A stretch of 64,000 nt of DNA, taken from positions 1 to 64,000 of the forward strand of contig JAEOUA010000003.1 in the NCBI GenBank assembly GCA_016839555.1, written 5' to 3'. The notes under the pieces are model-generated. The model was not told where the DNA came from and did not search any database. It saw only the letters and a program-made list of their open reading frames with translations. This DNA comes from Promethearchaeota archaeon. Its GTDB lineage: Archaea; Asgardarchaeota; Lokiarchaeia; Sigyniarchaeales; SOKP01. This document shows positions 1 to 64,000 of the stretch, one piece after another; positions within the stretch are counted from its first letter, which is position 1, and every line of letters starts with the position of its first letter. The position numbers and the translations under genes were made by a program.

Positions 1-201
1 AGAAAATTAAGGAAATTATTTGATCGCTGGATAGAGCAGCATCAATCTCATAAAGACACATATACAAAATGGCGAGATATTGCTAAAACAAAGAATTTAG
101 TTCCCTTAGTAAATAAATTAAATTCTGTTATACCATCGATGGAAGAACATATTGAAATCCTAATAAATACCAAAAATATGTTACATACAGCAGTTTTTTA
201 A
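1..201 (+). CDS. 3' end of a small helical protein, possibly metal-binding (5' end outside window)
   Basis: Frame 1 is open from base 1 to TAA at 199-201: RKLRKLFDRWIEQHQSHKDTYTKWRDIAK...HTAVF*. The W-I-E-x-H-x-x-H pattern resembles small His-containing helical proteins. Confidence 0.6.
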   Translation, partial: RKLRKLFDRWIEQHQSHKDTYTKWRDIAKTKNLVPLVNKLNSVIPSMEEHIEILINTKNMLHTAVF

Positions 202-325
202 ACAGCTTATTGTCTTTTTGCATCCAAAAATTTTATTAAAAGATGATTATTTCCGAAAAAAACAAGAGTAGTATTTAAAATCTTTTCTTGAATTGTCAAA
301 CTATTGCAAAAAAAATCTATTATAA

Positions 326-501
326 ATTAATAATAAGAATGAAAATAAGATAACATATAGAATTTTCTATTTGTAAATAAAAAAAGGCAATTATTTTGGG
401 AGTTCGTGCTTCCTTAATCATAAATCTTTATTATGGCATCTTCTATATTTTGTAACCCTAACTTGATTCAATGCGCCACATTCTCGGCAAACGCTTTTCA
501 T
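326..501. repeat. Direct repeat copy 1 of the rpl40e 3' half and downstream flank (copy 2 at 2606-2780)
   Basis: 391-501 vs 2670-2780: 98/111 identical by manual alignment. The flank ATTAAtAATAAGAATGAAAAtAAGA (326-350) matches 2606-2630. Confidence 0.9.
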
Positions 502-504
502 CAT
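391..504 (-). pseudogene. rpl40e: Truncated, decayed ribosomal protein L40e copy
   Basis: Translates [36 protein letters not shown]. It lacks the N-terminal ~16 aa, has a Zn-ligand Cys changed to Tyr, and has an internal TGA at 418-420. Confidence 0.9.
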
Positions 505-687
505 TTTTTTTTTGTAGACACATTATAGGCTTCCTTCATTAGTAAAAACCTTTATAGATCACTCCTTATTTTTAGATAGGAGTCCTAATAACAATTTATA
601 GATAAAAATTTAGCCTTCATTAAAAATTAGAATAAAGAACAATTGTTAAAAAGTTATGGATTAATAATGTAAACGATATTTCTATTA

Positions 688-1674
688 TTAAATTTCTTTG
701 AGAAGAATAATAAAGTTGCTTCCTTGTTTATGATCTCCTTCTACCCTATTCTTAACCCTGATTTGTCCGCCATAGGCATTAATTATTTTTTTCACAAGAA
801 ATAGACCGAGCCCCATACCCGTTGTATTTTTATTTTTTTCATAATTTTTTTCAAATATAATTCTTTTTCTTTCATCGCTAATACCATAACCGTTATCCTT
901 AAATTCAATTTTAATGAAAGATTCTCCTTCCTTTTGAATTTTATAAAAATTAATCCATAATTTTATGTTTTCATTATTATTATGGATGCAACTGTTTAAT
1001 AAGATGTTTTCAAATGCATCTATCAAGAGATTACCACCTTCCACATTTATTATTCCTTGTGGGAAATTAGTTTTTATATTCACCTCTTTTTCTTGAAATC
1101 GAGAATATATATGCTCAATTGCATTTTCTAGCGTGCTTTTGACATCAATAGATGTGCCTTTTTCTCCCTGTTCTACCTTTGAAAATTTCTGTATATTCGA
1201 GATTAAAGACGTACCTCTTTCTACTTGTTTTATTATGATCTTCATCATTCCTTCCTTTATATCTGACTTTGTTTGATCGTACTTCCATATTTCCATCAAT
1301 TCAGCGGAAGATTTAATAATGCTAAGTATATTAGCCAGATCATGGGCAAGTAAATCCTTATAGAAATCTGATTTAGATAAAGCTTCTTTAATCCTTTCTT
1401 CTAATACACTAACAAATCCTATAACAAATACCAATGCGATAAGAAACATACTAAAGGTCTCACCTATCGCATCCCAATCAAGAACCCCTTGAGAGAACCC
1501 CCACTTGTACAATATATTTCCCAAAGCATACATAAAACCGCCAAACATTATCAAAAAGAAAAATATGTAAGTTAAAGTTCTTTCTCTATAATAAAGGATT
1601 AAAACCAATGCAATACATATCACAAATAATATAGCTCCGATCAAGTTTAAGTAACCATCTCTTAAATCTGCCAT
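688..1674 (-). CDS. Membrane sensor histidine kinase (3 TM + HisKA + HATPase_c)
   Basis: H-box YKDLLAHDLANILS, N-box ENILLNSCIHN, G1 DNGYGI, G2 GMGLGL; hydrophobic N-terminus. Confidence 0.9.
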   Translation of the reverse strand: MADLRDGYLNLIGAILFVICIALVLILYYRERTLTYIFFFLIMFGGFMYALGNILYKWGFSQGVLDWDAIGETFSMFLIALVFVIGFVSVLEERIKEALSKSDFYKDLLAHDLANILSIIKSSAELMEIWKYDQTKSDIKEGMMKIIIKQVERGTSLISNIQKFSKVEQGEKGTSIDVKSTLENAIEHIYSRFQEKEVNIKTNFPQGIINVEGGNLLIDAFENILLNSCIHNNNENIKLWINFYKIQKEGESFIKIEFKDNGYGISDERKRIIFEKNYEKNKNTTGMGLGLFLVKKIINAYGGQIRVKNRVEGDHKQGSNFIILLKEI

Positions 1675-1714
1675 TTCAACTAATAACAGTTATACTCCAC
1701 CTCTTCTAATACTT

Positions 1715-2005
1715 TCACGTGACTTTTATATATTTTGAATAATATTCATAGAAAATTCCAAGTGTAAAGCATATTGCGCTTAATAGGATAAATATATGTT
1801 CAAATAGATTAAATATCTCCGCTAAATTGGTCTCTACAACACCTTCTATATTAGTAAATAGAAAAACAAACCAAAGACACAAAACTCCAGGAAAATATTT
1901 TATTAATGATTTCTGAAGAATCATAGAGACAATAAATATAAACACACCTATAGAGATCATAATTAGACAGACAAATTCCCCAACATCTACAGCTTCTATT
2001 GTCAT
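1715..2005 (-). CDS. Small 3-TM membrane protein, probably co-transcribed with the kinase
   Basis: Three hydrophobic segments; same strand, 40 bp upstream of the kinase. Confidence 0.65.
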   Translation of the reverse strand: MTIEAVDVGEFVCLIMISIGVFIFIVSMILQKSLIKYFPGVLCLWFVFLFTNIEGVVETNLAEIFNLFEHIFILLSAICFTLGIFYEYYSKYIKVT

Positions 2006-2289
2006 TTTTTTTATTAATTATGAATTTATTCAGTAGTTTCTTTTATTTCATTAGACTTTATTAAATAAATAGTTCAAAATTAAATAAGTTTTATCCTATA
2101 AGTTCAAACATATATAATCTTTTGAATTAGTAATTTTCAATCAAAATAGCTACATATTATAAGGCATCATGAAAAATATTTCTTTCTTTCTTATATATGA
2201 TGCCTCTTACCGTAAAAAAGCATGTCTCCTTTGAAAAATTAGAAGAATCGTATAAAAAAGCTAAAAAAAATACTGCCTTTTCTCTTTGT

Positions 2290-2470
2290 ATGTAAGAAAT
2301 ATCCTTTGGGGGTAATCCGTAATAGGTTAATGTAATATTTCCAGTAACCATCACATTTAATTCATCGTGAACTCGTTCTCCCAATCTTTATTCGACGATT
2401 ATAGTAAGGTTATTATCCCCCAAGGAAAATTCATCGACATCGATAATGTGAACGCCCAAACTCCACGATT
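2290..2470 (-). pseudogene. Remnant of a beta-rich (Ig-like) surface protein domain
   Basis: Reads VLGVHIIDVDEFSLGDNNLTIIVE*RLGERVHDELNVMVTG through a TAA at 2388-2390; beta-sandwich-like pattern. Confidence 0.4.
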
Positions 2471-2605
2471 GATTACTAAGACCCGTCATTGGATTAAGAT
2501 CATTTATAAACTAATTAAGAGTAAAGGAAAGCAAATATAAATAATTTATAATTAAAGCTATTTTATGTAAAATATTTTATTAGCCCCAAAAAATTATTTT
2601 GATTC

Positions 2606-2780
2606 ATTAACAATAAGAATGAAAACAAGAGATAGCCTGAACCTATATGCATTTATCTAATAAAAGGAGTTATTTTGGGAGTTCGCGCTTCTTTAATCGT
2701 AGATCTTTACTATGGCATCTTCTACATTTTTTAGCCTTAACTGGATTCAAAGCGCCACAATTTCGGCAAACGCTTTTCAT
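2606..2780. repeat. Direct repeat copy 2 (within and after the intact rpl40e)
   Basis: See copy 1 at 326-501; offset about 2280 bp. Confidence 0.9.
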
Positions 2781-2831
2781 TAGAAGATGATGGCGGGCAA
2801 TTTTTTTCTTGAATGGATCATCTAGCGGCAT
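2670..2831 (-). CDS. rpl40e: 50S ribosomal protein L40e (not in ORF track)
   Basis: [53 protein letters not shown], with CxxC...CRRC zinc ribbon; 53 aa. Confidence 0.97.
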
Positions 2832-3062
2832 ACTAATTATTCTACTACTCGTTTTATTGAAATTTAATATTTTATATTATCATAAATGTAAATTATCATA
2901 AAAATTTACACAAATTTTCGTGTTCAAGACCAGAAAACTTTATTTTATATCTTATAGAATTTAATCTCTAAAGAAAATTTATTGGGAATAATTGATTTTT
3001 ATAAATGTTAAAATTAAAATTTGATAAAAAATAGATAATTAATAAAAGGTAATACACTCAAA

Positions 3063-3257
3063 ATGCCTAAGGAAATATTTTCCGAGGAACAGTTTCTAGA
3101 ATTATCCGAGAGAGCAATTCATTGTCGTGTTAAGAGAATAAAGGACGTCGTTAAATTAAAATTACGAACGAAAAAATATTTATATACTTTTAAAGCGGAG
3201 CCGACAACCGCGGAAAAATTATTAAGTCAAATCAATTGCGATGTAATAGAGCTCTAA
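3063..3257 (+). CDS. rpl38e: 50S ribosomal protein L38e
   Basis: MPKEI...FLE...VKLKLRTKKYLYT is the L38e signature. Confidence 0.93.
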   Translation: MPKEIFSEEQFLELSERAIHCRVKRIKDVVKLKLRTKKYLYTFKAEPTTAEKLLSQINCDVIEL

Positions 3258-3303
3258 AAAAAATATCGTATTATTTATCATATCTAATAATTGGTTTTGT
3301 AAA

Positions 3304-3813
3304 ATGAATTTTCTACCTGCTTGTGAGACTTGTATTAAGACTGGATTTCTCTGTGTCAGATGTCAAGAGAAATTTGATGAGGGAGAAATTACTCCATTTG
3401 AATTAGATTTAGCAAAAGATTTTATTGAATTGGAGGAGAATGGTAAATTTCCATACTTAAGTGAGATTTCGTTTTATAAAGCAATTGATTATCAAGATGT
3501 TGTTATTTTAATAGTAGGAAAAGGAGATAAAATAAAAATCACGCAAAAATTACTTAATTGGATTAAAGATGTATACGAAATCGATCAGCTTATTTTAATC
3601 GAAAAAACTAATCAACCACGTCCAGTTGTTGAGGCCCTTATTGCACCAGCGAGAATAATATCTTTAAACGAAATATTCCTCGCTACTGGTGATCTCGAAT
3701 ATAAAGCAGTTATAAATAAACAGGATAAAAATAGAATACTATTTACGAAAACAGAGTTAGAAGAATTAGTAGAGGAGATTAGTGGGCAAAAAATTCGAAT
3801 AGAATTTATCTAA
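3304..3813 (+). CDS. Archaeal NusA-like KH-domain protein with N-terminal Zn finger
   Basis: LPACETCIKTGFLCVRC N-terminus; lies between L38e and Pth2 in a typical archaeal cluster. Confidence 0.75.
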   Translation: MNFLPACETCIKTGFLCVRCQEKFDEGEITPFELDLAKDFIELEENGKFPYLSEISFYKAIDYQDVVILIVGKGDKIKITQKLLNWIKDVYEIDQLILIEKTNQPRPVVEALIAPARIISLNEIFLATGDLEYKAVINKQDKNRILFTKTELEELVEEISGQKIRIEFI

Positions 3814-3906
3814 TATCTTTCCCTAATTTTTAAATAATACACTTTATCATTTAAATCCTATTTTAGATACTTACTTAATTTAAATTAAATTATTCATAAA
3901 GATTAT

Positions 3907-4299
3907 TTGGAATCCTTTTTTATAATATTTGGGTTATTTCAATTGGAAGAGTTAAAACAAGTCATCATAATCCGAACGGATTTAGGGATGAGTACCGGAA
4001 AAAAATGTGCCCAAGCGTGTCATGCCAGTATAAGTGCTTCAAATGTAGTAAGAAGAAGAAATAAAAGCGCATGGAAAGCATGGATTAATTCCGGACAAAA
4101 AAAGATCATCTTAAAGGTTGGGTCACTAGAAGAGTTATATGTAATTCAGGAGCAATTAAAAAAAGAAGATATCTCGAGTTCATTAATTAATGATGCTGGT
4201 TTAACTCAATTGCCTCCGGGAACTGCTACAGCATTAGGAATAGGTCCCGTGTTGTCTGAAAAAGTTGATAAAATAACAGGAAATTTAAAGCTTTTGTGA
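3907..4299 (+). CDS. pth2: Peptidyl-tRNA hydrolase Pth2 (true start may be TTG near 3943)
   Basis: KQVIIIRTDLGMSTGKKCAQACHA, GQKKIILKV, DAGLTQ, TALGIGP. Confidence 0.95.
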   Translation: MESFFIIFGLFQLEELKQVIIIRTDLGMSTGKKCAQACHASISASNVVRRRNKSAWKAWINSGQKKIILKVGSLEELYVIQEQLKKEDISSSLINDAGLTQLPPGTATALGIGPVLSEKVDKITGNLKLL

Positions 4300-4314
4300 G
4301 TTTGAGTTCCATCT

Positions 4315-5697
4315 ATGGATTATGACTATAAATTTAAGAATAATGGGGAAAGGGAAGTAGAGCAATTTGTTGGGATAAATGCTTTTAGTACCTTAGATTT
4401 GGATGGGATTGGGGGTGTCTATAAAGATTCGTATAAGGATTTTATCGTTAAAGAAATAACTGAAACTGGAAAGATTATAGAGCTAAAAGAAGACAGAGAC
4501 TCCACTCCCTTTTTATATAGGAGAGATAAATATACTACCTTTAATTTAATAAAAGTAAATAGAGACACTTTTAATGCGCTAGATGAATTATGTAAAGCAC
4601 TCAAAATATCTAAATGGCAAGTTTCTTACTCCGGCTTAAAGGATAAATGCTCAATAAGTGCTCAGAAAGTTTCTATTCAAGGAAATTATATTAGTGAGCT
4701 GAATAATTTAAACGTAAAGGATATTTTTATTAGATCAATAAGGCCTTCCAAAAAACCAGCGTTGCTTGGGAGTAATAGGGGTAATAATTTTGTAATTACG
4801 ATTAGAAAGATTGAAGACCGAAAGAATTTGGAAGAAAATTTGAGTGAGATATTAGATCGATTAAGAAAAAAGGGATTTCCAAATTATTTTGGATTACAAC
4901 GATTTGGCACCTATCGCCCCAATTCACATCTAATTGGCAGATATTTATTAGAAGGAAATTATGAACAAGCTTTTAGAGAATTCGTATCTACTATTTATTC
5001 AACAGAAAGCAAAAATCTCTCAAAAATTCGTTATAGACTAGGAAAATCATTAAATGATGTAGATAAGCTTAAGGAGAGATATAAATCGTTTCCGAAGAGT
5101 TTAGTGTATGAATGCCGGTTAATAGAATATCTAATAGATCATCCTAAAGATTATAAAGGTACTTTTCATCAATTAAATGAAGAAATAATTAATTTAATAA
5201 TCAATGCCTTTCAATCTTATATTTTTAATAAATTGATTTCTTTACGAGTCAAAAAAGGTATTTCCTTATTTAAGCCCACTAAGGGAGATATTATTAGTAT
5301 TCTCGATGACATAAATGGTCATACGACAAATGCAACATATCTTTATGGAAACCATTATGATAAATATTTAGAGGAGGTTATAGATTTAAATCGGGCATCC
5401 ATTGTTGTTCCTTTAATAGGATATGATACAAATTTAAATGATTTTCCACTTATGAAGAAATTATTCACGCACATAATGAAAGAAGAGAATCTCAAACCAG
5501 AAATTTTTAATAGTAAATTACTTGATGATTTTAATTTAAATGGCTCGTTCAGAGCAATGATGACAATACCTATCGGATTAAATTTAATTGAATTAACTGA
5601 TGATGATAAATTTAAAGGAAAGAAAAAAGTAAAAATTGAGTTTTCTTTAAATAAAGGTTGCTATGCAACCATGCTTCTCAGAGAATTAATTAAATAA
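4315..5697 (+). CDS. truD: tRNA pseudouridine(13) synthase TruD
   Basis: DFIVKE, SGLKDK, GNNFVITIR, FPNYFGLQRFG, FSLNKGCYATMLLRE. Confidence 0.95.
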   Translation: MDYDYKFKNNGEREVEQFVGINAFSTLDLDGIGGVYKDSYKDFIVKEITETGKIIELKEDRDSTPFLYRRDKYTTFNLIKVNRDTFNALDELCKALKISKWQVSYSGLKDKCSISAQKVSIQGNYISELNNLNVKDIFIRSIRPSKKPALLGSNRGNNFVITIRKIEDRKNLEENLSEILDRLRKKGFPNYFGLQRFGTYRPNSHLIGRYLLEGNYEQAFREFVSTIYSTESKNLSKIRYRLGKSLNDVDKLKERYKSFPKSLVYECRLIEYLIDHPKDYKGTFHQLNEEIINLIINAFQSYIFNKLISLRVKKGISLFKPTKGDIISILDDINGHTTNATYLYGNHYDKYLEEVIDLNRASIVVPLIGYDTNLNDFPLMKKLFTHIMKEENLKPEIFNSKLLDDFNLNGSFRAMMTIPIGLNLIELTDDDKFKGKKKVKIEFSLNKGCYATMLLRELIK

Positions 5698-5723
5698 TAT
5701 TACCAAAAAAAATATTATATACT

Positions 5724-7256
5724 TTAAGTCCTTAAAATAATTGATACTTTTTTAGTAGTTTCAAATCCAAAAATATCGATAATTTTTACTAATATATCTA
5801 TATTATTTTTTCTAGCTTTATCATAGTAATACCATCCAGTATTAAATCTCATTTTCCGCGTCTTAGGTGTTCTAAGAGAAATCCATTGGGGGACAAATTC
5901 ATTGTTATTATAATTAAAGTCTACAGCAAAGTAATCAATTGAATCTTTCCAATCGCTTATTTTTGTTCTAATTTTTTTATTTAATTCTTTGAAATACGGG
6001 AAAAAATAGCCTTCTAGAGAGAGTTTTATTCTATTATCATCTCTATTTACATTAATTTTCAAATTTGATTTTTCATTCTTTTTGGAGTTGGTTTTTTTAT
6101 TATTAATAAGAAATAATTCCGGGATTTTACCTTTATGCTCATCGCTCATGAAACTATATACCTCAAATGAATTCGAAAATTTTCCATAAAATTCATCCCA
6201 ATTTAATATATCATTGCTATGTTGTAAATTAAGCAATCTTTTTATTGTTGTGTTTATCGCATACCAATTCAGATCACATCCAATCCATCTCCTGTTTAAT
6301 TTTTCAGACACAGCTAGAGTTGTTCCAGTACCGCAAAAAAAATCCGCAATAATACTATTTTTATTGCTTGAGGCTAGGATAATTCTTTTTAATAATCGTT
6401 CAGGTTTTTGAGTGGAAAATCCTTGATATTCTAGCGTATTAGCTCTAATATAAGGAATTTTTGTCCATACATCTCGAGGGAATACACCTTTTTTTTCTAC
6501 ATATACCTTTCTACTTAATTTTTTTCCATCATGACTTCCTCCTCGATAATAAAAGTATCCCTTTTCATCCTTTTGCACAGCATTTTTGACTCTTTTAGAA
6601 TAATCCATATAGATATTCGGATCATCATTGAATATATAATCATCCGATTTAGTATAAAAGAGGATTGAATCATAGGACCTTACATAGAATCTTTTGGTTT
6701 GAGCGGAGGCGGCAGGATAATACCAGATGATTTCATTTCTAAAATTTTCGAGACCAAAAATCTGATCCATTATTAATTTAATATAATGACTAATATGCCA
6801 ATCTACATGGACATAAATAGAACCTTTTTCTGATAATAATTTTTTCATTAAACAGAGGCGCTCATATATAAAATCTAAATATGAATCTATGCCATTATTC
6901 CATTTATCGTTATATGCTATTTTTTTAAAGCTTTTGTTTGAAGTTCCTATGAAAACTTTGTGATAAAACTCAGAATTTGTAAAAAATGGGGGATCAATAT
7001 AAATTAGATCTATTTTTTCTTCAAATTTTTTTAATAAATATTGTAAAATTTCTAAGTTATCACCCCAAATTAATTTATTAATCCAATTTTCTTTAATCTT
7101 CTTAAGAAAATTTAAAAACTCATTATTTTTTAGGAAGTTTTGATCTATAAACTTATTAATAATTTTAGGGCAAATTAAATCAGAATAATTTGACCAGCTT
7201 TCAACCGATACTTTATTTGAAATTTGTTTCTGCTTTTTCCATTTTAATTTTACCAT
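5724..7256 (-). CDS. Adenine-specific DNA methyltransferase (beta class, type III Mod-like), orphan
   Basis: Motif IV IYIDPPF precedes motif I DFFCGTGTT; also TQKPERLLKRII. Confidence 0.9.
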   Translation of the reverse strand: MVKLKWKKQKQISNKVSVESWSNYSDLICPKIINKFIDQNFLKNNEFLNFLKKIKENWINKLIWGDNLEILQYLLKKFEEKIDLIYIDPPFFTNSEFYHKVFIGTSNKSFKKIAYNDKWNNGIDSYLDFIYERLCLMKKLLSEKGSIYVHVDWHISHYIKLIMDQIFGLENFRNEIIWYYPAASAQTKRFYVRSYDSILFYTKSDDYIFNDDPNIYMDYSKRVKNAVQKDEKGYFYYRGGSHDGKKLSRKVYVEKKGVFPRDVWTKIPYIRANTLEYQGFSTQKPERLLKRIILASSNKNSIIADFFCGTGTTLAVSEKLNRRWIGCDLNWYAINTTIKRLLNLQHSNDILNWDEFYGKFSNSFEVYSFMSDEHKGKIPELFLINNKKTNSKKNEKSNLKINVNRDDNRIKLSLEGYFFPYFKELNKKIRTKISDWKDSIDYFAVDFNYNNNEFVPQWISLRTPKTRKMRFNTGWYYYDKARKNNIDILVKIIDIFGFETTKKVSIILRT

Positions 7257-7342
7257 ATATATTACTAATAATTAGCCAAAAGATTTAATTTTATTAAGTA
7301 TTTTTTCATTTAAATTAGAATACTATTAGTTATAATAAGAAT

Positions 7343-8662
7343 ATGTCAGATGATTTAAGCGATTGGAGAAAAACTCACTATACAGTTGATGTCTCTGCTG
7401 AAATGGAAGGGGAGGAAATAATTCTTGGTGGATGGGTTCGCAATTGGAGAGACTTAGGTGGCTTAAAATTTATCAATCTTCAAGATAAATATGGAGAGCG
7501 CCAAATTACCATAAAGAAAGGGGTTGTATCAGACGAATTATTTGAAAAAACAGATTTCAGATACCAGTATTGTATTATGGTGAAAGGTAAGGTCAAAGCC
7601 TTCAAAAAAGCTCCTGGTGGGGTAGAAATAATACCCTCAGAGTTAAAAATATTAAATAAAACTCCCGAAAAGCTCCCAATTGATATGACTGGTGAAAGCA
7701 TAAGTGCTTTAGATTTAAGATTGGATAATAGAGCATTAGATTTGCGATCTCTCAGAAATCAAGCAATCTTTAGAATAAGAGGGCAGGTTTTAAGGTCTAT
7801 TAGACTATTTTTATTTGAACGCGATTTTACAGAAATAACTACCCCCAAAATCATAGGATCTGCTACAGAGGGAGGGACCGAATTATTTCCTATTATGTAT
7901 TTTGATAGAGAAGCTTTTCTAACTCAATCTGCGCAATTATATAAAGAACAATTGAGTGGGGTTTATGAGCGAGTATTTGAATTAAGTCCTTGTTTCCGAG
8001 CTGAAAAGAGCCATACAAAACGACATTTATGTGAGATATTTATGTTAGATATTGAGATGGCTTTTGCCGATATGTCGGATGTATTAAAAATATTAGAAGA
8101 ATTAATCTATAATGTTATAAAGGATATCAGAGAATATGAGTGGGAATCTCTTAAATTTTTGAATATGGAAAAGATTACAACATTACCAGAAGTTCCCTTT
8201 CCTAGATATAAATATGAGGAAATTGTTGAATTAATTAATAATAATTTTAAAATACCTATAGAATTTGGAGAAGATATTCCCACAGAAGCTTATAGACAAT
8301 TAGAAGAAGAATTGCCGGGTTATTACTATATTACGCATTGGCCAATGGAAATTAAACCTTTTTATATTATGCCCTCCGAAGATCCAAAATATAGTGAATC
8401 TTTTGACTTGCAAAAAGGATGGTTGGAACTTTGTTCAGGTGGGACTCGGGTTCATGATAAAGAGATGTTAATGAGAGCATTAGAAGATAAAGGTTTGAAT
8501 CCAGAATCATTTAAGTCTCATCTAAATATTTTCGATTACGGATTACCTCCGCATGCTGGAATGGGATTAGGTATTGCGAGATGGGTAGCAATTCTATGTG
8601 GCTTAGAGGACGTTAGAGAAGCTGTAATGTATCCCAGGACTCCAGACAGATTACAACCATAA
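7343..8662 (+). CDS. aspS: Archaeal aspartyl-tRNA synthetase, probably non-discriminating
   Basis: GWVR..RDLGG, TEGGTELF, FRAEKSHTKRH, GLPPHAGMGLG, YPRTPDRL; Pro in the KAPGGVEI loop. Confidence 0.95.
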   Translation: MSDDLSDWRKTHYTVDVSAEMEGEEIILGGWVRNWRDLGGLKFINLQDKYGERQITIKKGVVSDELFEKTDFRYQYCIMVKGKVKAFKKAPGGVEIIPSELKILNKTPEKLPIDMTGESISALDLRLDNRALDLRSLRNQAIFRIRGQVLRSIRLFLFERDFTEITTPKIIGSATEGGTELFPIMYFDREAFLTQSAQLYKEQLSGVYERVFELSPCFRAEKSHTKRHLCEIFMLDIEMAFADMSDVLKILEELIYNVIKDIREYEWESLKFLNMEKITTLPEVPFPRYKYEEIVELINNNFKIPIEFGEDIPTEAYRQLEEELPGYYYITHWPMEIKPFYIMPSEDPKYSESFDLQKGWLELCSGGTRVHDKEMLMRALEDKGLNPESFKSHLNIFDYGLPPHAGMGLGIARWVAILCGLEDVREAVMYPRTPDRLQP

Positions 8663-8706
8663 TTCTAATTAATATATTATTTGAAATAAATTATTTTTAT
8701 AAACTT

Positions 8707-9621
8707 ATGTCAGAAGAAGTAATTAATAATTATATTAAGGCTGGAAAAGCTCTTGTTAAAGCAAAAGAACTAGCTAAAAAAATAACCAAACCGGGAGTTC
8801 CATTCCTAGAAATCGCTGAAAAATGCGAAGCAAAAATTATAAATAATGGAGCTGAATTGTCCTTTCCAATAAATATTTCTTTAGATGATATTGCCGCACA
8901 TTATAGTCCTCCCATTGGGGATAAAACATTAGTCCCTAAAAAAGGTTTATTAAAAATAGATATTGGATCCCATTATAAAGGATATATAGCCGACTCCGCA
9001 ATAACTCTTAATTTAGACGGGGATCCTAATCTTCAAAATTATTGCGAGGCGGCAGAAGAAGCATTAAATGCTGCTATCGCTCGCTTTAAACCAGGAACTA
9101 AATTATTTGAATTGGGAGAGGCGATTGCTAATGAAATTACCAGTAGAGGCTTAAGACCTATTACTAATTTAGGGGGTCATAAATTAGAAAAATATCTCCT
9201 TCATGCGGGAGCTTTTATTCCTAATTTTAGGGAAAAACAACATAATCAAGTACTAAAACCAGGAGATGCCTATGCTTGTGAACCGTTTGCCACTTCTGGA
9301 GCGGGTACGGTTGTTAATGGAAAAGACGCTTATATTTTCCGATTTATAAGAAAAAAAACAAAAAACATTTCTTATGAGCATTTGAACTATATGAATAAGA
9401 TTGAAGAACATTTCAATCATTTACCATTTTCACCACGATGGATCCTCCGAAAAAAAATTATCCCCTTTAAGAAAATCGATAGAATAATAAATGCCTTTTT
9501 AAGAAATAATATAATAGAAAAGTACAATATCTTAATTGAAAGAACTAATGAACCTGTAGCGCAGTTTGAGCATACAATTGTAATAGATAATGATGGAAAT
9601 ACCATCGTAACTACGAATTGA
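8707..9621 (+). CDS. map: Methionine aminopeptidase type II
   Basis: FPINIS..DIAAHY, DIGSHYKGYIADSA, LGGH, CEPF, AQFEHT. Confidence 0.95.
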   Translation: MSEEVINNYIKAGKALVKAKELAKKITKPGVPFLEIAEKCEAKIINNGAELSFPINISLDDIAAHYSPPIGDKTLVPKKGLLKIDIGSHYKGYIADSAITLNLDGDPNLQNYCEAAEEALNAAIARFKPGTKLFELGEAIANEITSRGLRPITNLGGHKLEKYLLHAGAFIPNFREKQHNQVLKPGDAYACEPFATSGAGTVVNGKDAYIFRFIRKKTKNISYEHLNYMNKIEEHFNHLPFSPRWILRKKIIPFKKIDRIINAFLRNNIIEKYNILIERTNEPVAQFEHTIVIDNDGNTIVTTN

Positions 9622-9787
9622 TTACTTTAAAGAGTTTTTGAAGCATATTCATTTATAAATTAAGCGAAAAAATAACTCATTTAAAATTTCTTTCCTATTG
9701 ATAAATTAATATAAAATTCTTCTATAAATTAAATTCCAATAATAATTTTTATTCTCCAATAAAAATAGACATACACGACTAAGAGTT

Positions 9788-10657
9788 ATGGCCCATAAAT
9801 TTGAAGTACAGAACAAGAATAAATTTTTGAAAAACGTTTATATCATTATTTTATGTGCTGGAAAAGGAACGCGATTAAGAAAGATCACTAAGAAAATTCC
9901 TAAACCATTAATAAAAGTTAAGAATTTAGACAATAATCCAATATTATTCTACATTCTCAACTCACTGGTCAAGGCTCAAGTGAAAAATTTCGCAATTATT
10001 ATAGGATATTTGGGTCATAAGATTGCATCATTTATATCATCCTTATCAAAAATAAATCAATTTGAAAATTTGAATATCCAAATAATTGATTCCGAAGGGC
10101 AATATAAACATGGACCTTTATATTCATTTCTCTCCATTCAAAAAAATAATGAAATATTTCAACAAAATAAAGTATATCTCGTGATTCCAGGAGACACAAT
10201 TTTTCAGACTTCCTATTTTCAGCGATTAATTGATTTTATAATAAATAATATTAAAATTCTAAGTAAATATCCTGCTCTGTTTTATCGAACAATCTCTCTA
10301 GAAGATTTACAAAAAGAGTTAGGGTTTGAAGAACAGAAATTAATTTCAACCATAAAAACGAAGCCTTTCCAAAATCAATTTTTAGACAAAATAGTCACGA
10401 AAAAATTGATGGATTATAATAAAGAGAAAAAAATTAATCAAATTTACCCTACATTTCTTTTATCTTATCAAAGTGTCAGAAAAATTATAAATATTACAAA
10501 ATCTTTTGACGGAACTTCAATTAAACAAGTGATAAATTATCTCTGTCGAAGCGGAGATAAAGTCTATGTTAAAAAATTACAAAGAAAATATCTTTTTTAT
10601 GATATTGATAATGATAAAAATCTGGAAAGAGTACAAAAGGAAAAATTAAAAGGCTGA
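9788..10657 (+). CDS. NTP-transferase (sugar-phosphate nucleotidyltransferase family)
   Basis: IILCAGKGTRL...IPKPL, PGD, YDIDN. Confidence 0.8.
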   Translation: MAHKFEVQNKNKFLKNVYIIILCAGKGTRLRKITKKIPKPLIKVKNLDNNPILFYILNSLVKAQVKNFAIIIGYLGHKIASFISSLSKINQFENLNIQIIDSEGQYKHGPLYSFLSIQKNNEIFQQNKVYLVIPGDTIFQTSYFQRLIDFIINNIKILSKYPALFYRTISLEDLQKELGFEEQKLISTIKTKPFQNQFLDKIVTKKLMDYNKEKKINQIYPTFLLSYQSVRKIINITKSFDGTSIKQVINYLCRSGDKVYVKKLQRKYLFYDIDNDKNLERVQKEKLKG

Positions 10658-10719
10658 AAAATTATAAAAAGAAATAGCAAAGATCAGTAAGAAGAAAACC
10701 CGGAAAATAAAGAAAAAAG

Positions 10720-10917
10720 TGGATAATAGGAATTTCACTGAAACAATTTATTAACGTGCATTGTTTCAATGAATCGAAACGGATACGTTAGAAAAAATTA
10801 TTGCTAATGCTTTCTGGAGTTTCAATGGTTTTGTGTATTTTACTTTAGAACTCATAATAAATGCAATTAATTAAGAGTAGTTAATTTTCTGGTTGTTAAA
10901 ATGCTTTGATAATATCC
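10720..10917 (-). ncRNA. Candidate structured ncRNA A (~198 nt)
   Basis: Minus-strand BRE/TATA (AAAGTTTATA, 10943-10952) about 26-30 nt upstream. 5' GGAUAUUA pairs with 3' UAUUAUCC. A 14-bp hairpin (10734-10773) is fully paired only on the minus strand (one G-U). Second hairpin at 10850-10878. Followed by a U6 tract. Confidence 0.5.
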
Positions 10918-11002
10918 GAGATATAATGTTAAGTGATGATAATATAAACTTTAATATCAATCTGGTGTATTATTTTATATAGTAAAAAGAAAAACGCTTT
11001 TA

Positions 11003-11152
11003 AGATATTTCTAAAGAAATATTAGAGACTTCTGGTTACACAGCAATAAATATAAATAAAATGTCGGCAAGTTTACCCGAACTAAACCAACTTTATGTCT
11101 CATTGAGAGGGTATTTATTATTAAACCAATGCAAATTATTTCCTATTATCCA
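11003..11152 (+). ncRNA. Candidate structured ncRNA B (~150 nt), divergent from A
   Basis: TTTATA at 10974. Starts AGATATT like A and ends with the same 13-mer TTCCTATTATCCA. Nested stems GAGAC/GTCTC, TGGTT/AACCA, TCGG/CCGA, then CATTG/CAATG. Confidence 0.38.
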
Positions 11153-11336
11153 GATAAATAATGGGCTTTCAAATATTTAAATCTTTTGCTAATTAATTAA
11201 TAATTTGTTAGATTATGAGATAAAATATTTAATTAAAACAAATTTAAAAGCTATAAGCCGTTTCTTTATATAAATAAAAATTATTATAGTATTTCTCATT
11301 TGATAATTGTTAATCAGTTAATACTAGTGATTCACC

Positions 11337-11732
11337 ACGTCGCAAGATCAAGCAAATGTACCTATAAATATTCAATTATTTGGTATCGGAAATTTACAAG
11401 GTAAAATTATCCGCCATCTTGCACCCCTTTCTTCTGATGCGATTCTGAAAAAACTACCTTTGATTTTACGGGGCAGATTTGGACCGTCTTTTAAGTCAAA
11501 ACATTATTGGACACTTCCTGGAGTAGGTATCTATAAAGGACTTCATAAAAATGCTCAAAAGAAGGTAAATAAGGGGCAAATAGTCTATAATCCCAAAACT
11601 GATGAATTAATGATCATTTTAGAGGATCAAGAACTACCTACGAAAACAAATATTATTGGTGAGGTTGAAAATAATCTTGAGTTGGTCTTAAAAGCGCGAA
11701 ATGGGTTGAATACAAAAATATCTAAATTATAA
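11337..11732 (+). CDS. Cyclophilin-like fold protein (TM1367/DUF369-like); start extended upstream of the track call
   Basis: The frame is open 41 codons upstream of TTG 11460 and encodes IQLFGIGNLQGKIIRHLAPLSSDAILKKLP, the expected N-terminus. Putative ACG start at 11337. Confidence 0.7.
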   Translation, partial: TSQDQANVPINIQLFGIGNLQGKIIRHLAPLSSDAILKKLPLILRGRFGPSFKSKHYWTLPGVGIYKGLHKNAQKKVNKGQIVYNPKTDELMIILEDQELPTKTNIIGEVENNLELVLKARNGLNTKISKL

Positions 11733-11871
11733 GAGAAGTTATAATAATAGAAAAAATGCATTCTATTGAACTTAAAATCGCGACTCAATTAATCATTAGT
11801 TTTACTTCTTAATTATTTAATTAAAGAGCATATAAAACACCTTAATCAAATCACCAAAAAAATAATAAAAT

Positions 11872-12708
11872 ATGGCTGTCTCAAAAGTATTGAATTTAGT
11901 ATTCCTGAGTTTATTTTTAGTGGTTTTTATTTATTTAGTTTGCATTATTCTTTTTCCATCATTCCAGAAACTCATAATAGACGCACGAGAATTTTTTACC
12001 ATCTTTATTTATCAAACTAATTATTTTATCGCATTATTATTTGTCTTTATAGTATGCTTAATCGGAAATCTTAGTTTTGGATTCCCCATCCCCTATCCAT
12101 TCATCTTATTCAGCATAAGCAACTCAATCTATTTAAATTATAGCCATTTAAATATTTTTACGAGTCCTATTAGCTTAATATATCCCTTCTGGCTTCAAAT
12201 TCTGGGACTTACCTTTTCGGGAGGGCTAGGAAGTGCGTTCGGAGAGATGCTCGGCTATATCATCGGAAGAAAAGCAAAAGATATAGTAGGCGAAAAAAAA
12301 ACCCAAGTGATAAAAAATATTGAAGGATTCGGAAAAATTATATTAAAAAATCCAAGAAGAACCTATCTTTATATCTTTCTGTTTGCTGCTCTACCACTTC
12401 CTGACGATCCTTTATGGGCAAGTATTGGGTTTACAGTTAAAAATGAAAAGAGTTACAATTTTTCCCTCATCTCTTCAATCACCGCTGCGTGGATGGGTAA
12501 AAATGTTACAACAATTTTTTATTGCATGCTCCCGATACTTATTGCTCTTGGGCTTTATAATGCAGGAATACAAATAGATGATACTTCAAGCATTATTACA
12601 GAAGCAATATTCCTGCTATTTACGATCCTATTAATGTATATGATAATGGCCTTCGATTGGAACAAATATATAAAAGAAAAAGATTTATTGCGCTTCCAAT
12701 CAGAATAA
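11872..12708 (+). CDS. DedA/VTT-like integral membrane protein
   Basis: GGLGSAFGEMLGYIIGR and FAALPLPDD motifs; multiple TM helices. Confidence 0.65.
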   Translation: MAVSKVLNLVFLSLFLVVFIYLVCIILFPSFQKLIIDAREFFTIFIYQTNYFIALLFVFIVCLIGNLSFGFPIPYPFILFSISNSIYLNYSHLNIFTSPISLIYPFWLQILGLTFSGGLGSAFGEMLGYIIGRKAKDIVGEKKTQVIKNIEGFGKIILKNPRRTYLYIFLFAALPLPDDPLWASIGFTVKNEKSYNFSLISSITAAWMGKNVTTIFYCMLPILIALGLYNAGIQIDDTSSIITEAIFLLFTILLMYMIMAFDWNKYIKEKDLLRFQSE

Positions 12709-12745
12709 TTATAAAATCTTTATATAAAGAAGAAGTTATAAAATA

Positions 12746-12860
12746 GAGTTGATAAGCTCATTTAACTGAATTAATCAATGAGATGTATTATTTTTTAAGC
12801 AATTTTTACATACGAAAACAACCTTTCTTTTGTCTTTTGAGTTTTCGTCGTAATATACTC
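12746..12860 (+). ncRNA. Candidate multi-hairpin ncRNA C (~115 nt)
   Basis: TTTATATA at 12719. Three abutting stems: CTCATT/AATGAG (12757-12782), ATGTA/TACAT (12783-12811), ACGAAAAC/GTTTTCGT (12812-12848), closed by GAGT/ACTC. Confidence 0.35.
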
Positions 12861-12952
12861 GCTTATATATATAATTTTGACAAATTTCACAGACAGCTGA
12901 AGTTCTTTCTTCTTTTAAAAGTGGACCTAAGTTTTCAAATGTCAATCTTATT

Positions 12953-13258
12953 TCACAGTCTTTTAGAAATTTCTATTTCGATTTGAGATACAATATCATT
13001 GTCAAATTTGTTCTTTCTATTTCGATTGTTTTTTCCTTTTCTATAAAAAGGGCGACTTCCCAAGGTTATATCGGATATTTCAACGGCAGGTCCCATTCGT
13101 TGACGTAAAATTTCCGCGATTTCAACTGCAGTTGAAATTTCTTTTCCCTCCCCACAGATCAAAATAGAGGCTTTTCCATCAGCAAAGGCAAAGATAGCAG
13201 ATTTTATTGCATCATTTTTATCTTTCCTTTTTCGAATCTTTATAATGCTATTATTCAT
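12953..13258 (-). CDS. Divergent Alba-family nucleic-acid-binding protein
   Basis: G.EISTAVEIAEILRQR...ISDITLGS...VSQIEIEISK matches the Alba pattern G.AISKAVD..EI.R.R...I.IGS...VS.IEI. Confidence 0.8.
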   Translation of the reverse strand: MNNSIIKIRKRKDKNDAIKSAIFAFADGKASILICGEGKEISTAVEIAEILRQRMGPAVEISDITLGSRPFYRKGKNNRNRKNKFDNDIVSQIEIEISKRL

Positions 13259-13419
13259 GCTTTAAATTCCTATTGAAAAATAGTGGTTTTAGGCAATTCT
13301 GAGAAATTATAATAATTTCTTATTTATATATAATTTTTGTTAATTTTAAAAGTTAGTTATATCTTTAATTATTAGAGGTTTTAATCCCATTTATAGATTT
13401 GTAAAATTACGATTAATTT

Positions 13420-14613
13420 TTAGCTAATTTTAGAAAAGGCGTTTAGTTCAATTTCGTTAACATTTTCGGTGTACCTAGAGATTTGGTTAAAAACATTATT
13501 ACAAAGTAAGCGTTCTTCGGTATCTAGGTAATCCCAAAATGAATTAAGAAATTTCATTTTATTACTTAAATCTTTTAACATCATAATACAGATATTTTTT
13601 GGTTTTTCTAAGAGAGTAAGGATTTCTCTAGTGAAATTCTGCTTCTTTTTCTCATATAATTCAAAATTTCCGTTATTCTTTAATTTTTTTAATATTTTTT
13701 CGTATTTAGCAATTTTTTCTTCAATAGATTTCCTAAAGTCGGGGATGATATACTTTTTCTCACTTTCATCAGCCTCCCAAGTATAAGATTCCTCAAGTTG
13801 TTTCCATAAGGGAGGAAAATCTGGACTTGTTTGGGGAAGGGGAATTATGCCATAAAGTTCTTGAAGTTTAGCGATATCTTTATTCCTAATTTTTTCTTTT
13901 ATATGAGTTAATCTTTTTTCTATAGTTGATTGGTTTTTTAGAATTTTTTCAATCACTTTATCTATACGTTCTAATAATATCTTTTTTTCGGGATTAAACA
14001 AGAGTTCAACAGTTTCATAGCCCGAAGGAATGCCTCTTTTTGCATTTTTTAATCTTAATCCCGAAATGCCTAATGATTGTTTATTTTTTTCTACATGGTC
14101 AAAAATCAATCCAATGGCATCTGGATTATTTGTTTGATATCCCAATTGAGTAAGAGAATCTATTGGTGAAAAAAAGAATCCAAAACCGGGATGTGTGTGC
14201 CACCAACCAATAATAAAATCATTTTTTTTGTCCTTTAGAGCCTTTTCATATATTTTGTAATCTATTTCTGCCATATCTACATACTGCTTGTCTTCATATT
14301 CAACGCCAGCTCTTTGACCCGCTATCATTGGTATGGCATCCTTAATAAGCACAAAATTATTTTCACTTGAACCAACAAGTATTCCGTATACCTCCCTCCA
14401 ATTTTTCCTTTTTATTTTATCACTGGCGTATCTGATTCCATACCCCACAATTCGTTTATAAGCTTTCCAAAACAAAACAAAATTTTTGCCATCCTGTTTA
14501 AAAGATTCCTTTTTTTCTATATCTTTGAGAAAATTCATGAATTCTTGATATTCTAAAGAGTCATCGAATGTAATATTCTTTTTATTCTTATTCTTAATTC
14601 CAAATAGTTTCAT
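13420..14613 (-). CDS. MPN+/JAMM metalloisopeptidase (Rpn11/CSN5-like) with helical C-terminus
   Basis: EVYGIL plus GWWHTHPGFGFFFSPID, an intact HxHx7Sx2D motif. Confidence 0.9.
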   Translation of the reverse strand: MKLFGIKNKNKKNITFDDSLEYQEFMNFLKDIEKKESFKQDGKNFVLFWKAYKRIVGYGIRYASDKIKRKNWREVYGILVGSSENNFVLIKDAIPMIAGQRAGVEYEDKQYVDMAEIDYKIYEKALKDKKNDFIIGWWHTHPGFGFFFSPIDSLTQLGYQTNNPDAIGLIFDHVEKNKQSLGISGLRLKNAKRGIPSGYETVELLFNPEKKILLERIDKVIEKILKNQSTIEKRLTHIKEKIRNKDIAKLQELYGIIPLPQTSPDFPPLWKQLEESYTWEADESEKKYIIPDFRKSIEEKIAKYEKILKKLKNNGNFELYEKKKQNFTREILTLLEKPKNICIMMLKDLSNKMKFLNSFWDYLDTEERLLCNNVFNQISRYTENVNEIELNAFSKIS

Positions 14614-14684
14614 AAATCCTCTTTATTCCCAAAGTTCATGAAATATCTCAAATTCCTAATTTCATAACATATTGTAATATTATA

Positions 14685-14796
14685 TATATTAAAAATATTT
14701 TTTTCGCGTTATAAGTATTATATATATACATTATTTCAATTATATTAAAAATATTTTTTCGAATTATAAGTAATTATATTTAAAGAATATTTCAAT
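14685..14796. repeat. Imperfect 56-bp tandem duplication in a divergent promoter region
   Basis: TATATTAAAAATATTTTTTTCG..TTATAAGTA...TATTTCAAT occurs at 14685-14740 and again at 14741-14796. Confidence 0.75.
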
Positions 14797-14801
14797 AAAA
14801 A

Positions 14802-15347
14802 ATGAAAAAGCTTATAGGTTTCTGTGGACTACCCGGTTCTGGCAAATCTACAGCAATAGAATCTATTAATGATCTAGGAAAAATTATTATTATGGGGAAT
14901 ATAGTTAGGAATGAACTACAGGAAAGAAATATACCCCTCACAGATGAGAATTTAGGAAATATTGCTAAAAGTTTACGTGAAAAATATGGAAAAGGCATTA
15001 TTGCTAAGAAATGTGTAGAATTAATAAAAAAACAAAACAATATTGTATTATTTATTGATGGATTAAGGTCTATGGAAGAAGTTAAAGTGTTTAGAAACTA
15101 TTGGAAATTCCCTATAATTGCAATTACAACAAGCCAAAAAAAAAGATTTAATATTATTAGAAAAAGAGCAAGAAAAGATGATCCTAAATCTCTAGAAGAA
15201 TTAATTTTGAGAGATCAGAGGGAGATGAACTTTGGACTTAAAGAGGTTATTGAGAAGGCCGATTTTACAATTATTAATGATACTACAAAAAAAGATCTGA
15301 AAAAAAAAACAAGAAGATTAGTATTAAGTATATTGAAGGATTATTAA
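14802..15347 (+). CDS. P-loop kinase, UPF0200 / NMP-dephospho-CoA kinase-like
   Basis: GLPGSGKS, IDGLRS.EE, R.R.DD, RDQRE..FG. Confidence 0.85.
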   Translation: MKKLIGFCGLPGSGKSTAIESINDLGKIIIMGNIVRNELQERNIPLTDENLGNIAKSLREKYGKGIIAKKCVELIKKQNNIVLFIDGLRSMEEVKVFRNYWKFPIIAITTSQKKRFNIIRKRARKDDPKSLEELILRDQREMNFGLKEVIEKADFTIINDTTKKDLKKKTRRLVLSILKDY

Positions 15348-15361
15348 GATATCTGAAAGAA

Positions 15362-16273
15362 TTATTCCAAATAATCAATTATTATTTTTGCTAAAGATAC
15401 TTTACTTGCTTCATTATCTATAGAGTCAGTACCAATTATCTCATCAGCTCCTGCATTCAAAATACGAAATTTAGCATTTTCTAATAGTAAGGCATGAGTC
15501 GCAACAGCATATATTTTTTTTGCGCCACTTTCTTTTGAGAGCTTTATAGCACTTGCCATAGTACCCCCTGTAGCAATTATATCATCAGCTATTACCACAT
15601 CCTTCTCCTCTAAACTTAACTCACCAGACATAGTAATTTCGCCAGTTTTTACATCTCTTTTTTTTTCAAATACATCCACAGGAATTTTTTCCCCAAAATG
15701 CCGGGCAAATGCTTTTGATCTTTCTAATGCTCCCTTATCTGGTGAAACTACTACGATATCTTTTGCTCCTAACGACTTAATGTAATCAGCCAATAATTTC
15801 ATCGAATCGATATTCACCGCCTTACAGGATAATTCTTCCAGAGTTTTGGGAGCGTGTATATCTACTACATAAAATTCATCAATATTCATTGAATTAATTA
15901 TTTGAAGGATCACTTTCGCAAATTCTGATTCTCCTGGCCTAAAAATTTTATCTTGGCGAGCATACGCTAAATAAGGAACAATTACTATTATCTTACGAGC
16001 ACCTATTCGTTTTACAGCATCAATCATCATAAATAACTCAAAAACTCTCGCATTTTGATCTCTATTCGCACTCGGTCCTGTTGATTGAACTATGATGATT
16101 TCTTTACCTTCTAGGATAGTTTCATCTTCCAAATTCAGTCGTAAATAATTTTCCCCATCTGGAAAGGTCTTAAATTCTGTATTAATGCATGGAATTCTTA
16201 ACCCGTTCGCAATCTTTACTCCTAATAATTGTGAAGCTGGTCCAACGATTAAAAATCTTTCTGACATTTTCAA
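15362..16273 (-). CDS. prs: Ribose-phosphate pyrophosphokinase
   Basis: FPDGE, PYLAYARQDK, VSPDKGA, DDIIATGGT. Confidence 0.96.
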   Translation of the reverse strand: MKMSERFLIVGPASQLLGVKIANGLRIPCINTEFKTFPDGENYLRLNLEDETILEGKEIIIVQSTGPSANRDQNARVFELFMMIDAVKRIGARKIIVIVPYLAYARQDKIFRPGESEFAKVILQIINSMNIDEFYVVDIHAPKTLEELSCKAVNIDSMKLLADYIKSLGAKDIVVVSPDKGALERSKAFARHFGEKIPVDVFEKKRDVKTGEITMSGELSLEEKDVVIADDIIATGGTMASAIKLSKESGAKKIYAVATHALLLENAKFRILNAGADEIIGTDSIDNEASKVSLAKIIIDYLE

Positions 16274-16331
16274 TCAAAGCTAAATATTTCAGAGTATAAT
16301 ATAATAATAATCTAGGATTTATTTCTTTTAT

Positions 16332-17057
16332 TTAATATTTCAAAAATTCCAAGGTTTTTTCAACTATAAAATCACGGTGCCCTTTAAATGAATGTCCTCC
16401 TTTTTCAAATATTAAAGTGTTCTCTTCCGGAAGATCTAAATAATCTTTTATAAAAAGAATATTTTCAAAAGGAATTTGATTATCATCTTTACAATGGGCT
16501 AATAATATCCTTTCTTTATTTTGAGGATCTTTCTTGAGAAAAAAATGAGGACTGATTTTTTTAATAGTCTGCTCTGGAAAACGTATTGTACCCACGCTAT
16601 GATAATCATAGCGAGTACATAAGGCAATTAATTTTGAAACTCTTTCCTCTATAAAACCGTGGGTTAATATAATTGCACCTCCAAAACTTCTCCCAAATAA
16701 ATGTATTTTTGGATTATTTTTAAGCTTTTGATTTTTATGCCATTTATAAATCCAATCGATAACTTCATGAGAATCAGAAAAAATTTGCGGCAACATTTTT
16801 AACCAATTTTTACCTGTTTGTAGTGCAGTTTCTCCATGAGCACGATAATCGTATGATAATATATTAATTCCTGAATTAGCAAATTTTTCCGAAAAAAATT
16901 TCACAAATTTACTATTTCGGTGTTCTAATAGACCTGGGAGTATTATAATCCAATGGTTTAGTAATGTAGAACCGGATGGAATATATATGGTTCCTTTTAG
17001 GACTAAATTCTCATCCTTTATTGGAATATCTATATTTTGAGTGGTAAAATGATCCAT
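16332..17057 (-). CDS. Alpha/beta hydrolase
   Basis: DYRAHGE, nucleophile elbow GRSFG, D..IP, GGHSF. Confidence 0.88.
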   Translation of the reverse strand: MDHFTTQNIDIPIKDENLVLKGTIYIPSGSTLLNHWIIILPGLLEHRNSKFVKFFSEKFANSGINILSYDYRAHGETALQTGKNWLKMLPQIFSDSHEVIDWIYKWHKNQKLKNNPKIHLFGRSFGGAIILTHGFIEERVSKLIALCTRYDYHSVGTIRFPEQTIKKISPHFFLKKDPQNKERILLAHCKDDNQIPFENILFIKDYLDLPEENTLIFEKGGHSFKGHRDFIVEKTLEFLKY

Positions 17058-17072
17058 TATTAGAATAAGAAA

Positions 17073-17528
17073 TTATTTTTTATTTTTATATTTGTTTATA
17101 GCTTTTTTCAGAGTTGTTGCCGCTAACACTGCGCAATGTTTATGGTTATCAGGTAATCCATGGAGTGCTTCGTCGATTTCTTTTGCTGTCAATTTTTCCA
17201 CCTCATCCATTGGTTTACCTATTACCATCAGGGTTGCCTGACTTCCGGTGGCTACACTGGCGCCACAGCCGTCTGTTAAAAAATGGGCATCTTTAACTAT
17301 TCCATTATCGATTTTAAGAAAGAATTGCATGGTATCTCCACAAGACCCTTTATAAGACTCTTCAACAGTAAAATCTTTAGGTTTTCCCCAATTCTGTGGA
17401 TTATGAAAAAGATTCACAATATATTCATTATATTCCCTCAATTCTTCTTCAATAATCTGTTGCTGTAAACTTTCAACAAATTCATCAAAATTATCTTTCT
17501 TTTTTGTCATTTCTAATCTTGTATTCAT
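17073..17528 (-). CDS. IscU/NifU-like Fe-S scaffold protein
   Basis: PQNWG, SCGD, DGCGAS, LPDNHKHCA. Confidence 0.9.
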   Translation of the reverse strand: MNTRLEMTKKKDNFDEFVESLQQQIIEEELREYNEYIVNLFHNPQNWGKPKDFTVEESYKGSCGDTMQFFLKIDNGIVKDAHFLTDGCGASVATGSQATLMVIGKPMDEVEKLTAKEIDEALHGLPDNHKHCAVLAATTLKKAINKYKNKK

Positions 17529-17564
17529 TTTCTCTTAATTTTTTATAGGAATCAAAAAAATTCT

Positions 17565-17840
17565 CTAATCATCATGATCTAAAACGTGTTTTTCTAAGTT
17601 TTTTAGATCTTTATAATCTTTTGGCATTTGTTTATATTTTCTGACGATATCTATAATTGATTGATTTAGAGTTTGATGTTCAGAAATACATTTACTTTGT
17701 TGTAGAAATTCTTCACTATGTCGAATAGCTGCTAAATTTTCGGTTATTTTAGTTAATTCAGTAGCGATAATTCCGTTGATATAGATTAAATCAGAGAGCT
17801 GATTTTTAATATACATCAATAGATTTAAGTTATCAGACAT
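17565..17840 (-). CDS. Hypothetical helical protein
   Basis: 91-aa ORF, first of a co-oriented run ending in prs. Confidence 0.7.
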   Translation of the reverse strand: MSDNLNLLMYIKNQLSDLIYINGIIATELTKITENLAAIRHSEEFLQQSKCISEHQTLNQSIIDIVRKYKQMPKDYKDLKNLEKHVLDHDD

Positions 17841-18176
17841 TCTATGTTAGATAAAGCATTCTTTAAATAAAAACTTAATAAATATAGCTTGTTATGGGAA
17901 CTTGCTCTCGATAAACATAAGCATATAAAATAAAAAAGTTTATTAAGCAAATTTTTCTTCTTTACAATTTTAATAAACTGAAATAAATATGAATATTGAA
18001 CTTAAAAATCCTTTTATATTTGGGATAACTGCGGGATATAATGTTAAAAATTCATATAAAAATTTGGAAAAGGTCTTAGGACAATTATTTTGAAAATAAA
18101 ATAATAATAAGAGATGGATGAAAATTAGCATTTAAATAGAAAAATAATATTCTTAAATATATAATTTGGTTTATAT

Positions 18177-19808
18177 TTGTCTTTACATTCAGTTTATATT
18201 ATGAACCTTGATTTTGATTTAAATCTTTTTGCTGAAACAGCAAAGGAAATCTATGATAGAGCAAAAAAGGAAAATAGATTAATAGAGAATCCTTCAATTA
18301 AGAAATTGAAAATATTAACTGAAAATGAACCAGGAGTGAAAAAATCTAAATTTGGTAATCTTGTTGCCGAATCGGAACCAACCTCTCGTAGTGCAATGTT
18401 TACAGAAAACAGTATAGATTATGAATTTGGTGATAAAGAGCTAAATTTATTAAAAAATTGTAAAGAGTCCTTAAGTACTCAAAAAATTGTTAGTATTGAT
18501 AGAATTGTTGGAAATTTACAGAGTAATATAACTATCAGGTTAATTCTTCCTTTAGATTTTGTCCATGTCGCCTATGGGGGCGGTCTATTATTCGCACCCA
18601 CGAAAGAACCATTAGAATCCCCCACATATGAAATAATCATGTTTTCTGATGATGAATTTGATTCAAATAAAAATTTACCACTTCCAGAAAAAGACATAAC
18701 AATAAGATTAGCGATGTTAAAAAATGGTAGAATGATAAAAATTTGTCGAAATTCTAATTATATAGGTGAATATAAAAAGGGAGTTTTTGCAGCACAGGAT
18801 TGGAGAGTGAAATTTGATAATATTGGAATATTTCTGCATGCTGGATGTCGAGAAGATTATTTACAATCATTTCGTGGAAATTATATATATGTCCGTTCGC
18901 TTTTTATAGCTTTAAGTGCAAATGGAAAAACCACCACAACATGCAAGGTTTTAGGTAGAAAAGATAAAGAAAAAAGTTGGCTGATTCAAGATGATGGAGG
19001 CACATTAATGGAGGATGGTTCATTTAGAGGTTTTGAATATGGTGGTATCTTTGTCAAAACCGAAGGAGTTAACCCCAGTAATCAAATAGAGACATTTTAT
19101 GGATTATTAAAACCTGATACTTTTTTAGAAAATGTTTACCTTGATGAAGACGGAGACTATGATTTTTTTAACTTCGAAAGAACCTCTAATGGTCGTGCAA
19201 TTATAAAAAGGAAAGATTTCATGCATGCGAGCACAAGAATAGATGTTCCAAGAATCGATAATATCATTTTAATAACGCGTGGCCCCATAATACCAGCTAT
19301 TGCCAAGCTTACAACTGAACAAGCAGTAGCATTCATGATTTTAGGACAATCCATGGAATCCTCCGCAGGAGATCCTACTAAAGCTGGAAAAATTCGAAAT
19401 ATTTTCTTTTATGACCCTTTTCTTTCTGGGGATCGTGCGGAACATGCTAATAGATTTTATGAAATGCTAAAAAATTTACCTCATATTGATTGTTATCTGA
19501 TAAATACAGGAGGAATCGGGGAGGGAAGACATTATAAAGAAATAACAATTGAACATACAATGGGTATATTAGATTCTTTATTAAGAGGTGGACTTCAAGA
19601 CTGGATAGAATCTTCAACGGGTTTAATCGTTCCGACGGCAATTCGGTCAGTGGATCAAATTTATCTTCATCCAGAAAATCTTTATTCAACAGATGATTTT
19701 AATATTCGACAAAGGGAGCTTGAAAAAATAAGATATAACACTATTTTAAAATACCAGCAAAAATTACATCCAAAAATTTTACAAGTTTTTAAAAAACCAG
19801 GTGAGTAA
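18177..19808 (+). CDS. pckA: Phosphoenolpyruvate carboxykinase (ATP)
   Basis: YIGEYKKG, LHAG, LSANGKTT, QDD, ENV, NGR, YLINTG. Confidence 0.9.
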   Translation: MSLHSVYIMNLDFDLNLFAETAKEIYDRAKKENRLIENPSIKKLKILTENEPGVKKSKFGNLVAESEPTSRSAMFTENSIDYEFGDKELNLLKNCKESLSTQKIVSIDRIVGNLQSNITIRLILPLDFVHVAYGGGLLFAPTKEPLESPTYEIIMFSDDEFDSNKNLPLPEKDITIRLAMLKNGRMIKICRNSNYIGEYKKGVFAAQDWRVKFDNIGIFLHAGCREDYLQSFRGNYIYVRSLFIALSANGKTTTTCKVLGRKDKEKSWLIQDDGGTLMEDGSFRGFEYGGIFVKTEGVNPSNQIETFYGLLKPDTFLENVYLDEDGDYDFFNFERTSNGRAIIKRKDFMHASTRIDVPRIDNIILITRGPIIPAIAKLTTEQAVAFMILGQSMESSAGDPTKAGKIRNIFFYDPFLSGDRAEHANRFYEMLKNLPHIDCYLINTGGIGEGRHYKEITIEHTMGILDSLLRGGLQDWIESSTGLIVPTAIRSVDQIYLHPENLYSTDDFNIRQRELEKIRYNTILKYQQKLHPKILQVFKKPGE

Positions 19809-19837
19809 TTTAAAAAGGAGATAATAAATTAATTTTG

Positions 19838-21079
19838 CTAGCGCTTAGCTAGTTTTTCAAGTGCTCTATCTATCATCTCTATTTTCATTGAATATTTTTC
19901 CATTAATTCCATGAATTCTTTTCCATCAATTTCATTGTTTTGTTTCAAGGTCTTTAGTTCATTAATCGCCCGTAACATTCCTGCTTTTTTATCTAATAAC
20001 TTTTCTTTTTTTGAATAAGGAATCTTCTTCTCCAATTTTTTCTTTTTAAAACGCTGGAAACGGTATTGATTAACATCTTTTGGGACAAAATGTGTTAAAA
20101 AAATAGTTGCTTTTGGTACGAAGGGTGCCAAATTTTCAGGAATTATAACGATTGGTTCAGGATCTTGAATTTTTTTAATTTGTTCATAATCTAAGCTCTC
20201 AACTTTATTTATATCAATATCATCTTCTACAATAGATAAATTAGTCTCTAAAATTTCTCTCTCAGTGCTTGAAATGTCTTTTAACGTTTCAATCATTAAT
20301 GTCCAAATCTTATTTGCTTTTTCAAAGTAAAAATTTGCTTTTTGCTTTAGTTTTAACACACGATCTTGATTTATTGTAGTAATTGAAGAATTTTTAGAAG
20401 CTTCAGCTTTAAGAAAACATGCTTTTCCCATATCATAATGGAATTGAGCCCTTATTTGTTGTTTCTTTTTTTCCTCGTGCTTTTTTAAATAAAGTAGCCT
20501 TTTAGAAAGAGCAGAAAGCCCGGAATATAGTTTTGAGGCAAAATATAAATTGTTCTGCTTCTCTTCTCTATTAGCAGCAATACTCTGGCTAAGAATTCTT
20601 GTCTCTTCGGAATTCAATTCCAAATTTTCAGATAATAGTGTTTTCCCAATTTTTCTTTGATAAATGGAAGCAGCACTGAAATATGCTGCAGCTTTATACA
20701 TTTTGCTGCTCTCTAGCATAGAAATAATAGCATTTTCCCATTCTTCCTCCTCTTCAAATCGCTCAGAAAGTGTACTATAAGCTTTTGCCAATACCCACAA
20801 TACTCGAGCACATTCATACATTATATCATTAATTTCAATATCTATATTTTCTTCGGGATCATGAAAATATCGAGTAATATCTAATTCTTGAAGTATTTCA
20901 TCATGCGGATCTGTCCCATAGTTCACATTTAATATTCGAGTATATTCTAAAATATAATTTAAATCATCCAAATCGATATTTCCTTCATTTTTTTCTAAAT
21001 CTTCTTCTAAATGTTTAATATTAAAATGTAGGAATCGAATCCTTCTAAGCAACTCTTCATCAGAGAAATATTTTTTCAT
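19838..21079 (-). CDS. Hypothetical alpha-helical (TPR-like) protein
   Basis: Long ORF with Ala/Tyr-rich helical pairs; no recognisable motif. Confidence 0.65.
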   Translation of the reverse strand: MKKYFSDEELLRRIRFLHFNIKHLEEDLEKNEGNIDLDDLNYILEYTRILNVNYGTDPHDEILQELDITRYFHDPEENIDIEINDIMYECARVLWVLAKAYSTLSERFEEEEEWENAIISMLESSKMYKAAAYFSAASIYQRKIGKTLLSENLELNSEETRILSQSIAANREEKQNNLYFASKLYSGLSALSKRLLYLKKHEEKKKQQIRAQFHYDMGKACFLKAEASKNSSITTINQDRVLKLKQKANFYFEKANKIWTLMIETLKDISSTEREILETNLSIVEDDIDINKVESLDYEQIKKIQDPEPIVIIPENLAPFVPKATIFLTHFVPKDVNQYRFQRFKKKKLEKKIPYSKKEKLLDKKAGMLRAINELKTLKQNNEIDGKEFMELMEKYSMKIEMIDRALEKLAKR

Positions 21080-21189
21080 TTTAGTTCTTAACCAATCATA
21101 ATTTTATTTAAATATATTAATTCATCATTAATTACTTTAATTACAACTTAACTTTAAAGTTCAAAATAGATTGTTAAGAAATATCACTT

Positions 21190-22488
21190 ATGTCTAACAA
21201 AACTCTATTTATTTTTGAATTTGTTTCTGGGGGTGGTTTTAATAAAATAGATATTCCAGTATCATTATTTTGCGAAGGTTTTGCTATGCTACGTTCAATT
21301 ATAGAAGATTTTAAAGAGCTAAATTTTAACATCACCATTCTATTAGATAGAAGAATTCAATTATTATCATACTTATTAAAAGTTGATCAAATAAACATTG
21401 TAAATAAAACCTCTAATTATTTAAAAAAATTTACTAAATCTGTGGAAAAAAACGAATATTGTTATATAATAGCTCCTGAATTTTCTGAAATACTCTACAA
21501 TTTAACAAATATAGTAAAAGTTAAAAATAAGAATCTTCTGAGTGTTAATTTATCGGGAATTAAATTAGCGACTCATAAATTTAAAACATTTGAATTTTTC
21601 AATAAAAATCATATTAACACTCCAAAAACTTATCTCATCCCACATGTAGAAAATCATTTTGATAGGGATTTTATTATTGAAATGTTTAGGCGATTCAATT
21701 GTCCCGTTGTGATTAAACAAGAAGATGGAGTAGGAGCAGAAGGGATTTTTTATATTGAAACGGAAGAACAAATTCATAAATTATTTACCGATCCAGAAGA
21801 AAAATTAGAGAGAGAAAAAGATTATATCCTTCAAGAATATATTGAAGGAGAGCACTTAAGTGTATCATTAATTGGAACCCCTAGTATTCCAATAATATTA
21901 AGCATAAATGCTCAAAATGTAGATTTGACGACTAAAAATAATAAATCCAAGTATTTTGGTGGATATACTCCTATAGAAAATTTTAAGGAAATTAAACAAG
22001 AATTATTGAAGATATTCAATAAATTAAATCTTTCTGATCTCCCAAGTTATTATGGGATTGATTTTATAAGGAAACGAGACGGAAAAATTTATTTTATAGA
22101 AATAAATCCCCGATTAACAACCTCCTATATTGGAATAAGAAATATAATAGATTGCAATCCGGCCAAACTCATTCTAAACTCTAAATTAAAACAATTACAA
22201 CATATCGACTTTAAATATAATTTCTTTTCTAAATTTCTAAGATTAGAGTTTGAATATCTAGGTAATAAAAATATTGAAGAGATTTATACTTTGATTATAC
22301 CAAAACTAACTAAACTTATTCCCGAATTCATAACTCCTCCAATTACTTTCAAGGCTTCTTCCTCTGAGGAAAAATTCAATTATTCATGTTTTATTGCGAC
22401 GAAAACAAAGAACTCTAACCAATCAGAAAAAAGATTGAAAGCAATTATAAGTTTATTAGAAGATTTTCAATTTAATGTTATCAAATAG
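21190..22488 (+). CDS. ATP-grasp ligase, MfnD (tyramine-glutamate ligase)-like
   Basis: IFEFVSGGG, EGFAML, IAPE, K..DGVG, QEYIEG, IEINPRLTTSY. Confidence 0.8.
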   Translation: MSNKTLFIFEFVSGGGFNKIDIPVSLFCEGFAMLRSIIEDFKELNFNITILLDRRIQLLSYLLKVDQINIVNKTSNYLKKFTKSVEKNEYCYIIAPEFSEILYNLTNIVKVKNKNLLSVNLSGIKLATHKFKTFEFFNKNHINTPKTYLIPHVENHFDRDFIIEMFRRFNCPVVIKQEDGVGAEGIFYIETEEQIHKLFTDPEEKLEREKDYILQEYIEGEHLSVSLIGTPSIPIILSINAQNVDLTTKNNKSKYFGGYTPIENFKEIKQELLKIFNKLNLSDLPSYYGIDFIRKRDGKIYFIEINPRLTTSYIGIRNIIDCNPAKLILNSKLKQLQHIDFKYNFFSKFLRLEFEYLGNKNIEEIYTLIIPKLTKLIPEFITPPITFKASSSEEKFNYSCFIATKTKNSNQSEKRLKAIISLLEDFQFNVIK

Positions 22489-22691
22489 AAATATTTTAGA
22501 TTGGGATAGAAATCTTTATCATAATAGAGAACTTATGATGTATTATATATATTATTTTAGTGGGTGAAAGTCTTATTTATTAAAAAACATATAATAAACT
22601 TTTATGAAGGAATTTTAAAAAGAACCTAAAGATTAAAATAAGATGGTAAAAAATATATTCTATAATAAAAATTATAATTATTTGATAAAAA

Positions 22692-24128
22692 ATGTTTGAA
22701 AATAATGCTAAAGACCTTGAAAAAAGAAAAGATACAGAATCCCCAGATATTTTTAATTATTTGCGAGAAGAAATTCCTATAGAAGATTTAAAGGATTATG
22801 CCTCACCAAAAAGATTAAAATCTATCGATTTTGTAAAAGGATTTGCTATTATATTTATTATATTCTCACACACTTCTGCTGAATGGTTTTCTGAGGAATG
22901 GGCGTTTTTACATTGTGTTCTTTTTCCGATTCTAGATATTCTGGGTCCCGCACTTTTCATATTTCTATCAGCATTATCAGTAATTTTTTCTGTGAAACTC
23001 AAGCAAGGGATCTTACCCGAAATGGTAATCAGAAACCGCATTCTATCGAGGGGTCTCTCAATAATGTTAATAGGAGCACTATTTAATATGTTATATTCTT
23101 ATACTGGAGAATATTTAATGCCTTTTCCATATAATATCCTTCCTTCTCCCCATTGGATAGCCTCAAATCCATTTCCTCTTAATTTATGGGGTTGGAATAT
23201 TCTTTTCTTTCTTGGTTTTACTCAGATACTCTCTTATTTATCGCTGAAATTAGATAAAAAAACGAGAATTTTTTTGGGTTTACTAGTAATATTTTTTGGC
23301 CCCGCTATACGGGAAATAATTTATTATGCTAATCTTGAAATGTATTCTCCTTTTAATGAATTTGATTTTGTAGTATATTTTCTAAACTTTATAATATCTT
23401 CTCCAATCCCTCAATTAACGTTACTACCTTGGATAAGTATTATATTTATCTCAACTGTATTTGGAGAATATTTATATAATTCCATGATGAAAGGAACTAA
23501 GCAGGAATTGATATATTTATCCCGTGTTTTCCTTATTTGGGGCTCAATATTTTTGATTGTTGGGATTATTGTCGGGTTTCGATTGCACATACCAAACCTT
23601 TTTGATCCAGGAAAATCTACTTTATATACTTTTATCGATTTAGTTTTGTGTGCTAATGAACAGTATATCGTACCAGAAATCAGGATGGCTGGTATGCCAG
23701 AATTTATGGTACGTGGAATGACATCAAACATGCTCTATTTAATTGGATGGTCTCTTTTACTTGTTGCTATCAGTCTTCATTTTCTTGATATTAAAGAAAA
23801 AAAAAATACTTTTACAGAGATGCTTGTATTTTATGGAAAAGTGTCGCTTTCGCTATTTTTGTTTGTGTTTGCTTTTGATTTCTTATTTTATGAAATATTT
23901 CCAATTTGGTTTTTCTTACCTGCTACATTCGGAATCACAGGTCTGCTGGGATTCTTAATGTATATTTGGTTGAAATATTTCAGAGGTGTTGGCAGTCCTG
24001 AATGGATTATGGTGGAAATTAGTAGAGTTACACAAAAAACTGAAGAAAGTATTAAAAAGACGGAAGAAACTATCAAAGAAAAAATTAAACCAAAAATGGA
24101 TGAGACAGAAATCAGCTCTAAGTCTTAA
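22692..24128 (+). CDS. HGSNAT/DUF1624-like membrane acyltransferase
   Basis: RLKSIDFVKGFAII..I..H and LF.FLS; about 11 TM helices. Confidence 0.75.
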   Translation: MFENNAKDLEKRKDTESPDIFNYLREEIPIEDLKDYASPKRLKSIDFVKGFAIIFIIFSHTSAEWFSEEWAFLHCVLFPILDILGPALFIFLSALSVIFSVKLKQGILPEMVIRNRILSRGLSIMLIGALFNMLYSYTGEYLMPFPYNILPSPHWIASNPFPLNLWGWNILFFLGFTQILSYLSLKLDKKTRIFLGLLVIFFGPAIREIIYYANLEMYSPFNEFDFVVYFLNFIISSPIPQLTLLPWISIIFISTVFGEYLYNSMMKGTKQELIYLSRVFLIWGSIFLIVGIIVGFRLHIPNLFDPGKSTLYTFIDLVLCANEQYIVPEIRMAGMPEFMVRGMTSNMLYLIGWSLLLVAISLHFLDIKEKKNTFTEMLVFYGKVSLSLFLFVFAFDFLFYEIFPIWFFLPATFGITGLLGFLMYIWLKYFRGVGSPEWIMVEISRVTQKTEESIKKTEETIKEKIKPKMDETEISSKS

Positions 24129-24373
24129 TAATTAATCTCTTTTTTTTATTTTATTTCTTTACTACTTATACAGAATAAGCTATTTAAAAAAAATATAAAA
24201 ATATTAATGAGTTAATAATGAATAGAAGTAACTAACACATATTATATTTTTAAATAGATACAAGTTTAATTATTAAATATATTAATATCACTATATATTA
24301 CTTTATCTTATAAGATTTTTTTAAAAAGAGGATAGAAAGGAATAATATTTACAACCATTATTTTTATTAGATA

Positions 24374-24871
24374 ATGCTAAAATATAAAATAACCCTGTTT
24401 GGACCCGCTGCAGTAGGCAAAACAAGTATTTTACTTAGATATATTAAGGATTTCTTTTCTCATAATCTTAAAAAGACCATAGGAAGCAATTTTTTAGTTA
24501 AAGATCTTGTTATTGATGGAAAGGATGTAAGGTTAATGTTATGGGATATAGGTGGTCAAGAACGTTTCAGTTCTATTAGATCTATCTATTTCAAGGGAAG
24601 TAATGCAGCCTTAGGAGTATATGATATAACTAATAAACAAACTCTTCTTAAAATTCCCGGTTGGGTTAGTTCTATTAAAAAATCCGTTAAGAAGGGAATA
24701 CCTATGATTTTAGTGGGTAATAAAATTGATTTAGAAAGAAAAGTAGATAAAAAAGAGGGAGAGGATTTAGCAAAAAGATTAGGTTGTGATTATATGGAAA
24801 CCTCCGCCAAAACGGGGGAAAATGTAAGTATGGTATTCGAAAAACTTGCGAAAGCTTGTTTAGAAGGCTAA
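24374..24871 (+). CDS. Rab-like small GTPase
   Basis: G1 GPAAVGKT, G2 TIG, G3 WDIGGQE, G4 NKID, G5 ETSAK. Confidence 0.95.
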   Translation: MLKYKITLFGPAAVGKTSILLRYIKDFFSHNLKKTIGSNFLVKDLVIDGKDVRLMLWDIGGQERFSSIRSIYFKGSNAALGVYDITNKQTLLKIPGWVSSIKKSVKKGIPMILVGNKIDLERKVDKKEGEDLAKRLGCDYMETSAKTGENVSMVFEKLAKACLEG

Positions 24872-24924
24872 TTTTTATTTGTTAGAAAAAAGAATATTAT
24901 TAAATTACCTCTAATATTTATTAT

Positions 24925-25557
24925 TTATTCAAATAAGATTCCCAATTTTTTAAAGTCTTTAATTAGTGATGAATAATCAATAAAAATTAAACCCATAATA
25001 CCTAGTTCTTCAGCAGCTTTAATATTTTTGAAGCCATCATCAATATATAATATTTCATCCGGGTCACATTGTGCCTTCTTAATAGCTAATTCAAAAATTT
25101 TACGCTCTGGCTTCATTAAATGTACCTTATGAGATAAAATAATTTCATCAAAATATTTTAGGAAATTACAATTGCTTTTGTTTAAATAGGCCCAATGACT
25201 TTCGTTGACATTTGAGAGACATAGGATTCTATAAAACTTAGTTTGATTGAGAATTTTAAGTAATTTAACCATATCTTTATTAATTCCACGAATAATCATA
25301 TTAAATGCATTAAAAAATCTAGATTTAGTAATTTTATTTTTATCTAATTTAAGAATATCACAAGAAAGATGATAAAAGCTTTCATCATCCATTTCACCTT
25401 TATGATATTTATCAGATTGTTTAAAAAATTTTAACATAAAAGGAGTTTTTGGTCGGGCTAAAGGAAATGGAGAATATATTTCTTGAAAGAATTCAGAAAT
25501 ATCTAATTCTACAATTACTCCGCCAAGGTCAAAAATAATCGCTTTAAATTTCTGCAT
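24925..25557 (-). CDS. HAD-family phosphatase (YihX-like); start moved to ATG 25557
   Basis: FDLGGV, LSN, KP, IDD. The longer track ORF overlaps thrS. Confidence 0.88.
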   Translation of the reverse strand: MQKFKAIIFDLGGVIVELDISEFFQEIYSPFPLARPKTPFMLKFFKQSDKYHKGEMDDESFYHLSCDILKLDKNKITKSRFFNAFNMIIRGINKDMVKLLKILNQTKFYRILCLSNVNESHWAYLNKSNCNFLKYFDEIILSHKVHLMKPERKIFELAIKKAQCDPDEILYIDDGFKNIKAAEELGIMGLIFIDYSSLIKDFKKLGILFE

Positions 25558-25564
25558 TATTCCC

Positions 25565-27622
25565 TCATTTTCTGAAAAAAACTTTTGTGGAAAATCTTCG
25601 AAAAGGTATTGGGAGTTTATATTTAGGATATCCCTTTGTTTCTTGGTCAAGCATATTTAATAATTCTTCGATTTTAATACTGTTAATTTGTTTTGATGTA
25701 CGGTTTTTTGCCCCAATCGGCTCCCCAATTAATCTTTTTCGAATAGAGATAGTTTGATTAGATTCTTCCTTTTGACCAATAATAATTGTATACGGAATCC
25801 AATCGATTTCAGCTTTTCTAATTTTTTTATTAATTCTTTCATCCCTATCATCAAAATCCGTTCTATAACCCGTTTGATTTAATAATTTTAATAGTTTTTC
25901 AGCATATTGGTTTTGATCTTGACTTATGGTTAATATTCGAACTTGGATAGGTGAAAGCCATGTTTTAAATCCTGGTACTATTTTATCTATTTCTCTTTCA
26001 GCGGTTTCTAATAAACCCCATAAAATTCTTTCAAGAGCTCCTGATGGTGAATTATGCAAAATTATTGGATGTTTTATCTTACCATCTTTATCTTCAAATG
26101 AAATATTATATTTTTGCCGCTTTTTTCCATCTTGTTCTATATAATCTAAAGAGCTTTCAACATCTAATTGAATAGTTGCTAATGTAGCGCTTTTGTTTTG
26201 TGCTGATAAGACAGCCCTTTCAAACTTTAATATGAAATAATAATATCTTTCCTCCCATAATTCTAAGAGAGCGGGTTGGTTTTCAGATTTGACTAATTGT
26301 TTAATCCATTGTTGGTTTTCCCGGTAAAAATCTCTTGTAACTCTAAAAATTATATAGGACTTTAATCCTAAATCTTCCATTATAGCTTTATCTAATTCAT
26401 ACTGTTTTTTAAATTCTTTAATAGAAGAGGGGATATCTTTACAAAGGGTATGAAAATCTGGCATTACAAAACCCCGTAATCTCCGTAAAGCAGTAAGTTC
26501 TCCTTCTTGTTCTCTGCGAAAATCGTACTGTTCCCATTCGTATACTCTTAATGGAAAATATTCTGGTTTCAAATTCATACTACTAAACATATCAAATTGC
26601 AAAAAATCTCCGGCAAATCGCAAAAGATACCTATCCCGTCCTGATTCAACCCAATATGTTCTCGCGGGAAAGCGCGCTGTTTGTGCGGTTAATTTATCAT
26701 TTTTTACGGTATACATTAAAGGAGTATCCACTAAAATCGCCCCAAAATCGATGAGTTTATCTTCTAAATAATTTTTAATTAGATTTTTCATAATTACTCC
26801 CTTAGTATACCATCTTAGATTCCCGGGATCAGTGTTTGGTTCAAAATCAACCAGTTCAAATTCTTGCATTGCTTTAATATGTGGTGGTTCCTCTCCTGTA
26901 TCTTCCCTTGGGACTCCTAACTCTGATTCAAGAAAAAGCATAAAATCATCATTTTTAATACCCTCTAAATTTTTAATTTTTTTCTGATCATCAAATTCTA
27001 TATCGAGTTCTTTCCCGTTTGGTGTAATAACCATAAAATTTGCATTTTCAAAATGTTCTTCTGGCTGAATATAAAGCTTCACATCCCTATACATTTCTGC
27101 TAATTCATGTCCAAGACACTGTATTTTGAAAGCTTTATACCATCCAAAAGGTGAGAATTCTGCTTCTATTCCCCTCTCCTCAAGCTTTTTTGCTATCGAA
27201 GGGCACACTTCCATCGCTTTAGGATCGTTGCTAAGAAATTTGCTCAAATGCGCCCAAGGATATACTAATACTTTATCAACATGGTATTTTGTATGATCTA
27301 ATATTAATTCTTTTAATTCTCTCTTTTTTCCTGATATTTTGCCATTATCTATTTTTTTATTATGTTCTCTTATTTCTTCATTTTTTTGACGGATTTTTTC
27401 TGGAAATTCTGTAATTGAAAAGATTGCTTGTTCAATTACATCAGCTCCTTGTTTTGAAATAATTTCTATATCATATGTATCTTGATCTTCTACGGATACA
27501 AACGCAACTAAAATTAGTCCTTCCATTTTAATGATATCTTTTTTAAACTCTTGAGCAATGGTAGTGGCGATACTTTTTTTTTGAACTTCAATACCTTCTG
27601 AATGAATTAATAAAATTTTCAT
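25565..27622 (-). CDS. thrS: Archaeal threonyl-tRNA synthetase
   Basis: MKILLIH editing domain, VYPWAHLS, PFGWYKAF, FRREQ.GEL..L.RLR.F.MPD.H, LH.SPSGALER, anticodon-binding domain. Confidence 0.97.
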   Translation of the reverse strand: MKILLIHSEGIEVQKKSIATTIAQEFKKDIIKMEGLILVAFVSVEDQDTYDIEIISKQGADVIEQAIFSITEFPEKIRQKNEEIREHNKKIDNGKISGKKRELKELILDHTKYHVDKVLVYPWAHLSKFLSNDPKAMEVCPSIAKKLEERGIEAEFSPFGWYKAFKIQCLGHELAEMYRDVKLYIQPEEHFENANFMVITPNGKELDIEFDDQKKIKNLEGIKNDDFMLFLESELGVPREDTGEEPPHIKAMQEFELVDFEPNTDPGNLRWYTKGVIMKNLIKNYLEDKLIDFGAILVDTPLMYTVKNDKLTAQTARFPARTYWVESGRDRYLLRFAGDFLQFDMFSSMNLKPEYFPLRVYEWEQYDFRREQEGELTALRRLRGFVMPDFHTLCKDIPSSIKEFKKQYELDKAIMEDLGLKSYIIFRVTRDFYRENQQWIKQLVKSENQPALLELWEERYYYFILKFERAVLSAQNKSATLATIQLDVESSLDYIEQDGKKRQKYNISFEDKDGKIKHPIILHNSPSGALERILWGLLETAEREIDKIVPGFKTWLSPIQVRILTISQDQNQYAEKLLKLLNQTGYRTDFDDRDERINKKIRKAEIDWIPYTIIIGQKEESNQTISIRKRLIGEPIGAKNRTSKQINSIKIEELLNMLDQETKGYPKYKLPIPFRRFSTKVFFRK

Positions 27623-27806
27623 TGTAATCTATTTCAGTAAATGATTTTCTTGAAAATATATTATTGAAAATTAAAAAAGTTCATTTAATTGATAATTATA
27701 ATATTAAGAATTAAAAATTAAGAATTCAAATTAATTATTACTAAAATTCTTAAAAGCATATTAGCTTAATATAATACAATAATAAATAGAAATAGATGAG
27801 AAAGAA

Positions 27807-28421
27807 TTGAAGGAAAACTTTTCGAAAGTTACAAATGCATTAAACGAGTTAGATGAAGATCGAGAGCATATTTTGAAGATTTCCAGAGAAATTATCCGAG
27901 ATTGTAGTGTTGCTATCAAAACTATTCATAGACAAGAATTAAATGAATACCAAAAAAGAATTAAAAATATTGAAGAAAGTTTGAAAAATTTGAAAGCGCT
28001 CGTGAATAAAAATCCAGGATATTTTTATAAATATCTTAAAACTCCAGAACAAGAATATGCTGAGGCAATTATTCTACATTCAATAACTACTGAACAAGAT
28101 ATTCCTACTCATTTATCACTTAATATCGATCCACTTCACTATGTTTTAGGATTTGGAGATGTAATTGGTGAATTACGAAGATTTATTTTAGATATGATTA
28201 GGGAATCTAATATCGAAGGAATAAATAAAATACTGGAAAAAATGGATGAGATATATTCTCATTTATTTTCATTAGATTATCCAAGCGGTTTGACCAAAGA
28301 TTTAAGACATAAAACCGATAATGCAAGAAAATTATTGGAAAAAACACGTGGAGATATTTCTTTATCAGTTCAAATGAATACACTATCTAAGCTTTTAAAA
28401 GAGAAGAATAAAGAAACATAA
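27807..28421 (+). CDS. Translin/Trax (C3PO) family protein
   Basis: RE.ILKISREI, QEYAEA, YVLG.GDVIGELRR, LRHK.D. Confidence 0.85.
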   Translation: MKENFSKVTNALNELDEDREHILKISREIIRDCSVAIKTIHRQELNEYQKRIKNIEESLKNLKALVNKNPGYFYKYLKTPEQEYAEAIILHSITTEQDIPTHLSLNIDPLHYVLGFGDVIGELRRFILDMIRESNIEGINKILEKMDEIYSHLFSLDYPSGLTKDLRHKTDNARKLLEKTRGDISLSVQMNTLSKLLKEKNKET

Positions 28422-28608
28422 TCTTTAATTTCTTTATGAAGAATTATACTTTTACTAGTAATATTCCTTTTTTTAACAGTAATTTTGGGAAAAACTTATA
28501 AAAAAATTCTAATAAAATCAATTATTTTAAAACTCAAAGCAATGAATTGAGAAATCATCTAGAATTTTAAGAGATTTATTATTTAACTAAAAACCTTTAT
28601 AAAAACTC

Positions 28609-30174
28609 ATGCCTTTTGAAACCGAAAAAATTAAAAGAAAAGCGAATGAAAATTACGAAGAAGCGTGGTTGGAATCAAAAAAATATCTAAAATTGAAGGG
28701 TAAGTATTTTACCATTGAAAAAAAAGGAAAAGCTCATCCAATCCAAACATTCATTTCCGACGCAAGAAAAAAGATGATTGATTTTGGTTTCGAAGAATTA
28801 ATGTTACCTATGTTTGTTGAGGAGAGTGAAATCTATAAACAATATGGACCAGAGGCAGCCTTAATTCTTGACAGATTATTTTATTTAGCAGGGTTACCAC
28901 GTCCAGATATTGGGATCTCTGATAAAAAGGTCGAAAAAATTAGAAGTATTATCCCAAATTTTAATAAAGTTGAAGAATTAAAACAAATTTTTAGAGATTA
29001 TAAGAAAGGCGATATTGAGGCTGATGATTTAATAGAAGTATTTATTGAAAATTTAGCAATTAAAGAAAGCAAAGCAACAAAGATCATTGATGAAATATTT
29101 CCCGAATTTAAATCTTTAAGACCAATTCCGACTAAAATAACGCTGCGAAGCCATACTACTGCTTTATGGTTTAGAGTTTTAAGTGTGCTTAGCAAAAAAA
29201 AGCAATTACCACTACAATATTTTTCTGTCGCAAAAAAATTTAGAAGAGAGCAAAAATTAGATGCAACTCATTTATACGATTCCTATACCCTTTCATTAGT
29301 TATCATGGCGGAGGAGATGTCATTAGAGGATTGTCAAACAATATCCATGCAAATATGCAAAAAATTAGGATTTGAAGAAAGTAAAGCAGAGATTAAAAAG
29401 GCTACCTCAAAATATTATGCCCCTCAAACTGAATTTGAAATCTTTGTGGAGCATCCCAAAACGGGAGATTGGATTGAAATTGGAGATGGAGGATTTTATA
29501 GCCCTGTGAGTTTAGCTCAATACGATATTGAGTACCCTGTATTTAATATTGGTTTTGGTATAGAAAGAATATGTATGATAAAAACAGGTATCGAAGATAT
29601 TAGGAAACTCGTATATCCTTATTTATATGAAGATATAACATTTACTGATGAAGAAATCGCAAAAGGAATAAATTATAAATATACCCCTTTAACTGAAAAG
29701 GGAATAGAAATTAAAGATGCCATTATAGAAACAGCAATCAATAATAGAGAAAAATCCTCTCCCGTCGAAATCAATGTATGGGAGGGTATATTTAAGGATA
29801 AAAAGATTAAAGTCTCTATTTGGGAACATGATAAGGGAGTAAAATTACTTGGACCAGCAGCATTAAATAAAGTATGGGTTAAAAATGGAAATATTATTGG
29901 GTTACCTCCTAATGAAACCCCAGATGGCGCATATTTCATTGGGAAAACTTACTTGGAAGGTATAGCAAACGATATGGCATATAGTATTGAAGTTTTATTA
30001 GATCAGAATAAAAATTCTTCTGAATATCGTGTAAAAATGTGCTATAGAGCATCTGAAGTAAATTTAGAAATTGACGATGTTATTATGGAATATATCCATT
30101 CTGCTCAGAATAAAATAGATATAAGAGGTCCCGTATTTATAGGATTATCGTTTGAAGTAATTAATAAAAAATAA
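28609..30174 (+). CDS. sepS: O-phosphoseryl-tRNA(Cys) synthetase
   Basis: IYKQYGPEAALILDRLFYLAGLPRPDIG, LRSHTT, FRREQ..DATHL, KYYAP.TE.E, LLGPAA.N. Confidence 0.95.
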   Translation: MPFETEKIKRKANENYEEAWLESKKYLKLKGKYFTIEKKGKAHPIQTFISDARKKMIDFGFEELMLPMFVEESEIYKQYGPEAALILDRLFYLAGLPRPDIGISDKKVEKIRSIIPNFNKVEELKQIFRDYKKGDIEADDLIEVFIENLAIKESKATKIIDEIFPEFKSLRPIPTKITLRSHTTALWFRVLSVLSKKKQLPLQYFSVAKKFRREQKLDATHLYDSYTLSLVIMAEEMSLEDCQTISMQICKKLGFEESKAEIKKATSKYYAPQTEFEIFVEHPKTGDWIEIGDGGFYSPVSLAQYDIEYPVFNIGFGIERICMIKTGIEDIRKLVYPYLYEDITFTDEEIAKGINYKYTPLTEKGIEIKDAIIETAINNREKSSPVEINVWEGIFKDKKIKVSIWEHDKGVKLLGPAALNKVWVKNGNIIGLPPNETPDGAYFIGKTYLEGIANDMAYSIEVLLDQNKNSSEYRVKMCYRASEVNLEIDDVIMEYIHSAQNKIDIRGPVFIGLSFEVINKK

Positions 30175-30194
30175 TTTAGCAGTGAGATGAAATA

Positions 30195-30629
30195 ATGACA
30201 AAAAAAATAATGATTGCAGGAACATTTGATATAATTCATCCAGGGCACTTATTTTTAATAAATGAGGCTGCTAAATTAGGTGATGTTTATGTTATTGTTG
30301 CAACAGATAAAAATAGAGAAAGATATGCGGGTGAACCTCCTATTGTCCCTGAAGAGCAAAGACTTGAGGTTGTAAGAGGTTTAAAGAATGTGAAAGATGC
30401 ACGATTAGGTCGTAGAGATAATAATACATTAAAAACCGTTGAGGAAATTGACCCAGATATTATTTTACTTGGACCAGACCAAAAATATAATATTAATGAT
30501 CTTAAAGAAGGATTAAAACAATTAAATTTGGATCATATTGAAGTTAGAAGGCTAAAAACATATTATGACAAATATGAATTAAATAGTTCAAGAAAAATAA
30601 AAGAAAAAATATCCAAGAGGGATTCCTAA
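30195..30629 (+). CDS. ribL: Archaeal FAD synthase
   Basis: GTFDIIHPGH, EEQRLE, PDIILLGPDQ, SS..IK. Confidence 0.88.
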   Translation: MTKKIMIAGTFDIIHPGHLFLINEAAKLGDVYVIVATDKNRERYAGEPPIVPEEQRLEVVRGLKNVKDARLGRRDNNTLKTVEEIDPDIILLGPDQKYNINDLKEGLKQLNLDHIEVRRLKTYYDKYELNSSRKIKEKISKRDS

Positions 30630-30645
30630 AAAATTTGTATTAATT

Positions 30646-31356
30646 ATGTCAGATAATGAGAAAGTTAATCCGGAAAATTACTCGAATTGGTTTGCTCTAT
30701 ATCATCTTTCCAATAATATTGGGGATAAAAAATCGCTTCATATAAGTAGTATAGAATTTGGAAAGTTATTAAATGTCTCGCAGCAAACAGCATCCCGCAG
30801 ATTTAATGATCTAGAAGATCTTGGTTGGATTGAGCGTAAAATGGTCGCAAATGATCATATTGTCCGTATTACTAAGATTGGTGCTGATATTTTGCTTAAA
30901 ATGTATAAAAGTTTAAAAGAAATCCTCGAAAATATATTAATAGTTGGAGAAGTTACAGAAGGTATGGGTGAAGGTGCATTTTATGTTTCGATTAGTGGCT
31001 ATTATGAGCAATTCAAGGAGAAATTAGGTTTTACACCCTATAAAGGAACCTTAAACTTAAAGCTTAGCGATTTGAATTATGCATTATTACGAGAAAATAT
31101 AAAAAATCGAATGCCAGTTATCATTGAAGGTTTTAAAGATGAACGATTAAATCGTACTTATGGTTCAGTCAAATGCTATGACTGCTATATTTCAAGACTA
31201 GATAATCAAAGCAGAAAGAAGAAAGCAGCAATCTTAGATATCGCGAGAACCCATCATAAAAAAAATATAGTAGAACTCCTCGCTAGGCCCTATTTAAGAG
31301 AATATTTTAATTTAAAAGACGGCGATAGATTAAGAATCGAATTGAATAAAAAATAA
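30646..31356 (+). CDS. ribK: wHTH-fused CTP-dependent riboflavin kinase (RbkR-type)
   Basis: SQQTASR HTH, G.GEGAFY, LGF.PY.GTLN, L.DGD. Confidence 0.92.
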   Translation: MSDNEKVNPENYSNWFALYHLSNNIGDKKSLHISSIEFGKLLNVSQQTASRRFNDLEDLGWIERKMVANDHIVRITKIGADILLKMYKSLKEILENILIVGEVTEGMGEGAFYVSISGYYEQFKEKLGFTPYKGTLNLKLSDLNYALLRENIKNRMPVIIEGFKDERLNRTYGSVKCYDCYISRLDNQSRKKKAAILDIARTHHKKNIVELLARPYLREYFNLKDGDRLRIELNKK

Positions 31357-31453
31357 TTCTATAAATTTTAATTTTTATATCATTTTAATTGATAGTTTTA
31401 TTCTTCTATTATAGTAGAACTGAGACCAATTTAAAATCTCTACAATTTAGATA

Positions 31454-32077
31454 TTATTTATATTTTCCATTTTTAATCTGAATCCATATTTTAATTGCTC
31501 TATAGAGAGCCGTAAGAGAGACTAAAATCATAAAAAAAAATAGAAAATAGATTCCAAACCCAATGAAATATGCTATTAACATAGTTAAGAAAATATAAAA
31601 TAAGCGTTCTGATCTTGCCATTAATCCAATATCAAAATCCCCTTCAAATAAAGACTCTGCTTTTGCTCTTGAATAACTGATCATTATTGAAGATAAAAAT
31701 GATATATAAATAATCAAACTTATATCAATATGGTCCCATAATTTCTGATCCCAAAAATAGATTAATAAGCCCAAAAAAATAATGAATTCGGATACTCTAT
31801 CCATAAAAGAATCAAAAAATCCGCCATAAGAACTTTCAGTATTTTCTAATTGAGCAATTGCACCATCTACTCCATCAAAAATGCCTGTTAAAAATACAAA
31901 TATAGAAAAGAGCAAAAGGCTTTTTAAAAAGACCACTAAAAATATAAAGCTGAGAATAGAATTAAAAAGCATTATTCCAGTTGCCATATTGGGCGTTATT
32001 CCTATCTTGGATAATGCTTTTGCTATTCTCTTGATGATGGGCCTAAATATGTAACGTAAGCGATATTTAGAAGGCAT
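31454..32077 (-). CDS. CDP-alcohol phosphatidyltransferase (archaetidylinositol phosphate synthase-like)
   Basis: TPN..T, D..DGAIA...G.FFDS..DR, SYSRAKAE, IG...R.ER. Confidence 0.9.
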   Translation of the reverse strand: MPSKYRLRYIFRPIIKRIAKALSKIGITPNMATGIMLFNSILSFIFLVVFLKSLLLFSIFVFLTGIFDGVDGAIAQLENTESSYGGFFDSFMDRVSEFIIFLGLLIYFWDQKLWDHIDISLIIYISFLSSIMISYSRAKAESLFEGDFDIGLMARSERLFYIFLTMLIAYFIGFGIYFLFFFMILVSLTALYRAIKIWIQIKNGKYK

Positions 32078-32270
32078 TATAAATACCCATTATCTTAAAA
32101 AATTATTTAATTTAAATTATATAGCTTTTAATATTAATTAAAAACTTCTTTTCCATTCTAATATTTATTCTTTTATATTTTTTGAAGGTGATTATAATAT
32201 CTCTTCTTATAAACCATATTAGTTGATTTGATAGTAAAATTTAAAAAGATAAAAAATATTGGTTTAATAA

Positions 32271-33008
32271 GTGATATATATGAGTTTTACTATTTTAGAT
32301 TATCTCCAAGGCGGATTTAGTTTCATTTTTGTTCTAATATCAATAATAATTGGTCTCAAAATTCTAACAAAATATTTTGAATATAAGAAACTTCAATACA
32401 TCTTGGTAGGATTAGTTTGGATTGGATTAGCTACTCCTTGGTTCCCAGATTCGATAAATTTCATTATGGTAATTCTTTTTCAAAATACGATTTCTGATGC
32501 CTTAAATTTTATTATTGGTAATAGTATGTTACCTCTAACAGCATTATTTTGGCTTAAAGTATTTACAGATCTAACATATAAAGAGAAACAAAAAGTCATC
32601 CTATCTTTATTTATCATATATGGTATAATATTTGAAATATTACTGTTTACATTCCTTTTCATTAAGCCCTCAATAATAGGAAGTTTTCCTGTCAGCCCCT
32701 TTCAAATTGTATATCATCCAGTCTTTGAAATCTTATTGATTGTATATATTATTACTTTCATGTTAACAGGAGTTTTATTTGCTAGGGAATCTTTACGATT
32801 AGAAAGCCTTGAAATGAAATTAAAGGGTAAATTCCTTATTATTGCATTTATATCGTTTACAATTGGCGCATTTTTAGATTCATTAATCTTAAGAGGGGCG
32901 TTTACTGTGATTCTTACAAGACTTATATTAATATCTGCCTCGATCGAATTTTATTTTGGATTTATCCTTCAGAATTGGGTAAAAAACTTATTTATTAAAA
33001 GTTCTTAA
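32271..33008 (+). CDS. Standalone 7-TM membrane protein
   Basis: About 7 hydrophobic helices and no soluble domain. Confidence 0.75.
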   Translation: MIYMSFTILDYLQGGFSFIFVLISIIIGLKILTKYFEYKKLQYILVGLVWIGLATPWFPDSINFIMVILFQNTISDALNFIIGNSMLPLTALFWLKVFTDLTYKEKQKVILSLFIIYGIIFEILLFTFLFIKPSIIGSFPVSPFQIVYHPVFEILLIVYIITFMLTGVLFARESLRLESLEMKLKGKFLIIAFISFTIGAFLDSLILRGAFTVILTRLILISASIEFYFGFILQNWVKNLFIKSS

Positions 33009-33268
33009 ATAAAAATATTTTTTTTCTTTTCTTTTCAAACAAAATTCCAAAATTTAGATTTTAATAAGAATTTAATAAAATAAATTATAAAATCTCATTA
33101 TATCGTAAAAATATTCATTTAAATCAACCAAACTCATAGAAAACGATTTGTTATATTAATTATTACTCAACTTGATTTTTTTAAAAGTAATATTAATTAT
33201 AGGATAAATTATTTTATCATTGTATATAATAAAAAATTAACTGAATAAACCAAACATTTAGAAATTTC

Positions 33269-33547
33269 ATGAAATTAAGATTAGTTTTAAAAACGGTTAC
33301 AAATAAAAATAAAGAAGTATCTATTAAATTCAATATCGCTCCTAGTAAACATATTGGATTTATAAACTTCGTAAATTTATGCATAACTCAAGATAATCCT
33401 GTTACAATTTCTTTTGAAAAAATATCTAAGTCTGGTGAAAAAGAAGAAAGCAAGGTTGCTGGTGTTTTTGATTTTAAATCACGAGATGAGAATGAATTAA
33501 AAGAACTAAAAAAAGAACTTGAAAGAAAAAAAAAACAAAAGAAATAA
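33269..33547 (+). CDS. Small basic hypothetical protein
   Basis: 92-aa ORF filling the intergenic gap. Confidence 0.7.
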   Translation: MKLRLVLKTVTNKNKEVSIKFNIAPSKHIGFINFVNLCITQDNPVTISFEKISKSGEKEESKVAGVFDFKSRDENELKELKKELERKKKQKK

Positions 33548-33619
33548 AAGTCTTAAAATTTGCTTATATTATTTCTGAAATAATTTGATATATCTGTCGT
33601 GCAAGTAATCTAATTTAAA

Positions 33620-34399
33620 TTAGACTTTTTTTAAAGAAATAAATCCCAATTTAATAAGATTTTTGCAGATATTATGAACATTATCTCTGGGTATATTAAG
33701 TTCTTGGGCAATATATTTAATTGATTTTTTTCCGTCAATTTTTTTTAAAACATTCTTTGATTTCTCTCCCGTTAAATAAAAATCTGGATTTATATTATCT
33801 GAAATTTTTAATAAAGGTATAAGCTTTTGGTTCATTGAATTAAAATTCTGAATCTCGTGAGATTCTTTGAAATCCTTAAAATCTTTCTTGTCTTTTTCAT
33901 TCAATAAGGTAACATTATCTATTTTTTTTTGAATTCTTTCAAACAAATCTAAGATTTTTTCTTTAAAATCAATATCTTTCTCTTCTGAGATTCGCTCAAC
34001 TTGTCTTTTAACAATATTGGTAAAATTAATAAAAGCTTCGGTATCGCCGTCCCAGTTAGAAATTTGATTTATATCATAATTCTTTAAAAATGTATAAGAC
34101 ATTCTTCTCAGAAATCTCTGAGCATTTATACTATTTGTGCTTTCATCATATGAAGCTAAAAAAATTAAATTCGGGAGCTTCTTATTTTTTAGAAATGCTA
34201 ATCTAAGACTTGAATTAGAAAGTTTTAATTCTTTTATAGAACCTAAATCTTCAAATTCTTCAGAAAATGAACTTAATGCGGTTAAGAATCCTGAGATTAA
34301 AATCAAATTATTTTGATTAGAGATAAAATTTTTTGATTTAGAGAAATTTTTAGAAAACAAAGGTAAACCATCTTTAATAATTAATACATCTCTAATCAT
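33620..34399 (-). CDS. Longin/roadblock-like N-terminal domain plus C-terminal wHTH protein
   Basis: IIKDGLPLFSK...LISGFLTALSSFS (longin-like); IDGKKSI..IA..L......I...L.K.G.I (wHTH). Confidence 0.75.
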   Translation of the reverse strand: MIRDVLIIKDGLPLFSKNFSKSKNFISNQNNLILISGFLTALSSFSEEFEDLGSIKELKLSNSSLRLAFLKNKKLPNLIFLASYDESTNSINAQRFLRRMSYTFLKNYDINQISNWDGDTEAFINFTNIVKRQVERISEEKDIDFKEKILDLFERIQKKIDNVTLLNEKDKKDFKDFKESHEIQNFNSMNQKLIPLLKISDNINPDFYLTGEKSKNVLKKIDGKKSIKYIAQELNIPRDNVHNICKNLIKLGFISLKKV

Positions 34400-34686
34400 A
34401 ATTTAGCTTCAAACGGTTATTATATAAAAATTTTTAAACTAAAATTGAAATTATAATTCAATAATATAATAGATTAATTCTATGTAAAAAATATTATAAC
34501 ATGACGATAATATATAGCCAAATATCGATATGTTATTTCCTATGATTATAATAAAGAAACTTTTTTCTATAGATACTTTTAAATAATAATTCTATTATTA
34601 TAAGAGTTAAAGTTTAAATACAAAAATTTTCACATTAGATTTTATAATAATCTTGAAAATTATAAAAGAAAAATAGATGAAATAAT

Positions 34687-35121
34687 ATGAGTGAAAACTT
34701 AAAAGATAAAATGGAAAAAGTTAATGAAATATTAGAAGTTTCGGTTCCTATTGTAAAAATTTTTGAGGGGCTTATTGTCGCTTCGGTTATTGGTACTTTA
34801 GACACCGAGAGAACGCAACGAATTATAGAGAATTTATTAGAAAAGGTAGTTAAAGAGGAAGCTCGAATTGTTCTTTTTGATATAACCGGCGTTCCAACAG
34901 TAGATTCCCGAACAGCTCAACACTTAATTGATACCGCTTCTGCAATCCGTCTTTTAGGATCAGAAGTAATAATCACAGGAATTAATCCTACCATAGCTCA
35001 AACATTAGTACATATAGGTATAGCTCTCTCAGATATCAAGACAGCTAGAAGTTTAGCGTTAGGGGTTGAAATGTCCTTGGAGATTCTCAATAAGAAAATT
35101 GTTAGTAAAGATAGCGAATAA
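34687..35121 (+). CDS. rsbR: RsbR-like STAS protein (no N-terminal sensor domain)
   Basis: IGTLDTER, DITGVPTVDS, AIRLLG..VIITGINP.IAQTLV.IG. Confidence 0.9.
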   Translation: MSENLKDKMEKVNEILEVSVPIVKIFEGLIVASVIGTLDTERTQRIIENLLEKVVKEEARIVLFDITGVPTVDSRTAQHLIDTASAIRLLGSEVIITGINPTIAQTLVHIGIALSDIKTARSLALGVEMSLEILNKKIVSKDSE

Positions 35122-35142
35122 GATTAGAGGTTAAAAGTTTTA

Positions 35143-35502
35143 ATGTCAGATTTAAAGGAATCTATTTCAATCAATAAAATTCGTAATGCCATATTAGTAA
35201 AAATACCAGCGAATGCTACGGATGAAGAAATGGAGATCCTACAAGAAAAAATTTTAAAAAAAATAAATGAATATAACATCAATGGTGTGATTTTGGATAT
35301 TTCAAATATAGAAATAGTAGACTCTTTTTTTGCAAGAATTATTGCTGAAACAACTCACATGGTCAATCTTATGGGAGGGAAAGCGGTTGTAACAGGAATG
35401 AAACCAAGCGTTGCTATAACGACAGTGGAATTGGGTTTTAATCTAGAAAACATAAATTTTGCATTGAATGTAGATAAAGGCCTTGATTTATTAAATCTGT
35501 AG
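35143..35502 (+). CDS. rsbS: RsbS STAS antagonist
   Basis: GVILDIS..EIVDSFFAR (phospho-Ser site), LMG...VVTGMKP.VAIT.VELG. Confidence 0.92.
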   Translation: MSDLKESISINKIRNAILVKIPANATDEEMEILQEKILKKINEYNINGVILDISNIEIVDSFFARIIAETTHMVNLMGGKAVVTGMKPSVAITTVELGFNLENINFALNVDKGLDLLNL

Positions 35503-35568
35503 TATATTAGATAAAACCACATTAAAATATTAATTTGATTTTAAAAAGAATTTTAAGAGAAAAAGATA

Positions 35569-35979
35569 TTGAATAAAGAAGATAAAGGAGAATTAGAGAT
35601 AAAAAGTGAAACTGACCTAATTCGGGTTAGAAGGTTATTACGCGAAATCACCCATAATATGGGGTTCCGTACAACCGATATTACTCGAATCATAACTGCA
35701 GCATCAGAATTAGTTAGGAATACAGTTGATTATGCTGGGAAGGGAATGATGAATTGGTATATAATATCAACCGATAATAAGGAAGGAATTAAAATAATTT
35801 TTACGGATAATGGTCCTGGTATCCCTGATATTGAAAAAGCAATGGAACCAGGATTTTCTACTTCAAATTGTTTAGGAATGGGATTATCTGGTACGAAAAA
35901 ATTGATGGATGAAATGGAGATTAAATCTGAAGTAGGCAAGGGAACAACAGTAATTATTAAAAAGTGGTTAAAGTCTTAA
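35569..35979 (+). CDS. rsbT: RsbT Ser/Thr kinase
   Basis: RIITAASELVRN...YAG.G, DNGPGI.DI, GFST...LG.GL.G.KKLMD. Confidence 0.93.
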   Translation: MNKEDKGELEIKSETDLIRVRRLLREITHNMGFRTTDITRIITAASELVRNTVDYAGKGMMNWYIISTDNKEGIKIIFTDNGPGIPDIEKAMEPGFSTSNCLGMGLSGTKKLMDEMEIKSEVGKGTTVIIKKWLKS

Positions 35980-36986
35980 TGGGGAAAGAGGAATGGATGA
36001 TGGAAGTTATTCATCCAAGGGATAAGATAAGAGTTAGGAATAAAGCAAGAATAATTGCAAAAGAAATTGGATTTATTAAGGAAAAGACAATAGAAGAGAT
36101 TGTGATCACCGTAAGCGAATTGGCCTCCAATTTAATCAAACATGCTAAAGGTGGAAAAATAGTAATTAATTCATTAGAAGAAAAAGGCAAAAAGGGTATT
36201 CAAATAGAATCCATAGACAAAGGACCAGGTATTGATGATATAGAGTTAGCGATGGTTGATGGTTTTTCAAAGAATAGTGGTTTAGGTTTTGGTTTAGGAA
36301 CAATTAATCGATTAATGGACAGTTTTAAAATAACTTCTCGAAAAGGTTTTGGAACTCACATTATTGTCAAACGATGGATACAAGAAGGTTTTGAAAAAGA
36401 AATATTTCCCCTTGATATTGGTGGAGTTTCTAAACCTTATCCAGGATTAAAAGTGAATGGGGATGCATTTATTATCAAAAGATGGAAGGAAAAGATATTA
36501 ATTAGTGTGATTGATGGTTTAGGGCATGGTCCAATGGCTAATAGCGCGTCAAATATAGCATTAAGATATATTAAAAAGAATTTCGATCAATCACTTAATC
36601 AAATCATTCGCGGTGTACATATGGCATGCCAACATTCTCGAGGTTTAGTAATGGCTTTAGCAAGACTTGATTTAATAAATAAGGATATTTTCTTTACGGG
36701 TATTGGTAACATTGAAGTGCGAATATTTGGTAATAAAATGCAAGATTCTTTTATATCTCGAAGAGGTATTATGGGGCGCAATATACCAACACCTAAAATT
36801 ATGAAACATCATTGGGAACCTGGTTTTATAATGATTTTATTTTCTGATGGTATAAAATCAAGATGGCAATGGAAAGATTATTCTTATTTATTAGATAAAC
36901 CAGCAAGATTTATTGCTTATCGTATGTTGGAAGACTTAGCAAGAGATGACGATGATGCTACAATAGTTGTTGTGAAAGAATATTGA
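35979..36986 (+). CDS. RsbT-like HATPase fused to an RsbX/SpoIIE PP2C phosphatase
   Basis: SELASNLIKHA, DKGPGI; NGD, IDGLGHG, GIGNIE, FSDGI, DDAT. The ATG overlaps the rsbT stop (TAATG). Confidence 0.9.
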   Translation: MGKEEWMMEVIHPRDKIRVRNKARIIAKEIGFIKEKTIEEIVITVSELASNLIKHAKGGKIVINSLEEKGKKGIQIESIDKGPGIDDIELAMVDGFSKNSGLGFGLGTINRLMDSFKITSRKGFGTHIIVKRWIQEGFEKEIFPLDIGGVSKPYPGLKVNGDAFIIKRWKEKILISVIDGLGHGPMANSASNIALRYIKKNFDQSLNQIIRGVHMACQHSRGLVMALARLDLINKDIFFTGIGNIEVRIFGNKMQDSFISRRGIMGRNIPTPKIMKHHWEPGFIMILFSDGIKSRWQWKDYSYLLDKPARFIAYRMLEDLARDDDDATIVVVKEY

Positions 36987-37007
36987 AAGATAATTTAGTA
37001 TATTAAA

Positions 37008-38288
37008 TTGAGAAACTTAAAGGTGTTTTATATTAAAAAAGAAGAATTAAACAAAATATTAAAGGAACAACAAGATACAATTCAAAAGCTAACTGAAGAA
37101 TTAATAGAATCTAACCGAGGCATGATAGCTTTAACGCTTGAGTTAGAAAAAGCTCAAGAAGAATATCAAAATATATTTGAAAATAGTATATTAGGTATTT
37201 ATAAAACTACAGGTAATAATCGCTTCAAAATAGTAAATCCTAAAATGGCAAAAATTCTAGGCTATGATACCCCCGAAGAAGTTATTGAAAATATAGATGA
37301 TATTGATACTCAAATATATGCATCTTCTGATGAGCGAGATGATTTTAAAATATTAATAGAAAAATATGGTGCTATTTCTGATTTTGAATTAAAAATCTAT
37401 GATAAAGAAGGTAACCAAAAATGGATTTTAGAAAATACTAGATTGCTCACAGACGAAAAAGGTCGATTTTTGGGATATGAAGGAATAGTTCAAGATATAA
37501 CTGAAAGGAAAAAAATTGAAGAATTAGAAAAAAAAAATTATGAATTACAGGAATTAAATAAAAAGTTAGAAAAATCCAAGAAAATGTATCATGAAGCATA
37601 TATTAGAGCTGAATTATATAAAGATCTATTCGCTCATGATATTACTAACATTTTGCAAGGGATATTTTCGGGAATGCAATTTTGTGAAATGACACTTAAA
37701 AATCCTGAGGAAATAAAAGATAATATAGAGATAATAAAAAATCAAATTATGAGAGGAGCGAATTTAGTTTCTAACATTCGAAATCTTTCAAAAATTGAGG
37801 AAGGTGGAATAGAGCTTGAGGAAAGGAATATTTGTAAGGATTTAAATGATTCTATTATTTTTATAAAAGATATTCTCCCTGAACGAAGAAAGAACATCCA
37901 ATTCGATTCTATCGATAAAAGATACATTGTTCTAGCTAATAATTTTTTAAAAATTGTGTTTGATAACATCTTGTTCAATGCGGTACAACACAATAAGAAT
38001 TCCATAGTTGAAATTATAATTAGAATTATAAGGGAGAAAAGATGGGATATTAACTTTATTAAAATTGAATTTATAGACAATGGTAAGGGCGTTCGCGATA
38101 TTCGTAAAGAAAAGATCTTTAAAAGGGGATACAATGAAATTGGAAGCATTTATGGGACGGGTTTGGGTTTATCACTGGTAAAAAAAATAATTGAAACTTA
38201 CAATGGAGAAATATGGGTTGAAGATAGGATCAAGGGAGATTATAATAAGGGAAGTAAGTTTATTATATTAATCCCAGAGGTGAATTAG
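37008..38288 (+). CDS. Coiled-coil + PAS histidine kinase
   Basis: ELIESNRGMIALTLEL, PAS/PAC ending QDITERK, H-box YKDLFAHDITNILQ, DNGKG, GTGLGL. Confidence 0.93.
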   Translation: MRNLKVFYIKKEELNKILKEQQDTIQKLTEELIESNRGMIALTLELEKAQEEYQNIFENSILGIYKTTGNNRFKIVNPKMAKILGYDTPEEVIENIDDIDTQIYASSDERDDFKILIEKYGAISDFELKIYDKEGNQKWILENTRLLTDEKGRFLGYEGIVQDITERKKIEELEKKNYELQELNKKLEKSKKMYHEAYIRAELYKDLFAHDITNILQGIFSGMQFCEMTLKNPEEIKDNIEIIKNQIMRGANLVSNIRNLSKIEEGGIELEERNICKDLNDSIIFIKDILPERRKNIQFDSIDKRYIVLANNFLKIVFDNILFNAVQHNKNSIVEIIIRIIREKRWDINFIKIEFIDNGKGVRDIRKEKIFKRGYNEIGSIYGTGLGLSLVKKIIETYNGEIWVEDRIKGDYNKGSKFIILIPEVN

Positions 38289-38289
38289 A

Positions 38290-38655
38290 CTGGAAAAAGT
38301 TTTTATTGTTGAAGATGAACCTACAGTTCAATATTTTTATAAAAAACTTTTAAACATCAATGGTTTTGAAGTGTTGGGTGTTGCAGAGGACGGAGAAGAA
38401 GCTATTCGCATGTTCAAATCGTTCAAGAAGAAACCAAAAATAATTTTAATGGATCAGCGAATGCCAGTAAAAACGGGACTAGAAGCTACAAAAGAGATTT
38501 TACAAATAGATAATAAAGTAAAGATTATTTTTGTTAGTGCTGATTTATCTATTAAAGAAGAAGCCTTATCTATTGGAGCTTTTAGCTTTTGGGATAAGCC
38601 CTTTTCAATAGATCAATTAATAGAGGAGATTAAAAATGCAATTATGGCTTGTTAA
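38290..38655 (+). CDS. Single-domain response regulator (receiver); CTG start
   Basis: The upstream in-frame sequence supplies KVFIVEDE; also ILMDQRMP, VSAD, KPF. SD GAGGTGA at 38277-38283. Confidence 0.9.
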   Translation: MEKVFIVEDEPTVQYFYKKLLNINGFEVLGVAEDGEEAIRMFKSFKKKPKIILMDQRMPVKTGLEATKEILQIDNKVKIIFVSADLSIKEEALSIGAFSFWDKPFSIDQLIEEIKNAIMAC

Positions 38656-38855
38656 TTTTAATTTCTGATTAAATCCCACATTGTACATTCCCTTTATCTA
38701 TTCTGTTTTTTATTTTATAGATGTTTAATAAAATTTCTACCAATTAGTCATTTGTATATTAAAGAACGTCTCAATATTTCAAAAATGAATTTATTTGAAA
38801 ATAAAAATATATATTATATATATCCAAAATATTACATTTTATTGCTTTTTATAAT

Positions 38856-39962
38856 ATGATTAAAATAAGAGCTCCAGGAAGGATAACTCTATTTGGAGAG
38901 CATCAAGACTATCTCAATTATCCAGTAATTTCAATGGCTATATCTAAATATATTTATTTAAAAGCAGAGAGAATATCTGATAAAAACTTTTTAATAAATT
39001 TAGCAGATATTAATAAAACTATTGAAATTCCCTTAACAAATAAAGAAGTGGACTATGAATTGAAAAGAGACTATTTGAGAAGCGGCTATAATCATTTATT
39101 AAGAAAGGGCTTTAAATTTGAAAAAGGCTACAAAATAACAATTTCGGGAGATATTCCCATGAATGCTGGCGCCGCTAGTTCTTCTGCCTTAGTTATCGCA
39201 TGGCTCTATTTTTTATATTTAATTTCAAAATATAAGGTTAATAAATCTCAATTAGCTTTAGATGGCTATAATACTGAAGTAAAAGAATTTGGAGAGGCAG
39301 GAGGCAAGATGGATTTTTTTACTTCTGCTTATGGAGGGCTTTTAAATCTAAATTTAAATACAAAAATACCGATTATTAAAAAATTTAATATAATTTTAGA
39401 TGGAATTATACTTGGAGATTCATTAGAAAAAAAAAATACCGTAGAAGATTTAAAGGGAACTAAAATAGAATCTATAAAAGCGTTTAGAGCGCTAAAGAAT
39501 ATTATTCCTTCATTTAATAGATTCAACACTCCATTAGAAGAGATAAAAGGGCATCTTAGGAGTATAGAGAAACCGTATCAGAATAAAATAATTGGAAATA
39601 TAATTAATAGAGATCTAACAAAACAGGCAAAAAATTTATTGTTGACATATAAATCTAAACTTCACAAGAATATCTTATCTAAAAGAAATTCAATCTATTT
39701 TTATAAAAAATTAGGAAATTTACTTATTAAACATCAGCAACAATTAAGAGATAATATTAAAATATCTACTAAAAAAATTGATAATATGATTTCAAGTTGT
39801 ATAAAAGCTGGAGCATATGGTGGGAAAATTAATGGATCGGGCTTTGGAGGTACTATGTTTGTGCTCGCTCCTGGAAAAGAGAAAGAAGTATATAAGATTA
39901 TAAAAGAGCTTGGAGGCAAACCATATAAAATAAAGAGTAGCCTTGGAGTTGGAACCTTTTAA
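38856..39962 (+). CDS. GHMP kinase, galactokinase family
   Basis: APGRITLFGEHQDY, IPMNAGAASSSA, G.MD, GGKINGSGFGG. Confidence 0.9.
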   Translation: MIKIRAPGRITLFGEHQDYLNYPVISMAISKYIYLKAERISDKNFLINLADINKTIEIPLTNKEVDYELKRDYLRSGYNHLLRKGFKFEKGYKITISGDIPMNAGAASSSALVIAWLYFLYLISKYKVNKSQLALDGYNTEVKEFGEAGGKMDFFTSAYGGLLNLNLNTKIPIIKKFNIILDGIILGDSLEKKNTVEDLKGTKIESIKAFRALKNIIPSFNRFNTPLEEIKGHLRSIEKPYQNKIIGNIINRDLTKQAKNLLLTYKSKLHKNILSKRNSIYFYKKLGNLLIKHQQQLRDNIKISTKKIDNMISSCIKAGAYGGKINGSGFGGTMFVLAPGKEKEVYKIIKELGGKPYKIKSSLGVGTF

Positions 39963-40359
39963 TAATATTTCAAGTCCATTAAAATAAGGATCCATTAATA
40001 AAATTAAAAATATTATTTTCTCGGATAATAAATTCTAACAATTTTAATATAATATTTCCAAGTATATATTTTATACAATTATTTTAGAAATATAAATATC
40101 AAAAAATAAAGTCAGGAAAAGAAATAGCGAGGATAAGAGATAAAAATTTAAATTTTAATAAATAGAAGAACCAGAGGGATTCCATATAATATCAAATAAT
40201 AATGAGTTTTTCTTAAATTCGAAAAAAAAGATGAAATTATTACTAAATCATTTAAAGTCAGTAAAATATGATGATCTAGCTATTTTTTTTTCACATTTCA
40301 TAATGAAATTAATGACTGTGCAAAATATTAAGAAATGAAAAATTAAAATAACTAGCATA

Positions 40360-40749
40360 ATGAAGAAAGAAATTAAAGTAAAGGTTAAAAATCTTTTAGA
40401 AGAAATACAAAATTTGGATTTATATTCTCAAATTGAATTTATAGTATTATACGGTTCAGCATTGTCTAATTCATATTTGAAGGATAGTGATATAGATATT
40501 TGTATATATCTTTCGAATAAAAAAAATAGGAAAGAATTTGTTGAATTTCGTTTAGAACTTTTAAAAAAAATTGAAGAGAATTTTGATATACAGATTTTTC
40601 AATTATTACCAATTTATGTTCAAATAGAAGTATTAAAAGGCGAGATTCTCTATGTAAAGGATTTGGATAAAATGTATGAAATTGCATATAATACTATTGA
40701 GGAATATGAAGACTTTTATCCGCTCTTTAAAGATTATATAGAAAGGTGA
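40360..40749 (+). CDS. Minimal nucleotidyltransferase antitoxin (MntA-type)
   Basis: LYGS-x10-DID motif. Confidence 0.9.
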   Translation: MKKEIKVKVKNLLEEIQNLDLYSQIEFIVLYGSALSNSYLKDSDIDICIYLSNKKNRKEFVEFRLELLKKIEENFDIQIFQLLPIYVQIEVLKGEILYVKDLDKMYEIAYNTIEEYEDFYPLFKDYIER

Positions 40750-40755
40750 ATAATT

Positions 40756-41190
40756 TTGAAAGATTTAAGAATTGATATTATTAAAACAAAATTAAAAATT
40801 ATCGAAGAAAATATTGAAATCGTTAAAAAATTCCTTCCAAATACTTTCAAAGAATTTAAATCTTTAGGATTATTAAAAGATGGCATATATAAGAAAATTG
40901 AGGCTTCTATTCAGGAGACATTAAAAATCTGTTCAATTATTAATGCTGACTTAAATTTAGGAATCCCAGCTAATAGAGAGGATATAATTTCTTCCTTGTT
41001 TGATAAAAAAATAATATCGAAAAAAATGAGAAAAATTATTCATGAATTAAAAGGATTTCGAAATTTTTTGGTTCATCGCTATGGGGAGATTAATGATAAG
41101 ATAGCATTTGATGATATTAAAAATGGTTTAGCAGATTTTAGTTTATTTAAAAAAGAAATAAATAATTTCTTAAATTCTCTTGATTTATAA
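40756..41190 (+). CDS. HEPN/DUF86 RNase toxin (HepT-type)
   Basis: FRNFLVHRY (Rx4H-x-Y); directly downstream of the MNT gene. Confidence 0.92.
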   Translation: MKDLRIDIIKTKLKIIEENIEIVKKFLPNTFKEFKSLGLLKDGIYKKIEASIQETLKICSIINADLNLGIPANREDIISSLFDKKIISKKMRKIIHELKGFRNFLVHRYGEINDKIAFDDIKNGLADFSLFKKEINNFLNSLDL

Positions 41191-41254
41191 GCTATACAAA
41201 AAAATAACGAAAATAAAAAAACATAATTAGTTGTAGAAATTGGGTTAATAAATT

Positions 41255-42007
41255 TTGAAGGCAATTATTTTGTGTGCAGGATATGGAAACAGGATGCTAC
41301 CTCTTACAAATAATTACCAAAAAAGTATGCTACCTATTCATGGGACTCCCCTTTTGGAATATATAATAGAGGGTCTTAAGTATGCTGGTTTTGAGGATTT
41401 GATTTTTGTAGTAGGATACCTTAAGGAACAGGTTATAAATTATTTTAATAAAGGGTCTCGTTTTAATATTAATATAGAATATGTGGAACAAACTGAATTA
41501 AATGGGACTGGTGGAGCCCTCTTATTATGCGAAGACTTGATTTTAGAAGAGCATTTTTTTCTTACTTGGGGAGATATTTTAGTTCCATATCTAATTTACA
41601 AAAAGGTTTATGATACATATAGAGAAGAGAAAAATGATTTTATTTTAGTTAGTAATTATCAAGAAAATCTTCAGAAAGGATGTGCTATTTATTGCGAAGG
41701 TAATTTTTGCACAAAAATGGTTGAAAAACCCCCTAAAAATGAGAGTGATGAAACTAAGTTAAATAATTGTGGGATTTTTATTTTGTCAAAAGATATTTTC
41801 GAAATCTTAAAAGAAATAAATTATTCGAAGAGAGGTGAACTTGAAATCCCAGACGCCATTAGTCGGGGTATACAAGAATATAATTGGAAAGTTAGAGTAA
41901 TTAAAATGAAAGATGGTGAATTTCGAGGGGATTTTGGAGATCCAGCAATTTATAAAAAGCTTAATGAAAAAAAAAATTGGTTAAATGATTTAAAACCTTC
42001 TCATTAA
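41255..42007 (+). CDS. Sugar-1-phosphate nucleotidyltransferase
   Basis: AIILCAGYGNRM.PLT...K.ML, EQ..LNGTGGA, WGD, EKP, S.RGELEI.DA. Confidence 0.92.
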   Translation: MKAIILCAGYGNRMLPLTNNYQKSMLPIHGTPLLEYIIEGLKYAGFEDLIFVVGYLKEQVINYFNKGSRFNINIEYVEQTELNGTGGALLLCEDLILEEHFFLTWGDILVPYLIYKKVYDTYREEKNDFILVSNYQENLQKGCAIYCEGNFCTKMVEKPPKNESDETKLNNCGIFILSKDIFEILKEINYSKRGELEIPDAISRGIQEYNWKVRVIKMKDGEFRGDFGDPAIYKKLNEKKNWLNDLKPSH

Positions 42008-42103
42008 ATTTTAGCATCATTATCTAATCAGTGTATTTATATATTCAATCTGTCAATTCTATAAGTATAATCATCTATAATTTGTTAGAGAAAAATATAT
42101 TAC

Positions 42104-42301
42104 CTAATGATCTTTTTTTTTAATTCTCTTACAATCAGCAACACAATAATGCCAAATTGCCTCGACTAAAAAAAATATAGATAGAAAACCAAATACCGCT
42201 GACCACCACTCAGAGCGAAAAAAAGACCAAACTAGAACTAAAATCATCCCGGTAACCAATAAAACTGAACCATGTATCTCTAAACTCATTATATCGTCCA
42301 T
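42104..42301 (-). CDS. Small 2-TM protein
   Basis: Two hydrophobic helices and a basic tail; GTGGT SD-like sequence upstream. Confidence 0.55.
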   Translation of the reverse strand: MDDIMSLEIHGSVLLVTGMILVLVWSFFRSEWWSAVFGFLSIFFLVEAIWHYCVADCKRIKKKDH

Positions 42302-42428
42302 TTTTTAACCACTATATTCATGATAAGATTATATAATATACATAAAAGATATTTGATGATAAAAAATATTTGGAAATTTTAAAAATGAAGAGGTATTGGA
42401 AATTTTTTATGTAAAAAAAATAGGAATT

Positions 42429-42836
42429 TTAATTGATAAAAATATCATTAAAATCCATATCTAATAATTCTGAAATCTTTTTTAAAAAATCTTCGTTGAA
42501 TGCTTCAGACAGTTCTTCTTCATTGATTTCAGTTAAGGATAATAATTTGCTATAGGAAATTTCTAACTTTTCAGCTATCATTTTGGATTCTTTTACAGAT
42601 AAAGATTCGATTTTATCTTTAATTATTGGCACTCTGAAAAAGATTTCATTTAAAGGTTTTTCTAATACCTCGGAAATTTTAAAAGATAAGGTAAGAGAGG
42701 GATTATAATCGCTATTTTCTAGATAATAAATAGTTTGACGAGAAACACCCACGCGGTCTGCTAACTCTTGTTGAGTTAAGCCCTTTTCCTCACGAAATTC
42801 TTTCACACGTGTTTTAATTCTTTTCTTGAATTTCAA
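42429..42836 (-). CDS. XRE-family HTH transcriptional regulator
   Basis: LTQQELADRVGVSRQTIYYLE...YNPSL.L..KI. Confidence 0.92.
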   Translation of the reverse strand: MKFKKRIKTRVKEFREEKGLTQQELADRVGVSRQTIYYLENSDYNPSLTLSFKISEVLEKPLNEIFFRVPIIKDKIESLSVKESKMIAEKLEISYSKLLSLTEINEEELSEAFNEDFLKKISELLDMDFNDIFIN

Positions 42837-42920
42837 GTGTTCCTCACCCAGAGATTTTAGTTAAAAAATTTTAATTGATTATTTTGAAAAGAATAAAAAA
42901 ATATATAATATTTAAAAAAA

Positions 42921-43748
42921 CTAACGCATTTTAAATAAATCTTCTATTTCACAGTTTAGAACTTCTGCTATCTTATAAGCTAGCAATAAGCTTGGATTAT
43001 ATCTTCCTTCTTCCAAGTAATTGATAGTTTGAACAGGAACTCCGACCTTTTCAGCTAATTTTCCAGGAGATAGGTTTTCTTTTTCTCTCAATTCCTTTAT
43101 CTTCGTTTCTAATTTTTCACCACCTCTCATCTTTGAAAGGATGTAGCTAATAAAATTATCAAATGCTAATTCTTCGGGTTTAAAAATTTTATCTTCCAAT
43201 CCACTTGGAATTCCAGCATACTTTGTGATCATTTCATTTATTTTATTCTCAATATTTCGAGGCTCTTTTAATCCTGGAATGAATCCTTCGGGTTTAACTA
43301 CACCTCCTCCTTGAGCTGATTGTGCTGCTGCTGAAGAACCTGCTGTCTCAATTTTCACAGTAAATAAATCATACATCCGATCAAATACCCCATTCACAAT
43401 GTTAATATTTTGAATTCTACTATAAGGAATCGTAGCTCGAGTCTTAGTGAATACACCATGATTTATCACGATGTTTTCTTTCGAAAAGGTATAATAGAAG
43501 TTTCTTATATAAGCCTTTAAATAGGAATTCGCTGAAATCACGATCATCAAGTATGGGATTATTACAGTTGTAAGTATTAATATGATCACCAATATGGTAA
43601 ATTTTCCTGCAAATATTAATATCAAAAGATAAATCACCAGGATGGGGCCAAATAAGAATGCCCATATACCGATATTTATTTTTACTAGTTCCTTTTTCTT
43701 ATAACTATAATCTATAGTTCCTTCATAAGATTCTTTTTTTTCATTCAT
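42921..43748 (-). CDS. Membrane bPH_2 (YdbS-like) protein fused to a C-terminal XRE HTH
   Basis: Two TM helices, HGVFT...TIPYSRIQNI....G.FDR.Y.L....IETAG, then LAEKVGVPVQTINYLEEGRYNPSL. Confidence 0.88.
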   Translation of the reverse strand: MNEKKESYEGTIDYSYKKKELVKINIGIWAFLFGPILVIYLLILIFAGKFTILVIILILTTVIIPYLMIVISANSYLKAYIRNFYYTFSKENIVINHGVFTKTRATIPYSRIQNINIVNGVFDRMYDLFTVKIETAGSSAAAQSAQGGGVVKPEGFIPGLKEPRNIENKINEMITKYAGIPSGLEDKIFKPEELAFDNFISYILSKMRGGEKLETKIKELREKENLSPGKLAEKVGVPVQTINYLEEGRYNPSLLLAYKIAEVLNCEIEDLFKMR

Positions 43749-43775
43749 TTTTTTTGATCACTCTTTTTTTTCAAT

Positions 43776-43811
43776 TGTAAGTTAAATATTACATGTAAAA
43801 TATATTCAACA
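43776..43811. promoter_or_regulatory. Two abutting 18-bp TGT-N12-ACA operator-like sites (third site at 43937-43954)
   Basis: TGTAAGTTAAATATTACA and TGTAAAATATATTCAACA lie between the minus-strand TATA (TTTAAATA, 43816-43823) and the start codon. Confidence 0.55.
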
Positions 43812-44081
43812 CTTATATTTAAATCTTTCGATCCTATATAAAAAAATTTTTTTTTATCAATTTTCTATCAATCATAAAGTTTACATTATATAAAATTCTA
43901 ATAAAAAAATTAAAATTAAGTATTTTTAATAAATATTGTATAGTTTATTTAACAATTGAAAATAATATTGAAAAATATTAGAGAAAAAATCCAGAAAAGA
44001 AATAATATGTCTCAGGTTCGGACAGAACCATAGAGATTAAATCCTATCATTTTTCGATTTAATCCGTAAGATTTAATATAT

Positions 44082-44222
44082 CTATTTTTTTCGTTTTTTA
44101 GTTTTCTTTTTTTTGAAATAATCTTTAAGTCTACGAGTGCAAAAAAGCAACCCATCGATTAATCCTCATCCCGTACATGATATTTTTTCTTTTGGATCAT
44201 ATTCAAATTCTTCAAAATTCAT
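44082..44222 (-). CDS. Candidate 46-aa selenoprotein with CxxU (not in ORF track)
   Basis: MNFEEFEYDPKEKISCTG-UGA-GLIDGLLFCTRRLKDYFKKKKTKKRKK*. UGA at 44166-44168; own TATA, SD-like GAGTTGA and 3' hairpins. Confidence 0.55.
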
Positions 44223-44542
44223 TTTATTATCAATCAACTCTTTTTAATATAATAGTTAGTTCAGATAATCTCAAAATACATATAAAAACAATTTTTATAT
44301 ATAATAAGAATTTTGAAATAAAGTAAATGAAAATTAATCTCGTGATTTAATAAGGTTTATGTAAGTAGTATCTTTAAGAAATTTAAACTAAAAGCCTAAA
44401 TTTTTTTCCTCTATTCTTATTTATTTATTTTATTTAAAGAGTTGAGAAATACTGGTAAGATCATTATTAATTAAAATAGATATTTTTAATAATTGGATTA
44501 TAAATGTTTTAATTAGGAATAACATTTCTTATAAGTAATGAA

Positions 44543-45157
44543 ATGATTAAAGTAGGTGAAATTATGAGTAATAATCATCCATATGAACGGCATTATAAAA
44601 AAGAAAAATATGAATCTTCTATGGGAGCATTTGGTGTTGGTCTGGTGTTTTTATTTGTAGCAATAATTAGTCTTGTATTTATTGCATTAGATATTGAATT
44701 CATGGGTTTAAGAGCATGGGGGTATTGGTTATTTATCCCCGCATTCTTTATTATATTGGGTGGTTTCTCCCAACTTTACACGAATTATCAATATAAAAAA
44801 GCAGTAAAAGCGGCAATTGCGGAAAGAAATTATCAAGGAACGCATAAACTTGAAAATTTAGCCTTAGAAGTAGGAATTAAACCTTCAGATATACTTCAAA
44901 TCTTACTTAAATTGAGAGAGAAAGGGGAAATTCGCTATAAATTTAATCCAAGTACTGGAGAAATTGTACTCGGTCAACAAGTGAAATATGAACCAGTAGA
45001 AGAATTTAAGAGAATTCCGCAGCCAATAAAAAGAGAAGAAAAGGAAAAGCCTAAAGAAGAAGTAATAGTATCAGGTAAGAAGATATATTGTCCATATTGT
45101 GGGCATAATATTCGAGAAGGAGCTAATTTTTGTGAAAATTGTGGCTCGCAACTTTAG
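44543..45157 (+). CDS. 2-TM + wHTH-like + C-terminal double zinc-ribbon protein
   Basis: CPYCG...ANFCENCG; likely start ATG 44564 after SD AGGTGA. Confidence 0.8.
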   Translation: MIKVGEIMSNNHPYERHYKKEKYESSMGAFGVGLVFLFVAIISLVFIALDIEFMGLRAWGYWLFIPAFFIILGGFSQLYTNYQYKKAVKAAIAERNYQGTHKLENLALEVGIKPSDILQILLKLREKGEIRYKFNPSTGEIVLGQQVKYEPVEEFKRIPQPIKREEKEKPKEEVIVSGKKIYCPYCGHNIREGANFCENCGSQL

Positions 45158-45382
45158 TATTATAGATTTTTTTTATTTTTTAATATAACATTAATTAGAT
45201 CATTATTTTAGAAATATTGATTATATTTTTTATCAGTAAAAACAGTTCTTTGAAGGAGTATTTAAGGTTTATCTTAATCCCGAAAACTATGCCGAAACTT
45301 GTGATTTTTATGAAAAGATGCGTTCTTTACAGCAAAAATATTTGAAAGAAAAAAAAAAATAATCTTATAATTCTTTTATATA

Positions 45383-46246
45383 CTAATTATCTTGTTCTTT
45401 CTCTAGGTCCCGATTAATCTTTTTTACCGTCAACATGGATGCTGAAACGTACCAAACAGTAAGGGAAGACATCAATAGCCATTTCCACACTGGAGCCCAT
45501 TGCCAAGGTGGTAAATATGTCCAGAAATTATCTGTGTACCATAAATAAGGTACTGTATAGAAAAAGAAAAAGAATATTGGGGTTAATATCCAAGTATTAA
45601 TTACAAATAATACTCGCAATATGGTTGAATGTGTAATTCCAATCTGTTCTTCAAGAATATCAGGAAATATTATATAATGTGAAGATACCAGAATTCCACT
45701 AATCATGAAAAAAGAAAACGCAAAATCAGCTACGATGTCATGCCAAGGTATACCAATTGGAAATAATTTATCCCACACTTCTCCAACATCCTCAGAGAGG
45801 ACACCTGTTAAAAATAAACCCCCCATTGCTATTAACATGCAGAATACAGTTACATTCCCAAGTATTTTTCGTAATAATTTTGGATTATCTCCTATTAGTA
45901 TTTTTTTCATATATAAAGAGGGAGGAATCGTTAATAGCGCAGTATTCATCATCCCATAATTAATAATGATTGGCATTGGCGTTAGATCCTGGTTACCCAA
46001 ATCACTTATATAATTAATAGCGGGATTATATCCGGCAGGATCATAAAAGGGTCCGGCAGGATCAAATTGTCCAATCAAAATTGCGATAAGGACACAAGAT
46101 ACCCATATAAACGTCGCAGCAATATATGATAACTTAACCACTTTTGGGCTAGTTAGATACTGATAAAAATTATAAATATGATCTCTAAATTTCATATTCA
46201 CTAGGAAAAGTAGTATATTTAATAAATATGAGTAATCTAATACCAA
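45383..46246 (-). CDS. DUF998-like membrane protein
   Basis: YNP..NYISDLG, G.LSED, H...A..AF; start probably at MKFRD. Confidence 0.75.
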   Translation of the reverse strand: MVLDYSYLLNILLFLVNMKFRDHIYNFYQYLTSPKVVKLSYIAATFIWVSCVLIAILIGQFDPAGPFYDPAGYNPAINYISDLGNQDLTPMPIIINYGMMNTALLTIPPSLYMKKILIGDNPKLLRKILGNVTVFCMLIAMGGLFLTGVLSEDVGEVWDKLFPIGIPWHDIVADFAFSFFMISGILVSSHYIIFPDILEEQIGITHSTILRVLFVINTWILTPIFFFFFYTVPYLWYTDNFWTYLPPWQWAPVWKWLLMSSLTVWYVSASMLTVKKINRDLEKEQDN

Positions 46247-46346
46247 GAAATAACTTAATTTCTAAAAAAAATATTAGTAAAAATATTAGTATTATTAATA
46301 TTAATAACAATTATTTAAATAGATCTAATTCTAAGGAGATATAGAA

Positions 46347-47480
46347 ATGATAAAAATGATAAAGCAAGATAAGTTTCCACAAGAATGCCAAGAATATATG
46401 ACCCCTAAAGAAAGAATAATGGGTCTTATAATGCGAAAAAAACTAGATAGGATCCCAGTTTTCCCATTTGTTTCCGCGGCGGCTGCTCAGATTCTAAATT
46501 TGAACTATGGAGAATATGCAAAGAAGCCAGATTTATTTCTGCGTGCTCAAGTAGAAGCGCAAAGACTTATTGGTTACGATGCGATTACTGCTATTCCGGA
46601 TCTATGTGTTGAGGCGCAGGGGTTTGGCGCAAAAATTATTTATCCAGATAATAATGCGGCATACCCAGATCCATATAATCCTATTATAAAATCTCCGAGT
46701 GAATATAAAAATATTGATAAATTATTCGATTGGTCTCATGCAGACCGCATGAAGAATCAAATTGAAGTGGTAAGAACTATAAACGAGCAATTACCAGAGA
46801 TGATGATAGGGGGTTTCTCGATTGGTCCTCTCGGGCTTATTTCAAGGTTACGCAATGCTAACGAACTATTGCGGGATTTTGTTCATAATAAAGACAAACT
46901 TCACGATGCTTGTGAAAAAGTGGTTGAAATTCAAATTGAATATATTGAAAAGCAAATCGAGGCAGGAGCTAGAACTATTATGCTTCCGGTCGTTTTAGCT
47001 GAAAGGGAACTAATGAGCAAAGAAATGTGGCTAGAATTAGATATGCCATACCAAGCAAGAATAGCTAAATTTATAAAGAGAAAAAGGGCTCTCTATGCGG
47101 TTCATACATGTGGTCGAGGTCCTTATTTCGATCTTCTCATTGAGCATCTCGGACCAGTAGTCATCCAAAACGCTTTTTTACCGGATGGCGTTAAGACCGA
47201 AGAAGAAATGGTCGAAAAATATGGTAAAAAGTTAGTTTTCCTAGGTTTTTTAAGTGTTGCGTTACTTGCTTGGTCAAGTCCAAGTGAAGTTATAGCAGAG
47301 TGTAAAAGACAAATTGATGTCTTTGGAAAGTCTCCTGCTGGCTATATACTTGGAGCATCATGCGAATATCCTCCATATGCACCATTGTATAACGCGATGG
47401 CAGTTGTTAAAGCAGCTAGGATGTATGGGGCAAATTTTAAAAAAGGAGAAGGACCTAATTATGAAGGGGAGGATGTGTAG
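46347..47480 (+). CDS. URO-D fold corrinoid methyltransferase (MtaA/CmuA family)
   Basis: MTPKERI, DRIPVFP, VEAQGFG, Zn ligands HTCG and GASCE. Confidence 0.9.
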   Translation: MIKMIKQDKFPQECQEYMTPKERIMGLIMRKKLDRIPVFPFVSAAAAQILNLNYGEYAKKPDLFLRAQVEAQRLIGYDAITAIPDLCVEAQGFGAKIIYPDNNAAYPDPYNPIIKSPSEYKNIDKLFDWSHADRMKNQIEVVRTINEQLPEMMIGGFSIGPLGLISRLRNANELLRDFVHNKDKLHDACEKVVEIQIEYIEKQIEAGARTIMLPVVLAERELMSKEMWLELDMPYQARIAKFIKRKRALYAVHTCGRGPYFDLLIEHLGPVVIQNAFLPDGVKTEEEMVEKYGKKLVFLGFLSVALLAWSSPSEVIAECKRQIDVFGKSPAGYILGASCEYPPYAPLYNAMAVVKAARMYGANFKKGEGPNYEGEDV

Positions 47481-47485
47481 AAAAA

Positions 47486-48130
47486 ATGTCAAAAGAAGAG
47501 ATTTTATTAAAGCTTAAAGAAAGCGTGATTGATTACGACTGCGAGGCGGCAAAAGAAACTGCTAAGGAAGCCTTGGAAGCAGGAATCGATCCTATAGAAG
47601 CTTTGAAGGAGGGTCTTTATTTAGGTTTAAAAGAAGTATGCGATCAATATGAAGATACTGTCTTCCCAACTGATATGATATTAGCGTCTGATGCTTTTTA
47701 CGAGGGTTTTGACGTTTTAAAATCCAGCATAGATCCGGAAAAAGCAGATAAGATGAAGAAAGGAACAGCAGTCATTGGTGTTGTAGAAGGCGATGTGCAT
47801 GACCTTGGAAAGAATATCGTAAAGTATTTAATGGAAGCTGAAGGATTTGAAATTCACGATTTAGGTTTTGATGTAAAGGCTGAGAAATTTATAGAAGAAG
47901 CCGAAAAATACGACGCAGATCTGATCCTAATCTCTCTCATGTTAAGTTCAATGTACCCACAAATTAAAAAAATTGTTGAATTGGCTAAAAACAAGGGTTT
48001 GAAAGCAAAAATTATGGCGGGAGGAGGTCCAGTATCAGAAAAAATAGCCTTTAAATATGGCGCCGATGGCTGGGCTCTTACAGCTCCTTTAGCCGTCAAA
48101 AAAGCGTTAGATTTGCTTAATAAACCTTAA
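47486..48130 (+). CDS. Corrinoid (B12-binding) protein
   Basis: GVVEGDVHDLGKNIV (DxHxxG), DLG.DV, GGGP, GAD. Confidence 0.95.
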   Translation: MSKEEILLKLKESVIDYDCEAAKETAKEALEAGIDPIEALKEGLYLGLKEVCDQYEDTVFPTDMILASDAFYEGFDVLKSSIDPEKADKMKKGTAVIGVVEGDVHDLGKNIVKYLMEAEGFEIHDLGFDVKAEKFIEEAEKYDADLILISLMLSSMYPQIKKIVELAKNKGLKAKIMAGGGPVSEKIAFKYGADGWALTAPLAVKKALDLLNKP

Positions 48131-48163
48131 AAGTTCAAATATAATTAAACTCTATTTTATTAT

Positions 48164-48568
48164 TTGTATATAAAAATGCTTTTAACCCCTAATAAGATTT
48201 ACGAAGATTTTAGAAATAATAATTTGGATAAAACTACTGCGTCAAAATTGTTAATATCGTTGATAGATAATAGTAAAAATGATGTTATTAGAGTTAATTG
48301 CGTTGAAATTATTGAAAAAATCGGGCATAAGGACCAAAAAATTTTCAAATTTTTAGAAAACTTATTGATATCATACGCAAATAAACAAGTCAGGTTAGCG
48401 GCTATTAATGTAATTAAAAGTAACTTCCTAAATAAAGCTCTGCCACCAATGATCTGGGCTATTCAGAACGAATCTTCAATCCATTGTTTAAAAGTGATTA
48501 ATTCGGCTTTAATTAGAATAATAGAAAGCTTAGTGAATAGTTATTTGATTTTTGCAATTCTTTTCTAA
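48164..48568 (+). CDS. HEAT-repeat protein, possibly truncated
   Basis: FKFLENLLIS.....VRLAAI; short for this family. Confidence 0.55.
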   Translation: MYIKMLLTPNKIYEDFRNNNLDKTTASKLLISLIDNSKNDVIRVNCVEIIEKIGHKDQKIFKFLENLLISYANKQVRLAAINVIKSNFLNKALPPMIWAIQNESSIHCLKVINSALIRIIESLVNSYLIFAILF

Positions 48569-48648
48569 TTTGCAAAATTTTTATCCTTTTTTTAGCTTAT
48601 AATCAAAATAAGATTATAACTATATATATAAGAACTATGAAAGAATTA

Positions 48649-49836
48649 TTATACATATTCAATTGTCCCGGGAGGTTTAGGTGTAATATCATAATACACA
48701 GACTTTATTTCATTAAGGATAAGCAATTTCGATGCTATTTTACGTAAAAATAATATTGGTAGATTTGTTACAGTAGCAGTACGCGCATCTATACTATTGA
48801 TGCATCTTATAGCAATATCAAATTTTCCATTTGGACTAATTTCTAATTCATATAGTAATCTTGAAAAACCTTTAATAGTAGAGGCAAGAGTAATTAAATT
48901 ATCATAATCCCATTTTCCTTTTATTGCCAGTGGAAATTCATAAGTTCGTTTTCCCTCAATCATTCCTGTAACTTTGGTATCCAATATCTCTTCACTTATA
49001 GCAGCAAATACTTGAAAAGGTTCTTGTTCACCTAAGTTGTTAATTATCATTGGCCTCCCGTATTTCCTTATATAATAATCTTCAATAAAAGATTCAACAA
49101 TGTCATGAACTTTTTTCTCAACAGAAAGATTTTCTTCTGTAACAGCTCCAATTATTCTTGTTGCCAGTGCCGGACCTGGAAAAGCTTTTCGATAAATTAA
49201 TTCTTGAGGCATATCCAAATATTTTAGAAGCTCTCGAATCTCATCTTTAGTCAAACTTGCGACAGGCTGGATTGTGGCCTCTACATCGTATTCAATAGCT
49301 AAATTATGCTGACTTTTTATAAACCCATCCTTATGATTTTCCATTAAGTTTTGTTCTTCTTTCAGAGACATCGTTTCTTTTAAATCGTTTATTCTGACCC
49401 CAAAAGATTCTTCTATATCGGGAAGTATGGTACCATCTGCTAATAAATCACAGTCTTCCTCTTTTATTACCTTGCTAATAATGTGGGAATAGGCGTCTTT
49501 AAAGAGCTTTCTTTTCTTTTCAGCATCTTCTACACCATATATTTTTGGTAAAAATTCATTTCTAATATCAATAACTTTAACATTTGGAAATAAATTTTTA
49601 ATATATTCCCGCTCTTCTCTTTCCTTAATAATTCTCATCAGTCCATGGTCTATAAATACGGGAATTGTTTCAATATTTGCCCTCTCTAATAAGAGATAGG
49701 TAATTGAGCTGTCTATTCCTCCCGAGAGAGCACAAAAAACCTTTTTATCTTTCGCATACTTTCTTAAAAATTTGATTGCCTCATTAATGAATTGTTCTGA
49801 ATTTTTAAAAAAAGATATTAAACGGTGATTGAGCAT
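48649..49836 (-). CDS. guaAB: GMP synthase subunit B (ATP pyrophosphatase)
   Basis: ALSGGIDS, DHGLMR, GTILPD, IKSQHN, FPGPALA.R, YDITPKPPGTIE. Confidence 0.92.
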   Translation of the reverse strand: MLNHRLISFFKNSEQFINEAIKFLRKYAKDKKVFCALSGGIDSSITYLLLERANIETIPVFIDHGLMRIIKEREEREYIKNLFPNVKVIDIRNEFLPKIYGVEDAEKKRKLFKDAYSHIISKVIKEEDCDLLADGTILPDIEESFGVRINDLKETMSLKEEQNLMENHKDGFIKSQHNLAIEYDVEATIQPVASLTKDEIRELLKYLDMPQELIYRKAFPGPALATRIIGAVTEENLSVEKKVHDIVESFIEDYYIRKYGRPMIINNLGEQEPFQVFAAISEEILDTKVTGMIEGKRTYEFPLAIKGKWDYDNLITLASTIKGFSRLLYELEISPNGKFDIAIRCINSIDARTATVTNLPILFLRKIASKLLILNEIKSVYYDITPKPPGTIEYV

Positions 49837-49922
49837 GAGTTTTATTAAGATTTTCTATTTTTTTAAATTTCAGATAATATTTATTAAGAAAATATTAAAA
49901 AATTTCTTTATTTTTATGAGCG

Positions 49923-51098
49923 TTATTCAAATAAATAAGGGGTATTTGTTATTTGTTCTGGTTTTCCTTTTCTTATGATAAAATCATCCTCTAAATCTAT
50001 GGCACCCCATTTAGGAATAATAATTTTTGGTTCTAAAGCAATTACCATATTTTCTTTTAATCTAATATTGGCATTTGGTAAAATAACTGGGGGCTCATCG
50101 AGTTCTAATCCAATTCCATGTCCAAGCCCTTGATAATAATAACCATCTCCTTGAAAAAACCTCCCTAAACCTTCTTTCTCTAATAATTCTTTCATCCTAT
50201 TATAAATCTTATCAACTTTTATTCCCGCTCTTAAATATTCTGACTTAATCTCATCATATACATGCTTTAAAATTAGATATCTTTCTTTAAATTTCTCAGG
50301 ATAAGAATAAACATAAAATGTACGAGCATGATCCGCATGATAGCCCTTATAGTTAATCGCATAATCACACATCACAATATCTCCCTTATTAATTACTCGG
50401 TCAGAATAGCCGTATGGAATTGCTTTAGACAATCCATCCCCAGATAAGATAGGAAAATAACTTGGAATATAAAGGTTTTTTCCGCTTGCCAAGATTAAAA
50501 AATTCTCTCCAAATGCATTGTTAATTCTACTAAAATGGACTGATTTATTTTTTATAGCTTCATGAACTACTTCTGCTACAACTTCATATTCTTTAATCCC
50601 TGGCTTTAAAACCTTTGGAATTCTTTCTTGGGTTTTTTGAGCAACTTTTCCTGCCTTCCTAATTATGTTTAGTTCCTTTTGATCTTTTACCATCCTTAGC
50701 TTTCTCAATGAGAGTTCTATATTTTTTATTTTTGCTCCTTTAAGTAGGTCTTTGTAATAAAGATAAAAAGAAGCAGGAAGCGAATCAAGTTCCATACCTA
50801 TTTCTAGTCCCGCTGTTTCTCCTTCAATTTTGAGTAAATAATCTTTGAGTTGTGAAGTTTTTTCTAATTCTACTATATTTTCCAAAACAGATTCTTTTTT
50901 TGCTTTAAAAAAATTTCTCCGGATAAAGAGAGTTACACTTTGGTCTTTGGCGATAATTAAGATACCATATTGAGCAGTACCGCTCAACCAATATAAATTT
51001 TGAATATTTGTGATTAATATATAATCAAGCTTAAGTTTATCTAATAAGTGATATACTTTTTGTAAACGTGCTTTATACTTAAATCCATATTCATCCAT
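49923..51098 (-). CDS. Xaa-Pro peptidase (M24B)
   Basis: GYHADHART, GHGIGLELDE.P, ALEPK, ED. Confidence 0.92.
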   Translation of the reverse strand: MDEYGFKYKARLQKVYHLLDKLKLDYILITNIQNLYWLSGTAQYGILIIAKDQSVTLFIRRNFFKAKKESVLENIVELEKTSQLKDYLLKIEGETAGLEIGMELDSLPASFYLYYKDLLKGAKIKNIELSLRKLRMVKDQKELNIIRKAGKVAQKTQERIPKVLKPGIKEYEVVAEVVHEAIKNKSVHFSRINNAFGENFLILASGKNLYIPSYFPILSGDGLSKAIPYGYSDRVINKGDIVMCDYAINYKGYHADHARTFYVYSYPEKFKERYLILKHVYDEIKSEYLRAGIKVDKIYNRMKELLEKEGLGRFFQGDGYYYQGLGHGIGLELDEPPVILPNANIRLKENMVIALEPKIIIPKWGAIDLEDDFIIRKGKPEQITNTPYLFE

Positions 51099-51176
51099 AT
51101 TACTAAATGGAATTATAAATTCTTTAAAAAAAAATCGTTATTTATCCATCAAAATACTAAGTATAATATTTACCGT

Positions 51177-51638
51177 TTAATCTTTAGAGTTTATTTTTTT
51201 TAAATAAATTTTCATAAGGAAACGTTCCAATTTGCACAGATCCCCTTTTTCATAAATATTAAAATCATGACATTTTAAAATAAATACTCTGATTATTCTT
51301 AAAAATTTAAGATACTCGTCTATAGAATATTCAATTTGATTATACATTATTAATTTCGTATTTACATTATCGATTTCAGTAAAAACAGGCGCAAATTGGG
51401 TAAAGAAATCATTCTCAAATTCTTTGTTTGGAATTCTTAATAAAATATTTACAATATCATGTAAATCTTCCAAAGGATTTTCAACAGAATGGGTATGTAA
51501 AAGGGATATCAATTGAGAAATGAAATTAAATTTATTTTCATGAAAAGAAAGCTCATCCGATTGAATTGGAAGACTATCAAGATCCTTCTGGAAAAATTTC
51601 TCGAAATGTGTTTTCTTTACATAAACATTCGACGCCAT
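51177..51638 (-). CDS. Hypothetical protein
   Basis: 153-aa ORF with no motif. Confidence 0.6.
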   Translation of the reverse strand: MASNVYVKKTHFEKFFQKDLDSLPIQSDELSFHENKFNFISQLISLLHTHSVENPLEDLHDIVNILLRIPNKEFENDFFTQFAPVFTEIDNVNTKLIMYNQIEYSIDEYLKFLRIIRVFILKCHDFNIYEKGDLCKLERFLMKIYLKKINSKD

Positions 51639-52093
51639 TTTTTCACACAGAAAGGGATCTTGATATTAAGATACTAGCATTTTTATCTTATTTAAAAAGA
51701 AAGAGTGTTTTAATTTTTAGAAATAATATAAATTAGTTAATGTTCAAATTGTTTATAGATCAATACAGTTTTTATATTTAATTTTAAAATTGAAATAATT
51801 ACATTAAAATACAAAATTCTAATCATAGATTAGCTAATTATTGCTTAAAAATTAATAGATTTACCTCCAAATTTATTTCAATCTTCTTAAAAAAAGTTTT
51901 GATCTATTATCACGAACTTAAAGAAGATTTCTAAAAAATAAAAAGAAAAAAATTTTTTCCTTTATATGATGAAAAAATCAAAGAACCTAGAGAAAGAATG
52001 TTCAAATGATTTTGATTCATAGCAAGAGTATGGTTTAGGGGAATATTATTAAGAAAAATATATAAAATTAAAATATTAAATAAACAGATAAAA

Positions 52094-52324
52094 ATGGATC
52101 ACAGACTAAAACCGTTATTTCATATAATTGCAATTAGCCTTTTTCTATTTGGTATGACATTAATTCATACTGTAGTAAATACTCAAAATAACACTTTTAT
52201 ATTTTTTAATTTAATTTTGGGGAAAATGGTAGTTTTAGATACTGTAATACTATTTTCTGGACTTGCATTTTTTATCGAATTTTATCTAACATTCAAACCA
52301 ATTATAATACTGAGAGAGGAATAA
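52094..52324 (+). CDS. Small 2-TM protein
   Basis: Two hydrophobic segments. Confidence 0.55.
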   Translation: MDHRLKPLFHIIAISLFLFGMTLIHTVVNTQNNTFIFFNLILGKMVVLDTVILFSGLAFFIEFYLTFKPIIILREE

Positions 52325-52446
52325 AATCATTTTTATGGAAGATCAATATATTAGAAAGCAAAATTGAGTTTCCCAAAATCAAAAAAAGCTAAACGACAAT
52401 GATAAAAAATGAATTCTCCTAATAACTAAATATAGAATCAAATCAG

Positions 52447-52998
52447 CTAAAATTTCTGATAAAAAAATGTTAAAACTTTTTTTTTATTAATTTTAGTTTT
52501 TAACACCTGAACTTCCTTTAGAAAGGGAAAATTTTTAAGCGGATATTTATAGGAGATAAAAATCGTATTATTTTTAGCGGTGATAAAAACATGATTAAGA
52601 TATTTCTGTATGGTTGGTAAGGAAAAAATATAAATGAAATCAAATCGTTCTAAAGACACTTTAAAGAGATCTCCCCTAATTAGATTAATTTTTTCAAGAC
52701 TTTTTCTAAGTGATTTTTTTTGAAGTTTTAATTTTTGTATTCTTCTCTCAGTTTCTTTCACTAAATTTGAATTTATTTCTATTCCGATGGATTTAATATT
52801 ATAATTTAAGCTGCAATAAATAATTACAGCGCCATTACCACTTCCTAAATCAATAAGCCGCTGATCTGAGTAAGCTTTTAAATGGAATTTTTTTTCAAGT
52901 ATTTTAAAGATTTCTTTTAGTACTTTCTTATTAGATTCTAAAAAGGGAAGTGCCGATTGAGAAGATATATCATAATATTCCTTTTCTTCTTTATCCAT
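52447..52998 (-). CDS. Class I SAM-dependent methyltransferase (FAM173/Dot1-like candidate protein Lys MTase)
   Basis: LPFLES, LIDLGSGNG, IGIEIN, GDLF, SY.YP. Confidence 0.8.
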   Translation of the reverse strand: MDKEEKEYYDISSQSALPFLESNKKVLKEIFKILEKKFHLKAYSDQRLIDLGSGNGAVIIYCSLNYNIKSIGIEINSNLVKETERRIQKLKLQKKSLRKSLEKINLIRGDLFKVSLERFDFIYIFSLPTIQKYLNHVFITAKNNTIFISYKYPLKNFPFLKEVQVLKTKINKKKVLTFFYQKF

Positions 52999-53239
52999 TA
53001 AAAAAAAGTGTACTGTTAATAAGATTTATATGAAAAAGGCTTTTTCTTATTTAAATAGATATTAATACTTTTTATACTCGGAAATATAATAGTCTTTTTT
53101 TTCCTAACTTTCCTAATTTTAATCGATAAAATTGTGATTTATATGATAACTTTTTTAAAACTTTAATAAATGGATACAAATAATTTTAATTTAGTTCTTA
53201 ATCGTTCGATTTTAATTAGCATAATAGGGTCAATAAAAG

Positions 53240-54307
53240 ATGAGTAAGTCGAAAAAAATATTAGTAACGGGAGGGACAGGCTTTATAGGTGTCCATTTAG
53301 TAAAAAAATTATATGAATTAGGATATAATTTAAGATTATTTATCCGAGAAACCAGCGATGTTTCTCCCTTTAAGGATTTTGAAAATATTGAATATTTTAT
53401 AGGGGATGTCGCCGATTTAGAAAGCATTAAAAAAGCTACTGAAAATATTGATGTTATGTTTCATTTAGCTGCATATGTAGCAATTTGGGCGAAGGATAAA
53501 TCTATCTATGAAGAGACTAATGTAAAAGCAGTCGAAAATATCGCAAAAATCGCATTGGAAAAAAATATTAGATTATTATATGTGAGTTCCTTTTCAGCTA
53601 TAGGACCCACTCCTGAGGAACCTATTGATGAATCTTATGAAAAAACTGATCATTTTTGTTTAGAGTATGAAAGATCAAAATATAAAGCTAAGAAGGTTAT
53701 TCGAGAATATTTTGAGAATGGACTTAACGGGGTTATATTTTATCCGGCGATCGTCTATGGTCCAGGAGATTTCAATATTTTTGGTGAAATGCTTTATGAT
53801 ATAGTTCGAGGAAAATTTTTAGGTTGTCCAGGGAAAGGAGACTCCATAGCATGTTTTTCTTATGTTTATGATGTAGTCGATGCTATGATAAAGGTGCTTG
53901 AAAGAGAAGACATTAATAAAGAAGAATTTATTCTTGGAGGGGAAAATATAAAATTTGTTGATTATCTTAATATGATTGCAGATACAGCAGGAAGGAAAGA
54001 GCCAAGACATTTTCCAATGGGGATTGCAAAATTCTACGGTTGGATATGTGAGGTAGGTGGTAAAGTAACTGGCAATATTCCCTATATTACTAGAGATACA
54101 CTTGATAGTTTTGAACTCCATAGAGCGTATTCTTCTGAAAAAGCTAAAAAACAGATAGGTTATAAAATCACGCCCTTAAAAGAAGGGTTAAAAGAAACAG
54201 TTGCGTGGTATGAGAACTATATAAATCAAGATAAAAATTCGAGAGAGAAAGCACAGACTGTAGAAGATTTAGTTAAAATTAATAAAAATATAAAAGTTAT
54301 GAGATAA
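53240..54307 (+). CDS. NAD-dependent epimerase/dehydratase (extended SDR, dihydroflavonol reductase/HpnA-like)
   Basis: VTGGTGFIG, HLAA, YVSS, YERSK, VYGPGD. Confidence 0.92.
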   Translation: MSKSKKILVTGGTGFIGVHLVKKLYELGYNLRLFIRETSDVSPFKDFENIEYFIGDVADLESIKKATENIDVMFHLAAYVAIWAKDKSIYEETNVKAVENIAKIALEKNIRLLYVSSFSAIGPTPEEPIDESYEKTDHFCLEYERSKYKAKKVIREYFENGLNGVIFYPAIVYGPGDFNIFGEMLYDIVRGKFLGCPGKGDSIACFSYVYDVVDAMIKVLEREDINKEEFILGGENIKFVDYLNMIADTAGRKEPRHFPMGIAKFYGWICEVGGKVTGNIPYITRDTLDSFELHRAYSSEKAKKQIGYKITPLKEGLKETVAWYENYINQDKNSREKAQTVEDLVKINKNIKVMR

Positions 54308-54367
54308 AAAATTAGTTTTTATGAAATCATGATAAAATTATACATTTTAATAAAGTAATTTAAAAAA

Positions 54368-55807
54368 GTGGTGTGTAAAATTACAATATATGAATTAAAT
54401 GGAGATCTGGACTCTAAATTAAGCAAAATTGTAGGGAAAAAGAATGTATCTTCAGAAAAATTTGTTTTAATCTCCTATTCTGAAGATTCATCCCCATTTG
54501 AAGGGAAAGAACCTAGAGTTGTTGTACGTCCGCATTCTACCTCTGAAATTTCGGAAATAATGAAATTTGCAACTAAAACCAAAATACCAGTAATTGGAGT
54601 TGGAGCGAGATCCTCTATTAATGGTGCCCCAATTCCAAGAGTAGAAAACATGATAATGATCGATTTAACTAGTATAAAAGATATAATCGAAATTAATGAA
54701 GATTCTATGACTGTGACTGTTCAAGCGGGAATAACATGGTCGGGGCTAATTCATCAATTAAAAGAAAAAGGCTATAAGCTAGGATTTAGAGGCCCATACG
54801 GTGGAAATGCAGGTACAGTAGGAGGATCTATAAGCTCAAATAGTATTGGATGTGGAGCGTCAGCTAATGGTGGTGCTTGCGATGGGGTTCTTGGATTGGA
54901 GGTTGTTCTAAGTTCTGGTGAGATTATTCAAACTGGAACTAATTGGAGAAATAATTCTTCAGAATTTAGTGGTAGTTATGCCCGCTATTGTACTTTTAAT
55001 GATATGACGGGAATTTTTTTAGGAGATCATGGAACACTCGGAATCAAAACGGCAATTACCTTAAAAATTTATCCACTTCCCAAAGGAGAAGCTTATGCTG
55101 ATTTTGGATTTTCAGATATAGAACAAGCTACAAAAGCATTTCATGAAATTCAAAGATCTCATTTAGTTGAAGAAGCAGTGATGTTAGGAGATGCAAATTC
55201 AATTGATTTATTAGCATCCAGTTATCGCTCAACTTTTAAAAATGTCAAGTGTATTTTGGCAGTCATTATCGAGGAGATAGATGATGAACTTGCCCAACGT
55301 AAAAAAGAAATCTGCGAAAAAATTGTAAGAAAATATGGAGGAAAATCAATTGGTATGTTTCTATCAAAAGCTCATTGGTTGAATATGTTCAATTTAGTTC
55401 AATCCTTATTTGAAGAGGGGTATTGGTATAACACATGCCATTTAAGACCAATTTCAACCTTACCACGGTTAATAGAAACATTTCATAGACTCGCAGATAA
55501 ATATAAATTAAAAGAAAATAAATTTAATTGGATTATTTCAGCTTTAGGAGTTAATCATTGCTTTACGTCCGGCTGGATTACAATATATATGAAAGATCCC
55601 TTGAAAAAAGAGATAATATATAAGGTTTGGGATGAATTAAGAGAAGCAGAAATGCACCTTGATGGAGTTCCCTATTGGACAGGAAAATTATGGGAACCAT
55701 ATGTTTTAGATCGAGTGAACCCTACTTTTTATAAAGTATTAAAACAATTAAAAGCTACATTAGATCCTTTTAATATAATTAACCCAATGACCTTTGAATT
55801 AAAATAA
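54368..55807 (+). CDS. FAD-binding oxidoreductase (VAO/GlcD superfamily)
   Basis: VVRP....EIS, TVQAG, GTVGG, GLEVVL..GEII.TG, GTLGI.T, LDPFNIINP. Confidence 0.9.
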   Translation: MVCKITIYELNGDLDSKLSKIVGKKNVSSEKFVLISYSEDSSPFEGKEPRVVVRPHSTSEISEIMKFATKTKIPVIGVGARSSINGAPIPRVENMIMIDLTSIKDIIEINEDSMTVTVQAGITWSGLIHQLKEKGYKLGFRGPYGGNAGTVGGSISSNSIGCGASANGGACDGVLGLEVVLSSGEIIQTGTNWRNNSSEFSGSYARYCTFNDMTGIFLGDHGTLGIKTAITLKIYPLPKGEAYADFGFSDIEQATKAFHEIQRSHLVEEAVMLGDANSIDLLASSYRSTFKNVKCILAVIIEEIDDELAQRKKEICEKIVRKYGGKSIGMFLSKAHWLNMFNLVQSLFEEGYWYNTCHLRPISTLPRLIETFHRLADKYKLKENKFNWIISALGVNHCFTSGWITIYMKDPLKKEIIYKVWDELREAEMHLDGVPYWTGKLWEPYVLDRVNPTFYKVLKQLKATLDPFNIINPMTFELK

Positions 55808-57466
55808 ATGGTGATTAAGATGGTTAAATACTCTGAATTAGAAAAACATACAGATCTGATACAAATATGTGCAAAATGCGGTGATTGTGGAACTTCAGGT
55901 ACCCAATTAACGACAGCTAAGCGTCATGTGAGCGAGCCTTGTCCCGTTAAAAATGTTTTAGGTTTTGAAGCATATGATGCGCGAGGACGGATTCTTATAA
56001 TGAAAAGAATTTTAGAAAATAATTTTAAAATTGATAAAAAATTTTTGGATTGGGCATATACATGTACCGAATGTGGAAGTTGTCGTGAGACTTGTCTTGC
56101 AATAGAGGGAGGAATTGATACTCCTCTTTTAGTTGACGCTCTGAGAGAAGATTTAATAAATAATAAATATAGACTTGAGAAGCATGAACAAATTCTCAAA
56201 AATATTTTAGAAGAGAATAACCCATATAATGAACCAAGGGAACAACGGTTTAGTTTCATTGAGAAGGTTGAAAACTATTTCCAAAATGAAAATGCCAAGT
56301 GTATATTATATATTGGTTGCACAGAAAGTTATCGACAGCAAAATGTAGCATTGGCAACCATTGAATTATTAAATCATTTAGAGATAGAATTTCTTATTGT
56401 AAAGGATGAACCTTGTTGTGGTTCTATATTAAAACGATATGGCTATAAGAACGAATTTGAACGTATAGCAGCATCTAATCTAAAACAATTAGAAGAAAAA
56501 AATATTAAAAATGTTATTTTTCCTTGTGCTGGCTGCTACCGCACGTATAAAATCGATTATGAGCCATATAATAATACAGATCTTGAATTTTATCATCTCA
56601 CTGAATTTTTAGAAGATTTTTTTAAAGAAAATCCTTATGGATTTAAATCACAGACTCATAAAAAAATATCTTATCATGATCCTTGCCACCTTGGAAGACA
56701 TGCAGGGGTCTATGAAGCACCACGGAATTTATTACGATTAATAGAAAATACAACCTTTATTGAACTCGATGCATCAAGGAATTTTAGTCATTGTTGTGGA
56801 GCAGGCGGAGGAGTTAAGTCATCGAATCCAGAATTAGCAATTGACATGGCAGAACGTAGAAATTATGAAGCACTTGATAAATCTATTAATATTTTTGTTA
56901 CTGCTTGTCCATTTTGTGAAAGAAATTTAAAAGATGGAATTCCTGAGGATGCTAAAGAGTTTAAAATAGTAGATATTGCTGAAATATTAAGTGAAACAAT
57001 TCAAAAAGAACTTTCAAGTGAAGTACAGAGTTTTGGAGTTAAAACAAAAATCTGCCAACAATATATGGACTTTTTGGGACAGTATCCAGAGATCTTTTCC
57101 GATCTGGTATCAGGTTCAGATATGGATTTTGCAATTTATGACTCCTTTGATGATTTTGAAGAGGAGAAAATTATGGATGCATTTCATGTTATTAGAAAGA
57201 ATGAGGGAATAGAGATCATCCCGGGAAAAGCTGATGATGCAGATCTAGAATTGGCTTTATCAAAAGAAGCTATAGGAAAATTAATTCAAACAAAAAATAA
57301 AGCTGAATACGCCACTTTATTCGGCAATTTCTATAATGAACCCAGCTTTACAGAGGGATGGATCGATTTTCTTTTGCATAAAAGGACAAAAACGCTCATT
57401 GATATGGGATATGGGAAATTTGCCGAAGCCGCAGGCATTTTAGAAGATGAGGAAGATGCTTTATGA
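55808..57466 (+). CDS. Fe-S oxidoreductase (GlcF/HdrD-type, 2 CCG domains) with extra C-terminal SCP2-like domain
   Basis: CxxCxxC...CP, CTECGSCRETC, CCG, YHDPCHLGR, CCGAGGG, TACPFC. Confidence 0.9.
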   Translation: MVIKMVKYSELEKHTDLIQICAKCGDCGTSGTQLTTAKRHVSEPCPVKNVLGFEAYDARGRILIMKRILENNFKIDKKFLDWAYTCTECGSCRETCLAIEGGIDTPLLVDALREDLINNKYRLEKHEQILKNILEENNPYNEPREQRFSFIEKVENYFQNENAKCILYIGCTESYRQQNVALATIELLNHLEIEFLIVKDEPCCGSILKRYGYKNEFERIAASNLKQLEEKNIKNVIFPCAGCYRTYKIDYEPYNNTDLEFYHLTEFLEDFFKENPYGFKSQTHKKISYHDPCHLGRHAGVYEAPRNLLRLIENTTFIELDASRNFSHCCGAGGGVKSSNPELAIDMAERRNYEALDKSINIFVTACPFCERNLKDGIPEDAKEFKIVDIAEILSETIQKELSSEVQSFGVKTKICQQYMDFLGQYPEIFSDLVSGSDMDFAIYDSFDDFEEEKIMDAFHVIRKNEGIEIIPGKADDADLELALSKEAIGKLIQTKNKAEYATLFGNFYNEPSFTEGWIDFLLHKRTKTLIDMGYGKFAEAAGILEDEEDAL

Positions 57467-57520
57467 TTAAACTAATTTTTAATATATTTTTATATCAAAA
57501 AATAAAATTTTAAGATAAAA

Positions 57521-59014
57521 ATGGCTAATCAACAACAGTTAGAAATAAAAAATAAATATACAGGGGAAATTATTGACACAATCCCCGCAGACACACCAGA
57601 AACTATACAAGCGAAAATCAAGAAAATTCATCGTAATCAAGAGAAGTTAAGAGAGATGGATTTTTTTGAACGGGCAAAAAATCTCTCCAAATTCGCTACA
57701 CGCTTACGCTTCAAGAAAGAGGAGTTAAAAAAGCTTATAGTTGCAGAAGGTGGGCTTCCAATCAAATATTCTGAATGGGAAATTGCTATAGTTTCAAATG
57801 GTTTTAAGTTCTGCGAATGGTACTATCAATTTATGGAAGATAAACAGCTTACAAGTATAGAGGGTGAAAAATTTGCCAAAATAATATATCTTCCAGAGGG
57901 GCTCGCAGCTTGTATAGCACCAAGAAATACTCCATTAAGTCTGCCTTTATATCAATTAGGAGCTAATTACTTGGTTGGAAATGGAGCTATTGTTAAACCT
58001 TCTACAGCTTGTCCCCTCACTATGTTAGAAGCATATTCTATGATGAAAGAAGCAGAGCTTCCAGGGATAGATGCTTTAGATATTGCGATAGCTCCTGGAA
58101 GATGGGCTGTTGATGAATTTATTAAAAATGATTTAATTAAAGTCTTTCTTTCTATTAGCGCTTCTCATACTGCAAAAGATATTTTAGTAAGCTATGCTAA
58201 TATGTTAAAGAAATCCGTAGATAAATCCATGGGAATACCTATGTATACGCGTCCATTTAAGAAATTTATTTTTGAATGCGCAGGTAACGATGCTGGAATT
58301 ATAATGGATGATGTTAATTTAGAACAGGTGGCAAAATGGAATGTTGATGCAAGTTATACCAACTCTGGGCAACAATGTTTTTCAATGAAAAGAATTATTG
58401 TTCATCATGATATTTATGATGATTATATAGAATGCTTGATTAATGAGATGGAGAAATTAAAATATGGAGATCCCATGGATCCAGAGGTAGATATTGGTCC
58501 TTTAGGAAGTAGAAAGATACTTATGATGATGGAAGTAATGGTGGCAGATGCGAAGAAATATGATGCAAAAATTTATACTGGAGCAGAAAAAATTGATACT
58601 GGAAAAGAATATGGACTTTTCTATTCCCCAACTTTAGTTGAAATAAAGCCAGAATTATGTGAGGATTTAACTAAGGCTCCCTTTTTATGGAGGGAAGAGG
58701 CTTTTGGGCCAGTGAGATCTGTAACCAAAGCAGATAGTTTTGAAGATGCAATTAGATTAGCAAATGCAAGTAATTATGGAATGAGAGCAGCTGTTTATAC
58801 GAGCGATTTAGAAAAGATTGAGATATTGAAGAAAAAATTGGAAGCTGCAAATATATATATCAATGCTCGTCCAATGCTTACTGACATAACTGTAGCATTA
58901 GGAGGAATAAAAGATTCGGCTTATCCTCCTGGTGCCAAATACTATCCTCAAGAATTGATATATCAAAAATATATAATGGATCAGACAGCAAAAAACCTTG
59001 ATAAAATCAGGTAA
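57521..59014 (+). CDS. Aldehyde dehydrogenase, atypical
   Basis: KPS, ECAGND, NSGQQC (catalytic Cys), EEAFGPV, GGIKDS. Confidence 0.9.
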   Translation: MANQQQLEIKNKYTGEIIDTIPADTPETIQAKIKKIHRNQEKLREMDFFERAKNLSKFATRLRFKKEELKKLIVAEGGLPIKYSEWEIAIVSNGFKFCEWYYQFMEDKQLTSIEGEKFAKIIYLPEGLAACIAPRNTPLSLPLYQLGANYLVGNGAIVKPSTACPLTMLEAYSMMKEAELPGIDALDIAIAPGRWAVDEFIKNDLIKVFLSISASHTAKDILVSYANMLKKSVDKSMGIPMYTRPFKKFIFECAGNDAGIIMDDVNLEQVAKWNVDASYTNSGQQCFSMKRIIVHHDIYDDYIECLINEMEKLKYGDPMDPEVDIGPLGSRKILMMMEVMVADAKKYDAKIYTGAEKIDTGKEYGLFYSPTLVEIKPELCEDLTKAPFLWREEAFGPVRSVTKADSFEDAIRLANASNYGMRAAVYTSDLEKIEILKKKLEAANIYINARPMLTDITVALGGIKDSAYPPGAKYYPQELIYQKYIMDQTAKNLDKIR

Positions 59015-59035
59015 AAAACAAAGCATATTATAAAT

Positions 59036-59443
59036 ATGAATTCAGAAGAATTATATAATAAACTAAAACAATATTTCCCAAATAACCTAGATTTGATGCG
59101 ACATTTAGAGGTAGGTGCATGTTGGGAATATTTGATTTTTGAAAACTCTATAGATGATGAGGATCCTAAAGTACATTATTTTTTATATAAAAAAGATGAG
59201 AATTCTCTTAAAATGACCATGGAAAATCCGCAAATAGAACCAGATCTCATTCTTTATTTTACTGAAATATCAATTTTAACATTAATCCAAGGTAATCCGA
59301 ATGCGGAAGATTATTTTTCAGACTATAAAGAGATTATAGAGAATCCCAAGCCAGGTATGGTAGTAGATAATAAGGTCAATAAAGCCCGATTAAAGCTCTG
59401 GAGGATCGGGTATAAAAATTGGCAGAAAGATTTCAATTTTTAA
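59036..59443 (+). CDS. SCP2-like small protein paralogous to the C-terminal domain of 55808-57466
   Basis: Shared pattern DLxL....I..LIQ....AE...P....D....K....L...GY. Confidence 0.7.
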   Translation: MNSEELYNKLKQYFPNNLDLMRHLEVGACWEYLIFENSIDDEDPKVHYFLYKKDENSLKMTMENPQIEPDLILYFTEISILTLIQGNPNAEDYFSDYKEIIENPKPGMVVDNKVNKARLKLWRIGYKNWQKDFNF

Positions 59444-59476
59444 ACTGGAATAAATTTAATTTTAAAAAATCCTATA

Positions 59477-60985
59477 TCATTTCTCATTTTTATTAATTTC
59501 TTTTGATCTTGAATTCTCTAATTGTTTCAAATACTTTTTACGCCTTTCTTTATGAATTTTAAGCAATGCGCTTTTCATTTCCTCAACTACTTCCCCAGTT
59601 AGCGGATAAAAAACTACCCAAATAATAAAGCCTAATAATGCTACTAACCCCGGAATGAGTCCCATTGAGATGTTTACACCGAGAAATGCATTAAACTCTC
59701 CCATTGTGGGTTGTAACTTATCACCCACATAAATTAGGCCGAACAAAGTCATGAGGGAAGTGGGAGTTGCTAATGCAACACTAACCATTGGTTTCGCTAT
59801 TAAAGGACCAATTCCCGCATATAATCCTTCACGCCGCTCACCTGAAATTTTCCAAAAATCATAATCAATTGTATCAGCTCGCATCGGGTTATGGAGTATA
59901 AAATCTCCCGAGAACGCAAGAAATAAAATTGAAAATCCAATCGAGGCTAAAATCCAGATTCCAGTTAGACATAATAAAAACGTAAGAAGAAACCCAATAG
60001 CTGAAACCCCAAGGTAATAGCTTAAAGCAGTTTTTATAGAATATTTATCGGCAAGCTTTACCTCTATAATTCCTCCAACTATCAGACATATTGTGGGAGG
60101 AATCCAAAAAATGATCGATTCCATAGTTGAAGTAATCATCGGTGAGAGCACCCATGTTATAAAAAAGGGAAGTGTTGCTAAGAAAACATTGATAATATAA
60201 ACTGAAATTCCATCATACAGTAAATAAATAATATATGATTTATTTTTAAAGGCTAATTTAACACCTTCAATTAATGGTGTTGGTGTTTCTGGAATATGTT
60301 CGGAATGCTCACGAACAAAGTATGATAAAAACATATAAGGAATTATTCCGATTATCGCAATCACTATAATAAAAAACTGAAATAATCTTATAGATTCTAT
60401 CGTTGGATTTACCAAGAATACCATCGATAATATAAAACCAAGCATACCTCCTGGTAGCGTAAAAATTGAACATAAAATTTGAATTTTTTCTCTTTCTCTT
60501 TGATTAAGTGTCATTTGTGGAAGAAGTGCTGTAAAAGCACCGATTACGATTGTAAACATAGTGTCGTAGGCAAGTTGGCTTACTAAATACCATACGAATA
60601 ACCATATTTGAGTGGCTAAGGTCGGATCCCCACGCCATGCTTCCGGTGGAAAAAATACTAAAGTAAATACTAGACTGAATATAGGTGCTCCATACTTAAT
60701 ATAAGGAATATATCGCTGATATTCTCCTCGCCGCTTATTATAGAATTTTGTGTTATTAATCTTATTTCCAAAAATTGGATCATTGGCGACATTCCAAACT
60801 GCGTATACGATTTGCCCGATAACAATCCAAATATTTTGTAATCCCATCCATGCGAAATAAAAGGATTGAATTAAGCCCATTATAGAGCCGTAAAAAGATC
60901 CCGGCACGGTCGAAAAAGAATAAGCGAGTTTTTCTTTGAGAGGTACATATTCAGATTCTAAATCTTCTTTAGTAGTTTCAGTCAT
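59477..60985 (-). CDS. MFS transporter, GPH (MelB/MFSD2) family
   Basis: WNVANDPIFG, ALLP.M...ER, AD.IDYD...GERREG.Y.G. Confidence 0.92.
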   Translation of the reverse strand: MTETTKEDLESEYVPLKEKLAYSFSTVPGSFYGSIMGLIQSFYFAWMGLQNIWIVIGQIVYAVWNVANDPIFGNKINNTKFYNKRRGEYQRYIPYIKYGAPIFSLVFTLVFFPPEAWRGDPTLATQIWLFVWYLVSQLAYDTMFTIVIGAFTALLPQMTLNQREREKIQILCSIFTLPGGMLGFILSMVFLVNPTIESIRLFQFFIIVIAIIGIIPYMFLSYFVREHSEHIPETPTPLIEGVKLAFKNKSYIIYLLYDGISVYIINVFLATLPFFITWVLSPMITSTMESIIFWIPPTICLIVGGIIEVKLADKYSIKTALSYYLGVSAIGFLLTFLLCLTGIWILASIGFSILFLAFSGDFILHNPMRADTIDYDFWKISGERREGLYAGIGPLIAKPMVSVALATPTSLMTLFGLIYVGDKLQPTMGEFNAFLGVNISMGLIPGLVALLGFIIWVVFYPLTGEVVEEMKSALLKIHKERRKKYLKQLENSRSKEINKNEK

Positions 60986-61166
60986 AGTACTTTAATTTTA
61001 TTTTTTTATAGTATATAAAAAAAATAGTGATAAAAACATTATATTTAGATATCTGTTTTTTATATTTATATACCTTAAAAAAAATGCTTTTTAGATTTAT
61101 CCAGTTTAAGAAAGAATGAATCTAAACTAGGAAATAAATAAAAATAAAAAATAAATTGAAATATAA

Positions 61167-62672
61167 TTATTTTTTCTTATCTGATTCATTAGGTTTTGAT
61201 TCTCCCAACTCTTTCAAATATTTTGTGCGTCTTTCCTCATGAATTTTAAGCAATGCACTTTTCATTTCCTTAACAATCTCCCCAGTTAATGGATAATAAA
61301 TAACCCAAATTATAAAGCCCAAAAGCATCACAAGTCCAGGAATAAGCCCCATCGCGATATTTACTCCAAGAAACGCATTGAACTCCCCCATAGTTGGTTT
61401 TAATCTGTCACCCACATAGATTAAGCCAAATAATGTCATGAGAGAAGTAGGAGTTGCTAATGCCACACTTATCATTGGTTTACTTATAAGAGGACCAATT
61501 CCAGCATATAATCCTTCACGCCGCTCACCTGATATCTTCCAGAAGTCATAATCAATTGTATCAGCTCGCATCGGGTTATGGAGTATAAAATCTCCAGAAA
61601 AAGCAAGAAATACTATTGAAAATCCGGCGCATACTAAATACCACAGACCTGTAAAAGCCAGTGCAAAAGTAAGTAAATATCCTAGAGCTAAGACACCTTG
61701 ATTAAAACTTAATGCTTTTTTTATTGAATGTTTATCCGCAATTCTTAATTGTATAATAGCACCAATTATCAAACATATTATAGGGGGAATCCAAAAAATA
61801 AGCATATCTAAGCTTGACCCCATCATCGGTGAAAGAACCCACGTCAGAAAAAAAGGGAGCGTCGCCATACTCACATTTAATATATAGACGCTAACACCGT
61901 CATAGATTAAGTAAATAATATACGACTTATTTTTGAAGGCTAATTTTAGACCCTTAATTAAAGGGGTTGGTTTTTCTGGAATATGTTCAGAATGCTCACG
62001 AACGAAATATGATAAAAGTATATAGGGAACTAATCCGAATATCGCTATTCCTATAACAAGGAACTGGAAGACTGTTATTGATTCTATCGTGGGATCGGCT
62101 AAAAAGACTAATGGCAAGAAAAATCCTATCATTACTCCCGGTAAAGTAAAAAGTGTACAAAGAATCTGAATTTTTTCTCTCTCTTGTTGATTAAGGCTCA
62201 TTTGAGGCAATAATGCTACATGAGCACAGAGTACAATAGTGAATAATGTATCATAAGCAATTTGAGTTACTAAATACCAAACAAATAACCATACTTGAGC
62301 TGTTAATGTAGGATCCGCTCTCAACATATCCGGTGGGAAAAATACCAAAGCAAATACCAAGCTGAAAAGGGGCGCTCCATACTTTATATATGGGATATAT
62401 CGCTGATATTCTCCACGACGTTTATTGTAGAATTTTGTATTATTAATCTTATTACCAAAAAGGGGATCATTGACGACGTTCCATACCGCGTATACAATTT
62501 GTCCGATAACTATCCAGATATTCTGGAGGCCCATCCATGCATAATAAAAGGATTGAATTAAACCCATGACGGAACCATAAAATGTTCCTGGCATTGTAGC
62601 AAATGCATAAGCCAACTTCTCTTTATAGGGTACAAATTCTGATTCTGACATTTTTTTAGTATCTGTAGCCAT
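61167..62672 (-). CDS. MFS transporter, GPH family (tandem paralog)
   Basis: Same motifs; long blocks identical to 59477-60985. Confidence 0.92.
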   Translation of the reverse strand: MATDTKKMSESEFVPYKEKLAYAFATMPGTFYGSVMGLIQSFYYAWMGLQNIWIVIGQIVYAVWNVVNDPLFGNKINNTKFYNKRRGEYQRYIPYIKYGAPLFSLVFALVFFPPDMLRADPTLTAQVWLFVWYLVTQIAYDTLFTIVLCAHVALLPQMSLNQQEREKIQILCTLFTLPGVMIGFFLPLVFLADPTIESITVFQFLVIGIAIFGLVPYILLSYFVREHSEHIPEKPTPLIKGLKLAFKNKSYIIYLIYDGVSVYILNVSMATLPFFLTWVLSPMMGSSLDMLIFWIPPIICLIIGAIIQLRIADKHSIKKALSFNQGVLALGYLLTFALAFTGLWYLVCAGFSIVFLAFSGDFILHNPMRADTIDYDFWKISGERREGLYAGIGPLISKPMISVALATPTSLMTLFGLIYVGDRLKPTMGEFNAFLGVNIAMGLIPGLVMLLGFIIWVIYYPLTGEIVKEMKSALLKIHEERRTKYLKELGESKPNESDKKK

Positions 62673-62957
62673 AATTTTTTCACATGAAAATTTATTATAT
62701 TTATGTATAAATTATTTTTACTTTATAATTAAACCTTCATATATTTAATAAATATATATTTCAATAATTTGTCAAGAAAATACGGAGATATCATTACTGT
62801 TTTTTGAATATGCTATACAACTGCACTAATATCTGTGGAGATTTAAAAGAAACTCATTATTAAAGGAAATGAAAATTGAATGAAAAATCAAGAAATCCAA
62901 AATTTTGATTATTCATATATAATAAATATCTCTACCAGCGAGAATTTTTTTTTAAAA

Positions 62958-64000
62958 TTAGCTAAATGTAATTAAAGACTCCATAAAAGACCCAGGCTTT
63001 TTAAACCCCATTAAATTAAGTAGCGTTGCTGCGACATTTCCGAGTCCAGGTTCTTTAAGTTCTTTTCTTATTTGATATTCTCCTTTATAGTTTGAATCAA
63101 TGATCGCAAACATTACGGGATTAAGTGAATGGGCGGTTTTATGTTTTATATCCATCTCCTCAAGATTTCCATGATCGGCTGTTACCACAGCAATTCCATC
63201 AAGTTCCATTACTTTTCTAACAGTTTGTTTAACACATTCATCAACTGTTTCCGCAGCTATAATTGCTGATTGGATATTACCTGTATGTCCCACCATGTCT
63301 CCATTTGCCCAATTAACCCGTAAAAAATTGAAAGATTGTAATTCAAGCGCTCTTAATAATTCTTCTTTTACTTCAATAGCTTTCATTTTAGGATTATTTT
63401 CAATCATTTCGCTTGGATCTGATTTAATTTCAACGTATTTTTCATAGTCTTTACATACATATCCTTCTTTATTTCCATTCCAAAAGTAGGTAATATGACC
63501 GAATTTATGAGTTTCTGCCAAGGCGTATTGCTTAATATGTTCATTACAAAGGTATTTCGAAAGAGAATCCTCAACTTCAGGGGGATCAATAAAATAATTC
63601 TTTGGAAGATTCATTTTTTTATCATATTGAAGTAATCCATAATAATGAACTTGTGGATTGCACTTCTTTTCAAAACCATAGCCTTTTTCGTCAAAGGCTT
63701 GGGAGATCTCAATTGCCCTATCGCCCCTAAAATTAAAATTAATAACTCCATCTCCATCATTCATTTTACCTATCGGATGGTTATTTTCATCAGCAATAAC
63801 AAATGAAGGAAGATATTGGTCGCTTATAGTGGGATCCCGTTCTCTGGCTCTATTTATGGCTTCAGTTGCGGTCTTAAAGTATCCATTATAATCTGAATAT
63901 TGTTCAGGGATTCCACATACATGGGCATCCCACCCCCTTTTAACAACCTTCCAATCAGAATAATATCTGTCCATGGTGACTCTCATTCTTCCGCCGCCAG
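62958..64000 (-). CDS. gpmI: 2,3-BPG-independent phosphoglycerate mutase (5' end outside window)
   Basis: GGRMRVTMDRY, NFRGDRA, ETHKFGHITYF, NGDMVGHTG, TADHGN, TAHSLNPV. Confidence 0.95.
   Translation of the reverse strand, partial: GGGRMRVTMDRYYSDWKVVKRGWDAHVCGIPEQYSDYNGYFKTATEAINRARERDPTISDQYLPSFVIADENNHPIGKMNDGDGVINFNFRGDRAIEISQAFDEKGYGFEKKCNPQVHYYGLLQYDKKMNLPKNYFIDPPEVEDSLSKYLCNEHIKQYALAETHKFGHITYFWNGNKEGYVCKDYEKYVEIKSDPSEMIENNPKMKAIEVKEELLRALELQSFNFLRVNWANGDMVGHTGNIQSAIIAAETVDECVKQTVRKVMELDGIAVVTADHGNLEEMDIKHKTAHSLNPVMFAIIDSNYKGEYQIRKELKEPGLGNVAATLLNLMGFKKPGSFMESLITFS

Follow-up and report, generated by a model that had tools for sequence, protein, structure and literature searches.

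The window analysed here is a 64,000-nucleotide stretch of an Asgard archaeal contig, in which a gap at 10658-11330 (74% A+T) separates an NTP-transferase gene (9788-10657, plus strand) from a cyclophilin-like gene on the same strand. The gap holds a perfect 13-bp inverted repeat, with TGGATAATAGGAA at 10720-10732 as its left arm and TTCCTATTATCCA at 11140-11152 as its right arm. Next to the left arm, two stretches (10734-10747 and 10760-10773, 93% complementary) form a hairpin with a 14-bp stem. Both features had been pointed out in a sequence-only reading of this DNA, which interpreted the gap as two divergent, paralogous small RNAs (A on the minus strand and B on the plus strand), transcribed outward from back-to-back TATA boxes at the centre. 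Each RNA would end in the same 13-mer, proposed to be a protein-binding or processing signal. The GATATT...AAAG strings that the reading placed at the two starts are present, and so are TATA-like strings at 10943-10948 and 10974-10979.

To judge the inverted repeat, we counted similar repeats in the window. There are three perfect 13-mer inverted repeats with arms at most 600 bp apart, against a mean of 5.7 (sd 3.3) in block shuffles. The 13-mer itself, with up to two mismatches allowed, occurs five times in the window, against 5.3 expected. The 13-mer repeat alone is thus at chance level in the window, and we took it as real because it is conserved in relatives (see below), not because of its count. 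The two further perfect repeats, TCTTTACAATTTT and TCTTGAAAGAATT, lie at 17959/18454 and 25481/26024 and served as chance-level controls.

Terminal inverted repeats of 13 bp and a size of ~430 bp are also what a decayed miniature inverted-repeat transposable element (MITE) might leave behind. The sequence-only reading had proposed a genome-wide count of the 13-mer as a check, and this count returned three exact copies in the 3.74-Mb genome, two of them at the locus and the third solitary, on contig C5, without a partner arm. A blastn search of the whole region against its own genome found only weak AT-rich matches elsewhere. Consistent with the earlier observation that transposon hallmarks are missing, the sequences flanking the two arms (outward of 10720 and 11152) show no direct repeat by eye that could be a target-site duplication, and there is no transposase among the three flanking ORFs scanned against Pfam (an M24 peptidase, the NTP-transferase, and one ORF without a Pfam match). 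Moreover, the element occupies the same syntenic place in 10 genera. The 13-mer is not dispersed, and we give the MITE explanation next to no credence.

We next describe the homologues, referring to the host's family of Loki-type Asgard archaea as f1, to its sister family as f2, and to genera as g1-g13, with the window in g1. In a blastn comparison with 40 relatives, both arm regions were kept in the closest species and the right-arm region in many genera. Of 151 genomes, 52, all from f1, contain one copy each of a right-arm motif, AACCAATG-N5-12-CTATTRTYC, against two control matches; an inverted partner arm was found 340-614 nt away in 30 of 37 loci. The large genus g11 escapes this pattern yet carries the element at the same syntenic place. 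The final set comprises 77 distinct sequences from 10 genera, all of one Asgard family, with predicted RNA lengths of 343-632 nt. The locus is syntenic across the 10 genera, and the RNA is kept in place despite changes of neighbour: g3 lacks the NTP-transferase gene and g6 the adjoining cyclophilin-like gene. In f2, the gap at the gene pair of the cyclophilin-like homologue is ~45 nt long and holds no such RNA. The predicted RNA is single copy and, across the genomes compared, confined to one family.

The alignments have a distinct pattern on each side. On the right-arm side, AAACCAATGCA-N-CTATTGTCC is followed 22 nt further on by TATTTAAAT-CTTTTT, and on the left-arm side, a hairpin is followed by CTATTGTCCA and then by oligo-T. 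Family-wide sequence conservation lies mostly at the two ends of the predicted RNA (~100 nt at the 5' end and ~60 nt at the 3' end), and its body is conserved within sub-clades only. The features predicted for the whole family are a promoter, a terminal helix with an invariant 9-bp core, a 5' CAUUGG, a hairpin beside the 3' strand of the helix, and a terminator.

The two arms change together. Numbering the pairs of the terminal helix (P1), positions 1-9 are paired in 77/77 homologues. Position 10 is G-C, A-U, or U-A, and it is canonical in 97% of homologues versus 49% after shuffling (0 of 1,000 shuffles reach the observed value); its pair type switches even inside genera g1 and g5. Position 4 alternates between U-A and C-G, with U.G intermediates in two genera, and position 2 shows one change, from G-C to A-U. 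We also ran RNAalifold on five members of the window's genus, which recovered the terminal helix and the 3' hairpin; 5 of the 27 predicted pairs were kept through two-sided changes, and for the 3' hairpin the figure is 3 of its 14 pairs. Judged from these substitutions, the two arms are the complementary, covarying strands of one helix. Because they pair and covary, the 13-mer proposed as a processing signal is better read as the terminal helix of a single transcript, and the homologue comparison bears out that part of the sequence-only reading which placed a structured non-coding RNA with closed termini in the gap. Across the family, covariation supports just the terminal helix and a few hairpins, and a complex fold like those of the large bacterial RNAs discussed below is only putative. 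The full-length minus-strand fold has z = -3.3 with the terminal helix included, and the opposite strand folds nearly as well (z = -2.8).

An element acting as DNA could also consist of inverted repeats around 340-630 bp of AT-rich, poorly conserved sequence, once per genome, with a 9-bp core as invariant as a protein-binding site. It might serve replication initiation, with origin-recognition boxes in opposite orientation on either side of an AT-rich unwinding region, or control of the neighbouring genes by a regulator bound at two inverted operators. Against this reading, the positions beside the core vary yet covary from arm to arm, and a protein site would have no need of such covariation. 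The flanks of the arms are also direction specific: one has a TATA at a fixed spacing (22-23 nt in nearly all), the other a hairpin and a T-run. The skew does not turn near 11 kb, and the four Orc1/Cdc6 genes (Cdc6_C matches) are on other contigs only (C12, C7, C10, and C5). Many archaeal origins, though not all of them, adjoin such a gene; its absence here makes an origin less likely but is not decisive. On balance, we regard a DNA-level element as very unlikely.

A direction of transcription is suggested by the sequences outside the arms. In 35/35 homologues picked without regard to TATA, a TATA box (TTTAAATA, TTTATATA, or TTTATAAA in minus sense) lies outside the right arm. In the 24 homologues in which spacing and purine content were measured, the TATA-to-arm distance is 22-23 nt in 23 and 27 nt in one, and the 7 nt 5' of the TATA are on average 85% purine. 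The base before the first G (-1) is T or C in 32/35. This TATA is nearly palindromic, so its predicted direction rests on the flanking purine tract; its BRE side is conserved, and the opposite side varies. Of 134 f1 genomes, 71 contain the pattern TTTAAATA-N19-25-GGAYAATAG, about once each; none of 26 genomes from six other families of the class does. At the opposite end, a T-run of at least 4 begins 0-7 nt past the left arm in 35/35 homologues and is at least 6 long in 33; a conserved T-run follows the left arm only. Wobble pairs point to the same strand. Among sequences with G.U or U.G pairs in the terminal helix, eight fit the minus-sense strand, with mismatches on the other strand, and two show the reverse. 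Similarly, a helix of a subset of homologues (type I, see below), GCUUUGAU/AUCGGAGC, contains two tandem U.G pairs in more than 50 sequences and is formable only on the minus-sense strand. Since the flanks of the two arms differ and each has a direction, we read the locus as one transcription unit, not two.

The same data bear on the two divergent paralogous RNAs. Their central TATA-like strings do exist, the left unit does resemble the 3' end of a minus-strand transcript (hairpin, arm, and T-run), and identical 3' motifs in paralogues might evolve in concert. The strings are not kept even within the genus, however: on the plus side, TTTATATAG has become TTTTTCACAG in the closest relative. The sole invariant promoter element is instead the one beyond the right arm, whose fixed distance is what a transcript starting at the arm would call for, and the plus strand has no T-run directly after the right arm. 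The U.G intermediates in P1 fit pairing of arm with arm. We also left out the arms and aligned the 5' half globally to the reverse-complemented 3' half. The two halves were no more alike than shuffles (z = 0.4; mean about 0 over the 77 homologues), so the motifs that the sequence-only reading saw in the same order in A and B are attributable to chance, and A and B are not paralogues. Two RNAs transcribed outward from central promoters are, on this evidence, a highly improbable description of the gap. A rod-like RNA or giant palindrome, which would have explained the ordered motifs in another way, was rejected as well, as the halves are not complementary beyond the arms.

We conclude, with a probability of roughly 70%, that the gap contains one minus-strand gene for a non-coding RNA of ~430-440 nt (from ~11151 to ~10713) whose ends are paired in a terminal helix. 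The parts of this predicted gene are collected in Table 1. As in its homologues, the window has CAUUGG within about 30 nt of the 5' end (in 11123-11133), a TATA ending 21-23 nt 5' of (Y)GGAYAAUAG, in a promoter pattern that matches the host genome once, and, 340-630 nt downstream, a complementary CUAUURUCC with a T-run (10721-10732; T6 at 10713-10718).

Table 1. Predicted parts of the RNA gene, listed from the promoter to the terminator (window coordinates).
Feature	Position	Strand	Basis
BRE-like purine-rich stretch, sense CAAAAGA	11182-11188	-	directly 5' of TATA; purine content in homologues
TATA box, sense TTTAAATA	11174-11181	-	22 nt 5' of the first G of the RNA; spacing in homologues
Predicted transcription start (G), preceded by a pyrimidine (T11152)	11151	-	predicted from TATA spacing
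P1 5' strand, GGAUAAUAGGAA	11140-11151	-	positions 1-9 paired in 77/77; compensatory changes at 2, 4, and 10
Conserved motif, UGCAUUGGUUU	11123-11133	-	8-10 nt after P1; alignments across genera
Hairpin with UUCGGGUA loop region	11063-11091	-	predicted in full-length fold
U-rich tract after GCCGACA	11044-11062	-	weak local form of the U5-12 run of relatives near +60 to +130
Variable RNA body	10774-11043	-	poorly conserved even within the genus
3' hairpin, 14 bp with 12-nt loop, abutting the P1 3' strand	10734-10773	-	folds and paired changes in the genus
P1 3' strand, UUCCUAUUAUCC	10721-10732	-	complementarity and covariation
Oligo-T terminator, sense TTTTTT C TT TATTTT	10704-10718	-	begins 2 nt past P1

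From these signals, the archaeal RNA polymerase would be directed by the BRE/TATA at 11174-11188 to start at about G11151, and transcription would run leftward and end in the T-run at 10704-10718. The homologue comparison shows that the 12 bases at the 5' end of the RNA are paired with the 12 at its 3' end (13 should transcription include T11152), which closes the molecule as in SRP RNA or RNase P RNA; the 14-bp hairpin stacks beside the 3' strand of P1, and the conserved UGCAUUGGUUU follows the 5' strand. We suggest that the product is a stable trans-acting RNA, probably a ribonucleoprotein scaffold. Protection would come from its closed ends and short 3' U tail, the 9-bp core of the helix, invariant in sequence, would form a recognition platform with the neighbouring motif, and the fast-evolving body would carry lineage-specific helices.

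Between its ends, the RNA is far less uniform. Most of the 430 nt is without family-wide structural support in the alignments, and in the window, 10786-10910 of the body has no blastn match even in the closest relative. Near the 5' end, CAU(U/C)GG is found at relative position 0.02-0.06 in all 10 genera, and g1, g3, g8, and most g2 sequences have a motif like UUCGGG further in, at relative position 0.07-0.2. UGCAUUGGUUU pairs over a long range in the full-length minimum free energy fold of the window's RNA, and we found no pairing partner for it that is conserved across genera. A candidate for a general partner, CYAAUGCA near the 3' end, is present in g8, g3, g5, and the window and absent from g2 and g11, and it was rejected.

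The homologues fall into two sub-types. The GCUUUGAU/AUCGGAGC helix marks type I (g2, g11, g5, g10, and g13), most genera of which also share the motifs CUUGUUGA and ACGAGACAU. In type II (g1, including the window, g3, g6, g7, and g8), the hairpin next to the 3' arm is plain and 14-16 bp long. The window's RNA, with its simple 14-bp hairpin, is accordingly without the type-I helix and without the internal motifs of g2 and g11. Another type-I motif, GAUACACGAGACAU, resembles the ACAGAGA box of U6; it is missing from g1, g3, g6, g7, and all but one g8 sequence, and we took the likeness as chance.

A U-run of at least 5 (U5-12) lies at +55 to +130 in 68/77 homologues, often after CCGACAA. Such a run is odd inside an archaeal transcript, as oligo-U is a terminator signal. 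Sense U-runs are not depleted overall (234 U-runs versus 161 A-runs), and the sense strand of the window has internal runs of U5, U5, and U6; its tract at the corresponding place reads only U4-A-U3-A-U-A-U3. The conserved run is possibly a partial terminator or a protein site, and it could end many transcripts early. Transcription on the same strand would then be attenuated or in two parts, with mainly a ~90-110-nt RNA ending at the internal U-run and the full-length form arising by read-through, or with a separate 3' product; in the window, the short RNA would consist of the hairpin at 11063-11091 followed by the U-rich tract. The position of the run in so many homologues, the hairpin directly before the tract in the window, and the concentration of conservation near the two ends all agree with this proposal. 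Covariation of the terminal helix, on the other hand, requires that the 3' arm be on an RNA that meets the 5' end. The type-I consensus has no conserved internal promoter, in type-I relatives, motifs as well as helices persist throughout the body and into the 3' domain, the tract of the window is only U4/U3, and g8 homologues are without any U-run of 5 or more in ~630 nt. We therefore consider a predominantly short product unlikely.

For the full-length RNA with paired ends, a more specific role can be imagined. It might be the scaffold of a family-specific ribonucleoprotein in which an Sm-like (SmAP/Lsm) ring recognises the internal CCGACAA-U(5-12), an archaeal counterpart of Sm-class RNAs; this is a speculative idea to which we assign a low probability. 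The RNA may also alternate between the terminal helix and a second pairing. A conserved internal CAAUAGGAGCUUUGAU lies ~85 nt before the 3' end in type-I homologues (L043-L053 and L081-L117). Its CAAUAG could displace the 5' end as the partner of the 3' CUAUUG, which would give two alternative closures of the RNA.

We compared the locus with known RNAs and elements. In agreement with the sequence-only reading, which recognised no class, Rfam models gave no match at E ≤10 here and none at E ≤5 within the RNA in 20 homologous loci. The archaeal SRP (7S) RNA gene (RF01857) is similar in being single copy, with its own TATA, paired ends in a terminal helix, and oligo-T directly after it, and the SRP RNA gene of the host genome has the same promoter-helix-T-run layout as the locus. 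That gene, however, lies at C3:96623-96943 (minus strand, 96.2 bits), and the SRP RNA covariance model has no match at the locus (Rfam, E ≤10, over 10000-12000); the RNA described here is longer, far more variable, and found in one family only. Archaeal RNase P RNA (RF00373) likewise is 300-450 nt long, is closed by a terminal P1 helix, and has a single gene per genome, but the host's copy is at C10:413196-413520 (plus strand, 147.7 bits) and the model does not match the locus. OLE (RF01071), ROOL, GOLLD, and the raiA motif are large, lineage-restricted bacterial non-coding RNAs of unknown function. They share size, lineage restriction, and non-coding nature with the predicted RNA; they differ in being bacterial, and none was matched in the Rfam scans of the locus and the 20 homologous loci. 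Lastly, MITEs and archaeal oriC regions with inverted ORBs resemble the locus in having short terminal inverted repeats around a few hundred AT-rich bp, from which it differs in its asymmetric flanks and in having no dispersed copies, no visible target-site duplication, and no Orc1/Cdc6 neighbour.

A coding function was considered and rejected. The tblastn matches of all sense-frame peptides were to the closest relative only, in overlapping frames; the median longest ATG ORF among homologues is 16 aa, and no ORF is conserved across genera. A 39-codon plus-strand ORF for a small protein (MSASLPEL...) has 20 codons in the closest relative and is, by eye, interrupted by TAA in other genera.

Few large stable RNAs are known in archaea besides rRNA, RNase P RNA, and SRP RNA. 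Our full-text literature searches yielded no account of this RNA, nor of any other large, lineage-specific non-coding RNA in Asgard archaea. A single-copy RNA of 340-630 nt with closed ends, kept throughout a family of Loki-type archaea, is a concrete and testable candidate for a new ribonucleoprotein in the closest prokaryotic relatives of eukaryotes. At this locus, a one-gene model replaces the two-gene model, and the predicted coordinates of promoter, helix, and terminator are usable for annotation and probe design.

Several side observations concern the genome and the neighbouring gene. First, the SRP RNA of the host, at 96.2 bits, falls just below the Rfam gathering score of 96.5, and default annotation may miss it. 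Second, aragorn at default settings found 12 tRNA genes in the 3.74-Mb genome, a low count that presumably reflects the introns in many Asgard tRNA genes. With only these 12, a promoter model based on tRNA genes was dropped, and the host SRP and RNase P RNA genes were used for the promoter comparison. Third, the cyclophilin-like assignment (PF18050, Cyclophil_like2) comes from an orthologue that passes the cut-off with 25.9 bits, the window's copy scoring only 15.3. This gene (11331-11732, plus strand) has an in-frame ACG at 11337-11339 where relatives have ATG (ATG TCn ... GCA GAT ...), with TTG at this place in the closest relative. Beginning at the first start codon listed for the window (TTG at 11460) would cut ~41 conserved residues. 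The ACG could be a non-canonical start, a sequencing error, or the mark of a decaying gene.

Follow-up and report, generated by a model that had tools for sequence, protein, structure and literature searches.

A putative bacterial-type stressosome module joined to a two-component pathway in a Lokiarchaeia-type archaeon

We have identified a six-gene operon at positions 34687-38655 of a 64,000-nucleotide stretch of DNA (the window) from a Promethearchaeota archaeon. It encodes, in order, a STAS-only RsbR, an RsbS, an RsbT, a fusion of an RsbT-paralog kinase with an RsbX-type PP2C phosphatase, a PAS histidine kinase and a bare receiver (Table 1). Judging from sequence, the operon is probably a bacterial-type RSTX stressosome module that a Lokiarchaeia-type archaeon acquired horizontally and plugged into its own two-component pathway. 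Modules of this type are widespread but little studied, and the Asgard copy is a variant of them, not a new kind of system. Archaeal stressosome copies are mentioned in the literature, none of them in Asgard archaea. An earlier note on this DNA knew of no characterised Asgard example, and indeed no paper linking stressosomes and Asgard archaea in substance was found.

Table 1. Features of the operon and its immediate flanks (window coordinates)
Feature	Coordinates	Strand	Pfam domains	Description
Presumed promoter region	34400..34686	.		AT-rich intergenic DNA between the operon and a divergent upstream gene
RsbR-like co-antagonist	34687..35121	+	STAS	144 aa; STAS-only, short N-terminal helix; acceptors T40, S74
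RsbS-like scaffold/antagonist	35143..35502	+	STAS	119 aa; acceptor S61
RsbT-like switch kinase	35569..35979	+	HATPase_c, HATPase_c_2	136 aa; GHKL serine/threonine kinase
Kinase-PP2C fusion	35979..36986	+	HATPase_c_2, SpoIIE (PP2C)	335 aa; N-terminal RsbT-paralog kinase, C-terminal RsbX-type PP2C
Chimeric sensor histidine kinase	37008..38288	+	PAS, HisKA, HATPase_c	426 aa; begins with ETN helix; H210 in HisKA
ETN helix motif	37089..37148	+		Kinase residues L28-E47; EL-x-E-(S/T)-N-x-G-x-x-A-L-T-L-E-L-E
Native Loki-type DHp and catalytic core	37524..38285	+		In 135/135 genomes of the same Asgard family
Shine-Dalgarno-like GAGGTGA	38277..38283	+		Within the last kinase codons, 6 nt upstream of CTG 38290
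Stand-alone receiver	38290..38655	+	Response_reg	~121 aa if from CTG 38290 (presumed start); frame open from 38284
Possible archaeal terminator	38703..38715	+		Oligo-T run ~50 nt past the receiver stop

The operon and its host

The earlier note had described a complete stressosome-type operon of six co-oriented genes in a probable Asgard archaeon. All six ORFs are present where it had placed them, separated successively by 21 nt, 66 nt, a 1-nt overlap (TAATG), 21 nt and ~1 nt, and their Pfam domains agree with that description. Every catalytic motif and all phospho-acceptors of the two STAS proteins are intact, and the genes are under purifying selection (dN/dS 0.13-0.40 against the orthologues in genome G185). 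The region upstream of the first gene holds many TATA-like runs; a transcription start is not assignable in DNA of 28% GC.

The operon belongs to a Promethearchaeota (Lokiarchaeia-type) genome and is not the product of a chimeric assembly. The AspRS encoded in the window is 75-85% identical to those of Promethearchaeota MAGs, and the window also encodes a Ras-family GTPase and an archaeal ThrRS editing domain, which bears out the proposed Asgard host. The closest named relatives of the RSTX genes are bacterial, and the source genome (92% complete) carries a CheckM-type contamination of 6.4%. However, we give next to no credence to a bacterial contaminant or an assembly chimera in an archaeal bin, as the operon sits 34 kb into a 515-kb contig and is flanked on either side by Asgard markers, its GC content equals the 29-30% of all contigs of the genome, and its kinase core and receiver belong to native Loki families. 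The earlier note had reckoned with a mis-binned or chimeric contig; what was found are Logan contigs of an independent assembly (run X1) that cover 33747-36689 and 36669-40236 with zero differences and join the operon to both flanks. Additionally, an orthologous operon of 63-76% identity is present on a 102-kb contig of the Promethearchaeota MAG LW40_87.

STAS proteins and their switch kinases

The RsbR-like protein matches Pfam STAS with E = 2.5e-13, and its best solved match is Listeria RsbR residues 149-277 (7B0U; E = 3e-32, ~50% identity). In this alignment T40 (in LDTER) is paired with Listeria T175, equivalent to B. subtilis T171, and S74 (in VDSRT) with Listeria T209, equivalent to B. 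subtilis T205. The RsbS-like protein matches B. subtilis RsbS (6JHK, E = 5e-24), Listeria RsbS (E = 8.5e-22) and Moorella MtS (2VY9, E = 4e-18), with S61 (in VDSF) aligned to B. subtilis S59. The three acceptor sites proposed earlier, including Ser at the T205-equivalent position, are thus confirmed, each at the level of the single residue, by alignment to solved stressosome chains. The description of RsbR as STAS-only holds as well: the frame is open for 146 codons only, and the alignment begins at the end of the RsbR linker helix. The sensorless RsbR is a conserved form, with at least 10 relatives of 133-150 aa (60-91% identity) that have S/T at both acceptor sites, and a dN/dS of 0.13 against G185 (0.33 for the RsbS-like gene). 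Since RsbS alone forms an icosahedral 60-mer (PMC6760441), a STAS-only core is plausible.

The genome holds exactly two STAS domains, both in the operon. With no STAS protein outside it, there are no RsbR paralogs elsewhere, an absence that a genome of this completeness and contamination does not make absolute, and the earlier suggestion that such paralogs supply the input does not hold.

The RsbT-like kinase carries an N-box (E47/N51), G1 (D80-G82-G84) and G2 (G103-G105). Its nearest models and best solved matches are SpoIIAB and RsbW, and every related locus has this gene in third place, behind R and S. We assign it as a probable RsbT by family, size and synteny because no solved RsbT chain was matched, the comparison chains containing none.

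The start codon of the fusion gene, ATG 35979, overlaps the RsbT stop; an in-frame GTG also lies upstream at 35964. The fusion protein is 41-42% identical to the RsbT-like protein. Among solved structures, its PP2C half is matched by Moorella MtX (3ZT9, E = 3e-16) and by B. subtilis RsbX (3W40, E = 3.5e-8). All family-invariant residues are present (E47, N51, D80, G82, G84, G103/105/107, D162, D179, G180, H183, D290, D325 and D326), and 917 homologues were found at E <= 1e-10. The single PP2C domain and the two HATPase_c_2 (RsbT/RsbW-type kinase) domains of the genome are all within the operon.

A simple partner-switching circuit would dispense with the 60-subunit core: the STAS proteins would be soluble RsbT antagonists like SpoIIAA/RsbV, and the kinase-phosphatase pair would set their phosphorylation state and so control the histidine kinase. 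Without an N-terminal domain on RsbR, both STAS proteins do resemble small anti-anti-sigma-type proteins, they show weak NCBIfam matches to SpoIIAA and anti-sigma-antagonist models, and the best solved match of the RsbT-like kinase is, as noted, SpoIIAB. We nevertheless consider such a circuit quite improbable, as the two proteins match stressosome RsbR and RsbS specifically and across the entire core domain (~50% identity), far above other STAS proteins, and are assigned to different paralogs (R versus S). The cassette moreover has bacterial RSTX orthologues whose RsbR is full-length, and STAS-only RsbS can build an icosahedron by itself.

The output kinase and its receiver

The histidine kinase has all its motifs (H210, N324, D357-G359-G361 and G383-G385-G387) and is a chimera of a stressosome-linked ETN helix and PAS domain with a native Loki core. 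Residues 1-172 share 69-77% identity with the first kinase of G185, while for residues 173-426 the figure is 54-55% with the kinases of G241 and G254, two genomes of the same Asgard family, and at most ~30% with bacterial kinases. This core has many paralogs (45-56% identity) with varied N-terminal regions, including further copies in the source genome.

The ETN helix, with invariant E31, L32, G38, A41, L42 and E45, is a candidate docking site for the stressosome kinase. It matched no Pfam family and no solved structure. In a survey of loci chosen for bearing the fusion gene, so that the helix co-occurs with both kinase domains, an HMM of the helix (alignment A2) matched 90 of 3323 ORFs; 73 of these are the ORF directly downstream of the kinase-PP2C gene, and the remainder are mostly over-extended calls of such ORFs. 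A conserved ETN helix thus marks the gene downstream of RSTX-type modules. The helix may instead be the target of the fusion's kinase-like domain, or a conserved dimerisation or signalling helix that travels with the cassette. Its co-occurrence with both kinase domains would permit this, as would its resemblance to a plain coiled coil in Pfam and the fact that G241 and G254, where it is undetectable, manage without it although their RSTX modules are followed by the same kinase core and receiver. Such alternatives are somewhat unlikely, however, given that the proteins bearing the helix right after the module differ widely (200-800 aa, PAS present or absent, many phyla), that invariant Gly and Ala are unusual for a generic coiled coil, and that it occurs once in the whole genome although many kinases share the core family.

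The receiver has an acidic pocket (E8/D9), the phospho-acceptor D55, S83 and K103. Response_reg profile positions 1-110 are matched at 38299-38631, that is, by a full-length receiver. Bare receivers are the norm in this genome (~11 of 16). The earlier note was right about a bare receiver as output but had delimited it as 38371-38655; the gene is longer, from ~38290. A start at GTG 38371 was rejected, since the truncated product would then lack beta1-alpha1 and the acidic pocket, with the Pfam match setting in only at profile position 26, whereas the open frame encodes the complete domain.

No ATG, GTG or TTG lies upstream of beta1 in the frame open from 38284, which makes the expression level of the receiver uncertain. 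At the homologous positions G241 has ATG and TGG, the window CAG and TGA. Together with the missing sensor of RsbR, the lost start codon could suggest a decaying relic that no longer signals. This is very unlikely, as the catalytic and acceptor residues are intact, dN/dS is low throughout the operon and the sensorless RsbR is kept in its relatives. Three genomes preserve the receiver N-terminus in frame while lacking a canonical start (identity with G241 and G254, 70-74%). The same lack is found in 4 of the 15 receiver genes checked in the source genome. This pattern speaks for an unusual way of initiating translation rather than for decay. The arrangement of GAGGTG, 5-6 nt and a near-cognate codon recurs in G185, in G254 and in a paralogous kinase-receiver pair of the source genome (contig C5). 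A paralogous receiver has TTG at the codon homologous to CTG 38290.

Distribution, proposed mechanism and known systems

Across the genomes compared, the module is rare, patchy and polyphyletic in Asgard archaea. The Asgard survey called for earlier gave RsbR-like genes in 9 of 400 genomes and in 0 of 6 of the same genus, while the order R-S-T-fusion-HK occurs in many bacterial phyla, haloarchaea and methanogens (Methanotrichaceae). The RSTX proteins share 45-58% identity with their bacterial counterparts versus 34-52% with those of G241/G254. In a phylogeny of the kind the earlier note had hoped would reveal a donor, Asgard copies fall among bacteria at no fewer than three places, and a single Asgard clade was rejected (AU test, delta lnL 76, p = 7.5e-5). 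These results indicate that the RSTX module entered Asgard archaea more than once by horizontal transfer. Searches of the genome for sigma-70 and RsbU_N (PF08673) found neither, the former in keeping with the sigma-less archaeal host described earlier.

We propose that the RsbR-like and RsbS-like proteins form a turret-less STAS core that would sequester the RsbT-like kinase. On activation, RsbT would phosphorylate RsbS S61 and RsbR T40/S74 and be released; free RsbT could then bind the N-terminal ETN helix of the dimeric histidine kinase and alter H210 autophosphorylation, a functional analogue of RsbT binding to RsbU_N and its linker. The phosphoryl group would pass to D55 of the co-translated receiver, which would make protein contact with some partner. 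The RsbX-type PP2C of the fusion would reset the core, its RsbT-like domain serving as docking module or second kinase. Because there are neither RsbR paralogs nor an RsbR sensor domain, input would be supplied by the kinase's PAS domain, by the balance of phosphorylation in the core, or by both; of the two sources suggested earlier, paralogs fall away and PAS is the only recognisable sensor left. Kinases can serve as stressosome outputs (PMC12143880, PMC9237108). An RsbT-VvD1 interaction could not be shown in Vibrio (PMC9237108). It is also conceivable that the ETN helix came along with the cassette as an ordinary signalling or dimerisation helix.

Vibrio vulnificus has a minimal rsbR-rsbS-rsbT-rsbX locus with a downstream two-component system, VvD1/VvD2 (Heinz et al. 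2022, PMC9237108; PDB 7O0I). Both loci have the RSTX order with the phosphatase right after RsbT, two-component genes directly downstream (co-regulated in Vibrio) and a patchy distribution within the genus, and both lack sigma-B, RsbU and RsbR paralogs. However, Vibrio RsbR carries a haem-globin sensor and its RsbX is a single-domain PP2C, whereas in the Asgard host RsbR is STAS-only, the PP2C is fused to an RsbT-like kinase domain, and the kinase joins an initial ETN helix to a native archaeal core.

To the B. subtilis/L. monocytogenes stressosome (RsbRA-RsbS-RsbT, RsbX; RsbU-RsbV-RsbW-sigma B; 6JHK, 6QCM, 7B0U) the STAS core is ~45-50% identical, with acceptors at the T171, T205 and S59 positions, a GHKL switch kinase and an RsbX-type PP2C in common. 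It differs in the missing N-terminal domain of RsbR, in Ser for Thr at the T205 position, and in a genome without RsbU_N, RsbV/W or a sigma factor, the output being a histidine kinase and bare receiver.

Quin et al. (2012) reportedly described a Moorella thermoacetica stressosome with a non-sigma output, a diguanylate cyclase bearing RsbU_N, in contrast to the ETN-helix kinase of the Asgard operon. In that system (MtR-MtS-MtT-MtX-MtG; 2VY9/3ZTB, 3ZT9), MtX is the best solved PP2C match and MtS is matched by RsbS.

Released RsbT has been proposed to bind an N-terminal dimeric helical module, order a coiled-coil linker and switch on a dimeric effector, and RsbU_N-bearing kinases occur in some proteobacterial stressosome operons (Baral et al. 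2025, PMC12143880). Here, PF08673 is undetected, and the putative docking site consists of one helix, ~20 to 50 residues long, that has a conserved motif of its own. The closest parallels are uncharacterised R-S-T-(kinase-PP2C)-HK cassettes of Methylococcales, Dehalococcoidia, Acidobacteriota, anammox bacteria, haloarchaea and Methanotrichaceae, which have the same gene order, the same fusion protein at 45-55% identity and a downstream kinase that likewise opens with the ETN helix. Their RsbR mostly bears sensor domains of 130-300 aa and their kinases are mostly long bacterial types, whereas the clade of the Asgard operon combines a sensorless RsbR with a Loki-type kinase core and receiver.

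Operon content and the missing RsbR sensor domain

The six open reading frames of the operon share one orientation, with intergenic gaps of 21 nt, 66 nt, -1 nt (TAATG), 21 nt and about 1 nt in order, and an oligo-T run lies downstream of the final stop codon. The Pfam domains, in gene order, are STAS; STAS; HATPase_c/HATPase_c_2; HATPase_c_2 with SpoIIE (PP2C); PAS, HisKA and HATPase_c; and Response_reg. Comparison with the orthologues in G185 (Promethearchaeota isolate LW40_87) gave dN/dS values of 0.13-0.40, indicating purifying selection.

The RsbR-like protein (144 aa) aligns with the STAS half of Listeria RsbR (7B0U residues 149-277; E = 3e-32, about 50% identity), a match far stronger than that to RsbS among the solved structures. 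By alignment, T40 corresponds to Listeria T175 and B. subtilis T171, and S74 to Listeria T209 and B. subtilis T205. The RsbS-like protein (119 aa), a single STAS domain, matches the RsbS of B. subtilis, Listeria and Moorella (E = 5e-24 to 4e-18), and its S61 falls on S59 of B. subtilis RsbS (E = 5e-24). All three phospho-acceptor sites named in an earlier note on this DNA are thus correct. The third gene product is a Ser/Thr kinase of 136 aa from the GHKL group that includes RsbT, RsbW and SpoIIAB, and its N, G1 and G2 boxes are all intact. The gene directly follows rsbS, a position conserved in related loci, and would be RsbT rather than RsbW, an orthology that rests on synteny.

The fourth gene is a fusion. 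It begins with a kinase domain that shares 41-42% identity with the third gene product and ends with an RsbX-type PP2C domain that has as its best solved relatives Moorella MtX (3ZT9, E = 3e-16) and B. subtilis RsbX (3W40, E = 3.5e-8). The kinase motifs and all metal-binding aspartates (D162, D179, D290, D325 and D326) are invariant across a 24-member alignment and present in the window copy. The PAS histidine kinase encoded next has a phospho-acceptor at H210 and complete ATP-binding boxes (N324, D357-G361, G383-G387), and the receiver retains the acidic pocket E8/D9 (VEDE), D55, S83 and K103. By these residues, the two proteins are a two-component pair, with predicted phosphotransfer between them.

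An N-terminal sensory (turret) domain of RsbR, for example globin-like, LOV or PAS, was tested for and is absent. The protein consists of the end of the RsbR linker helix and the STAS domain, its alignment begins at Listeria residue 149, and the frame, open for just 146 codons, is not extendable, in agreement with the STAS-only RsbR described earlier. A search of 5.8 billion proteins returned at least 10 distinct relatives of 133-150 aa (60-91% identity, whole query covered), and G185 has a 148-aa orthologue (74-77% identity). The start is shared among these relatives, and Ser or Thr is kept at both acceptor positions in 11 clade members. The sensorless RsbR is therefore real, and the clade has conserved it. 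RsbS consists of nothing but a STAS domain and by itself forms a 60-mer icosahedron in crystals (PMC6760441), which makes a putative turret-less RsbR-RsbS core of about 60 subunits, which would sequester RsbT, structurally plausible.

The 64-kb window lies at the start of a 515-kb contig, and GC content is 29-30% in all 12 contigs and alike in the operon. The AspRS encoded in the window is 75-85% identical to those of Promethearchaeota (Lokiarchaeia-type Asgard) MAGs, and an archaeal-type ThrRS is encoded near the operon. Also present is a small GTPase of the Ras family (Pfam Ras, E = 2e-50), one of the eukaryotic-signature proteins typical of Asgard, which serves here as a taxonomic pointer only. 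In the Logan assembly of a marine-sediment run, zero-difference contigs link the operon to both flanks and also reproduce the kinase-receiver junction; this run may be the source sample, and the comparison is thus independent of the assembler and not of the data. Short 'joints' in the contig comparison, with sides of 21-30 letters in AT-rich DNA, were treated as spurious. Contamination or an assembly chimera is therefore rejected on the contig context, GC content, AspRS, the Ras and ThrRS neighbours and the Logan contigs across both flanks.

Two other neighbours were observed. A divergent gene encodes a 259-aa protein with weak C-terminal winged-helix matches (MarR_2/HTH_24) and an N-terminal region, without domain match, that starts MIRDVLIIKDGLPLF; it is not conserved beside the module in G185, so that a connection with the operon is improbable. 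Nucleotidyltransferase (Polbeta/NTP_transf_2) and HepT-like RNase genes follow some 1.7 kb after the operon and form a toxin-antitoxin pair of the MNT-HepT type.

Based on a genome-wide profile search, the only two STAS domains, the only PP2C and the only two clear HATPase_c_2 domains of the genome all lie in the operon, and no RsbR paralogue or further PP2C was found elsewhere in this assembly (92% complete, 6% contamination). The proposal that input comes from RsbR paralogues elsewhere therefore does not hold, since none is available to supply sensing, and the kinase PAS domain is the only recognisable sensor domain. RsbU_N (PF08673) and sigma-70 (PF04542) gave no match in the genome, while control genomes responded; the expected lack of a sigma factor is thereby confirmed.

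Output kinase, receiver start and the ETN helix

Sequence identity splits within the kinase gene. RsbR, RsbS, RsbT, the fusion protein and kinase residues 1-172 (helix and PAS) are 63-77% identical to G185, and the RSTX proteins are 45-58% identical to bacteria and 34-52% to G241 and G254, two genomes of the same Asgard family as the window. The kinase core (residues 173-426) is 44% identical to the distal pair of G185, about 30% or less to bacteria and 54-55% to G241/G254, and the corresponding values for the receiver are 53%, about 30% or less and 71-74%. The core family occurs in 135/135 genomes of the window's Asgard family, in many paralogous copies (45-56% identity) with varied N-terminal regions. 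The output kinase is thus a chimera, a stressosome-associated N-terminus joined to a native Loki kinase core, with its cognate receiver. In G185 the two kinase parts sit in separate kinases with two ORFs between, and a deletion fusing them would be the simplest origin of the chimera.

The receiver start previously placed at GTG 38371 is wrong, because the Pfam match from there begins only at profile position 26 and beta1-alpha1 would be missing. The frame is open from 38284, immediately after a TGA, and encodes the full receiver, with Response_reg profile positions 1-110 matched in a six-frame search. No ATG, GTG or TTG was found upstream of beta1 in the window or in the orthologous receivers of G185 and G254; that of G241 has ATG. 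The frame of the receiver relative to the kinase varies: it is +1 in the window genome, +1 in G185 and -1 in G254, and a paralogous pair on contig C5 has both in one frame, with ...PEVS-TAA closing the kinase and ATA GTT AGA ... opening the receiver. A conserved programmed frameshift yielding a kinase-receiver hybrid is therefore unlikely and was discarded as the general explanation. The recurring element is an SD-like GAGGTG(A) within the final kinase codons, with a near-cognate codon 5-6 nt further on. This codon is CTG in the window, ATA both in G185 and in the C5 pair, and ACG in G254; two paralogous receivers of the window genome have TTG at the homologous codon. We infer that receiver initiation is coupled to the kinase at the candidate CTG 38290, with ATT 38284 less likely.

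A canonical start is lacking in 4/15 receiver genes checked in the window genome, with beta1 conserved in frame, and coupled, non-canonical initiation may possibly be a property of Loki-type kinase-receiver pairs. Gene callers will miss or shorten such genes. The genome has 16 receiver domains, about 11 of them in frames of 150 aa or less; the bare receiver output noted earlier is thus normal for this organism.

The motif EL-x-E-(S/T)-N-x-G-x-x-A-L-T-L-E-L-E (looser: A-L-x-x-E-L-E), provisionally termed here the ETN helix, opens the product of the next gene after the fusion in Bacteria, haloarchaea, Methanotrichaceae and Asgard. In the window kinase it spans residues 28-47, within the first ~50 residues (HMM 75.6 bits, i-E = 2e-21), and it occurs only once in the genome despite the many kinases there. 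Run against the 3323 ORFs in the fetched loci, the HMM gave 90 confident matches, of which 73 are the ORF immediately downstream of the fusion gene; most others are over-extended calls of such ORFs. RsbT switches on RsbU via its N-terminal dimerisation domain and linker (PMC12143880), and proteobacterial stressosome operons include kinases with RsbU_N (PMC12143880; PMC9237108). By this analogy, and from its position-specific conservation, the ETN helix is the best candidate for a site through which the kinase, once released, affects the output.

That the helix is itself RsbU_N or another Pfam family was rejected, a Pfam scan at E <= 10 giving just coiled-coil noise, and a profile search of solved structures returned nothing meaningful (best E = 0.034, a liprin coiled coil). 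The HMM detected no copy in G241 and G254. In these genomes, which represent the second Asgard RSTX lineage, the short kinases after the module hold N-terminal DEL-x-x-SN-...-L segments that could be very divergent ETN helices; the HMM gives this no support. One ETN kinase of G128, another Asgard genome, has two tandem helix copies (residues 1-55 and 65-117).

Distribution and origin of the module

The order R-S-T-(kinase-PP2C fusion)-HK is common, being found in Methylococcales, Dehalococcoidia, Acidobacteriota, anammox bacteria, Firmicutes, haloarchaea and Methanotrichaceae, and 917 homologues of the fusion protein were counted at E <= 1e-10. The Asgard-wide survey suggested in the earlier note shows RsbR-like genes to be rare, with 9/400 genomes and 8/85 genera having them and 0/6 other genomes of the window's genus. 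Sensor-fused RsbR paralogues do occur in Asgard: G128 has two (423 and 697 aa), in a locus with S, T, the fusion and two kinases bearing the ETN helix, and G004 has one as a second RsbR. In G004 and G002, closed 2.8-Mb Asgard genomes of another family, the fusion order is reversed (PP2C first, kinase second), and no histidine kinase follows.

In a tree of 110 fusion proteins, the window copy groups with G185 and five metagenomic proteins in a clade (support 99) that lies within the bacterial sequences. The copies of G241 and G254 are placed elsewhere, G128 pairs with a Desulfobacterium, and haloarchaea, Methanotrichaceae and Methanoperedens branch separately. A single Asgard clade was rejected by an AU test (delta lnL 76, p-AU 7.5e-5) on a 45-row subset of the 110-row set, with the taxonomy of unnamed metagenomic rows assumed. 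By the scattered placement and this test, the RSTX module was imported from bacteria to Asgard several times. No single donor lineage emerged for the window clade, whose sister group is weakly supported (85-90 SH-aLRT); the nearest named relative, a Dehalococcoidales MAG, stands at only 49%. The locus of that MAG (L006) has the order R-S-T-T-fusion-HK-REC-HK-REC, with two tandem RsbT genes, and an RsbR ORF of only 127 aa, possibly a start-codon artefact; RsbR in its sister MAG (L008) has 416 aa.

Coordinates of the operon, its neighbours and the compared loci (C, contigs of the window genome; L, fetched loci)
Feature	Sequence	Position	Strand
Ras-family small GTPase	window	24374-24871	+
259-aa protein	window	33620-34399	-
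Logan contig, first	window	33747-36689	
Six-gene operon	window	34687-38655	+
Logan contig, second	window	36669-40236	
MNT-HepT pair	window	40360-41190	+
Receiver without canonical start (operon)	C1	38284-38655	+
Receiver without canonical start	C5	103139-103480	-
Receiver without canonical start	C7	177720-178088	+
Receiver without canonical start	C7	308011-308445	+
RsbR ORF, Dehalococcoidales MAG	L006	6037-6420	+
Module with two sensor-fused RsbR	L150 (G128)	3452-11203	-
Short kinase	L151 (G254)	4136-5020	
Reversed fusion	L152 (G004)	5932-6915	-
Reversed fusion	L153 (G002)	4775-5758	+
Short kinase	L154 (G241)	4686-5561	

Implications and relation to known stressosomes

A literature search found no paper that links stressosomes to Asgard in substance, and the locus is the first documented Asgard stressosome-type module found. 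It is characterised by a conserved sensorless RsbR, a kinase-phosphatase fusion, a native output that is chimeric and a receiver with an unusual start. Sensing by stressosomes is attributed to the N-terminal RsbR domains, and the real signals of these complexes are still debated. A clade without RsbR sensor or paralogues offers a clean test of whether the core, kinase and phosphatase signal alone or gate a separately sensing kinase. We know of no kinase-linked stressosome module, those of Vibrio included, with a demonstrated coupling mechanism, and the ETN helix provides a concrete, mutable candidate for signal passage from non-sigma-B stressosomes to histidine kinases.

Taken together, these features allow a reading that we put forward tentatively and consider rather doubtful as a whole: the sensorless, core-only stressosome would be a phosphorylation-state integrator or timer and not a sensor, the ETN helix a portable, undescribed RsbT-docking adaptor, and the receiver a product of start-codon-independent translational coupling. 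If so, fusion to the adaptor would place any host kinase under the control of a horizontally transferred RSTX module; in the window that kinase belongs to a native Asgard two-component pair. For Asgard biology, a complex bacterial signalling machine has been taken up more than once and joined to a native kinase family that is strongly expanded, an example of these archaea assembling their regulatory networks out of components from bacteria. None of the findings points to a connection with eukaryotic signalling.

Among known systems, the sigma-B-type general stress response (RsbU-RsbV-RsbW-SigB) differs from this one, its RsbU_N effector and alternative sigma factor being absent from the window genome. 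Judged by its genes, the locus would instead be an RSTX stressosome module in all but the RsbR sensor domain. Modules of the four genes rsbRSTX are found widely among bacteria 'and even some archaeal species', and two-component genes often lie beside them (PMC9237108).
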